From: a bacterium
GTDB taxonomy: Bacteria; Vulcanimicrobiota; Vulcanimicrobiia; Vulcanimicrobiales; Vulcanimicrobiaceae
Reading direction: 5' to 3'
Assembly (NCBI GenBank): GCA_028869385.1
Contig: JAGWSR010000061.1
Span: forward strand, 3,526-67,525
Length of the DNA stretch: 64,000 nt
A program made the position numbers and the translations under genes. The notes under the pieces are model-generated. The model saw only the letters and a list, made by a program, of their open reading frames with translations, made no database searches and had not been told where the DNA came from. Below are positions 1-64,000 of the stretch, piece after piece; within the stretch, counting starts at the first letter, position 1, and each line of letters starts with the position of its first letter.

Positions 1-1045
1 GCGAGAGGTCGAGCGTGAAGTCGGTAAACCAGGGCTGCGCGCTCGCGAGTCCGCGCGGCATGCGCGTGAGGTAGTTCGGCGTGGAGGCGAAGGTTTCGCG
101 GTGTAACTCGCCGTCGCGCACGAGCAGGCAGCCGGCATCGTACGGCGCCTGCAGCCACTTGTGAAAGTCGAACGCGATCGAGTCGGCGCGCTCGATGCCG
201 CGCAGCTTCGGCGCGAGGCTCGGTGCCATCATCGCGGTCGCGCCGAACGCGCCGTCGACGTGGAACCAGAGCTCTTCGCGCGCGCAGATCTCGGCGAGTT
301 CGTCGAGCGGATCGATCGCGCCGACATCGACGGTCCCGGCGTTGCCGATCACCATGAACGGGCGATTGCCGATCTCGCGATCTTCGGCGATCATGCGCGC
401 CACCGTCGTTGGATCGATGCGGTGCAGCGAGTCGGTGCCGAGCACGCGTAGCGAAGCCGAACCGAGCCCGCTCACTTCGAACGCGCGTCGCACGCAGCTA
501 TGCGTGGCGCTCGACGTGTAGGCGATGAGTCGCCCGCCCTCGATGTTGACGCCGGTCTCACGGACGTGCGGCCCGAGGATCTTGGTGCGGGCAACGAGCA
601 CGGCAATGAGGTTCGCCGCCGAGGTGCCGACGGTGAGGACGCCGCTCGCAGCCTCCGGAAATCCGAAGAGTTCGCGAAACCAGCCGATCACCGCGCGCTC
701 CACATAGACGGCGCCGTGATTGCGTCCACCGACGTTGGGGTTCATCGTCGCGGCGAGCAGTTCGGCGAGCGCGCCGGTCGGCGTACCCGAGCCCTGCACC
801 CAACCGAAGAAGCGCGGGTGGATGTTGCCGCTATGGTAGGGCATGATACTCTGCGCGAACTCGTCGTACACGGCTTGCAGCGGGGTCGGATCCTGCGGCA
901 GCGGCTCGGCGAGCCGTGCCTGCACCTCGTCGGGAACGGGCCGCCATGCCGGGCGTTCGCGAACGCCTTCGAGATACGCCATCGCGTCGTCGAGCGCCGC
1001 GTGCGCGAGCGCGCGGAACGCCTGCCAATCCTGGGGGTCGAGCAC
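1..1045 (-). CDS. PLP-dependent group II decarboxylase (aromatic amino acid/glutamate decarboxylase family); 3' end lies outside the window
   Basis: Own minus-strand translation; it is absent from the ORF track because it runs off the edge. Sequence: ..NIHPRFFGWVQGSGTP..TVGTSAANLIAV..HVDGAFGA..DSIAFDFHKWLQAPYDAGCLLV. The D-x-HKW lysine motif and the domain order are typical of group II PLP decarboxylases. The start is set at GTG 1045, the first start after an in-frame TGA. Confidence 0.7.
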   Translation of the reverse strand, partial: MLDPQDWQAFRALAHAALDDAMAYLEGVRERPAWRPVPDEVQARLAEPLPQDPTPLQAVYDEFAQSIMPYHSGNIHPRFFGWVQGSGTPTGALAELLAATMNPNVGGRNHGAVYVERAVIGWFRELFGFPEAASGVLTVGTSAANLIAVLVARTKILGPHVRETGVNIEGGRLIAYTSSATHSCVRRAFEVSGLGSASLRVLGTDSLHRIDPTTVARMIAEDREIGNRPFMVIGNAGTVDVGAIDPLDELAEICAREELWFHVDGAFGATAMMAPSLAPKLRGIERADSIAFDFHKWLQAPYDAGCLLVRDGELHRETFASTPNYLTRMPRGLASAQPWFTDFTLDLS

Positions 1046-1107
1046 GCGCCTCTCTTCGCGATGATGGCCGCGGGTTCCGCGAAGCGGGTACTGGTGGCGG
1101 TAACCTC

Positions 1108-2169
1108 ATGTTCGCACTCGTCGCGCTCGTCGCCGCACTCGTCCTCTTCGCCCTCGCCGGTCGCGTGCGAGCGACGTCGCGCGCGCATGACGAGGGAGCG
1201 GAGCTCGCATCGCTGCGGGCGGTCATCGCCGCTTCCCGCACGTCGAGCGCGGCGGTGCTGGAGACGCTCGCGCGCTCGATGCGCGAGATCGAACCGGGGA
1301 TCGATGCGGTCCTCGCCTTTGCGCCCGACGGAGCGGAACTCGCCTGCGTGCACGCGAGCGGGCGGCGCGTCGATCACTTCGCGCGCGTGCGCGTTCCACG
1401 CGACGCCACGCGATCGCTGCCCGCGCGCGCGGCGCTCGCCGGTCATCGCGTGGAAGGGAGCGACGGCGTCATGCTGCCGACGGATCGTCACGCGCTTGCG
1501 GTGCCGATGCTCGACGGCGGCGGCTTGCGCGCGGTCGTGTATGCGGCCTCGTCGAGCGTGGCGCCGCGATGCGTGGATGCGCTCGTTCGGCGCGTCGAAG
1601 ATGCCGCATGCTCGTACGCGATCGCGCTCGAACGCGAGGCCGATCGCGCCGACGCGACCTACGACGGTCTGACGGGGCTGCTCACGCCGCGAGCCTTTCG
1701 CTTGCGTTTGCGCGAGGAGATCGCGCGCGCGTCGAATGGCCGCGGTGCGGTGCTCACGCTCTGGTTCGTGGATACGGATCGCTTCAAGAGCGTGAACGAT
1801 ACCTGCGGGCATGCGAGCGGCGATGCGGTGCTGCAGGCGATGGCCGCGCTCCTGCGCGCGCATACGGTCGCCGACGTGGATCTCGTGGGGCGCAACGGCG
1901 GCGACGAGTTCTGCACGCTCATCTTCGACGCGCAGAAGAGCGTGGCGATCGAGCGAGCGCAAGGGTTCTGCGATGCGGTGCGCCGTCACGACTTCGGCGT
2001 GCCGATCGCGGTGACGGCGAGCGTCGGCGTGGCAAGCTATCCGTACGACGCCGCCGACGCGAGCGCGCTGCTCGAAGCGGCCGACGCGGCGATGTATTAC
2101 GGCAAGCAGCACGGGCGCGATCGCGTCTCGTTCGCGCTCGACGGCGGGGCCTTCGCGACGTACCGCTAG
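1108..2169 (+). CDS. Diguanylate cyclase (GGDEF domain) with N-terminal TM segment and sensor region
   Basis: Inner ATG of ORF 916..2169. N-terminal hydrophobic MFALVALVAALVLFALAG. C-terminal YDGLTGLLTPRAF..FVDTDRFKSVNDTCGH..GRNGGDEFCTL..SVGVASYP..AMYYGKQHGRDR. No RxxD I-site is visible upstream of GGDEF. Confidence 0.85.
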   Translation: MFALVALVAALVLFALAGRVRATSRAHDEGAELASLRAVIAASRTSSAAVLETLARSMREIEPGIDAVLAFAPDGAELACVHASGRRVDHFARVRVPRDATRSLPARAALAGHRVEGSDGVMLPTDRHALAVPMLDGGGLRAVVYAASSSVAPRCVDALVRRVEDAACSYAIALEREADRADATYDGLTGLLTPRAFRLRLREEIARASNGRGAVLTLWFVDTDRFKSVNDTCGHASGDAVLQAMAALLRAHTVADVDLVGRNGGDEFCTLIFDAQKSVAIERAQGFCDAVRRHDFGVPIAVTASVGVASYPYDAADASALLEAADAAMYYGKQHGRDRVSFALDGGAFATYR

Positions 2170-2210
2170 GCGGGAGCGTTCGGGCACCCGCGAGGCGAAA
2201 GGGCCGAGGG

Positions 2211-3476
2211 ATGTCTCTCCGCTCGCGCGTGCGCGCGGCGCTGCCATTCGCATGTGCCGCACTCTGCATCATCGCCACGACGCTCGTCGCCGAGGCGGCC
2301 GCGCTGCGTCCGAACGGGATCGACCATCGCGTGGACGCGCTGCCCGATGCCATGCTCCTCGCGCGCCCGGCAGCCGCGCTCGTGGACGGTGCGCGCCAGG
2401 CCGCCGCCGCGCGGCTCGAACACTGGCTCGTGCCGGGCTTCTTGATCTCGATTCTCGCGCAGGTGCTCGCGCTCGCGTACTTCTGGCAGTCGGGCGCCGC
2501 CGCGCGCCTGCGCGATGCGCTGCGACGAGCGGTGCGCGATGAGTTCGTGGTGCGCTTTCTCTTCGGTTGCTCGCTCGCGTTCGTGGCGCGCGCGGCCGCA
2601 TTCGTGCCGGAGTTCTATCGCTATCGCATCGAGCGCGCGTGGAGCCTCACGGCGCAGTTGCTCCACGCCTGGAGCGCGCAGTACGCGATCAATACGCTCG
2701 TCTCGATGCTCGTCGCGGGAATCGTGGTCGCCGTCGTGCTATGGCTCGTGGATCGCACGCACCAATGGTACATCTATACGACGGTGGCGATCTTCGCCGC
2801 GAGCATAGGCATCGCGTACCTCAATCCGCTGCTGATCGCGCCGCGGGTGGATCGGTTCGTACCGCTTCCCGCCGCCGTACAGCGCGTCGCCGATCGTCTC
2901 GAGGCGCGCGCGCACGTCGGTGCCCCGATGCTCGAGCAGTTGCATATCGGCGCGCATCGCGACGCTTCGTACGTGCTCGGCTTCGGTTCTTCGACGAGCA
3001 TCGCGGTGGGCGACGTGCTGATCGCCGTCGCGTCCCCGCGCGAGTTGGCCTTCGACCTCGGCAACGAACTCGGCTACGTGGCGATGAATCTGGCGTGGCG
3101 CGTCGCGTTCGCCGATGCGCTCTTTCTCATCATCGGTGCCGCGCTCGCGGTCACCATCGCGGATCGCATCGGATTTCGCCGCGACGACGATCCGGTCTCG
3201 CGCCTCGCGCTCGTCGGTGCGTTGCTCGGCCTGATCTACTTGGCCGTCGTGCCCATCGATAACGCGATGCTCGCGCGGATGTCGCTCGCGGCCGATCGCT
3301 ACGCGGTCGCGTTGACGGGCGATCGCGCCTCGGCGGTGCGCTCGATCGTGCGCGATACCGACGAGAACCTCAAAGAAGTGTGCCCCGACGTCTTCGCGCG
3401 GCTCTTCATGAGCGATACGGCATCGCCGGCCGAGCGCGTGGCCGCCATCAACGGCCTGCCGTCGACCTGTCCCTAG
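2211..3476 (+). CDS. Polytopic membrane protein with Ste24/HtpX (peptidase M48)-like architecture but a degenerate zinc motif
   Basis: Inner ATG (MSLRSRV..) of ORF 1569..3476. It has several TM helices. The segment DASYVLGFGSSTSIAVGDVLIAVASPRELAFDLGNELGYVAMN aligns to the M48 pattern NA..G.G....I.L.D.LL.....E..AVLAHELGH, with HELGH replaced by NELGY. Confidence 0.6.
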   Translation: MSLRSRVRAALPFACAALCIIATTLVAEAAALRPNGIDHRVDALPDAMLLARPAAALVDGARQAAAARLEHWLVPGFLISILAQVLALAYFWQSGAAARLRDALRRAVRDEFVVRFLFGCSLAFVARAAAFVPEFYRYRIERAWSLTAQLLHAWSAQYAINTLVSMLVAGIVVAVVLWLVDRTHQWYIYTTVAIFAASIGIAYLNPLLIAPRVDRFVPLPAAVQRVADRLEARAHVGAPMLEQLHIGAHRDASYVLGFGSSTSIAVGDVLIAVASPRELAFDLGNELGYVAMNLAWRVAFADALFLIIGAALAVTIADRIGFRRDDDPVSRLALVGALLGLIYLAVVPIDNAMLARMSLAADRYAVALTGDRASAVRSIVRDTDENLKEVCPDVFARLFMSDTASPAERVAAINGLPSTCP

Positions 3477-3482
3477 CGGTGC

Positions 3483-4067
3483 TTAGGCGGCGAGAATCAC
3501 GCCGCCGGTCACCTGCGTGCCGACGTGGTGCGCGGTGAGCACCTCGACCACGGCCGCATGCGCCACCCGGCCGTCGACGATCTGCGCCGCCGGAATGCCG
3601 CCGCGCACGCCGAGCGCCGCCGCGCGCATCGCGCTGCGCAGCGACTCGTCCACATCGGGTGCCTCGGCTAAGGCGAGCGCTTCGGCCGGCGTGAGCTCGT
3701 CGATGAGCGCTTGCGTGCGGGGATCGGTAATACCGCCCGCGCGGTGAAAGAAGATCGCGCGCACCGCCGCGCACGCCGCGCCGATCGCCGATGCGACGTC
3801 GTCGGCCACGACCGCCGCATCGCGATTGCCGAAGATGGAGAACGCCGTGGGCTCCACGACGGGAATGTAGCCGGCGCCGATGAGCGTTTCGAGCAGCGGC
3901 GTATGCACGCGACCGATCCCGCTCGGCGTCTGCGGCAAGAGCGCCGCATCGGAGCCGCGCAGCGAGACGGCGACGTTGGAGCTGCGATTGATCGTGCGCA
4001 CGATACGTTGCGCGCAGGCGGGCGTCGGCGCGACGACGATCGGATGGACGTCGTGCTCGGCGAGCAA
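3483..4067 (-). CDS. Amino-acid-kinase fold protein (acetylglutamate kinase-like), probably non-catalytic; true start uncertain
   Basis: ORF 3483..4067 (TTG start). AAK-like order: ..GYIPVVEPTAF..AVVADDVASAIGAA..ELTPAEALALAE..QIVDGRVAHAAVVEVLT..GTQV. Similarity (FSGKAFVVRIDVA..) continues upstream to about 4170 with no ATG/GTG/TTG. The KxGG, HGGG and GGMxxK motifs are all substituted. Confidence 0.55.
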   Translation of the reverse strand: MLAEHDVHPIVVAPTPACAQRIVRTINRSSNVAVSLRGSDAALLPQTPSGIGRVHTPLLETLIGAGYIPVVEPTAFSIFGNRDAAVVADDVASAIGAACAAVRAIFFHRAGGITDPRTQALIDELTPAEALALAEAPDVDESLRSAMRAAALGVRGGIPAAQIVDGRVAHAAVVEVLTAHHVGTQVTGGVILAA

Positions 4068-4223
4068 CGTGAGATCGTCGACGAAGGCGTCGGCAGCGTC
4101 GCGAACGGTCGCAACGTCGATGCGGACGACGAAGGCCTTGCCAGAGAACGCGTTCGTGGCGCTGCACCTCCTGCGGAGTGATACTCCTTATGAACGAAGT
4201 ATCGGCACGAGGCGTTCGCGCGT

Positions 4224-4772
4224 TTACGGCTTCCAGTTGTTGACGAACTGCATCCCGCGTTCGAGCCCTTGCTCGAGCCAGAGCTCCGCGCCGTCGGCGG
4301 CGGCCGCGATGATCTCGGGAAGCCGTGCGGCTTCGTCGGTGGAGAACGGGCTCAGCACGTGATCGATCGTGTCGTGCTGCGGGCGTCCGACGCCGAAGCG
4401 CAGGCGCGGAAAGCGATCGCCGATCGTCGCGATGATCGAGCGCAGCCCGTTGTGCCCGCCGTGGCCGCCGAACGGGCGCATCCGAAGCGCTCCGAACGGC
4501 AGATCCATTTCGTCCACGATCACGAGAATCTGCTCGGGCGGCGTGCGGTACCACGACGAGATCAGGCGCACCGGCGTGCCGCTCAGATTCATGAACGAGG
4601 TCGGCTTGACGAGGACGACGCGGCGCGACGAGTCGAGATGCTGCTCCGCGCTGTCCTTTTTCTTCCACGAACTCACGCCGTATCGGCGCGCGAGCTCGTC
4701 AACAACCATGAACCCGGCATTATGCCGGGTTCGTTCGTACTCTCTACCAGGGTTGCCGAGCCCGACGATCAG
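4224..4772 (-). CDS. pth: Peptidyl-tRNA hydrolase
   Basis: ORF 4224..4709 plus in-frame upstream extension: LIVGLGNPGREYERTRHNAGFMVVDELA..KPTSFMNLSG..DEMDLPFG..GGHGGHNGLRS. The conserved N-terminus, including the catalytic His of TRHNAGF, lies upstream of the first ATG. The 5' end here is set at CTG 4772; ATC 4796 is an alternative. Confidence 0.85.
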   Translation of the reverse strand: MIVGLGNPGREYERTRHNAGFMVVDELARRYGVSSWKKKDSAEQHLDSSRRVVLVKPTSFMNLSGTPVRLISSWYRTPPEQILVIVDEMDLPFGALRMRPFGGHGGHNGLRSIIATIGDRFPRLRFGVGRPQHDTIDHVLSPFSTDEAARLPEIIAAAADGAELWLEQGLERGMQFVNNWKP

Positions 4773-4798
4773 GCGCGGCGGGGCTTGCGTGGCGATCG

Positions 4799-5446
4799 CT
4801 ACTCCTCTTTGACTCCGCCGATGACTTCGGGCGTGGCTTGCTCGGCCGTCGCGCCGGTGGCCGCTTCTTCCAGATGCTGCGCGGTCTTCGAAGCTTCGAT
4901 CGAGACGACGAGGGTGTCGGCCGCGGTGAGCAACTTGAAGCCTTTGGGCAGCGCGATGTCGGAGGCGATTGCGTGCTGATGGATGCCGAGGCCGGTGACG
5001 TCGAGTTCGAGGTGATCGGGCATGCGGTCGATCGGCCCCTCGACTTCGATCTCGTGCACCATCACGTCCATCACGCCGCCGAAATCCTTGACGCCGCGAG
5101 GGACGCCGATGGTGACGACGGGGAGCTTCGCATGCACGGCTTCGTGCGCGGAGACGCGCTGCAGATCGACGTGCGCGACGCGATGCGAGAGCGGGTCGCG
5201 CGCGAGGTCGCGCACGAGCGCGGTGTCGGCCTTCTTGCCGTCCATCGTGAGCGTGATGATGCCGGTGCGGCCGCCAGCGTGCAGCACCTCGTCGAGCGCG
5301 CGAGCCTCGATCGCGAGGTTCATCGGCTCGGCGCCGTGACCGTAGAGCACGCCGGGAATCTTGCCGCTCTTGCGCAGCGCGTGGGCGGCGCCGGAGCCGG
5401 TCTTCTCGCGGCGTTCGATCGAGAGCGAGAGTTCTTTCGTTGCCAT
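4799..5446 (-). CDS. rplY: 50S ribosomal protein L25 / general stress protein Ctc
   Basis: ORF translation: ..REKTGSGAAHALRKSGKIPGVLYGHG..HVDLQRV.. with an acidic C-terminal tail. It sits in the conserved prs-ctc-pth gene order. Confidence 0.9.
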   Translation of the reverse strand: MATKELSLSIERREKTGSGAAHALRKSGKIPGVLYGHGAEPMNLAIEARALDEVLHAGGRTGIITLTMDGKKADTALVRDLARDPLSHRVAHVDLQRVSAHEAVHAKLPVVTIGVPRGVKDFGGVMDVMVHEIEVEGPIDRMPDHLELDVTGLGIHQHAIASDIALPKGFKLLTAADTLVVSIEASKTAQHLEEAATGATAEQATPEVIGGVKEE

Positions 5447-5482
5447 AGGGGTGGGATTGCCTCCGCTCGATAGCGTTGTGGG

Positions 5483-6496
5483 TTAGACCGTCACCGTTTC
5501 GAGCGCCGGTGAAGGCTCGTTCGTAACCGTCTCGTCGCCGTTGAAAAGTTCGGAGACGGATCGGTTGGTGGTGATGCGGCTGATCGCGTCGGCGAATGTC
5601 TGCGCGATCGAAAGCTGCACGAACTTCGGGTGCGTTTTGATGTCGCCGAACGGAATCGTGTTGGTGATGATGATCTTCTCGATCACCGATTTCTCCAGCA
5701 CGTTCACCGCGTCGCCGGCAAAGATGCCGTGCGATGCGACCGTATAGACCTTGGTCGCGCCACGCGCCTTGATCGCTTCCGCCGCCTTCGCGAGCGTGCC
5801 GCCGGTCGAGATCATGTCGTCCACCACCACGGCAATCTTACCCTGAACGTCGCCGACGATATCGGTGACTTCCGAGACGTCGGGTTCGGGGCGGCGCTTG
5901 AAGACGATCGCGAGCGTGCTTTCGAGGCGTTTGGCGAAGAGTTCGGCGCGGTGTACGCCGCCGGCGTCCGGCGAGACGACCACGATCTCGTTCCCCTTGA
6001 GGCCCTCGCGCTTGAGGTAGTCGCAGAGCGTCGGCATCGCGAGAAGATTGTCCACCGGCGTGTCGTAGAAGCCTTGGATCTGCGCGGCGTGCAGGTCCAT
6101 CGTGACCAGACGCTTGGCGCCGGTGACCTTCAGCAGATTGGCGACGACCTTAGCGGAGATCGGCTCGCGGCCTTTGGTCTTTTTATCTTGTTTCGCGTAG
6201 CCGTAGTACGGAATGACCGCGGTGATGCGTGCGGCCGACGCGCGACGCAGCGCGTCGATCATCAGCAAGAGCTCCATCAGGGCGTCGTTGACGCCGTTGC
6301 CGTTGGGCGATTTACAGATGGACTGCACGACGAAGACCTCGGAGCCGCGCACGTTTTCGCCGATCTCGACGCGCGTCTCTTCGTTCTTGAATTTGCTCAC
6401 GAGCGACTTGCCGACGTGAACTTTGAGGCGCTTGGCGATCTCTTCGGCGAGCGCGGGATTCGAGTTTCCGCTGAAGATCAGGGGCGTATGGCTCAA
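5483..6496 (-). CDS. prs: Ribose-phosphate pyrophosphokinase
   Basis: Inner TTG start at 6496 (GGAGAAG about 9 nt upstream) of ORF 5483..6640. Sequence: [57 protein letters not shown]. Confidence 0.9.
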
Positions 6497-6611
6497 CGGG
6501 GTGCTTCTCCGAGGGCTGCAGGGACGGGATGGCAAGGTTCGCGGGGCCCGTCGCCGCTCCCCGTTATGCTCGGCAACCCGGGCCGGGGGCGCGGGTGTCG
6601 AAGAGAGCCCT

Positions 6612-8660
6612 ATGGCGGAGCAGCGATTTACACTCCACACCCCGTTCGCGCTCGCGGGCGATCAGCCGAAGGCGACCGAGGCCCTCGGAGAGGGACTCCT
6701 GCGCGGTGACCGGGCCCAGACGCTCCTCGGCGTGACCGGGAGCGGCAAGACCCTCGCGATGGCGCGCGTCATCGAGCTCGCGCAGAAGCCGGCGCTCGTG
6801 CTCTGCCACAATAAGACGCTCGCGGCGCAGCTTTGCGCCGAGTTCCGTGAGTTCTTCCCGGAGAACGCGGTCGAGTATTTCGTCTCGTACTTCGACTACT
6901 ATCAGCCCGAGGCGTACGTGCCCTCGACCGACACCTACATCGAAAAGGACAGCTCGATCAACGACGAGATCGAGCGCCTGCGCCACTCCGCCACGCAGTC
7001 GCTCCTCACGCGCCGCGACACGCTGATCGTGGCCTCCGTCTCGTGCATCTACGGCTTGGGCTCGCCCTCGGACTATATGGAGATGTCGGCGCGCATCGCG
7101 GTCGGCCAAGAGTTCGATCGCGACACGCTCCTACGCAAGCTCGTGGACATGCAGTACCGGCGCAACGATCTCAACCTCGTGCGCGGTACGTTTCGCGTGC
7201 GCGGCGACGTGCTCGAGTTCGTGGCCGTGGATGAAGAGTTGGTGCATCGCATCGAATTCTTCGGCGACGAGATCGACGCGATCAACGTCGTCAACTTGAT
7301 GACCGGCGAGTACGTCGAGAGCAAGGACGAGGTGCTGATCTTTCCCGCCAAGCACTTCATCACGCCCGACGAAAAATTGCGGCGCGCCGTGCTCTCCATC
7401 GAAGCCGAACTCGACGAGCGTCTCAAATACTTCAAGGAGCACGGAAAACTGCTCGAAGCGCAGCGCCTGGAACAGCGCACGCGCTACGATCTCGATATGC
7501 TGCGCGAGGTCGGCTACTGCAACGGCATCGAGAACTATTCGCGCCACCTCACCGGTCGCGAGCCGGGTTCGACCCCGTGGTGCCTGCTCGACTTTTTCCC
7601 GAAGGATTGCCTGTACTTCATCGACGAGTCGCACGTGACGCTGCCGCAGGTGCGCGGTATGTACGCCGGCGACCGCTCGCGCAAGACCACGCTCGTCGAG
7701 CACGGCTTTCGCCTGCCGAGCGCGCTCGACAACCGGCCGCTCACCTACGATGAGTGGGAGCAGCACGTCAATCAGATCATCTACGTCTCCGCGACGCCCA
7801 CCACGTACGAAGTCGGGCGCAGCACGCAGTGCGTGGAGATGATCATCCGCCCGACCGGTCTCGTGGATCCCGAAGTCGAGGTTCGTCCGACGCGCAATCA
7901 GGTGGATGACCTGATGGAAGAGATTCGCCTGCGCGTCGAGCGTCAGGAGCGCGTGCTCGTGACCACGCTCACCAAGAAGATGGCCGAGGATCTCACCGAC
8001 TTTTTGATCGAGAACGGCTTTAAAGTGCGCTATCTGCACAGCGAGGTGGACACGCTGGAACGCGTGGCGATCCTGCGCGATCTTCGCTTGGGCGTCTTCG
8101 ACGTGCTCGTGGGCATCAATCTCTTGCGCGAAGGTCTCGATCTCCCCGAAGTCTCGCTCGTCGGCATCTTGGATGCCGACAAAGAGGGCTACCTGCGCAG
8201 CGAAACCTCGCTCGTGCAGACGATCGGCCGCGCGGCGCGCAACGTGGAGGGCAAGGTGATCATGTACGCCGACGTGGTGACCGAGTCGATGGCGCGCGCG
8301 ATCGGTGAGACCTCGCGCCGTCGCGACCGGCAGCTCGCGCACAACCGCGAGCACGGCATCGAGCCGCGCTCGGTGCGACGCGAAGTCCGCGACATCCTCA
8401 GCATGATCGGCGCGAACGAGCAGACCACCGAGAAGGTCAAGCTCGAGAAACTGCCGCGCGACGTCGCGGAGCGCATGGCCGCCGATATCGAGAAGAAGAT
8501 GCGCGAGTTCGCGGCCAACCTCGAGTTCGAAAAGGCCGCGGCGCTGCGCGACGAGTTGATCGAGCTGCGCAAGCAGATCGGCGGCAACGAGTCGCTGCTC
8601 TTCCAGGGCAAGGCGCCGAAGATTTTCGCGACCGCGCTCAAGGAACTCGTCGGAAGCTGA
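6612..8660 (+). CDS. uvrB: Excinuclease ABC subunit B
   Basis: Inner ATG of ORF 6423..8660. Motifs: GVTGSGKT Walker A; [11 protein letters not shown]; [17 protein letters not shown]; C-terminal UVR motif [13 protein letters not shown]. Confidence 0.95.
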
Positions 8661-8674
8661 GGCAAGTTGCCTGC

Positions 8675-9043
8675 ATGATACTCACGACGATCGCTCTCGT
8701 GGCGCAGGCCGCGCCCAAGCCCACCGCATCGCCGAACGCCGCCGTGATGGCGCACGCGAAGGCGTGGTTTCTCGCGCTGCAGGCGGGAAAGGTGCTCGAT
8801 CCGAGCGCTCTCACCGATCAGATGCGCACCCTGCTTACGCCGAGCACGGTCGCCGGCGTGGCGAAGGCACTCGCGCCGCTCGGCCCGCCGACCGGATTCA
8901 CGCAGCTTTCGACCGGTACGCAAGCGGGCTCGATCTACTTCGTCTATGCCGTAACGTTCAAGACCGGTGAGACGTGGAATTACGTCTATGCCGTTGACGG
9001 AACCGGAAAGATCAGCGGTCTTCGCGTCTCGCCCGCGCAGTAG
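8675..9043 (+). CDS. Small hypothetical protein with a possible signal peptide
   Basis: ORF 8675..9043, N-terminal MILTTIALVAQAAP. No recognisable motif. Coding-like composition in a tight uvrB-mannosidase gap. Confidence 0.4.
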   Translation: MILTTIALVAQAAPKPTASPNAAVMAHAKAWFLALQAGKVLDPSALTDQMRTLLTPSTVAGVAKALAPLGPPTGFTQLSTGTQAGSIYFVYAVTFKTGETWNYVYAVDGTGKISGLRVSPAQ

Positions 9044-9046
9044 CGC

Positions 9047-11506
9047 GTGACGAACCGGCGCGTCGCGCTCGGGCAGCGCGAGCTCGACGCGGACCTCTTC
9101 GCGCTGAGCGCCGCGATCGCCCCGAGCGAACGGCCGTTGCTCGCGCGCTATCGCACGCGAACCGGAGCGGTACTGCAGCTCGACGGCGTCACCGTCGGCG
9201 CCTTCGATCGCGAACACGACGAACTCGTGCTCCCGCCGTCGGCTCGCGAGCGGCACCTAACGCTTCTCGTCGAGCGCTTCGCGCTGCCGGCCAGTGGGCT
9301 CCCAAGCGGCGACGGCCTGCGCTGGCGCTGGATGAACGCGCGCGGACACGAGCGCCCGAGCCTCGTGCTCGAACTCGTCGCGTTCGACGAGGCGCCGCTT
9401 CCCGCGGCGAGCGGCGCTCTCACGCTCTGGGGGCACGCGCACCTCGACGTCGCCTGGCTCTGGCCGTACTCGCACGCGCGTCGCAAGGCGCAGCGAACCT
9501 TCGCAAACGCGCTCGCGCTGATGGAGCGCGATCCGTCGTATCGCTTCATGCAGAGCCAGCCGCAACTCTTCGCGTTCGTGGAATCGGAGGATCCCGCGCT
9601 CTTCGAGCGCGTGCGCGCACGCGTCGCCGAAGGGCGCTTCGATCCGAGTGTCGCGGCGATGTGGGTGGAGCCCGATGCGAACGTGCCCTCGGGCGAGTCG
9701 CTGCTGCGGCAGATGCTCTTCGCGCGGCGCTATTGCGTGGAGCGCTTCGGCACCGAGCCGAGCATCGCGTGGCTGCCCGATACCTTCGGCTTCGCGCGCA
9801 CGCTGCCGACGCTGCTCGCGCACGCGGGCATCACGCGCTTCGCGACGACGAAACTGATGTGGAACGACACCACGCGCTTTCCGCACGCGCAGTTTCGCTG
9901 GCGCGGACCCGACGGCAGCGAGGTGCTCGCCGCGCTGCTCGCGTCGTACGAAGGCGATCCGTCGGCGCGCCGTGCCGCGCTCGCGCGCGAGCGCGACGAG
10001 CCGCTCGTCATTGGCTTCGGCGACGGCGGCGGAGGGCCGACCTACGCGCAGGCACACGCCTCGCGCGCCGTTGGTGCATGGTCGTCGCCGAGCGCATGGT
10101 TCGATCGTCTCGACGAGCGCCGCGCGTCGCTCCCCGTGCACGACGACGAACTGTATCTCGAGTACCATCGCGGAACGTACACGACCCATCACGACATCAA
10201 GGCGCGTAACGCCGCGCTCGAGCGGAGCCTCGCGCTCGCCGAGGAGCGTCTCGCGTGGTGCATCGCGGTGCGCGCGCAGCCCGAGACGCTCGCGCGCCTG
10301 CGCGAGGCGCTCGACGGGGCGTGGGAGCGCGTGCTCTGCAACCAATTTCACGACGTACTTCCCGGTACGGCGGTTCCCGAGGCCTTCGCACAAGCGCACG
10401 AACTCTACGACGAGGCCGACGATGCGGTGCGTCGCGCGCTCGACGCAAGCTCCGCCATGCTGCCGCGCGGACGTGCGGTCGCCGATGCCGCGCCGGTCGC
10501 GCCGCGACGTGACGGCGATGCGTACGTGTTCGACAACGGCATCGTGCGGGCGTGCGTGGACGAACGCGGATCCGTACACGAACTCATGGCCGACGGCGCC
10601 GCGAACGCGGTCGCGCGTGCGAACGTGCTGGTGGCGTATCGCGATCGGCCGCGCGCATGGGATGCCTGGAACCTCGACGCGGGCTACGAGCGGCGCCGCG
10701 TGCGCGTCGTTCCGCAAGATCACGCGATCGTGGACGGCGCGCTCGAGTGCCGGATGCTCGTCGGTGCGTCGCCGCTCGTCATGCGGATCGCGCTCGCGCC
10801 GAACGAGCCGTTTCTGCGCGTGACCTGCGCGGTGGATTGGCGCGAGTCGCATACGTTGTTGCGCGTGGAGCATTGGCTCGCGGTCGAAAGCGACCGCGTG
10901 CGGTACGGCGCGCCGCACGGTACGGTCGAGCGCGGCGCGCGTCGCGACACGCCCGCGGAGCGCGCGCGCTTTGAGGTGCCGGGCCAGCGCTACGCACTCG
11001 TCGCCGACGAGCGACGCGGATTCGCGGCCTTCGCCCTCGATACGTACGGTTGGAGCGCGCGCGTGCTGCGCGGCGGAGGCCTGCATCTCGGCCATTCGCT
11101 GTTGCGTTCGCCGACGTGGCCGGATCCCGGCGCGGATCGTGGCACGGTAGAGCTCACGTGGGCGCTCGTGCCGTGCGGCGCCGCGCCGATCTCGGCCATC
11201 GAGCGCGCGTGGGAGACCTTCGCTCACGAGCCGCGCGTGCGGCTCTTCACCGGCTCCGACCGCGCCGTGCTCGTGGTCGCGTGCAAACCGGCCTCCGACG
11301 GCGACGGCGTGATCGTGCGCGTGCGCGAATGCGACGGTGCCGACCGGGAGGTGCGCCTTCGCTGCGGGGCACGCATGCGCTCGGTCGAGGCCGTGGACGG
11401 GCTCGAGCGTCCGCTGCCCGCGCTGCCGGCACGGATCGAGGGCGAGGAGCTCGTTGCGACCCTTCCCGCGAGGGGACTGCGCAGTTTTCGGGTACGATTC
11501 TCCTAA
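9047..11506 (+). CDS. Glycoside hydrolase family 38 alpha-mannosidase
   Basis: ORF translation: WGHAHLDVAWLWPY..FMQSQPQLF..WVEPDANVPSGESLLRQ..WLPDTFGF..EYHRGTYTTH..NQFHDVLPGT. This is the typical GH38 N-terminal catalytic and central domain order. Confidence 0.85.
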   Translation: MTNRRVALGQRELDADLFALSAAIAPSERPLLARYRTRTGAVLQLDGVTVGAFDREHDELVLPPSARERHLTLLVERFALPASGLPSGDGLRWRWMNARGHERPSLVLELVAFDEAPLPAASGALTLWGHAHLDVAWLWPYSHARRKAQRTFANALALMERDPSYRFMQSQPQLFAFVESEDPALFERVRARVAEGRFDPSVAAMWVEPDANVPSGESLLRQMLFARRYCVERFGTEPSIAWLPDTFGFARTLPTLLAHAGITRFATTKLMWNDTTRFPHAQFRWRGPDGSEVLAALLASYEGDPSARRAALARERDEPLVIGFGDGGGGPTYAQAHASRAVGAWSSPSAWFDRLDERRASLPVHDDELYLEYHRGTYTTHHDIKARNAALERSLALAEERLAWCIAVRAQPETLARLREALDGAWERVLCNQFHDVLPGTAVPEAFAQAHELYDEADDAVRRALDASSAMLPRGRAVADAAPVAPRRDGDAYVFDNGIVRACVDERGSVHELMADGAANAVARANVLVAYRDRPRAWDAWNLDAGYERRRVRVVPQDHAIVDGALECRMLVGASPLVMRIALAPNEPFLRVTCAVDWRESHTLLRVEHWLAVESDRVRYGAPHGTVERGARRDTPAERARFEVPGQRYALVADERRGFAAFALDTYGWSARVLRGGGLHLGHSLLRSPTWPDPGADRGTVELTWALVPCGAAPISAIERAWETFAHEPRVRLFTGSDRAVLVVACKPASDGDGVIVRVRECDGADREVRLRCGARMRSVEAVDGLERPLPALPARIEGEELVATLPARGLRSFRVRFS

Positions 11507-12222
11507 TGCGAAACATCGAAGCCGTGCTTTTCGACTTGGACGACACGCTGCACGACGACACGCGCGCCTCGCATGGCGCCGCCGAGGACGTCGCGCGCGA
11601 GGTCGCGGCCGCGCACGGCGTGGACGCGCTCGCGCTCAAGCACGCCTATCTTGCGGAAGCGGGCAGCTTTTGGCATCGGCTCGATGCGGCACAACTTCGC
11701 GAGCGTCTCGCGGGCGTGCGCGTGCGCCTCTGGGGCGCCGCGCTGCAGCGCGTCGGCGTGGTCGACGAAGCGCTCGCGCAGCAGAGCGCGGAGCGCTACA
11801 ACGAGTATCGCAAGACGTACTTCGAGGTCTTTCCCGGCACGTTCGACGTGCTGCGCACGCTGCGCGCGCGCGGCACGAAGCTCGGCATCCTCACCAACGG
11901 ATTCTCCGAGACCCATCGCGAGAAGATCGACCTGTTGCGTCTCACCGAGCACTTCGATGCGATCTTCATCGCCGACGAACTGGGAATGCTCAAGCCCGAT
12001 CCGTTGCTCTTCGCGCGTGCGTGCGCGGAGCTCGGCACGTCGCCGCAGCACGGCGCGATGGTGGGCGACCGATACGAACGCGACGTACGCGGCGCGCTCG
12101 ATGCCGGCATGTATGCGGTGTGGCTGAACGTTCGCGGCGAGACGCTGCCATCCGACGCGCCGCCGCCGCACGCGATCTGCACCTCGGTCGTCGAGGTTCC
12201 CGCGGCGTTGGAGGCGGCATGA
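11506..12222 (+). CDS. HAD-superfamily hydrolase (subfamily IA-like)
   Basis: ATG overlaps the mannosidase stop (TAATG). Motifs: LFDLDDTL (DxDxT), ILTNG, KPDP, GDRYERDVRGA. Confidence 0.8.
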   Translation: MRNIEAVLFDLDDTLHDDTRASHGAAEDVAREVAAAHGVDALALKHAYLAEAGSFWHRLDAAQLRERLAGVRVRLWGAALQRVGVVDEALAQQSAERYNEYRKTYFEVFPGTFDVLRTLRARGTKLGILTNGFSETHREKIDLLRLTEHFDAIFIADELGMLKPDPLLFARACAELGTSPQHGAMVGDRYERDVRGALDAGMYAVWLNVRGETLPSDAPPPHAICTSVVEVPAALEAA

Positions 12223-12953
12223 CGCAGAGCGTACGCGATCTCGAAGGCACCTTCGCGCGCTCGTGGGTGTTGCTCCGGCGCAACTGGATCATCGTCGTGC
12301 CGGGGCTCGTGCTCGGCGTGCTCGGTGCGGCCGCGCAGTATGCCGTGAGCGTGCTCCTCGCCACGACCTTCGTGGTGAGCGGAAACGGCTCCGACGACGC
12401 GCTCTACGCGAGCATGGCGGTCACGCAAATCGCGAGCACGGTAATCGCCACCGGGTTCGCGCTCGTGCAACTCGCCTACATCACCGGCATGGCCGGCGCG
12501 TGCTGGCAGCGCGGAAGCACCACGCTGCGCGACGGTTGGAGCGCGCTCGCGCACCGGGTGCTCCCGATGATCGGCGCGTGGCTGCTCCTCGAAGTGCTCG
12601 CCATCTGTGCCGCGTTCTTGGCGCCCGTGACGTTCTATGTGACCGTCATCATCTACGCGGTCTTCCTCATCTATACCGTCGCCTCGGTTATCATCGGCGA
12701 GCGTGGACCGATCGGTGCGATCGCCGAATCAAGCGGCATCGCGTTCGGAAATCTGGGGCCGTCGCTCGGCGTCGTGGGGCTCATCCTGGCGATCGCGATC
12801 GTCGGCGCGATCCTCGGATCGTTCGTCGCGCGCGTCTCGCCGGTGGCCGCTTCGCTCGTGGCGGGAGTCCTGGAGCAGGTCATCGTAGCCTACGCCTCCC
12901 TCGTCGTCGTCGGTGAGTATTTGAAGCTGACCAACCGTCCGACGGCTTCATGA
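12219..12953 (+). CDS. Hypothetical polytopic membrane protein
   Basis: ATG overlaps the HAD stop (ATGA). About 6 hydrophobic helices. No enzymatic motif recognised. Confidence 0.6.
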
Positions 12954-12993
12954 CGCATCTCGACCCGGGGTAGCCCGGGTTGAAGGATACTCT

Positions 12994-15900
12994 ATGACCA
13001 CCGGCCTCGATTCCATCGTCATCAAGGGCGCGCGCGAGCACAACCTCAAGAACATCGATCTCACGCTGCCGCGCAATCAGTTGATCGTCGTCACCGGGCT
13101 TTCGGGCTCCGGCAAGTCTTCGCTCGCGTTCGACACGATCTACGCCGAAGGTCAGCGGCGCTACGTCGAGTCGCTCTCGTCGTACGCGCGGCAGTTTCTC
13201 GGACAGATGGAGAAGCCGGACGTCGATTACATCGAGGGGCTCTCCCCCGCGATCTCGATCGACCAGAAGTCCACCTCGCGCAATCCGCGCTCGACGGTCG
13301 GCACGGTCACCGAGGTGTACGACTATCTCCGCCTGCTCTTCGCGCGCATCGGGACGCCGCATTGCTACAACTGCGGTCGCGAGATCAGTTCGCAGTCGAG
13401 CGAGCAGATCGTGGATTCGATCATGGAGCTGCCCGAAGGCACGCGCCTCGAATTGCTCGCGCCGCTCGTGCGCGGACGCAAGGGCGAGTACACCAAGCTC
13501 TTCGAGGAGATCGCGAAGGAGGGCTTCGCGCGCGTTCGCGTTGACGGCGAGATCAAAGAGCTGCGCGAGAAGATCGTTCTCGACAAAAAGCGTAAGCACA
13601 CAATCGAGGTGGTGGTGGATCGCCTCGTGATCAAGCCCGAGGTGCGCAAGCGCCTCACCGACTCGGTGGAGACGACGCTGCGCCTCTCGACCGGCATCGT
13701 GACGGTTGCCCTTCGACAAGCTCAGGGTGACACGGGGCGCCACGGTGACACGGGGCGGCAGGGTGACACGGGACGGCAGGGTGACACGGGACGGCAGGGT
13801 GACATGGGGCGGGAGTTGACGTTTAGCGAGGCGTTTGCGTGCGTGTATTGCGGGATCTCGTTTGAAGAGCTCGCGCCGCGGCTCTTTTCATTCAATTCGC
13901 CGTACGGCGCGTGTTCGGCGTGCAGCGGGCTCGGTGAGAAGATCGAGATCGACCCGTGGAAGGTGATCCCCGATCGCAGCAAGTCGATCGACGACGGCGC
14001 GATCGTGCCGTGGAGCAAGAGCCTCGGGACCGGGCGCTTCCCCTCGATGAATCCGTACTATCTGCAGCAGCTCGAACGCGTGCTGCGCAAGTACCGCGTG
14101 AAGATGTCCACGCCGATCGAAAAGATGTCGGACGAGGTCGTGGACATCATCCTCTACGGCACCGATCGCGAACAGGACTTCGCGTTCACCTCGCGTGCCG
14201 GCAAGACGTGGGAGTACCGCGCCTCGTTCGAAGGCGTCGTGAACAACCTGCAGCGCCGGTACAGCGAGACGTCGAGCGAGTACGTCAAAGAAGATATCGA
14301 AAAGTACATGTCGGCCTCGACGTGCCCGACGTGCAAGGGCGCGCGCCTCAAGCCCGAAGCGCTCGCCGTCAAGATCGGCGGCGAGAACATCGACGCGCTC
14401 ACGCGAATGTCCATCGAGAACGCCGAGGCGTTCTTTCGCGGGATCGCGCTCACCGAGCGCCAGGAGAAGATCGCGCACCAGATCGTCAAAGAGATTCGGG
14501 CGCGTCTCGGCTTCCTCACGAACGTCGGCCTGAACTACCTAACGCTCGCGCGCTCGGCGACCACGCTCTCCGGCGGCGAGTCGCAGCGCATTCGTCTGGC
14601 CACGCAGATCGGTTCGGCGCTCGTGGGCGTGCTCTACATTCTCGACGAGCCGTCGATCGGATTGCACCAGCGCGACAACGATCGTCTGCTGGCGACACTC
14701 AAGACCTTGCGCGATCTCGGCAACACGCTCGTGGTAATCGAGCACGACGAAGATACGATGCGCATGGCCGACGTGATCGTGGATATCGGTCCGGGCGCGG
14801 GTGCCGAGGGCGGCGAGATTCTCACCGTCGGTCCGATCGAGCGCGTGATGGAGCATCCGATCTCCGAGACCGGCGCCTACCTCTCGGGTCGCAAGTTCAT
14901 TCCGATTCCCAAACGTCGACGCGAAGCGCGAGGCCATCTCGAAGTCAAGAAAGCCAACGCCAACAACCTGCACAACGTCGATGTGAAGTTTCCGATCGGC
15001 GCCTTTACCGCGGTGACGGGCGTGAGCGGAAGCGGAAAATCGTCGCTCGTGAATCAGGTGCTGGTGCGCGCGCTCAATCAGCATCTGCACGGACAGCCCG
15101 CGGGCGGCACGTACGGCACCGTGAAGGGCGCCGAGCAACTCGATAAGCTCGTGGTCATCGATCAGTCGCCGATCGGGCGCACGCCGCGTTCGAATCCCGC
15201 CACCTACACCGGCTGCTTCGACCACATCCGCGAGCTCTTCTCGCTCGTACCCGAGGCGAAGATGCGCGGCTACACGCCGGGGCGCTTCTCGTTCAACGTC
15301 AAGGGCGGACGCTGCGAGTCGTGCGAGGGCGACGGCATCATCAAGATCGAGATGCACTTTCTCCCCGACGTCTATGTGCCGTGCGAGGTGTGCAAGGGCA
15401 AGCGCTACAACGCGCAGACGCTCGAGGTGCGGTACAAGGGGAAGACGATCGCCGACGTGCTCGAGATGCGCGTGGACGAAGCGGCAGAGCTCTTTTCGAG
15501 CATCCCGCGCATCCATAACAAGCTCAAGACCATCTGCGAGGTCGGCCTCGGCTACATCAAGATGGGACAACCGGCGACCACGCTCTCGGGCGGCGAGGCG
15601 CAGCGCGTCAAGCTCGCGACCGAGCTCGCGCGGCGTTCGACGGGACGCACCTTCTACGTGCTCGACGAACCGACCACCGGCTTGCACTTCGCGGATATCC
15701 ACAAACTGCTCGACGTGCTGCAGCGTCTCGTTGACCTAGGTAATTCCGTGCTCGTGATCGAGCACAATCTCGACGTCATCAAAACCGCCGATCATCTGAT
15801 CGATCTCGGTCCCGAAGGCGGCGACCGCGGCGGAACGATCGTCGGCACCGGAACGCCCGAGCAGCTCGCGCGCAATCCGCGTTCGTACACCGGTCAGTAT

Positions 15901-16038
15901 CTGGTGCCGGTGCTGCGCGACCAGCGCGCGACCGGGCATCACATGCTTGATCCGAAAGAACTAGAACGTCTCGAGCGTGAGAATATACGTGCGCTTGACG
16001 ATCTCGCGAAGGGTGAGCGCCTCGCCGTCGAAGCGTAA
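12994..16038 (+). CDS. uvrA: Excinuclease ABC subunit A, carrying an in-frame repeat insertion
   Basis: Motifs: GLSGSGKSS and GVSGSGKSS Walker A; two LSGGE signatures; CxxC zinc modules ([34 protein letters not shown]). Confidence 0.95.
13708..13816 (+). repeat. Genome repeat core (GCCCTTCGACAAGCTCAGGGTGACAC) plus 5 tandem 18-bp units inside uvrA
   Basis: The core at 13708-13733 is identical to the intergenic copies at 26954-26979 and 27008-27033. 18-mers GGTGACACGGGNCGNCAG begin at 13727, 13745, 13763, 13781 and 13799. They encode [36 protein letters not shown]. Confidence 0.9.
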
Positions 16039-16043
16039 TCTTC

Positions 16044-18451
<2,408 letters not shown>

Positions 18452-18526
18452 GGCCTCGCGAACCGGTCGAGACTAGACCGAAAGACCCATTCGCGGTACT
18501 CTAGACGTCCACAGGTACTGAAAAGG

Positions 18527-18946
18527 GTGGTGGGTACCGTGACTGACGGCATTTCCGATATTCGGAAGAAGCATGCGGCGCTTCAGGACTGCGCGGCTGA
18601 ACTATTTCGCGCGCTCGATGCGGGTGATGCGGCTGTCGCGCGCGGCGCGCTCACGACGCTCCTGACCGCGATCGAGGTGCACGTGCGAGCCGACGTCGCG
18701 CTCGGATATCGCCTCCTGTTGCGTCATCCGAGCGATGCGGTCCGTCGCATCGCCGAGCGCGTGTTACGCGATCAGGAAGCCTTTCCCAAAGAGCTCGAAC
18801 GCTTTATCGCCACCTGGCGCGATGCCGGGCGTGAGGCGATGGTGACCCCGGCGTTTCGCGACGAACTGGAGACGCTCGTGAGCGAGTTGCTCAAACGCAT
18901 TCGCGTGGAGCAGCGTCTCGTGGAGATGCTCTCAAGCGTAGCGTGA
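18527..18946 (+). CDS. Hypothetical all-helical protein
   Basis: ORF 18527..18946. Coding-like. No confident family call. Confidence 0.4.
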   Translation: MVGTVTDGISDIRKKHAALQDCAAELFRALDAGDAAVARGALTTLLTAIEVHVRADVALGYRLLLRHPSDAVRRIAERVLRDQEAFPKELERFIATWRDAGREAMVTPAFRDELETLVSELLKRIRVEQRLVEMLSSVA

Positions 18947-20455
18947 GAGCGGCGCGGGTTCGCGTCGCGTCGGAAGCGCGGCCGCGAGCGCGTCGGGAAG
19001 ATCGCCCGCCACCACGCCCACCGCACGCTGCGCGGCGCAGAGCTGCCCCGCACGACCATGCCAGTACGCTGCGGCGCGCGCAGCATCTACCGGCGAAAGC
19101 CCCTGCGCGAGCAGCGTCGCGATCATGCCGGTGAGCACGTCGCCGGTTCCGGCGGTCGCGAGCGCGGGCGTGCCGGTCGCGTTGATGTGCGTGCACGTAT
19201 CGTCGGCGATCAGCGTATCGCTGCCCTTGAGCAGCGTCACGATGCCGGTGCGAGCGACGAACTCGCGCAGCCGCGCGACGCGCGTGCCCGCAGCGATCGT
19301 CCCTTGCCCGGAGAGTCGTGCAAACTCCCCCGCGTGCGGCGTGAGCACACATTGCTTTCCTCGCAAGAGTTCGAGGCGCTTCGCGAAGTGAAAGAGCGCG
19401 CTCGCGTCGAGCACGAGCGGCAGATCGACCCGTTCCACGAACGCGCGGACCACGTGACCGGTGCGCTCGTCGAGCCCGAGCCCGGGACCGATCGCGACCG
19501 CGCCGCAGCGCCGCGCCACGTCGAGCAGATCGTCGGCGCATGCCTCCGCGGTACCGTCGAGGAGCGTCACCACGACCTGCTCGATCAGGTGCGAGCGCAG
19601 CGCCGGTGCGGCGGCCACTGGCGTTGCGACCGTAACGTATCCGGCGCCCGCGCGCGCCGCCGCCCGCGCGCAGAGCACGGCCGCGCCGGGAAACTGCGCG
19701 GAGCCTGCGATGATGAGGGGCGCGCCGGCGCTGCGCTTGTCGGCGACCACGGGGCGCGTGGGCAGCAGATCCAGGAACGCGTCATCGTCGAGCGCGGCGT
19801 AGGTGCGCGCGTGTTCGCGCAGGGTTTCTTCAGAAATACCGATCTGCGCGAGCCAGAGTTCGCCCGCGCGCTCGCGCGCAGGTTGCAGCAGCAAGCCGGG
19901 TTTGAGCGCGGCGAGCGCGACAGTGGCGCTCGCGCGCACTGCGTTCTCGTCAACGCTGCCCGTGAGCGCGTCGATGCCACTCGGAATGTCGAGCGCAATC
20001 ACATCGGTGCGTGCGCGATTCAGCGCGCGGGCCGCCGCACGGTACGCCTCTCCGAGCGGCAGGCGTGCGCCCGTGCCGAAGAGTCCGTCGAGCGCGCACG
20101 CGGCTTCGGCGAGCGCGCCGAGGGCATCATCGTCACTGGTGGGAAGTGCGAGAACGCGCACACCTGCGGCGCGCGCGCGTTCGGCGGCGTCGGCGCGCGC
20201 CGGCGACGGCGCGTCGTTCGGTGCGACGTACGCAATGCGTTCGTACCCCGCGTCGAGGTTGGCGAGGGCTGCGAGCGCGTCGCCGCCGTTGTTCCCGGGA
20301 CCCGCGAAGGCGACGATGCGCCCGCCCCGGTGACGCGCGCGGATCAGTTCGGCGATGCGGCTCCCCGCTTCGCGCATGAGTGCGATCTCGCCGACGCGTT
20401 CGCACGCGGCCGCATCGGCGGCGCGCATCTCGTCGGGTGTGAGAACGTAGATCAT
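18932..20455 (-). CDS. nnr: Bifunctional NAD(P)H-hydrate repair enzyme (epimerase/ADP-dependent dehydratase)
   Basis: N-terminal YjeF_N motif FAGPGNNGGDALAAL. C-terminal carbohydrate-kinase motif ATAGTGDVLTGMIATLLAQG. Confidence 0.85.
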   Translation of the reverse strand: MIYVLTPDEMRAADAAACERVGEIALMREAGSRIAELIRARHRGGRIVAFAGPGNNGGDALAALANLDAGYERIAYVAPNDAPSPARADAAERARAAGVRVLALPTSDDDALGALAEAACALDGLFGTGARLPLGEAYRAAARALNRARTDVIALDIPSGIDALTGSVDENAVRASATVALAALKPGLLLQPARERAGELWLAQIGISEETLREHARTYAALDDDAFLDLLPTRPVVADKRSAGAPLIIAGSAQFPGAAVLCARAAARAGAGYVTVATPVAAAPALRSHLIEQVVVTLLDGTAEACADDLLDVARRCGAVAIGPGLGLDERTGHVVRAFVERVDLPLVLDASALFHFAKRLELLRGKQCVLTPHAGEFARLSGQGTIAAGTRVARLREFVARTGIVTLLKGSDTLIADDTCTHINATGTPALATAGTGDVLTGMIATLLAQGLSPVDAARAAAYWHGRAGQLCAAQRAVGVVAGDLPDALAAALPTRREPAPLSRYA

Positions 20456-20814
20456 CGCTCGAGGATCACGACCGCGGCGGCCGTCGCGGCGGTGTGCGTG
20501 ATCGTGAGCAGGATGTTGGTGACGCCGCGTTCGGCGATCAACGCCTCGGCCTCGCCGTAGAGTCGGATGATCGGCTTACCGCTACGCTCGTGCGAGACCC
20601 CGACCAAGCGCCAGGGAATTGCGTGTCCGAACGCTTTGCGCGTCGCCTCTTTCGCCGCGAAGAATCCGGCGAGGCGTTCGGGCCAAAGGCGCTTGCGCAT
20701 TGCGTAGGCCATCTCTTCGTCGGTATAGATTTTGCGCGCGAACCATGCGCGCGCGCGCTCGTCGAAGCGATAGCGTTCGACTTCCGCAAGGTCGATGCCG
20801 ACGCCGATGATCAT
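20452..20814 (-). CDS. acpS: Holo-[acyl-carrier-protein] synthase
   Basis: Inner ATG of ORF 20452..21447. Sequence: MIIGVGIDLAEVERY..FAAKEATRKAFG..LTITHT. Its stop overlaps the nnr start (ATGA). Confidence 0.85.
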   Translation of the reverse strand: MIIGVGIDLAEVERYRFDERARAWFARKIYTDEEMAYAMRKRLWPERLAGFFAAKEATRKAFGHAIPWRLVGVSHERSGKPIIRLYGEAEALIAERGVTNILLTITHTAATAAAVVILER

Positions 20815-20874
20815 GTTCGGGCCTTCGCCGCGGCGACAAGTTTTCCGGTCGCGGGCGTCGAAACGCGGGCGGCA

Positions 20875-21417
20875 ATGGAGTCCCGCATCCGGATCGTTCC
20901 GATCAACGCCCTGGACGTCGCATTTCTCGATCGCCTCGTCCCGACGCTCGAGGAACGCTTCCTTTGCTCCGTCTCCATGGAGCGCACGCTCGCCGTGCCG
21001 CGCAGCGCGCTCAACTCCACGCGCCAACAACTCTTTCTCTCCACGTTGCTCACGCGCGTGCGCCGCGCGCATCCCGAAGGCGGCGGCATCTTCCTCGCGA
21101 TCACCGACTTCGATCTCTACAAAACGTCGCACCGCTTCATTTACGGCGACGCCGACGAGCAGCAGGGCATGGCGGCGGTCTCGCTGCATCGCTTGCGCTC
21201 GGAGTTCTACGGCGAAGGGCCCGACGCCAACCTGCTCTTCCAGCGCCTGCTCAAGGAGTGCGTGCACGAGCTCGGCCACGCGTTCGGGTTGAAGCACTGC
21301 TACAACGCACGCTGCGCGATGTATTACTCGAACTCGATCTTCGAGACCGATAACAAGATGTCGCACTTCTGCGACGCCTGCGACCGCCGCATCACCCGCG
21401 CGCGCAACGAACGCTGA
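20875..21417 (+). CDS. Archaemetzincin-like zinc metallopeptidase (peptidase M54-like)
   Basis: Inner ATG of ORF 20494..21417. Sequence HELGHAFGLKHCYNARCAMYYSNSIFETDNKMSHFCDACDRR. This is HExxHxxGxxH plus the Cys4 pattern C..C....C..C characteristic of archaemetzincins. Confidence 0.75.
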   Translation: MESRIRIVPINALDVAFLDRLVPTLEERFLCSVSMERTLAVPRSALNSTRQQLFLSTLLTRVRRAHPEGGGIFLAITDFDLYKTSHRFIYGDADEQQGMAAVSLHRLRSEFYGEGPDANLLFQRLLKECVHELGHAFGLKHCYNARCAMYYSNSIFETDNKMSHFCDACDRRITRARNER

Positions 21418-21504
21418 ACGCGCGCATAAGCGCGCGACAATCCGCACGTAGAACGCCCTTTACCCCACGCGCCTGCGCTCGAGGGCGGGTACTCGCTTGC
21501 CGTC

Positions 21505-21918
21505 TTGGGATTCGAGGTGTGGGTGGTGGCTCTGCGAGCGCGTTTGATCGCGATGCTCGTGGGTGTGATGGTGCTCGCGTTCGTGCTCTTGCTCGTAGGC
21601 GTGCGTTTGACGCGCGGGTGGAGTCGGTGCGCTCGACGATTCTGGAGGGCGCCCTTGGCGAGCCAGGCGGTCGATGAGGTCGTCGTGATTGACGCGCTGA
21701 CGAGCGAACTCTCGTCGCGGATGCGCGATGCGGCGATCCGGGTGGAGCGCTTGAACGACGTGGCGCGTGCGCTCGACGAACTCGTGGGCGGCGTGCGGCC
21801 GAGTCGCAACGGAGATTCGCCGCGGGATCGCGCTAAAGCCGCCACCCGTTTTGGCCGTACTCTCCTTATAGCAGGCGCGCTTCGTGGGGTGTCCGTTGCG
21901 TGCTTGGATTTTTGGTGA
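21505..21918 (+). CDS. Hypothetical single-pass membrane protein upstream of the chemoreceptor
   Basis: ORF 21505..21918 (TTG). It has a TM helix LIAMLVGVMVLAFVLLLVGV followed by a helical segment. There is no homology anchor, so it could be spurious. Confidence 0.3.
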   Translation: MGFEVWVVALRARLIAMLVGVMVLAFVLLLVGVRLTRGWSRCARRFWRAPLASQAVDEVVVIDALTSELSSRMRDAAIRVERLNDVARALDELVGGVRPSRNGDSPRDRAKAATRFGRTLLIAGALRGVSVACLDFW

Positions 21919-21939
21919 CCGATTCCTGAAGGGAGCGTC

Positions 21940-23619
21940 GTGATCTCCGCCTACTTTGCGGGGCTGCGTGCCCGGTTGAGCCCCGTGGCTCGCGTACTTC
22001 TTGCCCTGCTGGCTGCCGTGATCGCGGCACTCGCCGCATGGTACGGCGCCGCCGCGCCGGTCGAGGCCGTGCTGGTAGCGCTCGCCGCGCTCGCCGCGGC
22101 CGCCACGGGCTTCCCGCTCGGTGCCGCCGTTGCCGTGGTAGGCGCCGCGACCGAGTACGCCGCTCGCTCGCAGCACGCCATGCCGCACGCCATGCTCGGC
22201 GCCGGGGTGGTGCTGGTGGCGGGCGTCGTGGTCAGCGCGCTCTTCCAGGGCGAGATGGCTCCGGTCGAAGAGATGGACTCGCTCGCCCCCGGGGCGCTGG
22301 CCTTCCGCAGTGGTTCGCGCGTGGCGTTGCCGCGCGGCGAGGGCGCGATGGGCAGCTCGACGAGCCTGGCCGCGCTCGCGTCGGGCATCCGCGAAGTCTC
22401 GCAAGGCGACTTCACCAAGAACATCGCGGTGAGCGACGCGGCGCTTCAAGATCTCGCGATCGCGCTGAACAAGCTCATCTTCGGCATGCGCGAGTTTCTC
22501 GGGCAGCTCCATTCCAACGCCAACAACCTCGGCTCCGCGGGTTCCGACCTGCGCTCCACCGCCTCGACGGCGCTCGCCGTGATCGAGGGTGCGTCGGTCG
22601 CGCAGGGGCAGCTCGACGAAGGCATTCAGGAACAGACGCGCATCGTCGAAGAGGCGACCTCGAAGGTGCTCGTGCTCGCCGATGCGATCGCGACGATCGC
22701 GGCATCGGCTGAAGAGCAGACGCGCGGCCTCGACGAAACGGCGCTCGCCGTCTCCAACATGGCGAGCTCCATTGAAGAAGTGGCGGCGCAGGTGGACTCG
22801 CTCTCGTCGATTTCGAGCGAAACCTCGCGCATCGCCGAACGCGGCGGCTCGTCGATCGAGACCATCGTGGACGGCATGCACACGATTCGCACGACGATCA
22901 ACGATCTCGCGGGCGACATTCGCCAACTCGGCAACAACTCCGAACAGATCGGCGATATCGTCAAGGTGATCGACCGCATCGCCGAACAGACGAACCTGCT
23001 CGCCCTCAACGCCGCGATCGAAGCGGCGCGCGCGGGCGAACACGGACGCGGCTTCGCCGTCGTCGCGAGCGAGATTCGCAAGCTCGCCGACGGCAGCGTG
23101 CAGGCGACCAAGGAGATCGCCGGCCACATCACCGCGACGCAGGGCGTCATCGGCGAAGTCGTCGGCGCGATGGAGCGCCTGACCGAACGCGTGGAGGACA
23201 GCACGTCGAGCACGAGTTCGGCGTCGGGCGCGCTGCAAGAGATCGTGACCGCCGTGCTCGCGGCCAACCAGCAGATCAACGAGATCAGCTCGGTGACCCG
23301 CGCGATGAGCGCAAATTCGTACCAGGTGATCCGGCAGATCGAAGAGATCACGAAGTCGGTCGCGCTCAACCTCAAGGCGACGCAGTCGATGACGCGTCAG
23401 TCGGATGAAGTGAACAAAGCCTTCTCCGACATCTCGTCGATCTCGCAGCAGAACGCTTCGTCGGTCGAAGTGCTCACCTACGTTAATAAGGAAGTTACCG
23501 ACGCCGCGCAGCGGATGCTCTCGTCGGTGGAGCAGATGAACGATCTCTCAGGCGAGATCGACGTTCGTCTCAAACAGTTCAAAGTCAGCGACTCCGGCTC
23601 GGAGGAAGTCAACGGATGA
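21940..23619 (+). CDS. Methyl-accepting chemotaxis protein (TM bundle + HAMP + signalling domain, no periplasmic sensor domain)
   Basis: GTG start with GGGAG upstream. N-terminal Ala/Val-rich TM helices. HAMP-like [31 protein letters not shown]. Signalling hairpin [37 protein letters not shown]. Confidence 0.85.
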
Positions 23620-24947
23620 GTCTTCGCGTTCGCCTCTTGGGCACCATCATCGGTGCCATCGTGCTCTTCTTTCTCATCAGCGTCGTCGCGGCGCGCGGCG
23701 TGCTGCAGCACGACCTCTTCGGCCTCGGACAGACGCAAGTCGAGAACGGGTCGAAGGCGTTCGGCGGGTACTGGGACTCGCGCAGCAATCAGATTCGTCT
23801 GCTCGTGGCGCAAGACGCCGTCAGCGACACTCTGCGTAAGGCGCTCGAGACGCACAACGTCGCGGCGCTGCAGGATCAGCTCGCGAACATCGCGCGCACG
23901 GCCGGGCTCTCGTTCCTCACCATCGTGGACGCGAACGGCAACGTGGTCGCCCGAGCGAACGGCCCGCAGAAGGGCTCGCTCAAGAGCAGCGCGGTGATTC
24001 AGCGCGCGCTCACGGGCGAGACGGTGAGCACGGCGACGCTTCTCGATCCGGCGCTGCTCGCGGGCGAAGGCCTTGCGCCGCAGGCGCAGGCCGACGTGAA
24101 GAGCCCCGACGGCAAAACGACCGTGCGTCACGACACGACCGGCCTCGGTCTGGTGGCGGCCGCTCCGATCAGCGACGAGAACGAGCGCACGATCGGCGCG
24201 ATCTACGGCGGCGTACTGCTCAATCACTACTACGATCTCGTGGACTCTGCGACGCTCGCGCTCGGCGGCGCCGCGGCGATCGTCGAAGGCGACTCGATCA
24301 TCGCGAGCACGATTCTCCAGCCTTCAGACGGCACGCGCACCGTGGATCAGCAGATCGTCACGCCCGGTGGCGCGCTGCAGCCCGGCAAAGCGCCGGTCGC
24401 CGACACCGTCGCAGGCACCGAGTATCTCGCCCAACTGCAGCCCATCACCGACGACCAAGGCAAGGTGATCGGCGCGCGCTGGTACGGCACGCCGATGGCG
24501 CAGATCAACGCGATCATCAATCACACGACGATGACGCTGATTCTGTGGGGCGCGATCGCCGCGATCCTCGCGCTCGCGCTCTCGATTCCGATCGTGCAGC
24601 GCATCTCCAACACGCTCGCGCGCCGCAGCCAGCAGGTTCGCGCCGCCGCGAAGGAGCTCGGCGTGGCGATCGTCGGCAGCGAGGTCTCGGGCGATCACGT
24701 CTCGATGACCAAGGCCGCGGTGGAACGCAGCGGGACGCTCATCGACGAACTCGGGGCGAGCGGGGTTTCGTCGCCCAAACTCACCGAGCTCAAGTCGGTG
24801 AACGACGAGTTGGTCGGCGACATGATCGTCATCGACACGCTCTCGCAAGAGATGAGCGGACGCATGCAGCAGGCCGTGCAGCGGGTTCACGAGTTGAACG
24901 ACGTGGCCGCCGACCTGACGAAACTCGTTACCGGTGAATCGAGTTAA
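23616..24947 (+). CDS. Double-Cache-like extracytoplasmic sensor protein with two TM helices and only a short coiled-coil C-terminus (no output domain)
   Basis: ATG overlaps the MCP stop (ATGA). TM1 is [17 protein letters not shown] periplasmic region of about 290 aa has Cache-like segments ([17 protein letters not shown]; [26 protein letters not shown]). TM2 is [20 protein letters not shown], followed by about 110 helical residues. Confidence 0.65.
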
Positions 24948-24958
24948 GGCAAATCGTC

Positions 24959-25174
24959 ATGGCTGATGTCATCCTCTTCTTCGCGAGCAATGCCGACACG
25001 ATGATCGCCACCAAGGCGCTCAAAGATGCCGGCGTTGCCGCCAAGATGATTCCGAAGCCCGCCTCGGTCACGTCGGCGTCGAATCTCTGCTTGAGCATCG
25101 ACGGTGGCGCCGAGACACAAGCCAAGAGCGCACTCTCGGGCGCGGGCGTTGCCCTCGGCGGCGTGGTCAAATAA
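24959..25174 (+). CDS. DUF3343-like small protein (putative Se/S carrier-like fold)
   Basis: ORF translation: VILFFASNADTMIATKALKDAGVAAKMIPKPASVTSASNLCLSI. This matches the remembered DUF3343 pattern (beta-alpha..lIP.P..is..Cg.al). Confidence 0.5.
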   Translation: MADVILFFASNADTMIATKALKDAGVAAKMIPKPASVTSASNLCLSIDGGAETQAKSALSGAGVALGGVVK

Positions 25175-25217
25175 ACTTTTGATCGCGTGATTGAAGGGCG
25201 TTGCGCGGCCTCGCGCA

Positions 25218-26768
25218 ATGCCCTTTTTCATGCGTTTACAACAGATCGTTGCAAGTGTCGCTTGCCTTGCCGTGCTTGGATCGGCGCTCGGCGCGCATCC
25301 CGCGCCGGCGAGTGCGAAGCAGACTCACAAGCCGCATCCGGCCGCGGCTCCCATGGCCGACGAACACAACTCCGTCACGCATGGGACGGTAACCGTAGGC
25401 GGTCAGAGCATCGCGTACACCGCGACCACGGGCAACCTGATTCTCAAAGACAAGAAGGGCAAACCCGCCGTCAGCGTGTTCTACGTGGCGTACACGAAGG
25501 ATGGCGCCGACCGTTCGCAGCGCCCCGTGACGTTTCTCTACAACGGCGGCCCCGGCTGCGCGTCGTCGCCGCTGCACATGTTCGCGTTCGGTCCGCGCCG
25601 CATCGAGGTCGCGAACGCAAAGCCCAACAGCGGCCCGCCGTTCAAGCTGATTAACAACGGCGACAGCCTGCTCGACAAATCCGATCTCATCTTCATCGAC
25701 GCGCCGGGAACCGGCTACAGCAAGCTGCTGCCGGGCGCCGATCCCAAAGACTTCTACGGCATCGATCAAGACGCGGCGGCGTTCGCGCAGTTCATCGAGC
25801 GCTACGTCACGCTCAACGATCGCTGGAACTCGCCGAAGTTCTTGCTCGGCGAGAGCTACGGCACGCCGCGCTCGGCCGCGCTCGTGGACTACCTGCAGAA
25901 CAACGACAACATGCAGTTCAACGGCGTGATTCTCTTGAGCTCGGTGCTCGACTTCGATACGATCGCGCCCGGACCGGGGAACGATCTCGCCTACATCACC
26001 TATCTGCCGACCGAAGCCGCGGTGCGCTGGTATCACGACACGTCGTCGAACAAAGGCTCGCTTCAAGCGACGATCGACGCCGCGCGCAGCTTCGCGAACG
26101 GACCGTACGCGTCGGCGTTGCTGCAGGGCAACCGCCTCTCGCACGACCAGTTCGTGAAGATCGCGGGCGAATTCGCGCGCATGACGGGCCTCTCGCAAAC
26201 GTACGTGGAGCAGTCGAATCTCCGCGTGCAGCCGGGGCGCTTCGAGAAAGAGTTGCTGCGCGCCGAGGGCAAGCAGACGGGACGCCTCGACGCGCGTTAC
26301 ACCGGCTACGATCTCGACCAGATCGGCGATTCCGCCGAGTACGATGCCGCGGATGCCGACGTGAGCAACGCGCTGCAGTCGCAGTTCATCTCGTACGCGC
26401 ACAATACGTTGCACTACACGAACGACGCGCATTATCCGCAGTGCGTCGGCCCGGTCAATCAAAACTGGGATTACACGCGCAAGTCGATCTTCGGCTGGCT
26501 CGCACCGACCACGAGCCCCGATCTGCAAGAAGCGATGACGACCAATCCCAACCTGCGCGTGTTCGTGGGCGGCGGCTACTTCGACATGGCGACGCCGTTC
26601 GGCGCCGCGGAGTGGACGTTCTCGCACCTCGGCCTGCAGCCGGCGCTACAGTCGCACGTGCAAATGCACTTCTACGACTCGGGACACATGGTGTATCTCA
26701 ATCCCAACGCCCTCGCCCAATTCCATGGCGACCTCGACCACTTCTACGACTCAGTACTGAGTCATTAA
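25218..26768 (+). CDS. Secreted serine carboxypeptidase (peptidase S10 family)
   Basis: Signal peptide: ..MRLQQIVASVACLAVLGSALGAHPAPASA. Motifs LYNGGPGCASS and GESYGT (nucleophile Ser), with a C-terminal ..SGHMVY His. The start could be 25191, 25218 or 25230. Confidence 0.8.
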   Translation: MPFFMRLQQIVASVACLAVLGSALGAHPAPASAKQTHKPHPAAAPMADEHNSVTHGTVTVGGQSIAYTATTGNLILKDKKGKPAVSVFYVAYTKDGADRSQRPVTFLYNGGPGCASSPLHMFAFGPRRIEVANAKPNSGPPFKLINNGDSLLDKSDLIFIDAPGTGYSKLLPGADPKDFYGIDQDAAAFAQFIERYVTLNDRWNSPKFLLGESYGTPRSAALVDYLQNNDNMQFNGVILLSSVLDFDTIAPGPGNDLAYITYLPTEAAVRWYHDTSSNKGSLQATIDAARSFANGPYASALLQGNRLSHDQFVKIAGEFARMTGLSQTYVEQSNLRVQPGRFEKELLRAEGKQTGRLDARYTGYDLDQIGDSAEYDAADADVSNALQSQFISYAHNTLHYTNDAHYPQCVGPVNQNWDYTRKSIFGWLAPTTSPDLQEAMTTNPNLRVFVGGGYFDMATPFGAAEWTFSHLGLQPALQSHVQMHFYDSGHMVYLNPNALAQFHGDLDHFYDSVLSH

Positions 26769-26775
26769 GCGATCC

Positions 26776-26891
26776 GTGTCACCCTGAGCTAGTCGAAGGG
26801 CCCCCGTGTCACCCTGAGCCCGTCGAAGGGTCCACGTGTCACCCTGAGCCCGTCGAAGGGCCCCTGTGTCACCCTGAGCTTGTCGAAGGGC
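26776..26891 (-). repeat. Tandem array (3.9 x 30 bp) of the genome repeat in reverse orientation
   Basis: Units GTGTCACCCTGAGCNNGTCGAAGGGNCCNN start at 26776, 26806, 26836 and 26866. Each is the reverse complement of GCCCTTCGACNNGCTCAGGGTGACAC. Confidence 0.9.
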
Positions 26892-26894
26892 AAC

Positions 26895-26930
26895 AAGAGG
26901 ACCGCATCACGCGGCCCTCTTTGTTTTTGT
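26895..26930 (+). terminator. Rho-independent terminator between convergent S10 peptidase and birA genes
   Basis: Hairpin AAGAGGACCGC-ATCAC-GCGGCCCTCTT (one A.C mismatch) followed by TGTTTTTGT. Confidence 0.65.
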
Positions 26931-26937
26931 GGCGCTC

Positions 26938-27033
26938 GCCCTTCGACAAGCTCGCCCTTCGACAAGCTCAGGGTGACACGGGGGGGAGCTCGCCCTTCGA
27001 CAGGCTCGCCCTTCGACAAGCTCAGGGTGACAC
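26938..27033 (+). repeat. Four forward-orientation copies/half-copies of the genome repeat
   Basis: GCCCTTCGACAAGCTC (26938). GCCCTTCGACAAGCTCAGGGTGACAC (26954). GCCCTTCGACAGGCTC (26992). GCCCTTCGACAAGCTCAGGGTGACAC (27008). Together with 26776-26891 these form a large imperfect palindrome centred on the terminator. Confidence 0.9.
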
Positions 27034-27047
27034 CGTTGCGGCGGGGG

Positions 27048-27845
27048 CTAGCGTAGCGCTCTTGCGTCGGCGAGGGCGATGGGTTCTTTGCGGCCGTCGG
27101 GGTGTTGGACGATGAGGGCGCCGGTGTTGGAGAGGGCGAGGGCGGTGACGTCGATCGGGGCGGCGTCGCCGTCTTTGAGGATGCGATAGGGCTTGGGGAG
27201 GCGGGCTTGGCGTTCCCACACGCGGGCGATGCGTTGGGGCATGTCGAGCGTCTCTTGCCACACCTCGTAGTTGAGCAGCAGGTCGTGCAGCAGCTTCGCG
27301 CGCGAGACGTTGGGGTTGGCGTCGCTGCAGAAGGCGGGTGGGGGCGCGATCTCGTCGGCGGCGGGCGTGCGGTGCACGTTGATGCCGACGCCGGCACCCA
27401 CCCAGGCGCGGTCGCCGATGACGCGGCTGATGCAGAGGATGCCGGCGATCTTCTTGCCCTCGTGGAGCAGGTCGTTCGGCCAATGGAGCTCGCTCGTGAC
27501 GCCGCTCATCATGAGGGCGCGGCGCACGCAGATCGCGACGCCGTAGGGCACCACCCACAGGTTCGCGGCTGGAATCGAGCGCGGAAGGATGGTGGTGAGG
27601 AGCAGGGAGCTGCCGGGCTGCGCGAGCCAGGCGCGCCCCGCCTTGCGCCCGACGCCGGCCGATTGGAACTCGGCGACGATGCTGGTGCCGCGGGCGCGTT
27701 CGTCGCCGAGCAGGGCGGCGGCATCTTCGTTGGTGCTCGCGGTCTGCTCGAGGTAGCGGATGTCGGCGAAGGCGGTGCCGCGCAGTTCGGCCGCGACCAA
27801 GGCGTACGGATGTTCGGCTGCTGCTGCCATAGGTAGAGCTTGCAC
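27048..27845 (-). CDS. birA: Biotin--[acetyl-CoA-carboxylase] ligase (class I, no N-terminal HTH)
   Basis: ORF translation: ..FQSAGVGRKAGRAWLAQPGSSLLLTTIL..HWPNDLL..KIAGILC. Confidence 0.8.
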   Translation of the reverse strand: MQALPMAAAAEHPYALVAAELRGTAFADIRYLEQTASTNEDAAALLGDERARGTSIVAEFQSAGVGRKAGRAWLAQPGSSLLLTTILPRSIPAANLWVVPYGVAICVRRALMMSGVTSELHWPNDLLHEGKKIAGILCISRVIGDRAWVGAGVGINVHRTPAADEIAPPPAFCSDANPNVSRAKLLHDLLLNYEVWQETLDMPQRIARVWERQARLPKPYRILKDGDAAPIDVTALALSNTGALIVQHPDGRKEPIALADARALR

Positions 27846-27868
27846 GGGCGACGTATTCGGGGCCTGCT

Positions 27869-28324
27869 ATGGCTATTGAAACCACGCTGATCCTCTGTAA
27901 ACCCGACGCCGTCTCGCGCGGCCTGGTCGGTGAAATCATCGCGCGCATCGAGCGCCGCGGCTACCTGATCACCGCGATGAAGCTCATGCAGCTTCCCGGC
28001 GACAAGGCGCGCGAACACTACGGCGAGCATAAGGACCGTCCGTTCTTCGGTGAGCTCGTGGACTTCATCACGAGCGGCCCGCTCGTTGCGCTGGCCGTTG
28101 AAGGCGACGGCGCCGTCGAAGGCATGCGTCAGATCATCGGCGCGACCAACCCGCTCACCGCGGCGCCCGGTTCGATCCGTGCCGATTACGGTCAGACGAT
28201 CGGCCGCAATCTCGTGCACGGCAGCGACAGCAAAGATAGCGCGGCGCGCGAACTCAAGATCTTCTTCGAAGCCAACGAGTTCGTTTCGCGCAAGCACGAT
28301 CTGGAACGCTGGATCAAGGGCTAG
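27869..28324 (+). CDS. ndk: Nucleoside diphosphate kinase
   Basis: ORF translation: TLILCKPDAV..GEIIARIE..RPFF..GATNP..PGSIRADYG..RNLVHGSDS. Confidence 0.95.
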   Translation: MAIETTLILCKPDAVSRGLVGEIIARIERRGYLITAMKLMQLPGDKAREHYGEHKDRPFFGELVDFITSGPLVALAVEGDGAVEGMRQIIGATNPLTAAPGSIRADYGQTIGRNLVHGSDSKDSAARELKIFFEANEFVSRKHDLERWIKG

Positions 28325-28330
28325 AGGTAG

Positions 28331-30009
<1,679 letters not shown>

Positions 30010-30012
30010 CGC

Positions 30013-30330
30013 TTACGAGACCGCCCGCAGGCGCACGTAGGGGTGCAGGTCGTGGAGGGCGGCGCGGATCTTGCGGTTCTCGTCGTCGCTGAGATCGAGC
30101 GGGTGGAAGCTGGCGCGCAGCTCGCCGGTGATCGGATCCTCGCTCGCGGCGATCATCCGCACGTGGCAGTTGATCGTGCTCTCCGGCAGCCAGAACGTGG
30201 CGAAGACGGTATCCACGCGGGGCAGTTCCGCCGAGAGCCGAGCGTCGATGCGGTTGTTGTGGATGTTGAGGATCTGGCAGTTCACGAGGCTCTTGGGGCC
30301 GGGATAGAGCGTGACGTAGAGGTTCTCCAT
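30013..30330 (-). CDS. Hypothetical protein
   Basis: ORF 30013..30330. Coding-like. No motif recognised. Confidence 0.4.
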   Translation of the reverse strand: MENLYVTLYPGPKSLVNCQILNIHNNRIDARLSAELPRVDTVFATFWLPESTINCHVRMIAASEDPITGELRASFHPLDLSDDENRKIRAALHDLHPYVRLRAVS

Positions 30331-30378
30331 GCGTCCAGGATGCCAAAGGGGCGTCCAGAATCCGTCCAGAGCCGTCGA

Positions 30379-30453
30379 GGGCCTGTAGCTCAGCGGTAGA
30401 GCGGCCGGCTCATAACTGGTTGTGCGTAGGTTCGAATCCTACCAGGCCCACCA
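30379..30453 (+). tRNA. tRNA with CAU anticodon (elongator Met or lysidine-modified Ile2), CCA encoded
   Basis: Hand-folded. Acceptor GGGCCUG/CAGGCCC. D arm GCUC-AGCGGUA-GAGC. Anticodon loop CU-CAU-AA. T arm GUAGG-UUCGAAU-CCUAC. Discriminator A plus CCA. The G1-C72 pair argues against an initiator tRNA. Confidence 0.85.
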
Positions 30454-30509
30454 CCAATTCCGTTGACAGCAACCCCTCTGTCCCGGTAAGGTCCATGGGG
30501 TAACCACGT

Positions 30510-30584
30510 GGCGCCATCGTCTATCGGTTAGGACAGCCGCCTTTCACGTGGCAAAGACGGGTTCGATTCCCGTTGGCGCTACCA
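30510..30584 (+). tRNA. tRNA-Glu (UUC), CCA encoded
   Basis: Hand-folded. Acceptor GGCGCCA/UGGCGCU (G1.U72). D arm GUCU..GGAC with a GGUUAGGAC-type loop. Anticodon stem GCCGC/GUGGC with loop CU-UUC-AC. T arm ACGGG-UUCGAUU-CCCGU. A plus CCA. Confidence 0.85.
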
Positions 30585-30591
30585 ACTTGGA

Positions 30592-30608
30592 CCCTCGATT
30601 TTCGAGGG
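30592..30608 (+). terminator. Perfect hairpin immediately after tRNA-Glu (terminator or att-associated structure)
   Basis: CCCTCGA-TTT-TCGAGGG. There is no clear U-tract afterwards, so its function is uncertain. Confidence 0.3.
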
Positions 30609-30677
30609 ATTCCGCTGATTCAGGCGATTGTTGGACCCTCCGTCTAACAATCGTCTAACAGAATCTAACGAGACGCC

Positions 30678-31853
30678 TTAGCTGGCAAGCTGTTCGAAAA
30701 CAGCCGCCGCCTCGGCGTCTCGTTCTTTATAGACGTGCAGATAGCGCTCGGCGGTGATACCGATCGTGGCATGGCCGAGCCGCTTCGAGATGACCTCCAG
30801 CGGCACGCCGTGCTTGCCGAGAAGGCTCGCGTGCGTGTCGCGCAGATCGTGCAACCGGATGTACGGGACCTTCGCCCGGTCTACCAGATAGCGGAACGAC
30901 GCGGTGAAACTCCAGGGTAGGACCGGCGATCCGTCCGGTGCGGCAAAGACGAGATCGTCGTCCTTATATGCAGCTTTGAATACCGCGCGATCTTCCTGCT
31001 GCTCGGTGCGGTGCTTGCGGAGCACTTCGACGAGAGATCTCGACAGAACGATCGTGCGGTGCTTGCCGTTCTTTGGTTCTTTGAATTGCACGCCGCCGGC
31101 CTTCGTTTCCGTGAGCGAGTGGCGGATCGTAGCCGTCTTCGCTTCGAGGTCGAGATCACGCCACCGAAGTGCAAGGGTCTCGCCGCGACGAGCACCGGTG
31201 TAGGCTGCGAACCACACTGCCGGTGCGAACCACGACTGCGCGCTTACGACTCCGTGCTTGCGCGCCCAATCCGTCGGCTCCCATGAGGATGCAAGGAGTT
31301 TCTTCAGTTGCTCCTCGGTGAGCGCAACCGGCTCGGGCTTCTTCGCTTTGGGAAGATCCTCCGCGACGAGCGTCGCGACGTTATGATGGACCAGCCCCTT
31401 GCGAAGACCGTAGTTGAGCATCGTCCGAAGCAGATCGTGGATATGCCGAACGGACCGCGCGCTCAGCGCTCGGCCGCCCTTGCCTTTCGAGAGCCAGGAC
31501 GCGTATGCGTCCGTCAGGTGATGCTGCTTTAGCTTGCTCAACGTCATCTCGCCGAACCTTGGACCGATGTAGGCTGCGTAGAGTGTTCCGTAGCGTTCGA
31601 TCGTCTTCGGAGCGCGCTGCGCGACCTTCTTGGCTTGGATGAACCTCTCGAAAAGCGTTGATACTGTGACGTCGTCGGTAACGAACTTGCCGATAGCAAC
31701 GGTCTCTTCGCGCTTCGCGAGGATCAGCTTCGCCTGTGCCTTGGTGACTGGAAAGAGCGTCTCGGTTTTCTGGCGTCGCCGTCGTCCGTCGGACGGCGGC
31801 GCGTCGTAAACGATTCGCCATTTCTTCTCGCCAAGTTGTTTGAGGTATCCCAC
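30678..31853 (-). CDS. int: Tyrosine-type site-specific integrase
   Basis: ORF 30678..31904. The start is re-set to GTG 31853 (AAGGAA 7 nt upstream). C-terminal catalytic region: ..ARRGETLALRWRDLD..HDLRDTHASLL..VISKRLGHATIGITAERYLHVY (R..HxxR..Y). Confidence 0.9.
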   Translation of the reverse strand: MGYLKQLGEKKWRIVYDAPPSDGRRRRQKTETLFPVTKAQAKLILAKREETVAIGKFVTDDVTVSTLFERFIQAKKVAQRAPKTIERYGTLYAAYIGPRFGEMTLSKLKQHHLTDAYASWLSKGKGGRALSARSVRHIHDLLRTMLNYGLRKGLVHHNVATLVAEDLPKAKKPEPVALTEEQLKKLLASSWEPTDWARKHGVVSAQSWFAPAVWFAAYTGARRGETLALRWRDLDLEAKTATIRHSLTETKAGGVQFKEPKNGKHRTIVLSRSLVEVLRKHRTEQQEDRAVFKAAYKDDDLVFAAPDGSPVLPWSFTASFRYLVDRAKVPYIRLHDLRDTHASLLGKHGVPLEVISKRLGHATIGITAERYLHVYKERDAEAAAVFEQLAS

Positions 31854-31864
31854 GATTGTTTTCC

Positions 31865-32095
31865 TTACCGTGGGGCCCCGGCACCGACGTCTTCGTCGCG
31901 GCACTCGATGAAGTCCCGCAAGGCAGCCTTGGGGATCAGGAACTTTTGGCCGTGTCGGCGATTTCGAATGCGCTGGCTGTTCAGCAAATCGTAAACAGCG
32001 TTGCGCCCGAAGATGCCCCGCAGAAACGCGACAACGTCGCCGGCGGTTAAAACCTCCGGCAAGTCGTCGAGCGGCATCTGGTAGGTAATGCGCAT
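31865..32095 (-). CDS. xis: Excisionase-family helix-turn-helix DNA-binding protein
   Basis: 76 aa. VLTAGDVVAFLRGIFGRNAVYDLLNSQRIRNRRHGQKFLIPKAALRDFI resembles excisionase/MerR-like HTH proteins. Its stop overlaps the integrase SD. Confidence 0.7.
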   Translation of the reverse strand: MRITYQMPLDDLPEVLTAGDVVAFLRGIFGRNAVYDLLNSQRIRNRRHGQKFLIPKAALRDFIECRDEDVGAGAPR

Positions 32096-32110
32096 GAGCC
32101 GGTGTTCTTA

Positions 32111-32563
32111 TTACTCGCGCACGTCGTCTTGCGCGTCGTACTCATCGAGGTGGGCGAAGCATTCTTCGAGCATGTTGTTCTTGGCGCGCGAAACTCCGAA
32201 GTCCATCGGATCGTCTGCGAAGGCCGGAAGCTCCAGCTCCAACATGCGTGGGATGTCGCTCACAATGGCCGTGCGATAGTCGGCCTCGCTCACGTCCAGG
32301 TAGGCAGCGATGAAGTCGCCGTTTTCAAGTGGAAGCGCGACGCGGCAGCGATGATGAATCTCACCGCTGCTGTCGGCTCCGTGCGCGGGGACGGCGATCT
32401 CGATGCAACATGGGCGAAACACTGCCAGGCGATCGCGGAGCGGCGCGTCGGCGTCGCCGTAATCGCTCCAGTCAATTGCACGGTTGTATCCACGGCGGAT
32501 TGACGTATTGTTTAACTTGAGGACCGTTGCTACGGTCACGAGGCGTTCTGATGCACCGATCAT
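32111..32563 (-). CDS. Hypothetical acidic protein
   Basis: ORF 32111..32563. ATG overlaps the stop of the upstream gene (ATGA). No motif recognised. Confidence 0.4.
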   Translation of the reverse strand: MIGASERLVTVATVLKLNNTSIRRGYNRAIDWSDYGDADAPLRDRLAVFRPCCIEIAVPAHGADSSGEIHHRCRVALPLENGDFIAAYLDVSEADYRTAIVSDIPRMLELELPAFADDPMDFGVSRAKNNMLEECFAHLDEYDAQDDVRE

Positions 32564-33786
32564 GCGGATCGAATCTCCTTTTTATGGTCGCAGCGCGGCC
32601 ACTCGATTCGACGCCCCATCGAGTGCCAAGCATGACACGGAACGAACCCGTGGTCGACATAGAAGGGAATGTCGCCTTCGTTCGCCGGCCACGCGATTAG
32701 TTTGAGGGCGTTGCGACCGGCGAGGTCTTTGAGGTAATCGAGAACATCGGCGGTCTTCTGGCTGTAGGTTCCGGTGTCGACGAGGAGATAGTCGATTTCG
32801 ATCGCCGTCCCGGGCTCGTTGTACTCGGACGCGCACAATTTCAGATCAACGCCGGGGTGCGCCGCCGATTGCAGAAAGCCGCCGGGTCTCCCCGGGAGCG
32901 AGAATTCCGCTTCGTACGCATCGAAGAAATTGTTGAGGTTGGTGTAGTCGGGTTCAGGGTCAGGTTCGCGACGCTCGTGCGGCTCCTCGTCTTCGCCGCA
33001 CGCGCGCAGCACCCACCGTGGCGTGCCCAGTGCGAAGAGCGACATGAGGTCTTTTTCGGCGTGCGCGAGGTGCTCAGCCGCGAGTTCAACTACTTCGGGC
33101 GTCGGGTTCTTGACGAGGGCGATGGCCGCCGCGAATGACGGTGGAAGCTTTTGGAAGGCGTCCTTTTCGTTGTATGCCCACGTAATAAAGCCAGCATCCA
33201 CGAATGGGGTCTGATCTTTGGGATACAGTTCTTCGCTCGGCAGCGGATTCTGCAGGGCGATGAGCTCTTCGACATCAATCGCTCGGATGCCGAGTGCCAT
33301 TTTCCGGTACGTCAGCTCGCGCGAGATACGGGGAGCTAACGCGTTGAGCATCGCCGAGAGATGGGCTGTCTCGGCAGCGCCCGGGGAAAACAAGCTCGGT
33401 TTGGCGCGCGCGACGCTAATCGAGATGTGGCTTCCTACAGTCCCGAGGAGTGCCTCGAAGTAATGGCCTGCGATCAGCGCTTCTAGACCGGTCACTGGCG
33501 CACCGAGTTCTTGCAGAGCGCGGCCAAGCCGGTACGCAATATCGGCCCCCGGAGCTTTCTTGCCCGTACGCCACGCTGTGATCGGGCTTTGGTTATCAGC
33601 CGGCTTACCGCTTTCGGCTTTCCGACCGTCGTTCGGGCGCATGAGGTGGCGGAGCTTCATGTAGTACTGCTCGGCAATTTGGGCATCCGTAAACCCAAAC
33701 TGCTTTGCACAGCGGTCGAGCCAGTCCGCGAACGAGAAGTAGTACCCGTCGCGGCTCATAGCGACGTCCAGAACTGAGTCGGTCAT
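32560..33786 (-). CDS. Hypothetical protein with possible N-terminal HTH and GNAT-like C-terminus
   Basis: Inner ATG 33786 with AAAGGGAGG upstream. N-terminal ..ITAWRTGKKAPGADIAYRLGRAL (XRE-like). C-terminal ..LKDLAGRNALKLIAWPANEGDIPFYVDHGF (GNAT-like beta-alpha-beta). Both calls are weak. Confidence 0.45.
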   Translation of the reverse strand: MTDSVLDVAMSRDGYYFSFADWLDRCAKQFGFTDAQIAEQYYMKLRHLMRPNDGRKAESGKPADNQSPITAWRTGKKAPGADIAYRLGRALQELGAPVTGLEALIAGHYFEALLGTVGSHISISVARAKPSLFSPGAAETAHLSAMLNALAPRISRELTYRKMALGIRAIDVEELIALQNPLPSEELYPKDQTPFVDAGFITWAYNEKDAFQKLPPSFAAAIALVKNPTPEVVELAAEHLAHAEKDLMSLFALGTPRWVLRACGEDEEPHERREPDPEPDYTNLNNFFDAYEAEFSLPGRPGGFLQSAAHPGVDLKLCASEYNEPGTAIEIDYLLVDTGTYSQKTADVLDYLKDLAGRNALKLIAWPANEGDIPFYVDHGFVPCHAWHSMGRRIEWPRCDHKKEIRSA

Positions 33787-33877
33787 GTAACCTCCCTTTG
33801 GACATATTTTAGAGGTCCGAGGGCTGTATTTCGAAGAGGCTACGAAGTACAGCGTCGCTTGCGATACCCTTTCGGGC

Positions 33878-34240
33878 GTGGATCGCCTTAGCCGAGCGGC
33901 CTCTAAGGATTTCGTTGTCCATCTCCGCGCCGTCATGAATGAACGCGGCCTATCGGTTTATGGCCTGTTCCTTTTGGTGGACGATTTAAGCAAGGCGACC
34001 ATCTACCGCTGGTTTAACGGTACATCTCGGATCGACGTTAACAGGGCTGTAAAACTGCTTGAAGCGCTCGCCGGAGAGGATCGATCGGTGTCGCTAGGCG
34101 CAGCGGAAGCTCTACTTGCTCGCGAGGGCGCTGGCGATTCTGCCAGAGATCGGCTCCGGGGCGAACTCAAGGCACGGAAGCTTCCGCGCAACCGCACGTT
34201 TGACGCGCTGCGCGCTGCTGGTGTTCCGGGGTTCGAGTAG
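33878..34240 (+). CDS. XRE-type helix-turn-helix transcriptional regulator
   Basis: LRAVMNERGLSVYGLFLLVDDLSKATIYRWFNGTSRIDVNRAVKLLEAL. The start could be the inner ATG at 33935. Confidence 0.5.
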   Translation: MDRLSRAASKDFVVHLRAVMNERGLSVYGLFLLVDDLSKATIYRWFNGTSRIDVNRAVKLLEALAGEDRSVSLGAAEALLAREGAGDSARDRLRGELKARKLPRNRTFDALRAAGVPGFE

Positions 34241-34411
34241 ACGCCCCCACCACATCGCCGCTCCTGGCCTACGCCGCTCGTAACCGCCTAACCTTAGCTC
34301 GTCGTCCCTGCATTGACGCAAGGGACACTGCGTTCTTTGCCCTTGCGTCATCGCTCCGCCGGCTCGTCCAGGCTCATTCACGAGTCGGCCGCGCAGGCCA
34401 AGGAGCACAGG

Positions 34412-34978
34412 ATGGGCAGCAATATCTTCAGTTTACTAATTCCCGAAACCGAGAGAGACGTACGCGCGAAAATCGTGCAGGTCTTGACGAACTTCGGCGA
34501 TCCAATACTCTCGACAGTCACAGAATCCGGCGCATCGATTCGCCCACTCTGCGAGCGTGAGCGTTACGCCGAAGCATCGGCCGCGTTAGCTCGCCTCAAC
34601 ATCGATGTCGATTCGTGGCCGGCACCGCCTGCCGGGTTGTTCGTCGTGGAAGAGCGCACCGTGTATCTACGCAGCTTATCGCCGATGACGATCGCGCATG
34701 AATTCGGCCACGCGCTCGATTGCGCGCTCGGCAGCGGCGTCTACTTCTCCGGAACGAATCCGGACGTGCGTCGTGCGTTCCTCGCTGCGAGGCGCTTCGT
34801 AACTCCATACGCCGCTACCGGTATCGACGAGTATTTCGCGGAGAGCGTCCGCGCATACGTAGGCGTGAACGATCGTTCGTCTCAATGGCCTGCGGTCTCG
34901 CGTACGCTCCTCCGGCAAGTCGACGGCGCCATGTTTGAGGTCATCGACGCGATCTTTGCGCAGCGTGCGGAAGCCTAA
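34412..34978 (+). CDS. Putative zinc metallopeptidase (HExxH)
   Basis: Inner ATG with AAGGAG upstream. The motif is TIAHEFGHALD, followed by ..EYFAESVRAY (a possible third ligand Glu). Confidence 0.55.
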   Translation: MGSNIFSLLIPETERDVRAKIVQVLTNFGDPILSTVTESGASIRPLCERERYAEASAALARLNIDVDSWPAPPAGLFVVEERTVYLRSLSPMTIAHEFGHALDCALGSGVYFSGTNPDVRRAFLAARRFVTPYAATGIDEYFAESVRAYVGVNDRSSQWPAVSRTLLRQVDGAMFEVIDAIFAQRAEA

Positions 34979-37041
34979 TGGCTAACTCCATATTCTTCGG
35001 GGAGCGCCGTAAGGATGCCCTCGGCGGGATCGAGTACGCCGAGCGTCACGACGTCCGTCGCAACGCCGTCGCTGGCGCGCACGAACGCGATCGCGGTGGC
35101 ATACTCGTGCGCCGCACCGAGACTTCTCCAAATCGCACCGTCGAGCGCATCTTCGCGGTGTTCGTTGCTAGACTCGCTCCGCGACGTTCCGCGTGAGCTA
35201 TGCGAGCTGCCCGTCATGTTGACGCTGCTTGAGTTACCGGACGTCTGCGACGTTCCTTCGGTTGTCCCGCGACGTAGCACCGTCGTCTGTCCGATCAGTT
35301 CCCTCGCCAAGTCGCGCGTCAGCTTGTCGTCAACCTCAAAGAAGAACTTATTCGCAAAGTTGGCGACGATTGCGTTCGTTGCGTTCTGATCACCACCGAG
35401 TTGCTTCGCGAGCGCGCTGATGCTCGTAATCCCGACCGTGGCAACGAAATCAGACTCACGGATCGTATTCCAGGCTTGCACGTGTCCGGGAGCCGCGTAG
35501 TTCGTGTATTCATCGCACAGGAGCAAAATTGGATCGAGAGATCCGGCGCGATTCGATGCGGTACGCTCTCGCGCCATCTGAACGATACGCCGGAAGATCA
35601 TGCGGATGACCGCCCCGACGGCGCGAGGATGCTCGGTCTCATCGATCTCGACGAGGATCACGCGCCCTTGCTCCAATAGGGAGAGATCGATCCCGTTGCG
35701 GTCGCAAAACGTCTCGCGCAGCACGCCGCGCGCGAATGGCTGCAACTGCGGAAGAACGGATTGGCGAAATTCCTCGCCGAGTTTTGCTTCCCGCTGGAGA
35801 AGCGGAAAAGTGCGGCCCTTCACTTCACGGAGGAGTTCGCGAAGTGCAGCGGCACTGCGAGAGTCTTTGATGGCGTCGGCTCGCTGGAAACCGTATGAGA
35901 ATATTGCATCGAGGCGCCGTGCATCGAGAACGAGCAGTTGCAATAAGGTGGGCAACGTGTCCCCGATGGTCAGGTCGTACGCCTCGTTTCCGGGTTGAAT
36001 GACGCCATCTTTGTCCGCTAACGCCGGAACCGCGATCGTCGCCGGCGCGAGCGCTTGGATGATTTCGATGAAGCCTTCGGTGAACGCCGCGGGCCCATGG
36101 ATCCAGAAGTCGGAATTGGATGCTCCGATGCCATCGCGGATTGCATCGCCGATCGACTCGTGCGACATACCGGCCGTGATATCCATGGTCTCGCGCTGCG
36201 ATCCGATCCCGATAACGTGGATGCGATCCGCGGGCCGAAACGTGCGTGCGATGCGATAACAGTCGATCGTCGCGCGACGCTTCGTGACAAATACCAACGC
36301 CCCGGCCCTCGGCGCGGTCTTCAGGCCCCAGAAAAGGTCCGGGTATACCTTCGAGCGCGTCTTTGAGCTGCCGGGCGATCCGACGACGATGGTTCCGCGA
36401 CGGGCGCTGTGCTCGCCATAGAGAAGAACCGTGCCCTGCTGCGGAGCGCCGACCGCGAGGTTCCGTTCGCGGAAGATGCCTCGCGCCACGCCGCCGCAGA
36501 GCAGCAGTCCACCGGCGAGCAGCGTGCGTTGCGCACGGTTCTTACCTTTAACCTGCGCGTGCGTCGCGGCTGACTGACCGGCCTCGGCCAAAGCCGTGAA
36601 CGCGCGGCCGAAGCCGTTGATGAAAGCACCCAGTGCCGCAAGCGTTAGCGCGGAAGTGCCTACGTAATCGAAGTACGAAACAGAGGTCTGGACCCACGCG
36701 ATGACGGTGGGAGCGCCGGCGGCCATGACGATCGCAACGCCGGCCCAGAAGGCGATGGCGTTTCCGCGTGCTTTGCTGAACAGCGAGGGGGGATATCCGA
36801 CTCCTTTTGCAAGCGCGGCGAGCGGCGCCATCGGGTTCGCGACGATGAGCGCTACGCCGATGAAGAAGATGACGTGGAACGGGCGATATCCGCCGCCGCC
36901 ATGGAGAAGCGACTCGATCGCGATGTAGGCGTAGTGTCCGAGACCGAGGCCCGCGACGATCGCGCAGATCGGATCGACAAACGCGAGCGTCAGCGCTGCT
37001 GCGCGCTCCTCCGATTCGCGACGGTGACTGATGATGTTCAT
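34975..37041 (-). CDS. Type IV coupling protein (VirD4/TraG/TraD family)
   Basis: N-terminal TM helices. Walker A VVGSPGSSKTRS. Walker B ILLLCDEYTNY. The size and the Ser/Thr-rich C-terminal tail are typical of T4CPs. Confidence 0.8.
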   Translation of the reverse strand: MNIISHRRESEERAAALTLAFVDPICAIVAGLGLGHYAYIAIESLLHGGGGYRPFHVIFFIGVALIVANPMAPLAALAKGVGYPPSLFSKARGNAIAFWAGVAIVMAAGAPTVIAWVQTSVSYFDYVGTSALTLAALGAFINGFGRAFTALAEAGQSAATHAQVKGKNRAQRTLLAGGLLLCGGVARGIFRERNLAVGAPQQGTVLLYGEHSARRGTIVVGSPGSSKTRSKVYPDLFWGLKTAPRAGALVFVTKRRATIDCYRIARTFRPADRIHVIGIGSQRETMDITAGMSHESIGDAIRDGIGASNSDFWIHGPAAFTEGFIEIIQALAPATIAVPALADKDGVIQPGNEAYDLTIGDTLPTLLQLLVLDARRLDAIFSYGFQRADAIKDSRSAAALRELLREVKGRTFPLLQREAKLGEEFRQSVLPQLQPFARGVLRETFCDRNGIDLSLLEQGRVILVEIDETEHPRAVGAVIRMIFRRIVQMARERTASNRAGSLDPILLLCDEYTNYAAPGHVQAWNTIRESDFVATVGITSISALAKQLGGDQNATNAIVANFANKFFFEVDDKLTRDLARELIGQTTVLRRGTTEGTSQTSGNSSSVNMTGSSHSSRGTSRSESSNEHREDALDGAIWRSLGAAHEYATAIAFVRASDGVATDVVTLGVLDPAEGILTALPEEYGVSH

Positions 37042-37544
37042 TTGTGACTCCGTTCATAGAGAATGCCATCGTGAAAGCCGGACCGATATCCGAGGTCCTG
37101 GCCATAGCCGACGCCGATGTGATAGGCGCTCCAGACCGTGACGATGCTTACCGTGATCGCGAGTGCGAATGCGAACGCGATGGAGGCGAAGGGTGCGACT
37201 GCACGTTTGCGCGCGAAGGCTTTGAGTTCGGATTCCAGCGACCGGATTGCGCGCAACGATGCGTTTTGCGTCGTTTGGATAGCCGTCGTCAACGCGTCGA
37301 CGATTCGCTGGTCATCAGTCATCGCCGCGCCCACCGCGGCAGAGAGGCGCGCTGCAAACGGCTCGTTGGCGAGCGCACCGTTCGCGCTACTCGTCAAGTC
37401 GTGGAGCGAGCGATGTACGTCGTGGAGTAATAGCCATAGTGGATCGTTGTCGGGAATCCCCGAGCGCTCCGCGAGTCGCCGAGCCGTGAGTTCGGTTGCT
37501 GGGTCGAGTGACGCCAGATAGATGTCGCGCGCGCTCGGCGTCAT
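37038..37544 (-). CDS. Hypothetical membrane protein of the transfer operon
   Basis: ORF with one C-terminal TM helix (FASIAFAFALAITVSIVTVW). Its stop overlaps the T4CP start (ATGA). Confidence 0.45.
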   Translation of the reverse strand: MTPSARDIYLASLDPATELTARRLAERSGIPDNDPLWLLLHDVHRSLHDLTSSANGALANEPFAARLSAAVGAAMTDDQRIVDALTTAIQTTQNASLRAIRSLESELKAFARKRAVAPFASIAFAFALAITVSIVTVWSAYHIGVGYGQDLGYRSGFHDGILYERSHK

Positions 37545-38317
37545 CGGGCTGCTACCCGTTGCGGAATCGCGCCGTCAATGTCGAGCGAACTGCCGCGGAA
37601 GTCGGTCGTGGCTGCTGCGAGCTGAACGCGCATGCGGGTCGCGCCGAGCTGTCCGAGGCGTTGCGCGCCAACGGGACCAGCAGCCTCGATAAGACGTAGG
37701 CGCTCCGCGTCGGCCTGCGCCAACAGGCTGGGCGAGAACGCGTTAAGGAAGATCGTCTCGGCACCGACATTTGCCGCGAGCTCGCCCGTCGCGCCGTACC
37801 GGCGTTCATCGCCGATCTGGACGCCGTCATAGATGACGAAGTCGTGCGGGCTGCCGAAGCGCCCATTCTTCACGATCACGACGCGCGCGGCCGTACCGGC
37901 GAAGGCATTGAGCACGACCTGCGCGGTCACCGTCTCGGCAATCATCATGCCTATGGGATTGACGATGACGAGCTCACGGTTGGTCTCTGATACCGCTGCG
38001 ACCAGCGCCTCGACGCTGTTGTCGCCGAAGGTGCGTAAGAGGTCGTCGATGCGACCACCAGGCACGTCGATGAGTACATCATCAATTTCGTCGCGGTGGC
38101 AGTCGTCGAGCCACGAATAGGTGCTCTGCGTGCCGGACAAGTCGAACGTCTTGATATCGTCGTGGTAAACCGCGAACGTGCCGGTTGATGCGTCCAGGTC
38201 CCATGCAGCTACGCGACGGCTACGCGTCGGGAGTAGATCGTGGAGTAGTTTCGCGATAAAGGTCTTTCCGACACCGCCCTTCGGCGCCACGGTTGCGATG
38301 ACGCGCCGCGCTTTCAT
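37541..38317 (-). CDS. ParA/MinD-like P-loop ATPase
   Basis: Inner ATG 38317 of ORF 37541..38539. Deviant Walker A VAPKGGVGKTF. ..LIDVPGG.. Walker B-like. Confidence 0.7.
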   Translation of the reverse strand: MKARRVIATVAPKGGVGKTFIAKLLHDLLPTRSRRVAAWDLDASTGTFAVYHDDIKTFDLSGTQSTYSWLDDCHRDEIDDVLIDVPGGRIDDLLRTFGDNSVEALVAAVSETNRELVIVNPIGMMIAETVTAQVVLNAFAGTAARVVIVKNGRFGSPHDFVIYDGVQIGDERRYGATGELAANVGAETIFLNAFSPSLLAQADAERLRLIEAAGPVGAQRLGQLGATRMRVQLAAATTDFRGSSLDIDGAIPQRVAAR

Positions 38318-38673
38318 AGCTTCAGCCCTTTCGCGCCGAAGCGGTCGCCGTTTGGCTGTGTCGACGCCGCTACCGGCGCGGTCGTCATTTCCTTTTTCGG
38401 GAGGGTCGATGCGAGCGCGGGGATCGTCGCTTGCCGGATGTTGCGCCGCGGTGCACGTTTCATACATGCGGCGCGGAGCAAGTCGGGGCTGATTTTCTGA
38501 CCGATCGCTGTAGAAAGTTCGATGGCGAGCGAGCGCCACGAGTGGCCACGCTGCCGTAAAGCGAGAATGCGTTCGCGTGCGCCCGAGAGGAGCTGTCGCT
38601 TCTCGCTCAATCGTGACGACGGAGCAACTGTCTCTAACCGGTCCAGTATTGCCTCAAGTTCAGATGCTGTCAC
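38314..38673 (-). CDS. Small putative DNA-binding protein (resolvase-type HTH-like)
   Basis: ..ILALRQRGHSWRSLAIELSTAIGQKISPDLLR. Its stop overlaps the ParA-like start (ATGA). It is the first gene of the minus-strand transfer operon. Confidence 0.45.
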   Translation of the reverse strand: MTASELEAILDRLETVAPSSRLSEKRQLLSGARERILALRQRGHSWRSLAIELSTAIGQKISPDLLRAACMKRAPRRNIRQATIPALASTLPKKEMTTAPVAASTQPNGDRFGAKGLKL

Positions 38674-38755
38674 TGTTTACCTCGTTGGTTTGAGAGTCGT
38701 GGCGACAGTCTAGCGCATGCGCGAAATCGATGTGTCTCGGTCATTGCGCGTTCAG

Positions 38756-38769
38756 TGAGACTAGTCTCA
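38756..38769. promoter_or_regulatory. 14-bp perfect palindrome in the divergent mob intergenic region (candidate oriT/operator)
   Basis: TGAGACTAGTCTCA. A further GTGAGAC copy sits 17 nt downstream and GCGCATGCGC lies at 38712-38721. The site is between the divergently transcribed relaxosome and T4CP operons. Confidence 0.3.
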
Positions 38770-38857
38770 TTTTGCGCACGCATGGTGAGACGCACGCTAT
38801 GAACGTGTCGTGGTACGGTCTGTCGCAAGCACAGAAGCCTTCAGATAAGGATGCAGG

Positions 38858-39250
38858 ATGGTGCCCAAGGGCAAACGGGAATCAAAAGCGCAGCGACACG
38901 GCGGGCGCGTCGTGCTATCGCTGGACGTAGAGCCTCACGTACGCGATGCGCTACGAGAACGTGCTATGCTGGCCGGCGTCTCGATGGCGGAATATGTTAG
39001 CGTAGCGCTCGCGCAGCCGAGTCGCTCGTTCGCGACGGCATCAACGGAGATAGCGCAGCCGCTTGCGCAGCTGTCGTATCGAATCTCTCGTGCGCAGCAA
39101 GCCGTCGCTGCGGGCGATCATTCGGCCGCGGCTGCGGAGCTTGAATTCGCAAGGCGGATTGTTGCAGAGGCGATGCGCCCGCTAGCGACTCCGCACGCCG
39201 AAGAGGTTCGCTCGGGCGATCGGCGGCACGCCGGCGGCTGGAGCGGCTGA
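38858..39250 (+). CDS. MobC-like relaxosome accessory protein (ribbon-helix-helix)
   Basis: GGRVVLSLDVEPHVRDALRERAMLAGVSMAEYVSVAL (RHH pattern). It lies immediately upstream of the relaxase and overlaps it (TGATG). Confidence 0.55.
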   Translation: MVPKGKRESKAQRHGGRVVLSLDVEPHVRDALRERAMLAGVSMAEYVSVALAQPSRSFATASTEIAQPLAQLSYRISRAQQAVAAGDHSAAAAELEFARRIVAEAMRPLATPHAEEVRSGDRRHAGGWSG

Positions 39251-42200
39251 TGGTCGGTAAGCTTTGCGCTGCACCCGCGAAGGGCGGCGCTGCCTCAGGC
39301 TTGATCGAATACCTCGTCGGGTACGCGATTAGCGAGAAGGGCGCAACGCGCCAAGAAATCGCCGCCGCACTCGATGGCGTATACGTGGAATCCGAACAGC
39401 TCCCCGACCTTGGCGTCGGCGCCATATGGCGACCAGAAGCAGGTGGCGGGATGCGACCTTCGTCCATACTCGTGCGCAACTGCGCTTCCTTTTCGACTGC
39501 AAGTTTGGAGATTGACGCAGACGGTGCGCGGAACCCCGGCATCCGATCGAGCGCGATGCATCTCGTTTGGTCGTGGAACGAACGCGAGAGCGGATTGCTT
39601 ACCGATGAACAGGCGCACGCATACGTTGGGCAAGTCATTGAGAAGCTCGGTCTCGGCCATCACCGGAGCGTGGCCGTCGTACATCGAGACACCGACAATC
39701 TCCACGTCCACTGTGCCGTCGGTGCGGTGGACCCGGGAACGGGACTCGCCTACGATCGCACGGGACTTCATCGGAAGATGGCGTGGGCTGAGCGCGAAGT
39801 TGAGCTTGCCAACGGCCTCGATCATGATCGTGGTTTAGCGGTCGTTCAGGACGCCGGACTTTCCACCGCACACGTACGCTGGGCCGATAAATTCGAACTT
39901 GCAGCATGGCGAGCGGAACGTCGCGAGGTGCGTCTCACCCGACAAGAACGCCGGTCATTCGAGGGGTATCGCGAGCGCGACGGGGCCTTCGATCGTTACG
40001 TGGATGCGACGTTGGGGCCGCGCCTGCTGACCGCGCTCGACCTCGATCGGCAGCGCGGCATCGCAGAATCCTGGGCAACGCTGCACACCGTTGCGGCACG
40101 GTACGGATGCGAGCTTTCGGCAGGGCCAGATGGCGCGGTGGTCGTCAGAGATGTTGGCGTGGGCGCAATGCGCGCCGCACATGAACAAGAGCGCCGCGCC
40201 GCGCGCGCAGCGCTGCTTGCCGATGGGCTCGATGGTGGGGAAGCCGACGAACAGCTTGCGGAGCTGCGCGCCAAACATGAGGCAGAAGAGACCATTGAAC
40301 GGGATCACAAGAAGGTCGCCGGCGTTGTCGCTGAGCTACCGTCTGCGCTGAAAGAACGGCTGGGGGATCTCCCGGTATTTCAAGACGCCGAGCGATCGGA
40401 GCAAGCCATTATCGAACGGGTCGCGCGCGACCCCGCGATGGTCCTCACGGCGGTAACTACCCAAAGTAGTACGTTCACGCGCGAGGACGTCGATCAGTGG
40501 CTTGCTGCCCGGATATCTGATCCCGATGAGATCGAACGTCTAGGGGACCTCGTAGTTCGCGCGGATGAGGTGCGGGTGCTGTCCGCCGACCCGGTGCAGC
40601 CCCTGATGACGACAACGGAGATCGTGGCGATCGAAGATGCCTTGGACGCTGACGCTCGTCGCCTGGCAACGACCGCCTCGGGTATCATGCCGTCCGAAAT
40701 CGATGCCGCGATTCGGTCCTACGAGCAGCAAGAGGCCGCGCGTCGTGGGCACGCCTTCCGGTTGTCGAACGAGCAGCGCGTATCTCTGCAGCAACTCTCT
40801 CGCGCTTCGGTCGTCGCTATCGAAGGGTTGCCGGGAGTAGGCAAGACGACGATCCAAGGCGCGGTGCGCGTGCTGGGAGAGCAACTGGGCCGCGAAGTGG
40901 TTGGACTCACGCTATCTCAGGCGGCTGCGGAACGTCTTGAAAGTGAGGCAGGCTTTCGGTGCGTTAATACCGCCCGAGCACGGATGCTTGAGGAAGGCAA
41001 TAGTCCAGTAATTCCGCAGAACGGGATCGTGGTTGTCGACGAGGCTGCGATGGTGGACTCGCGCGCGAACGGCAAGATTTTGGAATTGGCGCGCGCGCGC
41101 GGAAGTGTCGTAGTGGAAATTGGCGATGTGCGCCAACTACAGCCGATCGACTTCGGCGCTTCATTCCGAATCGTCAGAGATGCGGCACGGGACGTTGGGA
41201 CATACTGCGAGCTGCGCGATATCCAGCGGCAGGAACGTGGATGGCATCGTGAAGCGGTGATGCAATTGGCCGATGCGATAGCCGAGCGCGACGAGAACGC
41301 GCGTCTCGCAAAGGTTGGCGCCGCGCTTAGGTTGTTAGAAGATCATGGCGCGATCACATGGACTGATGATCGTGATGCCGCGATCGACGCAGCTATAGAG
41401 CGCTCCCAGGCGCGCCGCAGTGCCGGTCTCGATTCGTTGACCCTCGCCTCTGATAAAGATAGTGTTCGCCACCTTTCGGAAGAGGATCGGCGGCGCGATG
41501 GGCGCGAGGGCATCGGGCGGCGATACGCGACCGACGGCGGTCTTCGGGAATTCGCGCCCGGCGATCGGCTGATGTTCTTGGAGAACAGCCTCGGCCGCAA
41601 CGGTCTCAGCGTCCGCAATGGAGATCGCGGGACGGTGCTTGAGGTAAAGCCCGATCGAATCACCGTAGAGCCCGATGGCAAGGACGAGCAGACGGTGACG
41701 TTCTCACCGAAGGCGTATAGGGCATTCGATTACGCAAACGCTTGCACCGTCCATAAATCGCAGGGAGCCAGCGTCGATGCCGCCGTTTCGCTAATCGATC
41801 GCAGCGCGTCGGCAGAGTTGTTGTTTGTTGCTGCAAGCCGATCGCGGCGGGAGTTGGATATCGTCGTACCTCGCTCGGCGTTTCGCGACATTCACGAGCT
41901 GGCGGAGCACGTCTCCGAGCGGATATCGCTGAAGACCACGACGAGAACATACGGCGAATTGCTCGAACGAACCGGTGGCAAGCAGACGATCCGCGTGCGG
42001 AACATCGAAGCGCAACGTGAAGCGTTGCCGCTTCGTCTTGTTTATGAGGCGGACGTCGTCGAGCCGCTGCGAGCGTTGCAGGCGGATCGCGTAGACCGGG
42101 CTCGCGAAGCCTATCAGGAACGCAAGCGTGAGATCACGGAGTCTGCGCTGTCGATAGAAGATCGTCTAGAAGCGGGCCGGGGCGCACTACGCGAGATGCG

Positions 42201-42441
42201 GAGCGCAGTGACAGCCGCCTATCGCGAGTTGCGCCCACAGCCGTTCGGCGAGTGGCTTCACGAGCGGGAAGAGCTGCGGGAGCGAGCGCGGTCAATGCAC
42301 GAGCGACGCAACGAGGACCAGCAGCAAGAGCAGCGCGTCGGGCGGGAGCGCGGGCGCTCTCAAGATCCCGATCGAGGCGACCTCGGAGGGCGATTTGCCG
42401 AGGAAGCGGAGAACGCGCCGGACCTTGGCCGCGGTCGCTAA
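39250..42441 (+). CDS. Conjugative relaxase fused to a RecD-like helicase (TraA/MobA-MobL type)
   Basis: Relaxase histidine triad VAVVHRDTDNLHVHCAV. Helicase Walker A IEGLPGVGKTT. Walker B VVVDEAAMVDS. C-terminal ..ACTVHKSQGASVD. Confidence 0.85.
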   Translation: MVGKLCAAPAKGGAASGLIEYLVGYAISEKGATRQEIAAALDGVYVESEQLPDLGVGAIWRPEAGGGMRPSSILVRNCASFSTASLEIDADGARNPGIRSSAMHLVWSWNERESGLLTDEQAHAYVGQVIEKLGLGHHRSVAVVHRDTDNLHVHCAVGAVDPGTGLAYDRTGLHRKMAWAEREVELANGLDHDRGLAVVQDAGLSTAHVRWADKFELAAWRAERREVRLTRQERRSFEGYRERDGAFDRYVDATLGPRLLTALDLDRQRGIAESWATLHTVAARYGCELSAGPDGAVVVRDVGVGAMRAAHEQERRAARAALLADGLDGGEADEQLAELRAKHEAEETIERDHKKVAGVVAELPSALKERLGDLPVFQDAERSEQAIIERVARDPAMVLTAVTTQSSTFTREDVDQWLAARISDPDEIERLGDLVVRADEVRVLSADPVQPLMTTTEIVAIEDALDADARRLATTASGIMPSEIDAAIRSYEQQEAARRGHAFRLSNEQRVSLQQLSRASVVAIEGLPGVGKTTIQGAVRVLGEQLGREVVGLTLSQAAAERLESEAGFRCVNTARARMLEEGNSPVIPQNGIVVVDEAAMVDSRANGKILELARARGSVVVEIGDVRQLQPIDFGASFRIVRDAARDVGTYCELRDIQRQERGWHREAVMQLADAIAERDENARLAKVGAALRLLEDHGAITWTDDRDAAIDAAIERSQARRSAGLDSLTLASDKDSVRHLSEEDRRRDGREGIGRRYATDGGLREFAPGDRLMFLENSLGRNGLSVRNGDRGTVLEVKPDRITVEPDGKDEQTVTFSPKAYRAFDYANACTVHKSQGASVDAAVSLIDRSASAELLFVAASRSRRELDIVVPRSAFRDIHELAEHVSERISLKTTTRTYGELLERTGGKQTIRVRNIEAQREALPLRLVYEADVVEPLRALQADRVDRAREAYQERKREITESALSIEDRLEAGRGALREMRSAVTAAYRELRPQPFGEWLHEREELRERARSMHERRNEDQQQEQRVGRERGRSQDPDRGDLGGRFAEEAENAPDLGRGR

Positions 42442-43223
42442 GCTGTCGGTGTGTTTGCGGTACGTTGCTGACGTTTGATAGCGCTTCCGTAAATACGATT
42501 GAAACGCACGGTCGTGATCACATTCTCGTCGATCTTATCGATCCCATGAGATCCGACGCTGTACCGCGCGACCCGGGTTCGACGCCACGAGCAGTTCGGT
42601 TCATCCGCGTCCCGTACCGGAGTCGCCACGTGCAAGGTGCCGTCGACAAAGAACACGCCCTGTTTATCGCCTTGCTGAATCACTCCAACAAATTGAGGGT
42701 TCCCGCTTGCGGCGACAAAGACTGCGACGGTGAGGGCGCCGGCCGTGCCGCCGCATTGCAAGGGCAGGGCCGCAACGGGGAGGTTTGAGGTCTTTTCGTA
42801 ACCTAAAGCCCCGCTGGTCGGGAACATCCAGTAGCCGCCCGCGCGGGCAGCGGGATCTCGTGTGATAGCGGCCTGGATGCCGGAGAACCTGAAGTATTTG
42901 CGGCCTCGCAAGACCGGAATCTCCCTCGTCAACGGCGCTGCGTCAACACCGGGCGACGACGCCAGCGCGAATTCCCAGTCGACGGCCGCAAATGGATGCG
43001 AGCGTCGTATTCTGAGCGTAGCTTTGCACGCGCTCCAGAGATCGCGAACGCCAAACCGAAATGCTTTCCAGTAACCCGATCTACCGGCTCGCTCATAGAG
43101 CGCATGTACGACGTTATCTGCGAAATCGGGTGGCGCAACTTTGGTAATGAGCTCGATCACCTGGCGAAAGAGAAAGCGAAGGACTTCATCGATCAGGAGC
43201 TGGGTGAAGTGATCCATGCTCAT
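42438..43223 (-). CDS. Hypothetical protein co-transcribed with PadR regulator
   Basis: ORF 42438..43223. ATG overlaps the PadR stop. No motif recognised and no TM helix. Confidence 0.4.
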   Translation of the reverse strand: MSMDHFTQLLIDEVLRFLFRQVIELITKVAPPDFADNVVHALYERAGRSGYWKAFRFGVRDLWSACKATLRIRRSHPFAAVDWEFALASSPGVDAAPLTREIPVLRGRKYFRFSGIQAAITRDPAARAGGYWMFPTSGALGYEKTSNLPVAALPLQCGGTAGALTVAVFVAASGNPQFVGVIQQGDKQGVFFVDGTLHVATPVRDADEPNCSWRRTRVARYSVGSHGIDKIDENVITTVRFNRIYGSAIKRQQRTANTPTA

Positions 43224-43546
43224 CCCTCCCCCATCGCTAGACGCAGGCGACCGACACTCTGCGTCTCAGCGAGAAATTGGTCGAGAGATCGCGAGCCCGC
43301 TCCAGTGATACGATAGACTCCGATGTCGCGGGGGCGCCCGTCGGCGGACGTCACACGCTCTTTGCGCGCGGTAACGAACCCTCGCTGACCCATCCGCTGG
43401 AGCGCCATATAGATGCTCCCGTCGTCGACCTTGCGGCCGCGATCGTCAGCTTCGAGCTGGGCGGCTATGGCAGCAACCGTGGAGTCCTGGCCACCGGAAA
43501 GGCAGGCTAGAATCAGAGCCTCGTTCATGCCGAGTGTGGTCTTCAC
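43220..43546 (-). CDS. PadR-family transcriptional regulator
   Basis: ILACLSGGQDSTVAAIAAQLE......DGSIYMALQRMGQRGFVTARKE......RDIGVYRITGAG. This is the winged-helix PadR pattern. Confidence 0.7.
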   Translation of the reverse strand: MKTTLGMNEALILACLSGGQDSTVAAIAAQLEADDRGRKVDDGSIYMALQRMGQRGFVTARKERVTSADGRPRDIGVYRITGAGSRSLDQFLAETQSVGRLRLAMGEG

Positions 43547-43609
43547 GAGGACAGTATAACACTGTAATATCGACTTGGGGAAGCGGGTAGGCGACCCAGT
43601 TCTCTAGCC

Positions 43610-43639
43610 TTGTATTGTGGCGTTTTTCTATAGTATAAT
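43610..43639 (+). promoter_or_regulatory. Sigma70-like promoter upstream of abiEi (TTGTAT-N18-TATAAT), possibly producing a leaderless mRNA
   Basis: TTGTAT at 43610-43615. TATAAT at 43634-43639. ATG 43647 is 8 nt downstream of the -10 element. Confidence 0.35.
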
Positions 43640-43646
43640 GCCATAC

Positions 43647-44279
43647 ATGGCAGTTCAGACGACGGCTGAGGCCGTTCGCCGGTATGTTCGACGCCTTGAG
43701 CCCGGAACGGTGTTCACGCCAGCGGAGCTTGTCCGGGAGCGCGTTGGTTCGGACCGAGCGGTTCGGGAGACGTTGCGACGGCTCGTCGCCGCCGGCACCG
43801 TTCGCCGCTTATCCAAGGGCTACTACGACGTCCCGCGGGTGAATGCGCGGATCGGGGTCCTGAGCCCGACCCCCGAAGCGATCATCGCTGCGCACGCTCG
43901 AAAGACCGGCGCTACGATCGAGCGCCCGGAGTTAGACGCAGCAAACCGGCTCGGACTGACGACACAGGTTGTGGCGCGCCCGATCTATCGGACGAACCTT
44001 TTCCCGCGCGAACTCAAGATCGGCGGCCAGACGATTCGCCTTCAAACGGCCGGTCCGCGTTCGCTTGCGCGCGATACGAACCCGGCAGAACTCGTTATCG
44101 ACGCGCTTCAGGCGATCGGCAAGGCCCATGTTACCGAACGTGAAGTCGCAAAGGTGCGCGAGTTCGTGCACGAGCACGGCCTTGAGAAGAAGCTCCGACA
44201 ACGGGCGCGTCGTGCTCCGTCGTGGATGCTCCCGATTATTGATGACATTCTTTCGGAAGATAACGACGCGGATGGATAG
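43647..44279 (+). CDS. abiEi: AbiEi-family type IV antitoxin / transcriptional regulator
   Basis: ORF 43617..44279. VRRYVRRLEPGTVFTPAELV....VRETLRRLVAAGTVRRLSKGYYDVP is the typical AbiEi N-terminal winged helix. It overlaps the downstream AbiEii gene by 8 nt. GTG 43617 and ATG 43638 are alternative starts. Confidence 0.7.
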   Translation: MAVQTTAEAVRRYVRRLEPGTVFTPAELVRERVGSDRAVRETLRRLVAAGTVRRLSKGYYDVPRVNARIGVLSPTPEAIIAAHARKTGATIERPELDAANRLGLTTQVVARPIYRTNLFPRELKIGGQTIRLQTAGPRSLARDTNPAELVIDALQAIGKAHVTEREVAKVREFVHEHGLEKKLRQRARRAPSWMLPIIDDILSEDNDADG

Positions 44280-45282
44280 ATTTGCTCGCTTCTCCGCTCA
44301 AGAACGTCGAGAGATTATCCAAGAGCGCGCAAGCCAGATGCGCGTTGACTTCACGATTGTGGAAAAGGACTTCTGGGTCTGCTGGACGCTCAAGTCGCTC
44401 TTCACGCTCCCCTCGGGAAATCCGGCGCTGACATTCAAGGGCGGAACGTCTCTTTCGAAAGCTTATGGACTGATTGATAGGTTTTCGGAGGATATCGACG
44501 TTGTTACGGACCCATATTTCTTCATATCAAATGGACTTCTGGATCCCGAAGAACCGAGCATCAGCAATACGCAGCGCGAGAAGCGCATGGAGCAGTTGGA
44601 TGCGGCCTGCGCTGCCTATATAGGGGAGCAGTTGCTCTCTACGTTACGGTCGCAGTTCGCAGCGCGACTAGATGCGAGCGAAGCATGGACCATTGGCGTC
44701 GACCCAACCGATAGAAACACGTTGCTCTTTAGCTATCCCAAGAGTGACCCTCGCATAGCATACGCATACCTTCGAGATGCCGTTAAAATCGAGCTCGGTT
44801 GGCGCGCGAGGAAAGCCCCATCCGAGGATAGGTCGGTTGCGCCATACTTAGCAGAGATACCCATGCTGTTGCAAGAGCCGCAAGTGATCTGCAACGTCCT
44901 TGTCCCCGACAGAACATTTTGGGAAAAGGTAACGGCGCTGCACGCCGAGAGCTTCCAAGCGAAGCAAAAGCAGTTCTTCTCGCGGCACTACTATGACGTG
45001 GCATCAATGCTACAGACGCAAGTTGGCCGGACTGCTTCTCACGATCTTGCTATGCTAGAAGATGTGCGCGCCTTCAAGAGTATCTACTACTACGCCGCAA
45101 CAGCTCATTACGATCTCGCGAAGCCAGGTTCGCTGGTCGTCGTTCCTGGCCCGGACTTGCTTCACAATCTGGCTATCGACTATCGCGACATGCGCCAAAT
45201 GTTCCTGAGCGATCCACCTCCCTTCGATTGGGTGATCGATCAGCTCAGGCCCTTCGAGAGCCAAGTGAATGGCTTGACTTAG
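44272..45282 (+). CDS. abiEii: AbiEii/AbiGii-family nucleotidyltransferase toxin (DUF1814)
   Basis: Inner ATG of ORF 43969..45282. ..EKDFWVCWTLKSLF.....LTFKGGTSLSKAYGLIDRFSEDIDV.. (the GG[TS]xL..RxSxDxD NTase motif). ..FWEKVTALH...SRHYYD. Confidence 0.8.
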   Translation: MDRFARFSAQERREIIQERASQMRVDFTIVEKDFWVCWTLKSLFTLPSGNPALTFKGGTSLSKAYGLIDRFSEDIDVVTDPYFFISNGLLDPEEPSISNTQREKRMEQLDAACAAYIGEQLLSTLRSQFAARLDASEAWTIGVDPTDRNTLLFSYPKSDPRIAYAYLRDAVKIELGWRARKAPSEDRSVAPYLAEIPMLLQEPQVICNVLVPDRTFWEKVTALHAESFQAKQKQFFSRHYYDVASMLQTQVGRTASHDLAMLEDVRAFKSIYYYAATAHYDLAKPGSLVVVPGPDLLHNLAIDYRDMRQMFLSDPPPFDWVIDQLRPFESQVNGLT

Positions 45283-45360
45283 CCCCGCCAGTCTAGATCT
45301 GCGCGAGGGCAACGCCATCTGCGGAAGGGCCGCGACCGCCTATCTTGAAAATCGACTACA

Positions 45361-45410
45361 TCGGGATGGGGCTCCCGAATAACCGCCGCCTCCGCGGCTG
45401 ATGGCTCCTG
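45361..45410 (+). promoter_or_regulatory. Fluoride riboswitch (crcB motif) RS1
   Basis: UCGGGAUGGGGCUCCCGAAUAACCGCCGCCUCCGCGGCUGAUGGCUCCUG. P1 is UCGGG/CCCGA. The pseudoknot pairs GGGGCU with GGCUCC. The conserved AACCGCC and GGCUGAUGGCUCCU blocks are present. It is followed by DUF190-crcB. Confidence 0.85.
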
Positions 45411-45441
45411 TCTATTGCATCGCTACAGACGGGAGTTTATA

Positions 45442-45783
45442 TTGTCGGAACGCGTACGCGGCACGCTCTTGCGGATCTTCGTAGACGAGCGCGAGGAGTT
45501 CGAGGGCAAGACACTTTACGCCGCCATCGTCGACATGCTGAAGAGCGACGGATTCGCCGGCGCGACGGTGCTCATGGGGCTCGAAGGTTTCGGCCCCAAA
45601 GGGATCCTTCACTCGTCGCGCGCGGTCGAGCATATGGATCATCTTCCGATTCTCATTGAAGTCATTGATGACGAAGAGAAGGTGGCGAGCGTCATACCCA
45701 GGCTCAAGGAGATGATCCCTGAAGGCCTCATCACGTTAGAGCGCCTCGACTATATGAGGCTGAGCGCTCCGAAGCATGATTGA
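45442..45783 (+). CDS. DUF190 (PII-like, COG1993) protein, crcB-associated
   Basis: ORF 45415..45783. The start is re-set to TTG 45442 (GGGAG 6 nt upstream). Sequence: LLRIFVDEREEFEGKTLYAAIVDMLKSDGFAGATVLMGLEGFG......LPILIEVID. It is a paralog of 47372..47722. Confidence 0.75.
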   Translation: MSERVRGTLLRIFVDEREEFEGKTLYAAIVDMLKSDGFAGATVLMGLEGFGPKGILHSSRAVEHMDHLPILIEVIDDEEKVASVIPRLKEMIPEGLITLERLDYMRLSAPKHD

Positions 45784-46165
45784 TTGGCGACAAACCATCG
45801 CCGTCGCCATCGGCGGTTCGTTCGGCTGTGTCTGCCGCTACATCGTCGGCCAGCTGTTCATCCAAAGGTTCGGGCCCGGGTTCCCCTACGGAACACTCTT
45901 CATCAACGTTACGGGCTCGTTCTTCATCGGCGTTATCGCACAATTGGCTTTGACGAACGCATTCGGCATTACACCACTGGTTCGCGTTTTTTTGATGACT
46001 GGAATAATTGGAGGCTACACGACTTTTTCGACGTTCGCGTTAGAGAACGTCAATCTCCTGAGCGACAGTTATTCATTGCCCGCCATCTATCTCAGTGCAT
46101 CCGTGATTCTCGGGCTCGGCGCTGCAGCACTCGGAAGAGTCGTGGGAGGTCTCCTCGTCCGCTAG
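45776..46165 (+). CDS. crcB: Fluoride ion channel CrcB/FluC
   Basis: 129 aa with four TM helices. ..GGSFGCVCRY..GTLFINVTGSFFIG..IGGYTTFSTFALE. It overlaps the DUF190 stop by 8 nt. Confidence 0.9.
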   Translation: MIDWRQTIAVAIGGSFGCVCRYIVGQLFIQRFGPGFPYGTLFINVTGSFFIGVIAQLALTNAFGITPLVRVFLMTGIIGGYTTFSTFALENVNLLSDSYSLPAIYLSASVILGLGAAALGRVVGGLLVR

Positions 46166-46704
46166 ATCGAGTGAAAGCGCTCGTGCGATTCCGTGAGCAC
46201 ACGTTTTGCGGCTGCGGCATCGCGCCATGATCCGATCTTGGTAGTTTTTCCTTCCAGCGCCTTATAGATCTCGAAGAAGTTCGAGATCTTCCTTAGCAGA
46301 TGCGGATAGAGGTCCGTGTAGCTATGGACCTCCTCGAAGATCGGCTCGCCGACCGGTACGGCGATGATCTTTTCATCTTCCTTTCCGCTATCGATCATCT
46401 CGAGCATTCCGACAGGCCTTGCTGCAATGAGGCATCCCGAAAACGTCGGCTCGACGACGAGCACTAGCACGTCTAAAGGGTCTCCATCGTGTGCGAGCGT
46501 CTGTGGCGCGAATCCGTAGTCGCCGGGATAGTACATCGCCGAATGCAATGCCCGGTCGAGGTGAAAGACGTCGTTCTTCTTGTCATATTCATATTTGTTC
46601 CGAGAGCCGGCCGGGATTTCGACGACGACGTTGATTTCGTCCGGTGGATTCTTGCCAAGCGGGAGATGAAGATACTTCGTTGCGGGCTTCTCTGCGATAT
46701 CCAT
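46162..46704 (-). CDS. ppa: Family I inorganic pyrophosphatase
   Basis: Inner ATG 46704 of ORF 46162..46839. ..VVVEIPAGSRNKYEYDK....LDRALHSAMYYPGDYGF.PQTL..DGDPLDVLVL..GMLEMIDSGKEDEKIIAV. Confidence 0.9.
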   Translation of the reverse strand: MDIAEKPATKYLHLPLGKNPPDEINVVVEIPAGSRNKYEYDKKNDVFHLDRALHSAMYYPGDYGFAPQTLAHDGDPLDVLVLVVEPTFSGCLIAARPVGMLEMIDSGKEDEKIIAVPVGEPIFEEVHSYTDLYPHLLRKISNFFEIYKALEGKTTKIGSWRDAAAAKRVLTESHERFHSI

Positions 46705-47138
46705 TATCGGATGATGGGCTCCCTGACTAGATTGATATGGAGACATTGGACAGACGAAAGACGCGCTTGTCCGGAAGCGAAACTGCTTAACACTTCCGGC
46801 GCAAGCGGTTCGACCCGAGCGACGGTGCCTGCTCGGCACTCGGGTAGAGCGCGACGCAACGCAGCCACCTTAGCGAAGCGCGCACTTCGAAAGACGTCCG
46901 CGCGGGGTATGGGGCTTTGACGGTTTATGCAAGTCGGGACTGACATGCCCTCTCGACTCTCTCCGTCAAATCCCCGCGCGAACGTTCTCACCCGACGACC
47001 GTATCTGCGATCGTCGGATCTGTTGGGCGGCGTGCTCGCGCCGCAGGCATGGCGAGATGCAACAAAAACATCGCCCAGGCGCGCGGTGTGCGCGGACCTC
47101 GGCAACGATATATGAGGGAAACGGATACAATGCGACAC
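46704..47138 (-). CDS. Riboswitch-proximal 144-codon ORF of unknown function, translationally coupled to ppa (may be non-coding leader)
   Basis: GTG 47138 lies 9 nt after a GGGAG that is sequestered by the riboswitch platform hairpin. Its stop overlaps the ppa ATG (TAATG). The protein sequence is Arg-rich with no recognisable domain. Confidence 0.3.
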   Translation of the reverse strand: MSHCIRFPHISLPRSAHTARLGDVFVASRHACGASTPPNRSDDRRYGRRVRTFARGFDGESREGMSVPTCINRQSPIPRADVFRSARFAKVAALRRALPECRAGTVARVEPLAPEVLSSFASGQARLSSVQCLHINLVREPIIR

Positions 47139-47173
47139 GCAGCGGGACTCCCGTACTCAAAGACTCTGGTTGA

Positions 47174-47219
47174 GTAGGAGCCATCAGCCCGTTACAGGCG
47201 GTAAGCGAGCCCCATCGCT
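47174..47219 (-). promoter_or_regulatory. Fluoride riboswitch (crcB motif) RS2
   Basis: Minus-strand RNA AGCGAUGGGGCUCGCUUACCGCCUGUAACGGGCUGAUGGCUCCUAC. It lies about 470 nt upstream of ppa. Confidence 0.8.
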
Positions 47220-47371
47220 GCGTTATGCGGGTGGCTTCTCGCGGGTGCGATACGTCCCCTCTCGCCGCGGCTCGCGGTTGCTGCACCAAGCAGGGCTGAT
47301 GATGACATCGCCACTGCGCGCGGGTATGATGAAGGTGCCTGCGAACCCGATAAAGATCCCGAGGTACACGT

Positions 47372-47722
47372 ATGGAAGGATTCAAGCAAGGCCAATTGCT
47401 CCGCGTGTTCGTCGACGAGCGCGACCTGCATGGTATGCAACCGATGTACACCGCCATCGTGGAGCTTCTTCGAAAGAAGCACATCGCCGGAGCCACGGTC
47501 TTTCGAGGCATCGAGGGCTATGGCCAACACGATCAGATCCATGTCGGGAAGATCTTCTCTTGGGCTCCGAATCTGCCGATCCTCATCGAGGTCGTCGAGG
47601 ACAAGGAAAAGATCGACAGCGTCCTCCCGGACATCGAGAAGATGGTTACCGAAGGGTTCGTAACGATAGAGGCAGCCGAATACTTCCGCATCAGCAAGTC
47701 GAAGTTGCAACCGCACGCGTAG
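47372..47722 (+). CDS. DUF190 (PII-like, COG1993) protein, second copy
   Basis: LLRVFVDERDLHGMQPMYTAIVELLRKKHIAGATVFRGIEGYG.....LPILIEVVED. Confidence 0.75.
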   Translation: MEGFKQGQLLRVFVDERDLHGMQPMYTAIVELLRKKHIAGATVFRGIEGYGQHDQIHVGKIFSWAPNLPILIEVVEDKEKIDSVLPDIEKMVTEGFVTIEAAEYFRISKSKLQPHA

Positions 47723-48358
47723 ATGGGGCCTCCCCGCGAGGTCGCCGCGTTCTGTGACTTCAACGGAACGATCGTCGACCGTGACATGTTGGACTACCTT
47801 GCCTCGACGACGGATAAGCGGACGGAGAGCGCTCCACTTCCGAACGAACGTGGGCACCGAGCCGACATCGCGCGCCGTGCCAAGGCTCTCACGCTTGACC
47901 GCGCCGATGCCGAGCGTCGCATCGAGGACGGCATCCATTTCGATGAGTCGTTTGTGCCGTTCATCGCCGCGTGCGAAGAGGTCGGCATCGAGCTGGTCGT
48001 GCTCACGTCTGGAATCCAGAGTCTCGTCGAGCGCTACCTGCTGCGACGAGGCATACGACTACCCATAATTGGCAACGAGGCCAACATGAATCGTAGCGGA
48101 TGGGTGGTCAAATTTCGTGACGAGAGCGTAGCAGGCATCGATAAGCGCCGTTACGTCGAGCGCGCTATAGAAGCCGGAAAGAAGACGATCGTGATCGGCG
48201 ACGACCGGTCGGACTTCGAAGCGGCCTTGGTCGCTTCTAGCATATTCGCTAAAGCGGGAAGCGAGTTGAAGCGATTTCTCGACGTGCGCGATTTGCCGTA
48301 TCATCCGTTCAGCAGTTTCGCGGAGATCCTCGAACGCTGGCCGCCAAAGACTTGGTGA
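47723..48358 (+). CDS. HAD-IB family phosphatase (MtnX/PSP-like)
   Basis: FCDFNGTIV (DxxGT nucleophile motif). ..VLTSG... ..IGDDRSDFEAA. The ATG immediately follows the DUF190 stop. Confidence 0.65.
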   Translation: MGPPREVAAFCDFNGTIVDRDMLDYLASTTDKRTESAPLPNERGHRADIARRAKALTLDRADAERRIEDGIHFDESFVPFIAACEEVGIELVVLTSGIQSLVERYLLRRGIRLPIIGNEANMNRSGWVVKFRDESVAGIDKRRYVERAIEAGKKTIVIGDDRSDFEAALVASSIFAKAGSELKRFLDVRDLPYHPFSSFAEILERWPPKTW

Positions 48359-48401
48359 CCGAAGGGTAGGGCCGCGTGAAGGGCTAAGAGACAGCCTGAC
48401 A

Positions 48402-48453
48402 CGGGGATGGGGCTCCCCGCGAACCGCCGACTCTGTCGGCTGATGGCTCCTGA
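48402..48453 (+). promoter_or_regulatory. Fluoride riboswitch (crcB motif) RS3
   Basis: CGGGGAUGGGGCUCCCCGCGAACCGCCGACUCUGUCGGCUGAUGGCUCCUGA. It is followed by an anti-SD hairpin (CUCCUGA/UCAGGAG) and ATG 48481. Confidence 0.85.
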
Positions 48454-48480
48454 TTGTTCTCGTCAACGTCAGGAGTAGCC

Positions 48481-49131
48481 ATGCCCTTCGAAGCGACGCG
48501 TCTAGAGACGCTGTTCGCGGAACTCCGCTCCACCGAATACGACGCGCGCAAGCGGCTGCTTGTCGGATTCGCCGAAGATACTGCGAAGATTGAGCGCTTT
48601 TTCGAGCGCCCCATACATAACGCGCAGCAAGAGGCGGAAGATGCCTTGGCGAGTATGGGGTCCATGCTCGAGCCGGAACTCGCAAAGAACCTCCGCCGCG
48701 AGGCATTCCATCGCATCGGCGTCACGTGTGTCAAGGCCGTGCTCGCCAACATTGCACTTCGCCTCCGCGCGCGCTTCAGGATCTACGCACGCGAGATCGC
48801 GGGCGCGGAGACGCGGATAGAGAGCGTCTTGGCATCGATGCGTCTGCCGAGCGCTCGACATTACATCCCGCGAATGTTCCCGATCCAACGTTTGCATCTT
48901 GAACCCGGCAACATCCCCGAACCGCCGGACTGTGCATCCGATGTGGGTGACTGGCTTAAGGCGTTACACGCATCCGCACGCGATCAGATCGAGCGATGTC
49001 TCGATGCCGCCGTCGCTCGCGTGCTCTCGAGCGGAACGGACCGCATGGGCGTCGTCAAGACGAGAATCGATCTCGCGCTCGTCTCGACGTCGCAGAACCG
49101 CCCGACGCGAGGCCGAGCCGAAACGCGATGA
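48481..49131 (+). CDS. Hypothetical helical protein, first gene of the RS3 operon
   Basis: Inner ATG of ORF 48454..49131 with AGGAG 6 nt upstream. No motif recognised. Its stop overlaps the enolase-paralog ATG (ATGA). Confidence 0.5.
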   Translation: MPFEATRLETLFAELRSTEYDARKRLLVGFAEDTAKIERFFERPIHNAQQEAEDALASMGSMLEPELAKNLRREAFHRIGVTCVKAVLANIALRLRARFRIYAREIAGAETRIESVLASMRLPSARHYIPRMFPIQRLHLEPGNIPEPPDCASDVGDWLKALHASARDQIERCLDAAVARVLSSGTDRMGVVKTRIDLALVSTSQNRPTRGRAETR

Positions 49132-50372
49132 AGCCTACGATTGCATTGATAGACGCGCTACAGATCCTCGATTCGCGCGGCTCCCCGACCATCCGCGTCT
49201 TCACGCAGCTCTCTGACGGCTCCGCCGGCATCGCGAGTGCGCCATCCGGGAAGTCGACGGGCAAAGCCGAGAAGCTGGAGCTTCGCGACCGCGGAGGCGC
49301 CTTTTCGGGACGCGGTGTCCTGAATGCCGTGGAAAACGTACGCGGACTCGTCGGTCGCTACTTTTACGGCCGCGACGCGAGCGATCCCGCGGAGATCGAC
49401 CGTGCGCTCGTCGAGCTCGACGGCACGGCGGACCGTTCGAACCTCGGCGCCAACGCGATGGTCGCCGTTTCGATGGCTATTTGGCGCGCCGTTGCGCAAA
49501 GCCGTAGCCAGCCGCTCTGGAAGACGATAGCCCAGGACTGGGATCACAATCTTCCGGTCCCTCTTTTCAACGTCGTCAACGGCGGCGCGCACGCGTCAAA
49601 CGGGCTGCCTTTGCAAGAGTTCATGCTCGTTCCGCACGGCCTGCCCACGACGAGTGAAAGAATCCGATGCGGCGCCGAGGTCTACGCCCAGCTTCGTTCA
49701 GGCTTTGCCGAGGCCGGCATGTCCACAGGCGTCGGTGACGAGGGCGGCTTCATTTTCACCGGCAGACGCGTCGCCGACGCCATCGAGCTGATTATTCGCG
49801 CGATCGAGCGGGGTGGCTACGATGTCGGCGGCGAGGTCTCTCTCGCGATCGACGCTGCGGCGAACGGATTCCGCAACGACGACGGCACCTACAGTCCCGA
49901 ACGCGGCATGAAGCTTACCAGCGAAGAACTCTGCGAGTGGTGGTGCGCGCTCGTCGATAGCGCGCCGGTCGTCATGCTTGAGGATCCATTCCACGAAGAC
50001 GACGCCCGCGGCTGGGGAATGCTCACGCGACGTCTCCAGAGTCACATCACCCTCGTTGGCGACGACATCTTCGTTACCGATCAGGCACGCATACATCGTG
50101 CCGTTCTGGATGGCATCGCGAACGCCGCGCTGCTCAAACCAAACCAGATCGGCACCGTCAGTGAGACTATCGACGCCTGGGCCGAGGCTCGCCGAGGCGG
50201 ATACAAGACTGTCGTCTCGCACCGTTCGGGGGAGACGGCGGACACCTTCATCAGCGACCTCGCTGTCGGAATCGGTAGCGAATACTTGAAATCTGGCGCG
50301 CCGGCGCGCAGCGAGCGCGTGGAGAAATACAATCGGCTACTCGAGATCGAGCGTGAGATGGTGGCGCGGTGA
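49128..50372 (+). CDS. Divergent enolase paralog (riboswitch-controlled)
   Basis: Inner ATG of ORF 48996..50372. ILDSRGSPTI..APSGKSTGKAEKLELRD..GVGDEGGF..LAIDAAANGF..LEDPFHEDD..LVGDDIFVT..LLKPNQIGTVSET..SHRSGETADTFISDLAV..LKSGAPARSERVEKYN. All catalytic and Mg ligand positions are recognisable, but the active-site loop is altered. Confidence 0.85.
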   Translation: MKPTIALIDALQILDSRGSPTIRVFTQLSDGSAGIASAPSGKSTGKAEKLELRDRGGAFSGRGVLNAVENVRGLVGRYFYGRDASDPAEIDRALVELDGTADRSNLGANAMVAVSMAIWRAVAQSRSQPLWKTIAQDWDHNLPVPLFNVVNGGAHASNGLPLQEFMLVPHGLPTTSERIRCGAEVYAQLRSGFAEAGMSTGVGDEGGFIFTGRRVADAIELIIRAIERGGYDVGGEVSLAIDAAANGFRNDDGTYSPERGMKLTSEELCEWWCALVDSAPVVMLEDPFHEDDARGWGMLTRRLQSHITLVGDDIFVTDQARIHRAVLDGIANAALLKPNQIGTVSETIDAWAEARRGGYKTVVSHRSGETADTFISDLAVGIGSEYLKSGAPARSERVEKYNRLLEIEREMVAR

Positions 50373-52027
50373 TCGCAGTACGTATGGGCGATAGTAAACT
50401 GTTCGTGGGACTCGCGACGCTTGCGCGGCGCTATGGAGACGATGTGCTGCGCGGAGACATCGACTTCATCATCGATCAGTCATTGCATGATACGGCCTCG
50501 GTCGCCGTGATCGGGCAGTTCAAACGCGGCAAGAGCACCCTGTTGAATGCGCTGATCGGCGAGGACATTCTCCCAACAGGTCGGCTTCCGCTGACGGGCG
50601 TTACCACGCGTATTCTGCACGGCGACCGTGGAGCAGTCGTGCACTTCGCGGGCGGCCGAACGGAACGGGTTCCCCTGGACGATCTCAAGCTCTACGTCAC
50701 CGAAGAGCACAACCCGCGGAATCTCCGAGGCGTGACGCACGTCGACGTGACGCTGCCGCTCCCGATGCTTCTACATATCGTGTTCATCGATACTCCGGGC
50801 ATCGGGTCGACGTTCGCCCACAACACGCAGACCGCGTATGAAGCAAGCGAACGCATCGATCTCGCTCTTTTCATCACCGGCCCCGAGCCGCCGATAACGG
50901 GCGATGAGATCGCGTTCCTACGGCAGGCCCGAGAGCGCGCCGATCGCGTCATCGTCATCGTCGCTAAGATCGACCTGGTGCCGGGAAGCGAGGCGGAGAT
51001 ACTCGACTTCACACACCATGCGATCAAGGAAGCTGTGGGAACGGCCCTTCCCATCTATCCGCTAGACGCAACGCGCCCGGACGCGCGCATTGCAGCGCTG
51101 CGCGAAGTCATCACCGCCAGCATAGCGGAGGGCGAGGGAAATCTCGCCCGGCGTTCGCTCGCACGTCGCGCCCTCCGTGCGGCGGCGACCATTCGCCGCA
51201 GCATCGCGCTACAGCGAGCGGCGGCGCTCCTTCCAGCGTCGGAGCGCGAGCAGGCCCGCGTACGCTTCGGAGAGATCGCTGACGAGATCGCGGAGCGGGG
51301 CGCCGACCTCATTCGCGCGATCGAACAATTCCCAACAGAAGAGCTCGTATCCGTTGATGCGTTGCTCGAGACGCTTGCCCAAGAGGCCGAGACGGCCGTT
51401 TCGAGTGAGATTGAGCGCTTCGTTACGCTCGACGCCGCTGTCGGCGAGCGCGCACTGTATGAACGCATCGCTGAGTGCGAAACGCAGTGGTCAGCGCACG
51501 TGTCGTCGGCATTGGAGAAGCGGATCGTTAGGCGTCACTCTGCCACGCTACGCCTGGTCACCGAACTCGAACAGCGCTTCGCAGAAGCGGGAAGCGCTGC
51601 GCTGGGATTACGGTGGAATCCGGAGGACGAAGTCGATCGCGCCGAATTCGGAGTGCGGGAGGCCGCGACGCGTATGAACGGCCCGGTCCCGACGACGGGT
51701 TTGGAACTCTTTACCGGAGGGTTGATCGCGACGCTACCCGGATCGCTACGGGCGCATGTGCTACGTAAGCGCTATACGACGCTGATCGCCGAACTTCTCG
51801 ACCGCTCGAAGGGCCGCGTCCGATCGGCCGCTGTCCGATATCTCATGGAATGGCGTCTAGCGAACGTCGGTTTCGTTCGCGAGCGTCTTCTTTCGGCGCG
51901 CCGCATCGTCGAAGACGCCTTCGATAGCGCGGCGGAGACGGGCGACGAAACGGATCTCACGGCGGCTCTGGAGCGGATGAACGGCGACGAACGGATTCTC
52001 GATGCGGTTGTGGCGGCGTTCCCGTAG
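50369..52027 (+). CDS. Dynamin-like GTPase (bacterial DLP) 1
   Basis: GTG overlaps the enolase-paralog stop (GTGA). G1 is VIGQFKRGKSTLLNAL. G2 is LPLTGVTT. G3 is FIDTPGIGS. G4-like is VAKIDL. The C-terminal half is long and helical. Confidence 0.75.
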   Translation: MIAVRMGDSKLFVGLATLARRYGDDVLRGDIDFIIDQSLHDTASVAVIGQFKRGKSTLLNALIGEDILPTGRLPLTGVTTRILHGDRGAVVHFAGGRTERVPLDDLKLYVTEEHNPRNLRGVTHVDVTLPLPMLLHIVFIDTPGIGSTFAHNTQTAYEASERIDLALFITGPEPPITGDEIAFLRQARERADRVIVIVAKIDLVPGSEAEILDFTHHAIKEAVGTALPIYPLDATRPDARIAALREVITASIAEGEGNLARRSLARRALRAAATIRRSIALQRAAALLPASEREQARVRFGEIADEIAERGADLIRAIEQFPTEELVSVDALLETLAQEAETAVSSEIERFVTLDAAVGERALYERIAECETQWSAHVSSALEKRIVRRHSATLRLVTELEQRFAEAGSAALGLRWNPEDEVDRAEFGVREAATRMNGPVPTTGLELFTGGLIATLPGSLRAHVLRKRYTTLIAELLDRSKGRVRSAAVRYLMEWRLANVGFVRERLLSARRIVEDAFDSAAETGDETDLTAALERMNGDERILDAVVAAFP

Positions 52028-52733
52028 TCGTCTCTCCGAAGCGCTCGACGCGGTGTGCGGAAAGGACCGCGCGCGGCGCGATGTCCTCGCGCGAAGCGTC
52101 GGCTCTCCCTTCATCGAGAGCGACGTCGCGGCGGCGCTGCTCGGCGAAGATCTCTGGTATCCTCCGCTCGTCGAATTTAGGAAGTACCTGGAAACAGCGG
52201 TCGAGCGACCGCATCTCTGGGACTTCCCGTTTAGCGAGTCAGGACGTTGGCCGAGCTCCACGTGGCGGGCGCTCTCGCTGCACACGCGCATCGCCCGAGC
52301 GCGCATTGCCTCACCGGCTCACGAGTCAGATTTCGTTTTTGCCGCTCTTGCATTCGGAATGCGTGAGCGCGAACTTCGAACCGCATTTAAGGAACTGCTT
52401 GCGATCGGACTCTGCCGTGAGATCTGTCGTGGGATCTATCGCGTGTATGCTATCGCTCCTTTGGCGGCGCTCGATCATGATCTTCATCTTGTCAGAGTCA
52501 TTGCCCATTGGCTGGAGATGCTCGCGCAGGCCGATCACGTTGCTGAAGATCGGGCGCCTACTGGCTATGAGGTTCACGGTTACGTCGAAGCCTGCACCTG
52601 CTGCAAGAAGCGGTGGGGTATCCGTCCACGTGCGCCGGATTGGGTACCGCCGTTTCACCCGGGCTGCCGCTGTTTCGCGCAGCCGCGATTTGCGAGTCGA
52701 ATACCACCAATCAACATGGAGGAATCTCGGTGA
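52002..52733 (+). CDS. Hypothetical protein with C-terminal Phage_Mu_F/SPP1 gp7-like motif
   Basis: ORF 52002..52733. The C-terminal ..WVPPFHPGCRCFAQP resembles the PP.H.NCRC signature I recall from MuF-like head-morphogenesis and polymorphic-toxin domains. It overlaps DLP1 by 26 nt. Confidence 0.5.
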   Translation: MRLWRRSRSRLSEALDAVCGKDRARRDVLARSVGSPFIESDVAAALLGEDLWYPPLVEFRKYLETAVERPHLWDFPFSESGRWPSSTWRALSLHTRIARARIASPAHESDFVFAALAFGMRERELRTAFKELLAIGLCREICRGIYRVYAIAPLAALDHDLHLVRVIAHWLEMLAQADHVAEDRAPTGYEVHGYVEACTCCKKRWGIRPRAPDWVPPFHPGCRCFAQPRFASRIPPINMEESR

Positions 52734-52888
52734 CCGTCCCAGGCAAGGAACATCCAGACTACTGGCTTTACGAGCAGCTGCAGACGATTCAGATGCTGCT
52801 TCTCGCGATGGCCCTCGAACAGGAAGGCCAAGAACAAGAATCGTCGGATCTTCTCGACGAAGCGCGTAAGAGGATAATCGGAGCATGA
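52730..52888 (+). CDS. Small acidic ORF (52 aa)
   Basis: GTG overlaps the upstream stop (GTGA) and its stop overlaps the downstream ATG (ATGA). VTVPGKEHPDYWLYEQLQTIQMLLLAMALEQEGQEQESSDLLDEARKRIIGA. Confidence 0.3.
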   Translation: MTVPGKEHPDYWLYEQLQTIQMLLLAMALEQEGQEQESSDLLDEARKRIIGA

Positions 52889-53967
52889 GAGGGCGTTACG
52901 TACCACTCGTGATGCTGACCCTCGTCGCACTCGCCGGAGCGGCGGTACCATCGCGCGATGCACTGATGCCGCGCTACGCCCATATCTTCGTGATCATGGA
53001 AGAGAACAAGGACTACGGCGAGATCGTTGGCAGCCCTGATGCGCCGGCGATTACGGGCCTCGCGAAAACCTACGGCGTCGCGACCGAGTTCTATGCCGAG
53101 ACGCACCCGAGCGAGCCGAACTACGTAGCGCTCGTTGGCGGCTACACCTACGGTATTCGAGACGACGACGCATTCTATTGCCGACCAAACGATGCCCGTC
53201 CGCTCTGCCCCCACGCCGAGCGCTCTGGCTATGTGAATCACACCATCGATGAGCCGAATCTCGCGACGCAGCTCGAGTCCGAGCATCTCACTTGGAAGAA
53301 CTACAACGAATCGCTTCCGGAACCGGGATCGCTCGTCGTCATCGCGACGGACGAGAAGGCAAAGGACGTTCCCGCTGCTCTTCCCGTGTACGCCTCAAAG
53401 CACTCGGGCTTCGTGAACTTCGCTTCCGTGCAGAATGATCCGAATCGCAAGACCCGCCTGGTCGGGTTCGATGCCCTTCGGCAAGATCTCGCATCCGGCA
53501 ACGTTCCAAGTTTTTCGTTCATCATTCCGAACTTGTGCGATGAGATGCATGGCGCGGGCGACGAGGATGGTGCGCCCGAAGACTGTAGCTACTCCCATCT
53601 CCATAAGCTCGTCTGGCGGGGCGACGAGAACGTCCACGCCCTCGTCACGGCCATCATGGCTTCCCCCGTGTGGAAGGCGTCGTCGAATGCCGCCATTGTC
53701 ATCACGTTCGACGAAGACGACCACGGCGGCAAGGCGCATTGCTGTGGCGCGGACACGAATGACCCCGCGAATTCCGGCGGCGGGCACATCGCGACGATCG
53801 TGGTGACGAATCATGGACCGCGCGGCGTTGTCGATCCAACACCATACAGCCACTACTCGCTGCTGCGGACGATCGAGGACGCCTTCGGCATTCACGAATA
53901 TCTCCGCCTCGCGGGCGCGCCGGGTGTGGTTCCGATGACACCGCTCTTTGCAACGCAGAGCCGATAA
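52885..53967 (+). CDS. Secreted phosphoesterase-family protein (AcpA/phospholipase C-like)
   Basis: Signal peptide: ..VMLTLVALAGAAVP. HIFVIMEENKDYGEIVG... ..SEPNYVALVGG.. ..CDEMHG... The order is consistent with the PF04185-type phosphoesterase fold. This is a moderate-confidence call from memory. Confidence 0.6.
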   Translation: MRGRYVPLVMLTLVALAGAAVPSRDALMPRYAHIFVIMEENKDYGEIVGSPDAPAITGLAKTYGVATEFYAETHPSEPNYVALVGGYTYGIRDDDAFYCRPNDARPLCPHAERSGYVNHTIDEPNLATQLESEHLTWKNYNESLPEPGSLVVIATDEKAKDVPAALPVYASKHSGFVNFASVQNDPNRKTRLVGFDALRQDLASGNVPSFSFIIPNLCDEMHGAGDEDGAPEDCSYSHLHKLVWRGDENVHALVTAIMASPVWKASSNAAIVITFDEDDHGGKAHCCGADTNDPANSGGGHIATIVVTNHGPRGVVDPTPYSHYSLLRTIEDAFGIHEYLRLAGAPGVVPMTPLFATQSR

Positions 53968-55196
53968 TGAACCCGATCGAGCTTTCCTCGCACAAGCGAA
54001 AGCGCAATCGTTCGCTCGCGTTCGTCTTGCTTATCGGCGTTCTGAGTCTTTTCGCGGACTTCGCGTATGAGGGAGCGCGCAGCGTCACGGGGCCGTTCTT
54101 GGCGTTGCTGGGCGCAGGCGCAGTCGTCATCAGCAGTGTGGGCGGCTTTGGTGAGCTCCTCGGTTACGGGTTGCGGCTCGTGTCGGGCCCGCTGGCCGAA
54201 CGCACGGGCCGCTATTGGCTGATTACGATCGTTGGCTACGTCATCCAGCTTACGTCCGTTCCACTCCTCGCTTTCGCGCGCACCTGGCCGGAGGCTGCAC
54301 TCCTGATCCTCCTCGAGCGCACGGGGCGCGCCATCCGCAATCCACCGCGCGACGCGATGCTTTCGTTCGCTGCGAAGGAGATGGGTTACGGGTGGGGATT
54401 CGGCGTGCATGAGGCACTCGATCAGTGCGGTGCGCTCATCGGTCCCCTCGTCGTCGCCGCGATGCTAGCTGCGCGGCATTCTTATAATATGGCGTTCGCT
54501 GCATTGGCGATCCCGGTGCTCATTGTGTTCGCGCTTCTCGTGACGAGCCGCATCCTCTATCCAAAGCCGCAGGATCTAGAAGCCGAGGTCCTCGACATCC
54601 GCGGCTCCGGGCTGCCCAAGGTCTACTGGATCTATCTCGTCGGGGCTGCGTTCGTAGCCGCCGGCTTCGCCGATTTCTCGCTGATGGCGTTCCATCTGCA
54701 GCAGGGTGTCCCGCTACAGCCCTCCATGGTGCCGATCTTCTACGCCATCGCCATGGCCGTGAGCGGTATTTGTTCGTTGGTCTTTGGGAAGCTCTTCGAT
54801 CGATACGGCATGATCGTCTTGCTGCCGCTGACGCTCGTCGGCGCGGCCTTCGCTCCGCTCGTCTTCCTCGGCGGCTTTTGGGCATCGCTCCTTGGCATCG
54901 CCATTTGGGGCCTCGGGATGGGGGTCCACGAGTCGATCATCCCCGCTGCCGTTGCACATATGGTTCCTCCTTCGCGGAGGCCGTCGAGCTACGGCATTTT
55001 CACCGGTGTCTATGGCATCGCGTGGTTTCTCGGAAGCGTCGTGATCGGTCTGCTGTACGCGAAGAACATTGGCGCGCTCGTGGCGTTCTGCGTCCTCACG
55101 CAACTCGCTGCGATCCCCATCTTCATTTGGGTCGTTCGGCGCCTCCCGCTAAAGCACTCTGATGCACAACTACCGCCATTCGGGAGGGAAAACTAA
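53967..55196 (+). CDS. Major facilitator superfamily transporter
   Basis: About 12 TM helices. ..LAERTGRY.. loop motif. TAATG overlap with the upstream gene. Confidence 0.75.
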   Translation: MNPIELSSHKRKRNRSLAFVLLIGVLSLFADFAYEGARSVTGPFLALLGAGAVVISSVGGFGELLGYGLRLVSGPLAERTGRYWLITIVGYVIQLTSVPLLAFARTWPEAALLILLERTGRAIRNPPRDAMLSFAAKEMGYGWGFGVHEALDQCGALIGPLVVAAMLAARHSYNMAFAALAIPVLIVFALLVTSRILYPKPQDLEAEVLDIRGSGLPKVYWIYLVGAAFVAAGFADFSLMAFHLQQGVPLQPSMVPIFYAIAMAVSGICSLVFGKLFDRYGMIVLLPLTLVGAAFAPLVFLGGFWASLLGIAIWGLGMGVHESIIPAAVAHMVPPSRRPSSYGIFTGVYGIAWFLGSVVIGLLYAKNIGALVAFCVLTQLAAIPIFIWVVRRLPLKHSDAQLPPFGREN

Positions 55197-56494
55197 TGCT
55201 TACTCGCCACGACGCTGTCGCAATCTCGAAGGAGATACTGAGTCTGGTCTTCGGGGAAGGTTATACTTCGAGATTCTCCGTCCAATTGTGGGATGGCAAT
55301 GTTCTCGGAAACCCCGACGTCGCGCCCTTCACACTTCTACTCAACGATCCGAGTACGTTACGGGCAGCGCTACGACCACCGATAGATTTGAACGCTGGAA
55401 GCGCGTTCGCGTCCGGTTTGTTTGATTGCCGAGGTGATCTCGAAGCGGCCGTCGACGAAATACTCAACGCGATGAACCGACTATCACCGACGACCGTTCT
55501 GCGTGTCGGACTGCTGTCACGACGCCTGCCGAAGGCGTTAAGCCCGCAGTTGCAAGGCGCGCGCCTGGAGGGGAAACAGCATTCGCAAAAGCGCGACCGT
55601 AAAGCCGTCTCGTTCCACTACGATCAGCCAGTGCCGTTTTACGGATCGTTCCTCGATCCCGAACTCGTTTATTCATGCGCATACTTCGACGATGGCGTAG
55701 CGGACCTTGATGAGGCGCAAACTCGAAAGATCGATTACACCCTCGCAAAGGTGCGGCTGGCGCCGGGTGAGCGGCTGCTCGACATCGGGTGTGGGTGGGG
55801 CGCTCTTGTCATCCGCGCCGCGCAGAAGTTCGGCGCATCGGCATTGGGAATCACGCTCAGCACGACGCAATATGAAGAAGCGCGGCGGAGAATCGAACAG
55901 GCCGGCGTCGGGCACTTAGCCCACGTCGAACTTCGCGACTATCGCGACCTACCGAAACAGTCCTTTGACAAGTGCGTGAGCATCGGCATGTTCGAGCATG
56001 TCGGAGCGCGGATGCTGCCGACGTACTTTCGAACGGTTTTTGACCTGTTGAAGCCGGGCGGTTTGTTCCTCAATCATGGAATCGCGGAACAGACCCCAGG
56101 GAGAAGGGGCGGGAAGGTCAGCGGCTTCATGAAGCGATTCGTCTTCCCCGACGGGGAACTCGTCGCGGTATCGCGCGCACTTCTCGATGCGGAACGGTCC
56201 GGATTCGAAGTACGCGACGTCGAGAGCCTCCGCGAGCACTATGCCGAGACGCTGCGCCACTGGGTCCGCAATCTCGAACGGAACCGCGATATGGCCATAG
56301 CCATCGGCGGCGAGCAGACGTACCGAGTCTGGCGCCTCTATATGGCCGGCAGCGCGCAAGGCTTCCGATCCGGGAGGCTAGGCGTCTTCCAGTCACTCCT
56401 GGCCAGGCCGACGCCGTCGGGAGGCGTACCGATTCCCTCAACGAGACGTGATCTCTATGCCACGAACGCCCTCATAGGTCAATCAGCTTTTTAG
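55196..56494 (+). CDS. Cyclopropane-fatty-acyl-phospholipid synthase-family SAM methyltransferase
   Basis: SFHYDQPVPFYGSFLDPELVYSCAYF.. LLDIGCGWGALVIRAA.. SIGMFEHVG... HWVRNLE. TAATG overlap with the MFS gene. Confidence 0.8.
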   Translation: MLTRHDAVAISKEILSLVFGEGYTSRFSVQLWDGNVLGNPDVAPFTLLLNDPSTLRAALRPPIDLNAGSAFASGLFDCRGDLEAAVDEILNAMNRLSPTTVLRVGLLSRRLPKALSPQLQGARLEGKQHSQKRDRKAVSFHYDQPVPFYGSFLDPELVYSCAYFDDGVADLDEAQTRKIDYTLAKVRLAPGERLLDIGCGWGALVIRAAQKFGASALGITLSTTQYEEARRRIEQAGVGHLAHVELRDYRDLPKQSFDKCVSIGMFEHVGARMLPTYFRTVFDLLKPGGLFLNHGIAEQTPGRRGGKVSGFMKRFVFPDGELVAVSRALLDAERSGFEVRDVESLREHYAETLRHWVRNLERNRDMAIAIGGEQTYRVWRLYMAGSAQGFRSGRLGVFQSLLARPTPSGGVPIPSTRRDLYATNALIGQSAF

Positions 56495-57997
56495 GAACTG
56501 CGCCGCTTCGCCGAAGACCCGATAATAGATGTCCTCGCCGTAGCTCGTTGGGAGCGGTTCCTCTTCCGCCAGCCTAAAGGAACGCTCCCCGTCGTCGCTT
56601 CGCGGTGCGCGCAGAAACAGCGTAGTGTCCTTGCGTTCCACCCAGAGGCGATGCGCGAATTCGTAGAGATGGGTGACGAAGGCGACCTCGACGCCAGAAT
56701 CCACGAGTGCTTCCGCAATCTGGCGTGCGATCTCCGACCCTTCGCGGTCATTGGTCGCAGCGAAGGACTCATTGAAAAGGACGAATGCGTTAGGGGACAG
56801 CTCAGCGACCATGTCGTTCATGCGCTTCAACTCCTCGTCGAACTTCCCGCTCTCCATGCTCGCATCTTCCTCGCGCTTGTAGTGCGTAAACACCCCCGAC
56901 GAAAGAGAGGCGCGGTAGGAGTTCGCGGGAACGAACATTCCGCATTCCATCATGAGCTGCGCAATGCCGAGGCTTCGGAGGAACGTCGACTTCCCTCCGC
57001 GATTCGCTCCGGTTATCACGATCATCGATTTGCCGTCAGCGGCGGCATCGTTTCCGACGATACGTTCTTTTGCAAGCAAAGAAAGACACGCATCATAGAG
57101 GTTGGCGCCATCTCGGATCCTCGCGCCGGCCGGGGATATGGCGGGGAAACACGTCGGCTCGCCCTTTGCCGTAAGCTGTTCCTGTAGGTTGACGCAGCCG
57201 AGATAGAAGGCGAGTTCCGAACGCAACGTCGTGAAGAACGCCAAGATATGCTCAGTCGACTGCCCGAGCGCGTCGGCGACGAGATTGATTCCGCGGTCTC
57301 CGAGCTCGGATAGCGCACGCATCCCGCTCTCGTCGCGAGGAGGGATATGATAGGTCAGCCCATCCTCCGCCGGCGGCAGTATGCGCTCAATCCAGTTCTT
57401 GTTCGGCCGCACGAACTCGCGCAGGACGTAATCCGTGCCGTGGTTTCCCTTTCCGAGCCGCACGCTCATCAGGATCCCATCCGGGAACTCCACTGTTTTC
57501 AGCAACCCGTCGACCTTCGCGAGATAGTCGTCTTCGAGTTCGGTCTCTAGCATCGAGAAGAATCGCCTAAATCCGTCGGACGCAAACCAGTCCGCATGCG
57601 CCTCGGCAATCAGGCGCATCCGCTTCAGGATTGCAAGGAACATCGGTAAGATATCGCGCCCGCGCCGTAAGATCGTCGAGGGGTATCGCGATGTCAAGCC
57701 CCAAAACGACCGCCGCTCTTCCGTGATGGCCTCCTCGGCGAGGGCATATATCTCGCGGACGATCTCCCGATGGGCAAGACAATCGCGCAGCACGGCTTGA
57801 CGATAAAGGAGTGCGTCGACGTCGCGGAGCCCGCCCAGTACCACCTTCGGCGCGACCGTCGGGATCACGCGGTCCTCGCCGGCCATGGCGTCGAAGAGCG
57901 TTTGGAGTCCGAGGTCCTGGATAAGGTCGTCCGCGTTCTTCGGCAGCTTCGTGTCCCAGTCGAAGTCCCGCTCGCGATGAAGCAGAAACGCCTTCAC
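56483..57997 (-). CDS. MutS-related ABC-type ATPase (domain III/V only, no mismatch-binding or Smr domain) B
   Basis: GTG start overlaps the upstream stop (TAGTG). ..MIVITGANRGGKSTFLRSLG..SGKFDEELKRMN..LFNESFAATNDREG..FVTHLYEF. Confidence 0.75.
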   Translation of the reverse strand: MKAFLLHRERDFDWDTKLPKNADDLIQDLGLQTLFDAMAGEDRVIPTVAPKVVLGGLRDVDALLYRQAVLRDCLAHREIVREIYALAEEAITEERRSFWGLTSRYPSTILRRGRDILPMFLAILKRMRLIAEAHADWFASDGFRRFFSMLETELEDDYLAKVDGLLKTVEFPDGILMSVRLGKGNHGTDYVLREFVRPNKNWIERILPPAEDGLTYHIPPRDESGMRALSELGDRGINLVADALGQSTEHILAFFTTLRSELAFYLGCVNLQEQLTAKGEPTCFPAISPAGARIRDGANLYDACLSLLAKERIVGNDAAADGKSMIVITGANRGGKSTFLRSLGIAQLMMECGMFVPANSYRASLSSGVFTHYKREEDASMESGKFDEELKRMNDMVAELSPNAFVLFNESFAATNDREGSEIARQIAEALVDSGVEVAFVTHLYEFAHRLWVERKDTTLFLRAPRSDDGERSFRLAEEEPLPTSYGEDIYYRVFGEAAQFLKS

Positions 57998-59541
57998 TAC
58001 CGCTCCACTTTCTTGAAACGATCGTGCAGTCGATCGTAAGTAAGGCCGTAGCGCTCGGCGAGAGAGAGCGCGTAGGCCAGACCATCAGCGGGTCTTCGTT
58101 CCAATCGGAACGTCCGTTTGCCCGGATCGACCGCATCCACAACGCTCACCATGCTAACGGTCTTCTCGCTCATGGAGGCCAGTTCGTCGATAAACGTCAC
58201 GCAGACGCAGAGCGCGTCGAGTGCGAGTATCCGTTCCATGATGGCCCGGGCGAGCACGCTTGCGTCGCGAGCGGTCGTCGATGCGAATATTTCGTTGAGG
58301 ATGATGATGCTGTTGGAAGTTGCGTGTTCCAGAATATCGTGAATCCGCAGAATGTCGTCTTCGAGCTTGCCGCGCCCCGAAGCCGGATCTTCCTGCCGTT
58401 CGAAGTGAGTGAAGAGTTCGTCGAAGAGAAACGTGGTTGCTTCGCTTCCTGCTACGCGGCATCCGAGCGCCGCGAGATAGTGGAGTTGGCCGAACGTTCG
58501 CGCCAGCGTCGTTTTGCCACCCTGATTGGGGCCAGAGATGACGAGGACGCGCTCAAGTCCGCTTAGCTCGAAATCGTTGGTGACGACGGGCCCATTGGTA
58601 GCTACGATCCGGTGCGCTAGCGCCATGTCGTACGTCTCCCGCGCGCGTACGGTTTTACTGGCGGGGTCGACCCGGGGATAGCACGTTCGGAGTTCCGCTG
58701 CCTCGAAAATCTTCGCATAGTCCGAGGCGGCGAGATAGAATTGGATCTCGCGATCGAACCGCGCGACCGTTTCGTCGATGAAGTCCGCGTGACGTTCGGC
58801 GAAGCGATCGAGCTCGGTGAAAAGCTCGGGATAGAGCTGAGCCACGAACTCGAGGACCTTTTCCTCGATGTGATTCAATGCGCCGCGGTCGTAGAACGTC
58901 ACGAGGTAGCTCTTCGTAGCGCCCTGCCGAAACCTCGAAAAGGTCTCGAGCACGGCTTCGACCAGATCGCGCTCCTCGCCGCAGGGCCGAACGCTCACTC
59001 GCTCTCCGCCTACGAGCACGTCGTACGTAACTCCCGAGAGCCCCATCCGTAACGAGGCCACGTCGTCCGCCAGCCGGAGGAAGGTTTCAGACGTCCGATA
59101 TTGTTCGAGGAAGTCGCGGAATGCAACGAGCCCATGTGACCGAACCGACGGACGGCGAAGGCCTTCGTTTAGGTTCCCGATGGCCGCGCAATACGTTTCG
59201 GCGGCATCGAGACGCCATCTCTCCCGTTCATATCGGTAGCGCAGCTTTGATTCGGTTTCCAACGCCGCCCGCACCGCGCGCATCGCGTCTGCAAAGGTGT
59301 CCACGCACTTGCGCGCCTCGTCGTTCTCTAGGTCGCGGGATATCTCGTGGCGATAACCGATGGCATCAACGTCCCCGAGTGGTACGCGAAACAGCGGTTT
59401 GAGATCGTACGCTTCGCGTCCCGCAAACATCGCATCGGCGATCTGGTCGAGATAGAGGTCCGCGAAGAACGGCGGATCCACCGCCCGCTCCGTAGTCCTT
59501 TGGTCGCCTCGAGCCGGGAAGAGAAGGCTATTGAATGTCAT
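57997..59541 (-). CDS. MutS-related ABC-type ATPase (domain III/V only) A
   Basis: Inner ATG 59541 of ORF 57997..59622, overlapping the DLP2 stop (ATGA). ..VLVISGPNQGGKTTLARTFG..RGKLEDDILRIH..ILNEIFASTTARDA..VTFIDELA. Confidence 0.75.
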   Translation of the reverse strand: MTFNSLLFPARGDQRTTERAVDPPFFADLYLDQIADAMFAGREAYDLKPLFRVPLGDVDAIGYRHEISRDLENDEARKCVDTFADAMRAVRAALETESKLRYRYERERWRLDAAETYCAAIGNLNEGLRRPSVRSHGLVAFRDFLEQYRTSETFLRLADDVASLRMGLSGVTYDVLVGGERVSVRPCGEERDLVEAVLETFSRFRQGATKSYLVTFYDRGALNHIEEKVLEFVAQLYPELFTELDRFAERHADFIDETVARFDREIQFYLAASDYAKIFEAAELRTCYPRVDPASKTVRARETYDMALAHRIVATNGPVVTNDFELSGLERVLVISGPNQGGKTTLARTFGQLHYLAALGCRVAGSEATTFLFDELFTHFERQEDPASGRGKLEDDILRIHDILEHATSNSIIILNEIFASTTARDASVLARAIMERILALDALCVCVTFIDELASMSEKTVSMVSVVDAVDPGKRTFRLERRPADGLAYALSLAERYGLTYDRLHDRFKKVER

Positions 59542-61130
59542 CGCTCGCGCGGTATCCCGTTCGCGCCTCTGCTGCCTGCGACGAGCTCGACCCCGCGGCG
59601 ATCGGCGTCGCGTTCTTCCCAATCCATCAGGTAACGCCGCGTTGCATCGAACTTTAGGACGTATCGTCGCATGTCATCGGCAGTCGTCGTCATCGCCTCC
59701 GCCTGCCGCTTCGTTGCCCGCCTTACGAGCTCGGTATCGCGCAGTGTTTTGGCAACAGCGCGAAAGTGTCCGAGGCAGTACGAGCGGCTCCCGTCTTCGG
59801 TGTCCTCGCGTATCGCACGCGCAGCCTCTCCAACGGCGGCGAGCTCGGCGTCGGAACGGACGCGGCATACTGGGCATCGCCCTCCTTCGTCGGCAATCTG
59901 GCTTATAGCGTCGATGGATCCGCCGACGGCGAGAGCGTCCGCGGCGCGCTCCAACCGCTCGGCCGCGCGTATTAGCGAAACGGAGAGTGCAACACAGGCA
60001 CCTCGTGGGCCGGCGAATGCGTGATATTGCCAAGCGTGGACGCCGCAGAACCCGCCTTCCGCGAGCTCGCTACGTTCGCGCTCAGACTTAACCAGTGCGT
60101 ATTGGTAGCTGCTGAGAAAGGCTACGACGGCGGCGCTCTCACGCTCGCAGACGGCGCATCCGAAGAAGCGCGTTTCGCGAGCACTGTCAAGCGTCGGCAG
60201 CCGTTTGGCTTCAATCGGGCCGCCGCGAATTGCCTGCGCCAGAGCGCGAAGGTTCGCCCGTTCAGAATCGCAGTCGGGAAGATCGTCGACTACGTCTGCG
60301 ATTCTGTCGCACATAACACGAAGAAAATCGGCCTGTTTGCGCTCGACAAGGAAGCGCATCAGGTGCGCGTAGAGACCGTCGATGCCGAAATGTTGCCCCT
60401 CGCGCGCGCAAACGGAGAAAACTTCCGGCCCGTCGATACCGATGCTCCGCAAGACATCGAGCACGTAGTCGCGGATCTTTGCTCGCTCCCCGGGATCCAC
60501 GAGATCGGCCTTATTTACGATGAAGAAGAGCCGTCGACCGTATGAACGCACGAGCTGGACGATGCGCATCTCGTCCTCCGAAAGCGGGCTTTCGAAACTC
60601 GTAACGAGTAATACCGCGTCGGCCTCCGGTAGAAATGCATGCGTCGTTGCGGTGTTCTCGACCACGGGGGAACCGACGCCCGGTGTATCGATGAAGTGGA
60701 ATCCCCTGCGCAACAGATCTGCTGGCAGTTGGATGCGGGCGGTGGCAATGCCAAGAACGTTTCCTGGGTTCCCGCGCTCGGTAACGTACTCGTCAAGTCG
60801 ATCGAGCGACACGCGCTCGGGAATCGAGCGCTCCTGATATTCGATTGTTGCGATCTCCTCGCTGCCGTATGAGACCGTGGTAATCACCGATGTGAGCGGC
60901 AGGATGTCCACCGGAAGTCGCGTGGTCGAAAGCAATGCGTTCATAAGCGATGTCTTCCCACGATTGAAGCGGCCGGCCACGACAAGGTTGAAGCGGTCTT
61001 CGGCGAGACGAGCAAAGATATCGCCGACGGCGGTGTCCCCGGAGTCTCCTTCGCCTCGATGCTTAAGCGCGGCCGAGCGCACGATCTCCGCGAGCGCGAA
61101 CTTCACGTGCTCGTATTCGCGTAGGTCCAT
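59538..61130 (-). CDS. Dynamin-like GTPase 2 with Cys/His-rich C-terminal half
   Basis: G1 is VAGRFNRGKTSLMNAL. G2 is LPLTSVIT. G3 is FIDTPGVGS. G4 is VNKADL. The C-terminal region has CAVCE..(31)..CGVH and CPVCR..(29)..CLGH modules. Confidence 0.75.
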   Translation of the reverse strand: MDLREYEHVKFALAEIVRSAALKHRGEGDSGDTAVGDIFARLAEDRFNLVVAGRFNRGKTSLMNALLSTTRLPVDILPLTSVITTVSYGSEEIATIEYQERSIPERVSLDRLDEYVTERGNPGNVLGIATARIQLPADLLRRGFHFIDTPGVGSPVVENTATTHAFLPEADAVLLVTSFESPLSEDEMRIVQLVRSYGRRLFFIVNKADLVDPGERAKIRDYVLDVLRSIGIDGPEVFSVCAREGQHFGIDGLYAHLMRFLVERKQADFLRVMCDRIADVVDDLPDCDSERANLRALAQAIRGGPIEAKRLPTLDSARETRFFGCAVCERESAAVVAFLSSYQYALVKSERERSELAEGGFCGVHAWQYHAFAGPRGACVALSVSLIRAAERLERAADALAVGGSIDAISQIADEGGRCPVCRVRSDAELAAVGEAARAIREDTEDGSRSYCLGHFRAVAKTLRDTELVRRATKRQAEAMTTTADDMRRYVLKFDATRRYLMDWEERDADRRGVELVAGSRGANGIPRER

Positions 61131-61135
61131 TGCAG

Positions 61136-61573
61136 TTATGCCTCGTCTTCCGAGAGGTCCCGGCGAATCGGTTGGGTATCGAAGTATTCATCCTCTACAG
61201 TCTCATAGGCCCGGAGGCGCTCCTTGAGGGTGCCAATCCGCACCTGGAGTTGACGTGCACTCTGCATCGTCAATTCCAGCATGCCGTATGCGCCCGCGTT
61301 TCTCATCCGCTCGGTCTTCAAATCCCGCATGCACTCGTAGAGCTTGAAGTGCTCGACCGAATACTGCTGCTCCAGTGCATAGAGCATCGATCCGCGCTCG
61401 GCGTGCTCTCGCTGGAGTGCATGGAGTCGTTCCAGCGTCTCTTCGTCGGCGGGACGCATAGCTTGCTTGCAATCGCTGGTTCGAACGGGCGCGGGCCGGC
61501 GTCGCACAAACGAGTATGCGGCGAGGACAATCGTCGTCAACACGTTTACGCCAGCGTGGAAGGTTTTGGCCAT
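61136..61573 (-). CDS. Hypothetical N-terminally anchored coiled-coil protein
   Basis: Inner ATG 61573 of ORF 61136..62197. TM helix VNVLTTIVLAAYSFV, then a heptad-like helical region. Its stop lies 5 nt before the DLP2 ATG. Confidence 0.4.
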   Translation of the reverse strand: MAKTFHAGVNVLTTIVLAAYSFVRRRPAPVRTSDCKQAMRPADEETLERLHALQREHAERGSMLYALEQQYSVEHFKLYECMRDLKTERMRNAGAYGMLELTMQSARQLQVRIGTLKERLRAYETVEDEYFDTQPIRRDLSEDEA

Positions 61574-62274
61574 GGCAACCTGTTCTTGGGGCGATCGCTC
61601 CCATGCACGATCTCGCGCACGCACGCTTCCCGCGCACCCGCGCGAAGGCTCGACCATCGAAGCTTTCTTACGACTGCGCCGATCCCATACGGGGCCGCGC
61701 CGAAGGTGATGCGGCCTCCCTCGAGGAGCGCGTATGCCGCGACGCCCTGCTTTGCGTTCTGACCGACGCTGCCCGGGTTCACGATGACCTTGCCGCCGTA
61801 GCGCCAAACGCCTTGCCGATGCGTATGCGCCGTGACGATCACGTCCGCGCGCGGAAATGCGCGAGTGATACGGTGCAACTCGTCCTCTGTCGGCATGAGG
61901 TAGCGATTGTAATCGCCGGGATAGGCGTGAACCAACGCGATGCGCCTTCCCTCCACCTCGATCTCGAGTTCCGGCGGCAGCGTCGAGAGCCAGGCGAGAA
62001 GGCCTGGCTTGAGCACGCGCCTCGTCCATTCGCGACTCTCGGTCCCGGCTTCGACGAGATGCTCCGGCAGAAGATGAGGCACGCCATTCGCAACTGCATC
62101 GTCCTCTTCGCCGCGAATGCAGGCCGACGGCCGCGTCATGAGCCATTCCACGCATTCGTTTGGCTCGACGCCGAATGTGACGAGGTCGCCGGCGCAAAGA
62201 ATCGCGTCAGCTTCGGGAAGCACCGACAGCGCGTCAAAGTTCGCGTGAATGTCGGCGATGATGAGTGTTCGCAT
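61546..62274 (-). CDS. Calcineurin-like metallophosphoesterase (YfcE/MJ0936-like)
   Basis: Inner ATG 62274 of ORF 61546..62310 (AGGAG 8 nt upstream). MRTLIIADIHAN.. AILCAGDLV.. RIALVHAYPG.. VIVTAHTHR.. VNPGSVG. Confidence 0.75.
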   Translation of the reverse strand: MRTLIIADIHANFDALSVLPEADAILCAGDLVTFGVEPNECVEWLMTRPSACIRGEEDDAVANGVPHLLPEHLVEAGTESREWTRRVLKPGLLAWLSTLPPELEIEVEGRRIALVHAYPGDYNRYLMPTEDELHRITRAFPRADVIVTAHTHRQGVWRYGGKVIVNPGSVGQNAKQGVAAYALLEGGRITFGAAPYGIGAVVRKLRWSSLRAGAREACVREIVHGSDRPKNRLPWPKPSTLA

Positions 62275-62299
62275 GATGCTTTCTCCTACTCGTATCGAA

Positions 62300-62350
62300 G
62301 TAGGAGCCATCAGTCGCGCGACGCGACATCCTCGGCGGGCCCCATCGCCT
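62300..62350 (-). promoter_or_regulatory. Fluoride riboswitch (crcB motif) RS4
   Basis: Minus-strand RNA AGGCGAUGGGGCCCGCCGAGGAUGUCGCGUCGCGCGACUGAUGGCUCCUAC. P2 is GUCGCG/CGCGAC in place of the usual ACCGCC..GGC arm. It is followed by an 8-bp anti-SD hairpin (CUCCUACU/AGUAGGAG). Confidence 0.75.
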
Positions 62351-62356
62351 CATGAA

Positions 62357-62830
62357 CTAGTAGACCTTTTCCGGCGACGCGGCGCTGATGTACTGTCCCC
62401 GCTCGTGCGTCGCGAAGAGCGCGGCGTGCGGCATATGGTGTCGGATGTCGGGGTGGTCGAGCGGCAGCCATTCCAACGTTTGGGCGCCGTCGCCGGGCAT
62501 CGGCTGATGGCGCTCCTCCGACGTGATTTCGGCATAGAAGCATATTTCGAGCACAGGCGTCGACCAGCGGTCTTCTCGGCGCTCGGCGACGAACGCGATC
62601 TCCGTCGTCTCGATTTCGTAACCCGTTTCTTCGAGCGCCTCACGAACGGCGGCGCAGTCGAGTGATTCTCCGAGGCGAGGCGCACCGCCAGGTAGATTCA
62701 CGTGGGCGACAGCAAGTCGAGATTCGCGAACGACGAGTATCTCGTCGCCCGGCCGCAGGATTGCAGCGGAAACTCTTACGCGGTACGGATCGGCGTTGCT
62801 CACAAAAATAGCCCCCATTCGATGCTTCAC
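62357..62830 (-). CDS. NUDIX hydrolase
   Basis: Nudix box GGAPRLGESLDCAAVREALEETG (GX5EX7REUXEEXGU). GTG 62830 or ATG 62818 could be the start. Confidence 0.8.
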   Translation of the reverse strand: MKHRMGAIFVSNADPYRVRVSAAILRPGDEILVVRESRLAVAHVNLPGGAPRLGESLDCAAVREALEETGYEIETTEIAFVAERREDRWSTPVLEICFYAEITSEERHQPMPGDGAQTLEWLPLDHPDIRHHMPHAALFATHERGQYISAASPEKVY

Positions 62831-62838
62831 GAGACCGA

Positions 62839-62890
62839 ATAGGAGCCATCAGCCGTCAAGACGGCGGTTCGAGGCGGTGCCCCATCGCCT
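62839..62890 (-). promoter_or_regulatory. Fluoride riboswitch (crcB motif) RS5
   Basis: Minus-strand RNA AGGCGAUGGGGCACCGCCUCGAACCGCCGUCUUGACGGCUGAUGGCUCCUAU. It lies immediately upstream of the NUDIX gene. Confidence 0.85.
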
Positions 62891-62976
62891 ATTAAGAGTT
62901 CCGTTCGTAGGTACCCAAGAGTCTCCCTTTCCCAAGAAGGACGCCGCACCGCGTTTGAGAACGGGGAGAGCGAAGA

Positions 62977-63037
62977 GGGTGGTGGAGTCCGCCCGGATGC
63001 GGACGCATCCGAACCGCCGTAAGGCCAATGACTCCTG
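62977..63037 (+). promoter_or_regulatory. Variant fluoride riboswitch RS6 with an extra inserted hairpin
   Basis: GGGUGGUGGAGUCCGCCC-[GGAUGCGGACGCAUCC]-GAACCGCCGUAAGGCCAAUGACUCCUG. The pseudoknot pairs GGAGUC with GACUCC. The 3' block GCCAAUGACUCCU resembles the GCUAAUGACUCCUAC form I recall from Bacillus crcB RNAs. It is followed by a 10-bp anti-SD hairpin. Confidence 0.6.
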
Positions 63038-63070
63038 ACAATGACCGCGTCTTGTTGTCAGGAGACCCTG

Positions 63071-64000
63071 TTGATCTTACCCCCGATAGCGGTGCAGGCG
63101 GCCCAAGTACTGACCCTCTTGCTCCTCTCGCCGCTGCTTACGGGATGTATCGCGCGCGCGGAAGCTGTTATCGCGGGCAAGCGCGGACCGTCGATTTTTC
63201 AGACGTATCGCGACATCCTCAAGTTCTTCCGCAAGCAGGCGCTCACACCCGAGCCGTCCTCATGGATCTTTCGCACGGCCCCCTACGTAGCGTGCGCATG
63301 CTACGCCACTATCGCAACGCTCATACCTGTGCTCACGACATATCCGCTGCCGGGCGCAACGTATGGCGACATTCTTGGCGGAGCGTTTCTCTTCGCTCTC
63401 GCCGGCTTCGCGACGGCACTCGCCGGCATCGATTCGGGATCGCAGTACGCCGACATCGGCAGCAGTCGCGCGACCATGGTCGGCATCCTCGTCGAGCCGA
63501 CGCTTATCTTCGTATTCTTCTCCGTAGCTTTCATTACCGGAACCGATCTGCCTTATGCAATGAACGCTGCGCTCCGCCACTCGTGGGCGAACGTGCTGCG
63601 CCCCGCTCACGTGCTCGCCACGGCGGCGTTCTTCATGATGCTACTCGTCGATACCGGACGTATCCCGATCGAGAGCTCCTCCGCAACCATCGAATTCGGC
63701 ATGATCGACGATGCGCGTTGGTTCGAGCATTCCGGCCCCTGGATGGCCCTCTTCAAGTGGGGCTCGTCCATGAAGCAGTTCTTGCTTTATACGATCTTTG
63801 TAAACGTGCTGCTACTCCCGGTCGGCCTATCATCCGATGGTAGTATCCAATCCGTCGCGTTCGCCATCGTGACGCTGTTCGCTAAGATGTTGCTCGTCGG
63901 CGTGATCGTCGTTGCGATCGAAACGACATTCGCCAAGCTACGCCTCTACAAAATCACCGAATTTATCGGAACAGGGCTACTAGTCGCCATTCTTGCGATC
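63071..64000 (+). CDS. Formate hydrogenlyase subunit 4 (HycD)/NuoH-like membrane subunit; 3' end outside window
   Basis: Own translation from TTG 63071 (AGGAG 6 nt upstream); it is not in the ORF track. ..SPLLTGCIARAEAVIAGKRGPSIFQTYRDILKFFRK..GIDSGSQYADIGSSRATMVGILVEPTL..IEFGMIDDARWFEHSGPWMALFKWGSSMKQ..ETTFAKLRLYKI. It is collinear with E. coli HycD as I remember it. Confidence 0.75.
   Translation, partial: MILPPIAVQAAQVLTLLLLSPLLTGCIARAEAVIAGKRGPSIFQTYRDILKFFRKQALTPEPSSWIFRTAPYVACACYATIATLIPVLTTYPLPGATYGDILGGAFLFALAGFATALAGIDSGSQYADIGSSRATMVGILVEPTLIFVFFSVAFITGTDLPYAMNAALRHSWANVLRPAHVLATAAFFMMLLVDTGRIPIESSSATIEFGMIDDARWFEHSGPWMALFKWGSSMKQFLLYTIFVNVLLLPVGLSSDGSIQSVAFAIVTLFAKMLLVGVIVVAIETTFAKLRLYKITEFIGTGLLVAILAI

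Follow-up and report, generated by a model that had tools for sequence, protein, structure and literature searches.

The locus analyzed here raises the question of whether a run of tightly packed genes, encoding a Nudix hydrolase, a metallophosphoesterase (MPE), a small coiled-coil protein, a dynamin-like GTPase (DLP) and two MutS-like ATPases, represents a single molecular machine or a collection of separable units under common control. The genes are located within a 64,000-nucleotide stretch of DNA (hereinafter, the window) and comprise the following features, all on the minus strand.

56483-62898, minus strand: tightly packed chain of the genes for Nudix, MPE, small coiled-coil protein, DLP, MutS-like A and MutS-like B
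62833..62898, minus strand: aptamer 1, fluoride riboswitch (crcB motif, RF01734), Rfam 50.8 bits, E 3.9e-11, matched over the full model (1-64)
62807..62850, minus strand: expression platform of aptamer 1, a terminator-like, sequestering alternative hairpin with a U-rich tract after it
62357..62803, minus strand: Nudix hydrolase (Pfam NUDIX, 55.7 bits)
62294..62358, minus strand: aptamer 2, diverged fluoride-like aptamer, Rfam 31.5 bits, E 8.9e-6, below the gathering score
62283..62306, minus strand: expression platform of aptamer 2, hairpin CUCCUACUU/GAGUAGGAG
61546..62274, minus strand: MPE, calcineurin-like, YfcE/SapH-like subgroup (Pfam Metallophos_2, 65 bits)
61136..61573, minus strand: small coiled-coil protein, start uncertain (ATG 61573 or an internal Met)
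59538..61130, minus strand: DLP2, short bacterial dynamin-like GTPase (Pfam Dynamin_N, 81.7 bits)
57997..59541, minus strand: MutS-like A (MutS-A), MutS2-core-like clamp ATPase (Pfam MutS_V, 66.7 bits)
56483..57997, minus strand: MutS-like B (MutS-B), paralogous partner of MutS-A (Pfam MutS_V, 68.9 bits)

Organization of the operon

An earlier note on this DNA described a riboswitch-gated module of five genes. The gating and the gene chain stand, whereas the module actually begins further upstream, with the Nudix gene, and contains two aptamers rather than one. The gene junctions given in that note can all be read in the sequence: the MPE stop codon (61546-61548) and the ATG of the next ORF (61573) define an overlap of 28 nt, a gap of 5 nt (TAA-ctgca-ATG) separates the small ORF from the DLP2 ATG at 61130, the ATGA at 59538-59541 is common to DLP2 and MutS-A, and the TAGTG at 57995-57999, with a GGAG ribosome-binding site 5' of it, is common to MutS-A and MutS-B. 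The protein domain assignments are likewise upheld by Pfam, NCBIfam and structure matches. The operon is confirmed as real, and the arrangement is far beyond chance: of 76 DLP homologues from other genomes, 59 are encoded no more than 10 kb from a fluoride aptamer. Judging from the sequence, the operon is very probably controlled by fluoride riboswitches and belongs to the fluoride regulon.

The likely start of the Nudix gene is GTG 62803, in an ORF that is open from 62830; the resulting N-terminus (VSNADPYRVRVSAAIL) matches that of the orthologue in locus L087 (MNNAGPYRVRVSAAVL), which starts 28 nt past its own aptamer, and the identity to the orthologues in the related loci L001-L003 is 67%. 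For the MPE gene, ATG 62310 lies inside aptamer 2, and ATG 62274, with an AGGAG ribosome-binding site 5' of it, is the likely start.

Two fluoride aptamers in series

The gating proposed previously is borne out by Rfam searches and RNA folding, which identified two aptamers, each with an expression platform. Aptamer 1 precedes the Nudix gene, and its orthologues in L001, L002 and L003 score 54.3, 51.5 and 48.1 bits, respectively (the Rfam gathering score for RF01734 is 34 bits). The hairpin of its platform takes in the 3' strand of the aptamer (CUCCUAUUCG) together with the GGGGG ribosome-binding site and folds at -23.8 kcal/mol (z -4.57, none of 200 shuffles equally stable); a simple terminator scan does not call this hairpin because its loop exceeds 8 nt. 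Aptamer 2 is positioned directly 5' of the MPE gene, and its positional orthologues score 43.0 (L001), 39.0 (L002) and 42.4 (L003) bits. In the window copy, the P1 stem and the 3' UGAUGGCUCCUAC are intact, whereas the AACC linker and P2 are changed; given the Rfam score below the gathering score and the absence of the usual AACC linker, this copy may be weakened. In its platform, the pseudoknot strand of the aptamer pairs with the AGGAG that serves MPE as ribosome-binding site (-19.9 kcal/mol, z -3.45, 1 of 200 shuffles equally stable).

Altogether, there are six aptamers in the window, located before DUF190-CrcB, pyrophosphatase, enolase-DLP1, Nudix, the MPE operon and a HycD/NuoH-like gene.

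The encoded proteins

MutS-A and MutS-B share 29% identity over the ATPase domain (BLASTP 7e-27). As previously noted, they lack mismatch-recognition and Smr domains; KOW is absent as well. They are not limited to MutS domain V, as they encompass the core, lever, clamp and ATPase. In particular, the model of MutS-A (pLDDT 83.4), which has neither domains I/II nor KOW/Smr, is matched by Foldseek over approximately 500 columns to MutS, MutSbeta and the MutS2 core (7vuf). Both proteins have Asn-Glu in Walker B: N416 of MutS-A aligns with D693 of E. coli MutS, and the FNES motif of MutS-B with the DE of MutS2 and Taq MutS. The H-loop His is kept in MutS-B (THLY) and replaced by Phe in MutS-A (F450, aligned with E. 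coli H728). These features are typical of the family: the Asn takes the place of the Mg-binding Asp in 110 of 110 A-type and 73 of 76 B-type sequences, and the combinations with the respective H-loop residue, N/F and N/H, are found in 101/110 and 59/76 sequences. The comparative genomic evidence suggests that MutS-A and MutS-B form an obligate asymmetric heterodimer. In the comparison loci, neither a nuclease nor an Smr protein accompanies the pair, and genes of DNA metabolism are absent nearby, so that a nucleic-acid substrate is suggested only by the fold.

DLP2 consists of a Dynamin_N G domain, a helical neck and a C-terminal DUF6062-like helical domain that contains two CxxC...CxxH motifs, with C325, C328, C362, H365, C419, C422, C452 and H455 invariant. 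The match to DUF6062 scores 19.3 bits in the window protein, and 49 of the 74 family members match this domain. The best folds for the AlphaFold model (pLDDT 85.7) are BDLP (2j69), IniA (6j73), Cj-DLP (5owv) and mitofusin. We detected no recognizable transmembrane segment, paddle or membrane-binding element in DLP2 (maximum hydropathy 1.44). The Zn-type tail and the frequent adjacency to a MutS clamp make a nucleoid or protein substrate conceivable, so that DLP2 could act on one of these instead of a membrane. Paired DLPs are usual in bacteria, and the same island encodes a second paralogue (DLP1, 50369-52027).

The MPE scores 42.2 bits against the NCBIfam YfcE model (cut-off 56) and matches 3rqz (1.9e-10) and 3qfm (1e-4) in the PDB. 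In the window and in L001-L003, GEED replaces the GNH(D/E) signature of motif III, whereas GNHD is kept in the Acidobacteriaceae relatives; given this replacement, the MPE might be a pseudoenzyme. The small protein has no family in Pfam, NCBIfam or PADLOC, and its orthologues, with the conserved core LYELQQHYSSEHF...VEDEHFDTAPI, are confined to L001-L003, L086 and L087, i.e. it is lineage-specific. The transmembrane segment attributed to it holds as a borderline hydrophobic N-terminal stretch (Kyte-Doolittle 1.75, 17 residues) but is absent or weak in some orthologues; in L087, the protein lacks the hydrophobic segment and is encoded directly before MutS-A, with no MPE or DLP.

Conservation and modularity of the gene neighborhood

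A synteny comparison of the kind proposed in the earlier note showed that these gene families are co-conserved with crcB-motif RNAs across phyla. A model built from the window aptamers, which is trained on this window and gives inflated scores on close relatives, yields 174 matches in 80 DLP-anchored loci totaling 1.3 Mb; these aptamers covary strongly, with 93.9% of the cells paired and 161 double-sided changes compared with 53.7 in shuffles. The Rfam model confirms 24 aptamers in six loci, including those directly 5' of MutS-A in Thermoanaerobacter and 5' of a dynamin-enolase operon in Moorella, and detects aptamers in 7 of 9 loci missed by the window-built model, four of these seven being directly 5' of MutS-A. 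Genes neighboring the related loci include CrcB, DUF190, enolase, pyrophosphatase, Usp, Nudix, Na/H exchanger and HycD-like genes.

In 51 of 53 loci, the gene immediately after MutS-A is MutS-B. At least 22 of 69 loci have an aptamer no more than 450 nt 5' of MutS-A, and the pair mostly stands alone behind its aptamer. The operon partners of DLP vary: among 76 DLP genes, they are a HEAT protein (19), MPE (17), the MutS pair (16), cyclopropane-fatty-acid synthase (CMAS; 11) and AAA16 (7). The sample includes near-duplicate loci (L041/L043, L045/L048, L071/L072, L118/L119 and L152/L155), and gene prediction in the comparison loci relied on crude ORF calling.

This distribution bears on the possibility that MPE, the coiled-coil protein, DLP and MutS-A/B form one stoichiometric machine that repairs a specific fluoride-induced lesion, for example, with a membrane-tethered DLP bringing the MutS clamp and the phosphoesterase to DNA or RNA lesions located at the membrane. 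Start and stop codons overlap or nearly overlap along the whole chain, and L001-L003 and L086, which are Eremiobacterota and Acidobacteriota MAGs, have the genes in an identical arrangement. Parts of the chain also recur, as DLP-MutS-MutS or MutS-MutS-DLP operons, with gaps of about 25-60 nt, in at least 16 alpha- and betaproteobacterial loci, and as MPE-(CMAS)-HEAT-DLP operons in at least 15 loci of Acidobacteriaceae. The full order, however, is limited to these four close relatives, a fifth one, L087, lacking MPE and DLP. Among the 25 well-flanked MutS-anchored loci, 23 carry a fluoride marker but only two a CCCH-type DLP, so that the pair occurs without DLP in 23 of the 25, as it does in Firmicutes; conversely, only 33 of the 76 DLP loci have the MutS pair, and 21 the MPE, within 10 kb. 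Furthermore, the small protein is confined to five loci, and the DLP partners vary (HEAT, AAA16, CMAS, enolase) as expected of shuffled members of a regulon. We therefore consider a single machine unlikely, and the fixed five-protein complex suggested previously is not supported: the MutS pair is autonomous and the partners of DLP are interchangeable. The operon is, with good probability, modular rather than one complex, although the overlaps and the recurrent DLP-MutS-MutS operons are compatible with a physical interaction between DLP and MutS-A/B as well.

A probable fluoride-inducible accessory stress operon

The operon belongs to a fluoride-resistance island of about 18 kb (window positions of about 45.3-64 kb) that encompasses CrcB, enolase, pyrophosphatase, Nudix, HAD and a formate-hydrogenlyase-like subunit, with Usp found in related loci. 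The location on a mobile element that had been proposed is supported by a relaxase/helicase, AbiEi/AbiEii and tRNAs upstream. The explanation that we consider probable is that the operon is a fluoride-inducible accessory stress operon and one arm of this mobile island.

Under this scenario, the two crcB-motif aptamers in series would gate expression. In the absence of fluoride, both aptamers would have their 3' CUCC strand held in the alternative hairpin, which, at aptamer 1, is terminator-like and would mask the ribosome-binding site of the Nudix gene and, at aptamer 2, would mask the MPE start region (AGGAG ribosome-binding site and AUG). When fluoride is bound, the 3' strand would be kept in the aptamer pseudoknot, resulting in read-through and translation of Nudix, followed by coupled translation of MPE, the small coiled-coil protein, DLP2, MutS-A and MutS-B. 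The products appear to represent three separable units of the fluoride regulon that were joined in this lineage, rather than an obligate five-subunit machine: Nudix with the YfcE/SapH-like MPE; the BDLP/IniA-type DLP, with its Zn-type DUF6062 tail, and the lineage-specific coiled-coil partner; and the putative MutS-A/MutS-B heterodimer.

By analogy with the riboswitch-controlled enolase and pyrophosphatase, for which such a logic has been proven, that of the operon could be to supply extra or fluoride-tolerant, Mg/metal-dependent phosphoryl-transfer proteins and to repair secondary damage. The specific roles can be proposed only tentatively, each one taken singly being rather doubtful. Nudix and MPE might remove nucleotide-derived phosphoesters, such as dinucleoside polyphosphates, while fluoride-sensitive hydrolases are blocked. 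DLP2, probably together with DLP1, might contribute to maintenance of the membrane, which is hit by acid stress and the influx of HF; many DLP genes share an operon with cyclopropane-fatty-acid synthase. MutS-A/B might act as an ATP-switch clamp on a nucleic acid or a nucleic acid-protein complex, with the Asn in place of both Walker-B aspartates plausibly conferring insensitivity to trapping by Mg/Al-fluoride. The earlier note considered, among other readings, fluoride-insensitive substitutes for poisoned enzymes, and this one gains circumstantial support from the altered metal-site residues, namely, the Walker-B Asn of the MutS pair and the GEED of the MPE; a response to membrane or DNA damage, also considered there, is conceivable.

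A different activity can be envisaged for MutS-A/B, perhaps jointly with the DLP, HEAT or AAA16 proteins, namely, that of a protein-directed chaperone or reactivase that would free poisoned enzymes, such as enolase or pyrophosphatase, of tightly bound Mg-fluoride-phosphate complexes at the expense of ATP. The precedent is KamC, a MutS-like ATPase named by NCBI as lysine 5,6-aminomutase reactivase, which is the best NCBIfam match of MutS-B (75 bits, E 5e-21; 59.9 bits for MutS-A) and, at about 508 aa, has the same size and an equally placed ATPase domain. DNA-repair genes are lacking nearby, enolase, pyrophosphatase and Usp are often direct neighbors, and the Walker-B Asn suggests a switch over a fast ATPase. 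Nevertheless, these scores, which cover the ATPase domain only, are far under the KamC cut-off of 300 bits, the full-length fold with lever and clamp matches the DNA- or ribosome-binding MutS/MutS2, no client enzyme is consistently adjacent, and the KamC analogy consists of a database name; hence, we regard this activity as quite unlikely.

ATPase-plus-phosphoesterase pairs are common in defense systems. An anti-phage or anti-plasmid module of the SbcCD/Lamassu or dynamin/LeoABC type, placed behind a fluoride sensor by happenstance, would fit the mobile element with its relaxase/helicase and AbiEi/AbiEii toxin-antitoxin pair, and the weak PADLOC matches of the DLP G domain to LeoA (1.9e-14, partial) and LeoBC (2.9e-7), but is highly improbable, given that PADLOC reveals nothing of weight for MutS-A/B, MPE and the small protein (best E 0.004), the MPE is YfcE/SapH-like and not Mre11/SbcD-like, the MutS-like fold is a MutS core and not an SMC/Rad50 coiled coil, the neighbors in 160 related loci are consistently fluoride genes and aptamers and not defense genes, and AbiE is more simply read as a stabilizer of the mobile element. 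The defense reading of the earlier note is accordingly not sustained.

Relationship to known systems

The link between the crcB motif and mutS has been known since 2010, when the motif was reported upstream of mutS genes by Weinberg et al. (PMC2864571), so the system is undescribed only in part. In the searchable literature, we found no paper that connects crcB or fluoride with DUF6062 or with any dynamin-like GTPase, and no description of these 'mutS' genes as an obligate A/B pair with a Walker-B Asn; a 2024 review of the fluoride regulon mentions neither MutS nor GTPases. There is an experimental precedent in Enterobacter cloacae FRM, where a genomic island carries a fluoride operon (ppaC, uspA, eno, gpmA, crcB) under riboswitch control (PMC5533749). 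The island in the window has CrcB, enolase, pyrophosphatase, Nudix, HAD and the formate-hydrogenlyase-like subunit in common with described fluoride operons, as the related loci have Usp. As in the crcB-motif regulon, the same aptamer family is found 5' of the genes and the expression platform overlaps the 3' strand of the aptamer; unlike in that regulon, the window operon has two aptamers in series.

Among individual proteins, MutS-A/B resemble MutS2 (T. thermophilus core, 7vuf; B. subtilis MutS2 on collided ribosomes, 7qv3) in that they begin at the core domain, share the lever, clamp and ABC ATPase fold (Foldseek TM 0.60, normalized to 7vuf) and have mutS2 as the best or second-best NCBIfam match. 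They differ in the lack of KOW/Smr, the predicted heterodimer of paralogues versus the MutS2 homodimer, the Walker-B Asn in both subunits and the H-loop Phe in A, and the score of 80 bits versus the equivalog cut-off of 400. KamC (NF052383) is similar in length and domain layout, with a MutS_V-type ATPase and no mismatch or Smr domains; membership of MutS-A/B in this family was rejected (60-75 bits versus the cut-off of 300; no aminomutase genes in the context). The window MPE shares fold, size and motifs I (DIH), II (GD), IV and V (HTH) with the YfcE/SapH type (PF12850; 3rqz, 3qfm) but differs in motif III (GEED) and scores below the NCBIfam cut-off for YfcE.

The best structural matches of DLP2, BDLP of Nostoc (2j68/2j69), IniA of Mycobacterium (6j72/6j73) and Campylobacter DLP1/DLP2 (5owv), share with it G1 (GRFNRGKTS), G3 (DTPG), G4 (NKAD) and the helical neck; IniA is stress-induced, and induction is predicted for DLP2. 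Unlike these proteins, DLP2 is shorter (530 aa), has the all-helical DUF6062 with eight invariant Cys/His in place of the trunk and paddle, lacks a detected membrane-binding element and is predicted to be controlled by a fluoride riboswitch.

Organization of the operon and its predicted riboswitches

The operon analyzed here occupies the minus strand from position 62898 down to 56483 and, in the direction of transcription, consists of the following elements:

62833-62898, minus strand: aptamer 1, fluoride aptamer (crcB motif, RF01734), Rfam score 50.8 bits against a gathering score of 34
62357-62803, minus strand: Nudix gene, Pfam NUDIX 55.7 bits
62294-62358, minus strand: aptamer 2, fluoride-like, 31.5 bits, slightly below the gathering score of 34
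61546-62274, minus strand: MPE, calcineurin-like phosphoesterase, Pfam 65 bits
61136-61573, minus strand: small protein, 145-codon ORF without a family match
59538-61130, minus strand: DLP2, dynamin-family GTPase, Pfam Dynamin_N 81.7 bits against a cut-off of 27
57997-59541, minus strand: MutS-A, MutS_V protein of 514 aa, Pfam 66.7 bits against a cut-off of 30.2
56483-57997, minus strand: MutS-B, MutS_V protein of 504 aa, Pfam 68.9 bits against a cut-off of 30.2

The riboswitch gating proposed in the earlier note is supported by aptamer 1, which reaches the Rfam gathering score upstream of the genes and on the coding strand. The positional orthologues of aptamer 2 in three loci score 43.0, 39.0 and 42.4 bits, above the Rfam threshold; the window copy, which is below it, is thus an orthologue that has diverged, not a fortuitous match. 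Each aptamer is followed by an alternative hairpin that takes up the 3' CUCC strand together with the ribosome-binding site: the one behind aptamer 1 is a long stem (-23.8 kcal/mol, z -4.57) that includes the GGGGG ribosome-binding site and precedes a U-rich tract, and the one behind aptamer 2, with the stem CUCCUACUU/GAGUAGGAG (-19.9 kcal/mol, z -3.45), hides the ribosome-binding site of the MPE gene. From these predicted folds, we infer that both expression platforms fit the standard ON-switch logic of fluoride riboswitches. The same gene families are found behind aptamers in unrelated genomes as well, for example, in Thermoanaerobacter (locus L081), where an aptamer at 7857-7930 is immediately followed by MutS-A. 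As judged from sequence, gating of the operon by fluoride riboswitches, within a fluoride island, is well supported; a consensus scan of the operon for promoters and terminators yielded nothing useful.

The MPE gene most likely starts at the ATG at 62274, which is preceded by AGGAG; the ATG at 62310 lies within aptamer 2, which corrects the earlier description. The most likely Nudix start is the GTG at 62803 because both the N-terminus and the spacing between aptamer and start agree with the orthologue in a 405-kb metagenome contig (L087). The gene junctions were found to be as initially described: MPE overlaps the next ORF by 28 nt, 5 nt precede the ATG of the DLP2 gene, ATGA is common to DLP2 and MutS-A, and TAGTG is common to MutS-A and MutS-B.

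The fluoride island and its mobile element

The window contains six fluoride aptamers within approximately 18 kb, four above the Rfam gathering score and two slightly below it (31.5 and 33.5 bits), and is a multi-operon fluoride island. Apart from aptamers 1 and 2, these are:

45353-45417, plus strand: fluoride aptamer before DUF190-CrcB
47168-47228, minus strand: fluoride aptamer before the pyrophosphatase gene
48394-48459, plus strand: fluoride aptamer before enolase-DLP1
62969-63044, plus strand: weak fluoride aptamer (33.5 bits) before a HycD/NuoH-like gene

The third of these heads a second fluoride operon (48394-56494, plus strand) that is convergent with the MutS operon, its final stop codon overlapping the MutS-B stop region by 12 nt. 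The gene order in this plus-strand operon is: aptamer, an uncharacterized 225-aa ORF (family f56), enolase (48996-50372), DLP1 (50369-52027), an uncharacterized 262-aa ORF, a PF04185 phosphoesterase resembling acid phosphatases and phospholipases C (52885-53967), an MFS transporter, and cyclopropane-fatty-acid synthase (CMAS; 55196-56494). DLP1, the second dynamin-like GTPase of the island, lacks the Cys/His tail, and its similarity to DLP2 is confined to the G domain (38% identity). Between the pyrophosphatase and enolase aptamers lie genes for a HAD-family hydrolase (47723-48358, plus strand) and a second DUF190 protein (47372-47722, plus strand), which are additional members of the fluoride regulon of known type.

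The weak aptamer at 62969-63044 is divergent, with a 15-nt insertion after P1. The HycD/NuoH-like membrane subunit encoded behind it (63047-64000, plus strand), which is cut off by the window end, is 44% identical to a homologue in L035; in three relatives with the full gene order of the window (L001-L003), the equivalent gene starts a formate-hydrogenlyase/antiporter-like cluster in which Usp is the last gene. Aptamers are even denser in Mesorhizobium composti (L017), with 10 Rfam matches in 21.6 kb along with two MutS-A/B pairs.

Upstream of the fluoride island, we identified two tRNA genes (30379-30450 and 30510-30581), a MobA/VirD2 relaxase fused to a TraI/RecD-like helicase (39250-42441), and an AbiEi(DUF6088)/AbiEii toxin-antitoxin pair (43617-45282). 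These neighbors indicate that the island is the cargo of a mobile element, and they are consistent with an integrative mobilizable or conjugative element carrying fluoride resistance.

Distribution and genomic context of the operon genes

To survey the genomic contexts of DLP2, we scanned 185,579 species genomes with a profile of this protein and detected 245 relatives, from which 80 loci (1.3 Mb) were taken for comparison. These loci come mostly from Acidobacteriaceae or Alpha- and Betaproteobacteria, with the remainder from Eremiobacterota and one from Desulfovibrionaceae. A covariance model built from the window aptamers produced 174 aptamer matches in this DNA, with strong covariation (93.9% of cells paired, and 161 double-sided changes compared with 53.7 in shuffles); the Rfam model itself confirmed 24 aptamers in six loci. 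The home-made model favors GC-rich variants and relatives of the window, and missed the Thermoanaerobacter aptamer, which was found with the Rfam model.

The DLP-anchored loci are fluoride islands that encode CrcB, DUF190, enolase, pyrophosphatase, Usp, Nudix, an MFS transporter and CMAS, as well as HycD-like proteins, a HEAT-repeat protein, a small AAA16 ATPase and additional DLP paralogues. Among the 76 DLPs of the CCCH type, that is, with two CxxC...CxxH motifs, 59 are encoded within 10 kb of an aptamer. The same-operon partners of these 76 proteins vary (HEAT-repeat protein, 19; MPE, 17; MutS pair, 16; CMAS, 11; AAA16, 7); these counts come from crude ORF calls, single-linkage clustering and Pfam labels, and several of the loci are near-duplicates. 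The string MPE-CMAS-HEAT-DLP recurs in Acidobacteriaceae, and the string aptamer-DLP-MutS-MutS recurs in Proteobacteria. The complete gene order of the window was seen again only in L001-L003 and L086; L087 is similar but lacks MPE and DLP.

Of the 76 CCCH-type DLP genes, 32 have a gene for the HEAT-repeat protein (about 326 aa, e.g. L062:1222-2202) within 10 kb, and 25 have one for the AAA16 P-loop protein (about 251 aa, e.g. L078:13119-13874) at this distance; the latter often occurs in the arrangements pyrophosphatase-AAA16-DLP or AAA16-MutS-MutS. Both families recur as direct DLP or MutS neighbors in fluoride islands (loci L004-L080). None of the partner families that recur (HEAT, AAA16, f70, f56 and others) could be given an NCBIfam name. 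The plasmid collection yielded a single match, on plasmid NZ_CP053712.1 of Lichenicola cladoniae, a cultured Acetobacteraceae strain (L166, 8534-12417), where a homologous gene of the dynamin family and a crcB-usp operon are arranged divergently, with a sodium:proton antiporter gene nearby.

A second set of 80 metagenome loci was anchored on MutS-A. MutS-A is followed by MutS-B in 51 of 53 loci, and an aptamer is located within 450 nt upstream of MutS-A in at least 22 of 69; of 9 loci missed by the home-made model, 7 have aptamers according to the Rfam model, in 4 cases directly upstream of MutS-A. Among 25 well-flanked MutS-A loci, 23 carry a fluoride marker and only 2 a CCCH-type DLP. The association extends to Firmicutes: Thermoanaerobacter carries aptamer-MutSA-MutSB adjoining a CLC gene, and Moorella carries an aptamer-dynamin-enolase string, in which the dynamin is of the non-CCCH type, as is DLP1 of the window, and, separately, an aptamer-led chain of NhaP, Usp, MFS, MutSA and MutSB.

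These patterns do not support the single stoichiometric five-protein machine that the earlier note derived from the tight gene coupling: the window order is confined to four relatives, the DLP partners vary, and the MutS pair mostly occurs without a CCCH-type DLP. Rather, the data show three autonomous units, namely the MutS-A/B pair, the DUF6062-tailed DLP with its variable partners, and the Nudix and MPE hydrolases. These units seem to be shuffled among fluoride operons and, in this lineage, joined as one translationally coupled chain.

MutS-A and MutS-B

AlphaFold models were obtained for MutS-A and DLP2. The MutS-A model (pLDDT 83.4) aligns over about 500 columns with MutS, MutSbeta and the MutS2 core (7vuf, TM 0.60; Foldseek E-values for MutS/MutS2 of about 1e-17 to 1e-15), so that the core, lever, clamp and ATPase domains are present, and domains I/II and KOW/Smr are absent. 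MutS-B is 29% identical to MutS-A in the ATPase domain. In both paralogues, the Walker-B Asp is replaced by Asn: N416 of MutS-A aligns with D693 of E. coli MutS, and the FNES motif of MutS-B falls at the DE position of MutS2 and Taq MutS. The H-loop His is replaced by Phe in MutS-A and retained in MutS-B. All 110 A-type sequences and 73 of the 76 B-type sequences share the Walker-B Asn-Glu; across all fetched loci, 101 of the 110 A-type sequences combine Walker-B Asn with H-loop Phe (N/F), and 59 of the 76 B-type sequences combine it with H-loop His (N/H). The Asn Walker-B together with the asymmetric H-loop is a family-defining signature of a predicted asymmetric heterodimer, and this residue pattern suggests that the ATP switch is asymmetric and coordinates Mg in an unusual manner. 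The corresponding E. coli mutant, MutS D693N (PDB 3k0s), presumably loses both Mg coordination and hydrolysis.

The dynamin-like GTPase DLP2

The nearest folds to the DLP2 model (pLDDT 85.7) are BDLP, IniA, the Campylobacter DLPs and mitofusins. The G-domain motifs GRFNRGKTS, DTPG and NKAD are invariant across the family. The G domain and a neck, whose modeled helices align with those of BDLP and IniA (TM about 0.4), are followed by an all-helical tail that contains the invariant residues C325, C328, C362, H365, C419, C422, C452 and H455. This C-terminal domain is a divergent DUF6062, which is matched by 49 of 74 family members. Although a word-indexed homologue search with this domain alone gave no matches, an exhaustive HMMER search of a protein library clustered at 50% identity returned 667 clusters, with the domain C-terminal in every case. 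The longer proteins that were checked are Dynamin_N fusions of about 550 or about 750-870 aa, and the short ones are possibly fragments; no Rosetta-stone fusion of the domain to MutS, HEAT or AAA16 was seen among the HMMER matches.

The fold relatives, the frequent co-operonic CMAS and the borderline-hydrophobic partner protein suggest that the DLP may have a role at the membrane. This possibility is weakened by hydropathy analysis of DLP2, which found neither a hydrophobic paddle nor a transmembrane segment.

MPE, Nudix and the small protein

The MPE resembles YfcE and SapH, with matches to YfcE, to 3rqz and to SapH (3qfm). Metal motif III reads GEED in the window and in L001-L003, with the other motifs present, and GNHD in the Acidobacteriaceae orthologues and canonical enzymes; the MPE of this lineage either has an altered metal site or is a pseudoenzyme. 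Among Ap4A hydrolases, those of the Nudix type are strongly fluoride-sensitive, whereas those of the MPE type are not known to be.

In the small protein, a conserved coiled-coil core is combined with an acidic tail, and the N-terminal segment is of borderline hydrophobicity and lacks conservation. In L087 (7645-7992), the small protein lacks the hydrophobic N-terminus, its gene is flanked directly by the second aptamer and MutS-A, and MPE and DLP are absent, so that its functional partner may be the MutS pair rather than the DLP.

Functional interpretation and relation to previous work

The most economical reading would be that the operon encodes fluoride-tolerant phosphoryl-transfer proteins and damage-control factors because metal-site residues are altered in MutS-A/B and MPE. 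Such a role would belong to a regulon whose logic combines ion export with the replacement or over-production of fluoride-sensitive Mg-dependent enzymes (summarized in PMC11139923), as shown experimentally for ppaC and eno in E. cloacae FRM (PMC5533749). A more specific scenario, which we offer tentatively and regard as rather doubtful, is that the DUF6062-tailed DLP and the Asn-Walker-B MutS-A/B heterodimer are dedicated fluoride-stress machines from the dynamin and MutS superfamilies, with metal sites and partners remodeled to work despite poisoning of ordinary NTPases by Mg- and Al-fluoride complexes. Together with HEAT, AAA16 and MPE, they would then form an unrecognized second tier of the fluoride response that protects the membrane and a substrate, either nucleic acid or protein, instead of exporting the ion.

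The alternative raised previously, an SbcCD/Lamassu-like defense module, was rejected given the MutS-fold ATPases, the YfcE/SapH-like rather than Mre11-like MPE, and the fluoride context. PADLOC gave weak G-domain matches to LeoA/LeoBC and otherwise noise, with no match at E < 0.004 for the MutS-like proteins and MPE.

The fluoride-riboswitch "super-regulon" is large and, to our knowledge, its explained roles are limited to exporters and a few targets, such as enolase and pyrophosphatase. MutS-like genes have been on record beside the riboswitch since 2010, and we found no function assigned to them in the searchable literature. The description of the operon as an undescribed system therefore stands in part: a fluoride-riboswitch operon or island is of a known kind, and the association of the crcB motif with mutS has been published (PMC2864571), whereas the Asn signature of the A/B pair and the link between the DLP and aptamers are apparently new. 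No paper linking dynamin, DUF6062 or MutS function to fluoride was found in the searchable literature; an earlier listing of GTPases in supplements from 2012 is possible. Relative to that literature, and with the proviso that the 2012 lists may cover part of this, the features that appear to be new are the putative A/B heterodimer marked by an Asn signature, the linkage of DLPs, both DUF6062-tailed and others, to fluoride aptamers, the likely serial two-aptamer architecture, and the recurring set of unnamed partners.

Across the window locus and about 160 relatives, the "mutS" genes come as an obligate A/B pair that is asymmetric and has lost the Mg-binding Walker-B aspartate family-wide, and the dynamin-like GTPase family with the Cys/His-rich DUF6062 tail shows a linkage to fluoride aptamers as tight as that of the MutS pair. 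These genes move with those for the HEAT-repeat protein, AAA16 ATPase, MPE and CMAS in mobile islands of acid-soil bacteria. Cultured carriers exist (Cupriavidus laharis, Mesorhizobium composti, Rhodopila globiformis, Moorella and Thermoanaerobacter); among them are C. laharis LMG 23992, with the order aptamer-MutSA-MutSB-DLP (L018), M. composti CC-YTH430 (L017), R. globiformis DSM 161 (L019) and Thermoanaerobacter ethanolicus (L081). The role of the non-transporter fluoride genes is therefore directly testable, which is relevant to fluoride tolerance in organofluorine bioremediation.

Comparison with known systems

Lamassu and SbcCD combine an SMC/Rad50-type ATPase that has a long coiled coil with an Mre11/SbcD- or Cap4-type nuclease, whereas the ATPases of the operon have the MutS fold. 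The match to LeoA of the LeoABC system extends only over residues 142-300 in the G domain of the DLP (51.7 bits); a LeoBC-like partner is absent, and the genes lie in a fluoride island. Calcineurin-like metallophosphoesterases share five metal-binding motifs including GNH(D/E), and the window MPE belongs to the fold family but deviates in motif III. DLP2 shares the Dynamin_N G domain, with G1-G4 present, with other bacterial dynamin-like proteins; its modeled neck helices align with BDLP and IniA, its tail is a DUF6062 domain, and no hydrophobic paddle was found.

Canonical MutS, MutS2 and KamC are analogies only, given the missing defining domains and NCBIfam scores far below the cut-offs. 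Unlike MutS1, MutS-A and MutS-B lack the mismatch-binding domain I and connector domain II, with MutS-A beginning at the core domain, MutS_V is their sole specific Pfam match (MutS-A also has weak generic AAA matches below the cut-off), and they score 75-77 bits against mutS1 cut-offs of 480-642. Unlike MutS2, they end after the ATPase and HTH regions, without the C-terminal KOW and Smr domains and with no Smr match, and score 80 bits against a mutS2 cut-off of 400. What MutS-A and MutS-B have in common with MutS proteins in general is the MutS_V ABC ATPase and, in the MutS-A model, the core/lever/clamp fold, with the canonical Walker-B Asp-Glu replaced by Asn-Glu in both.
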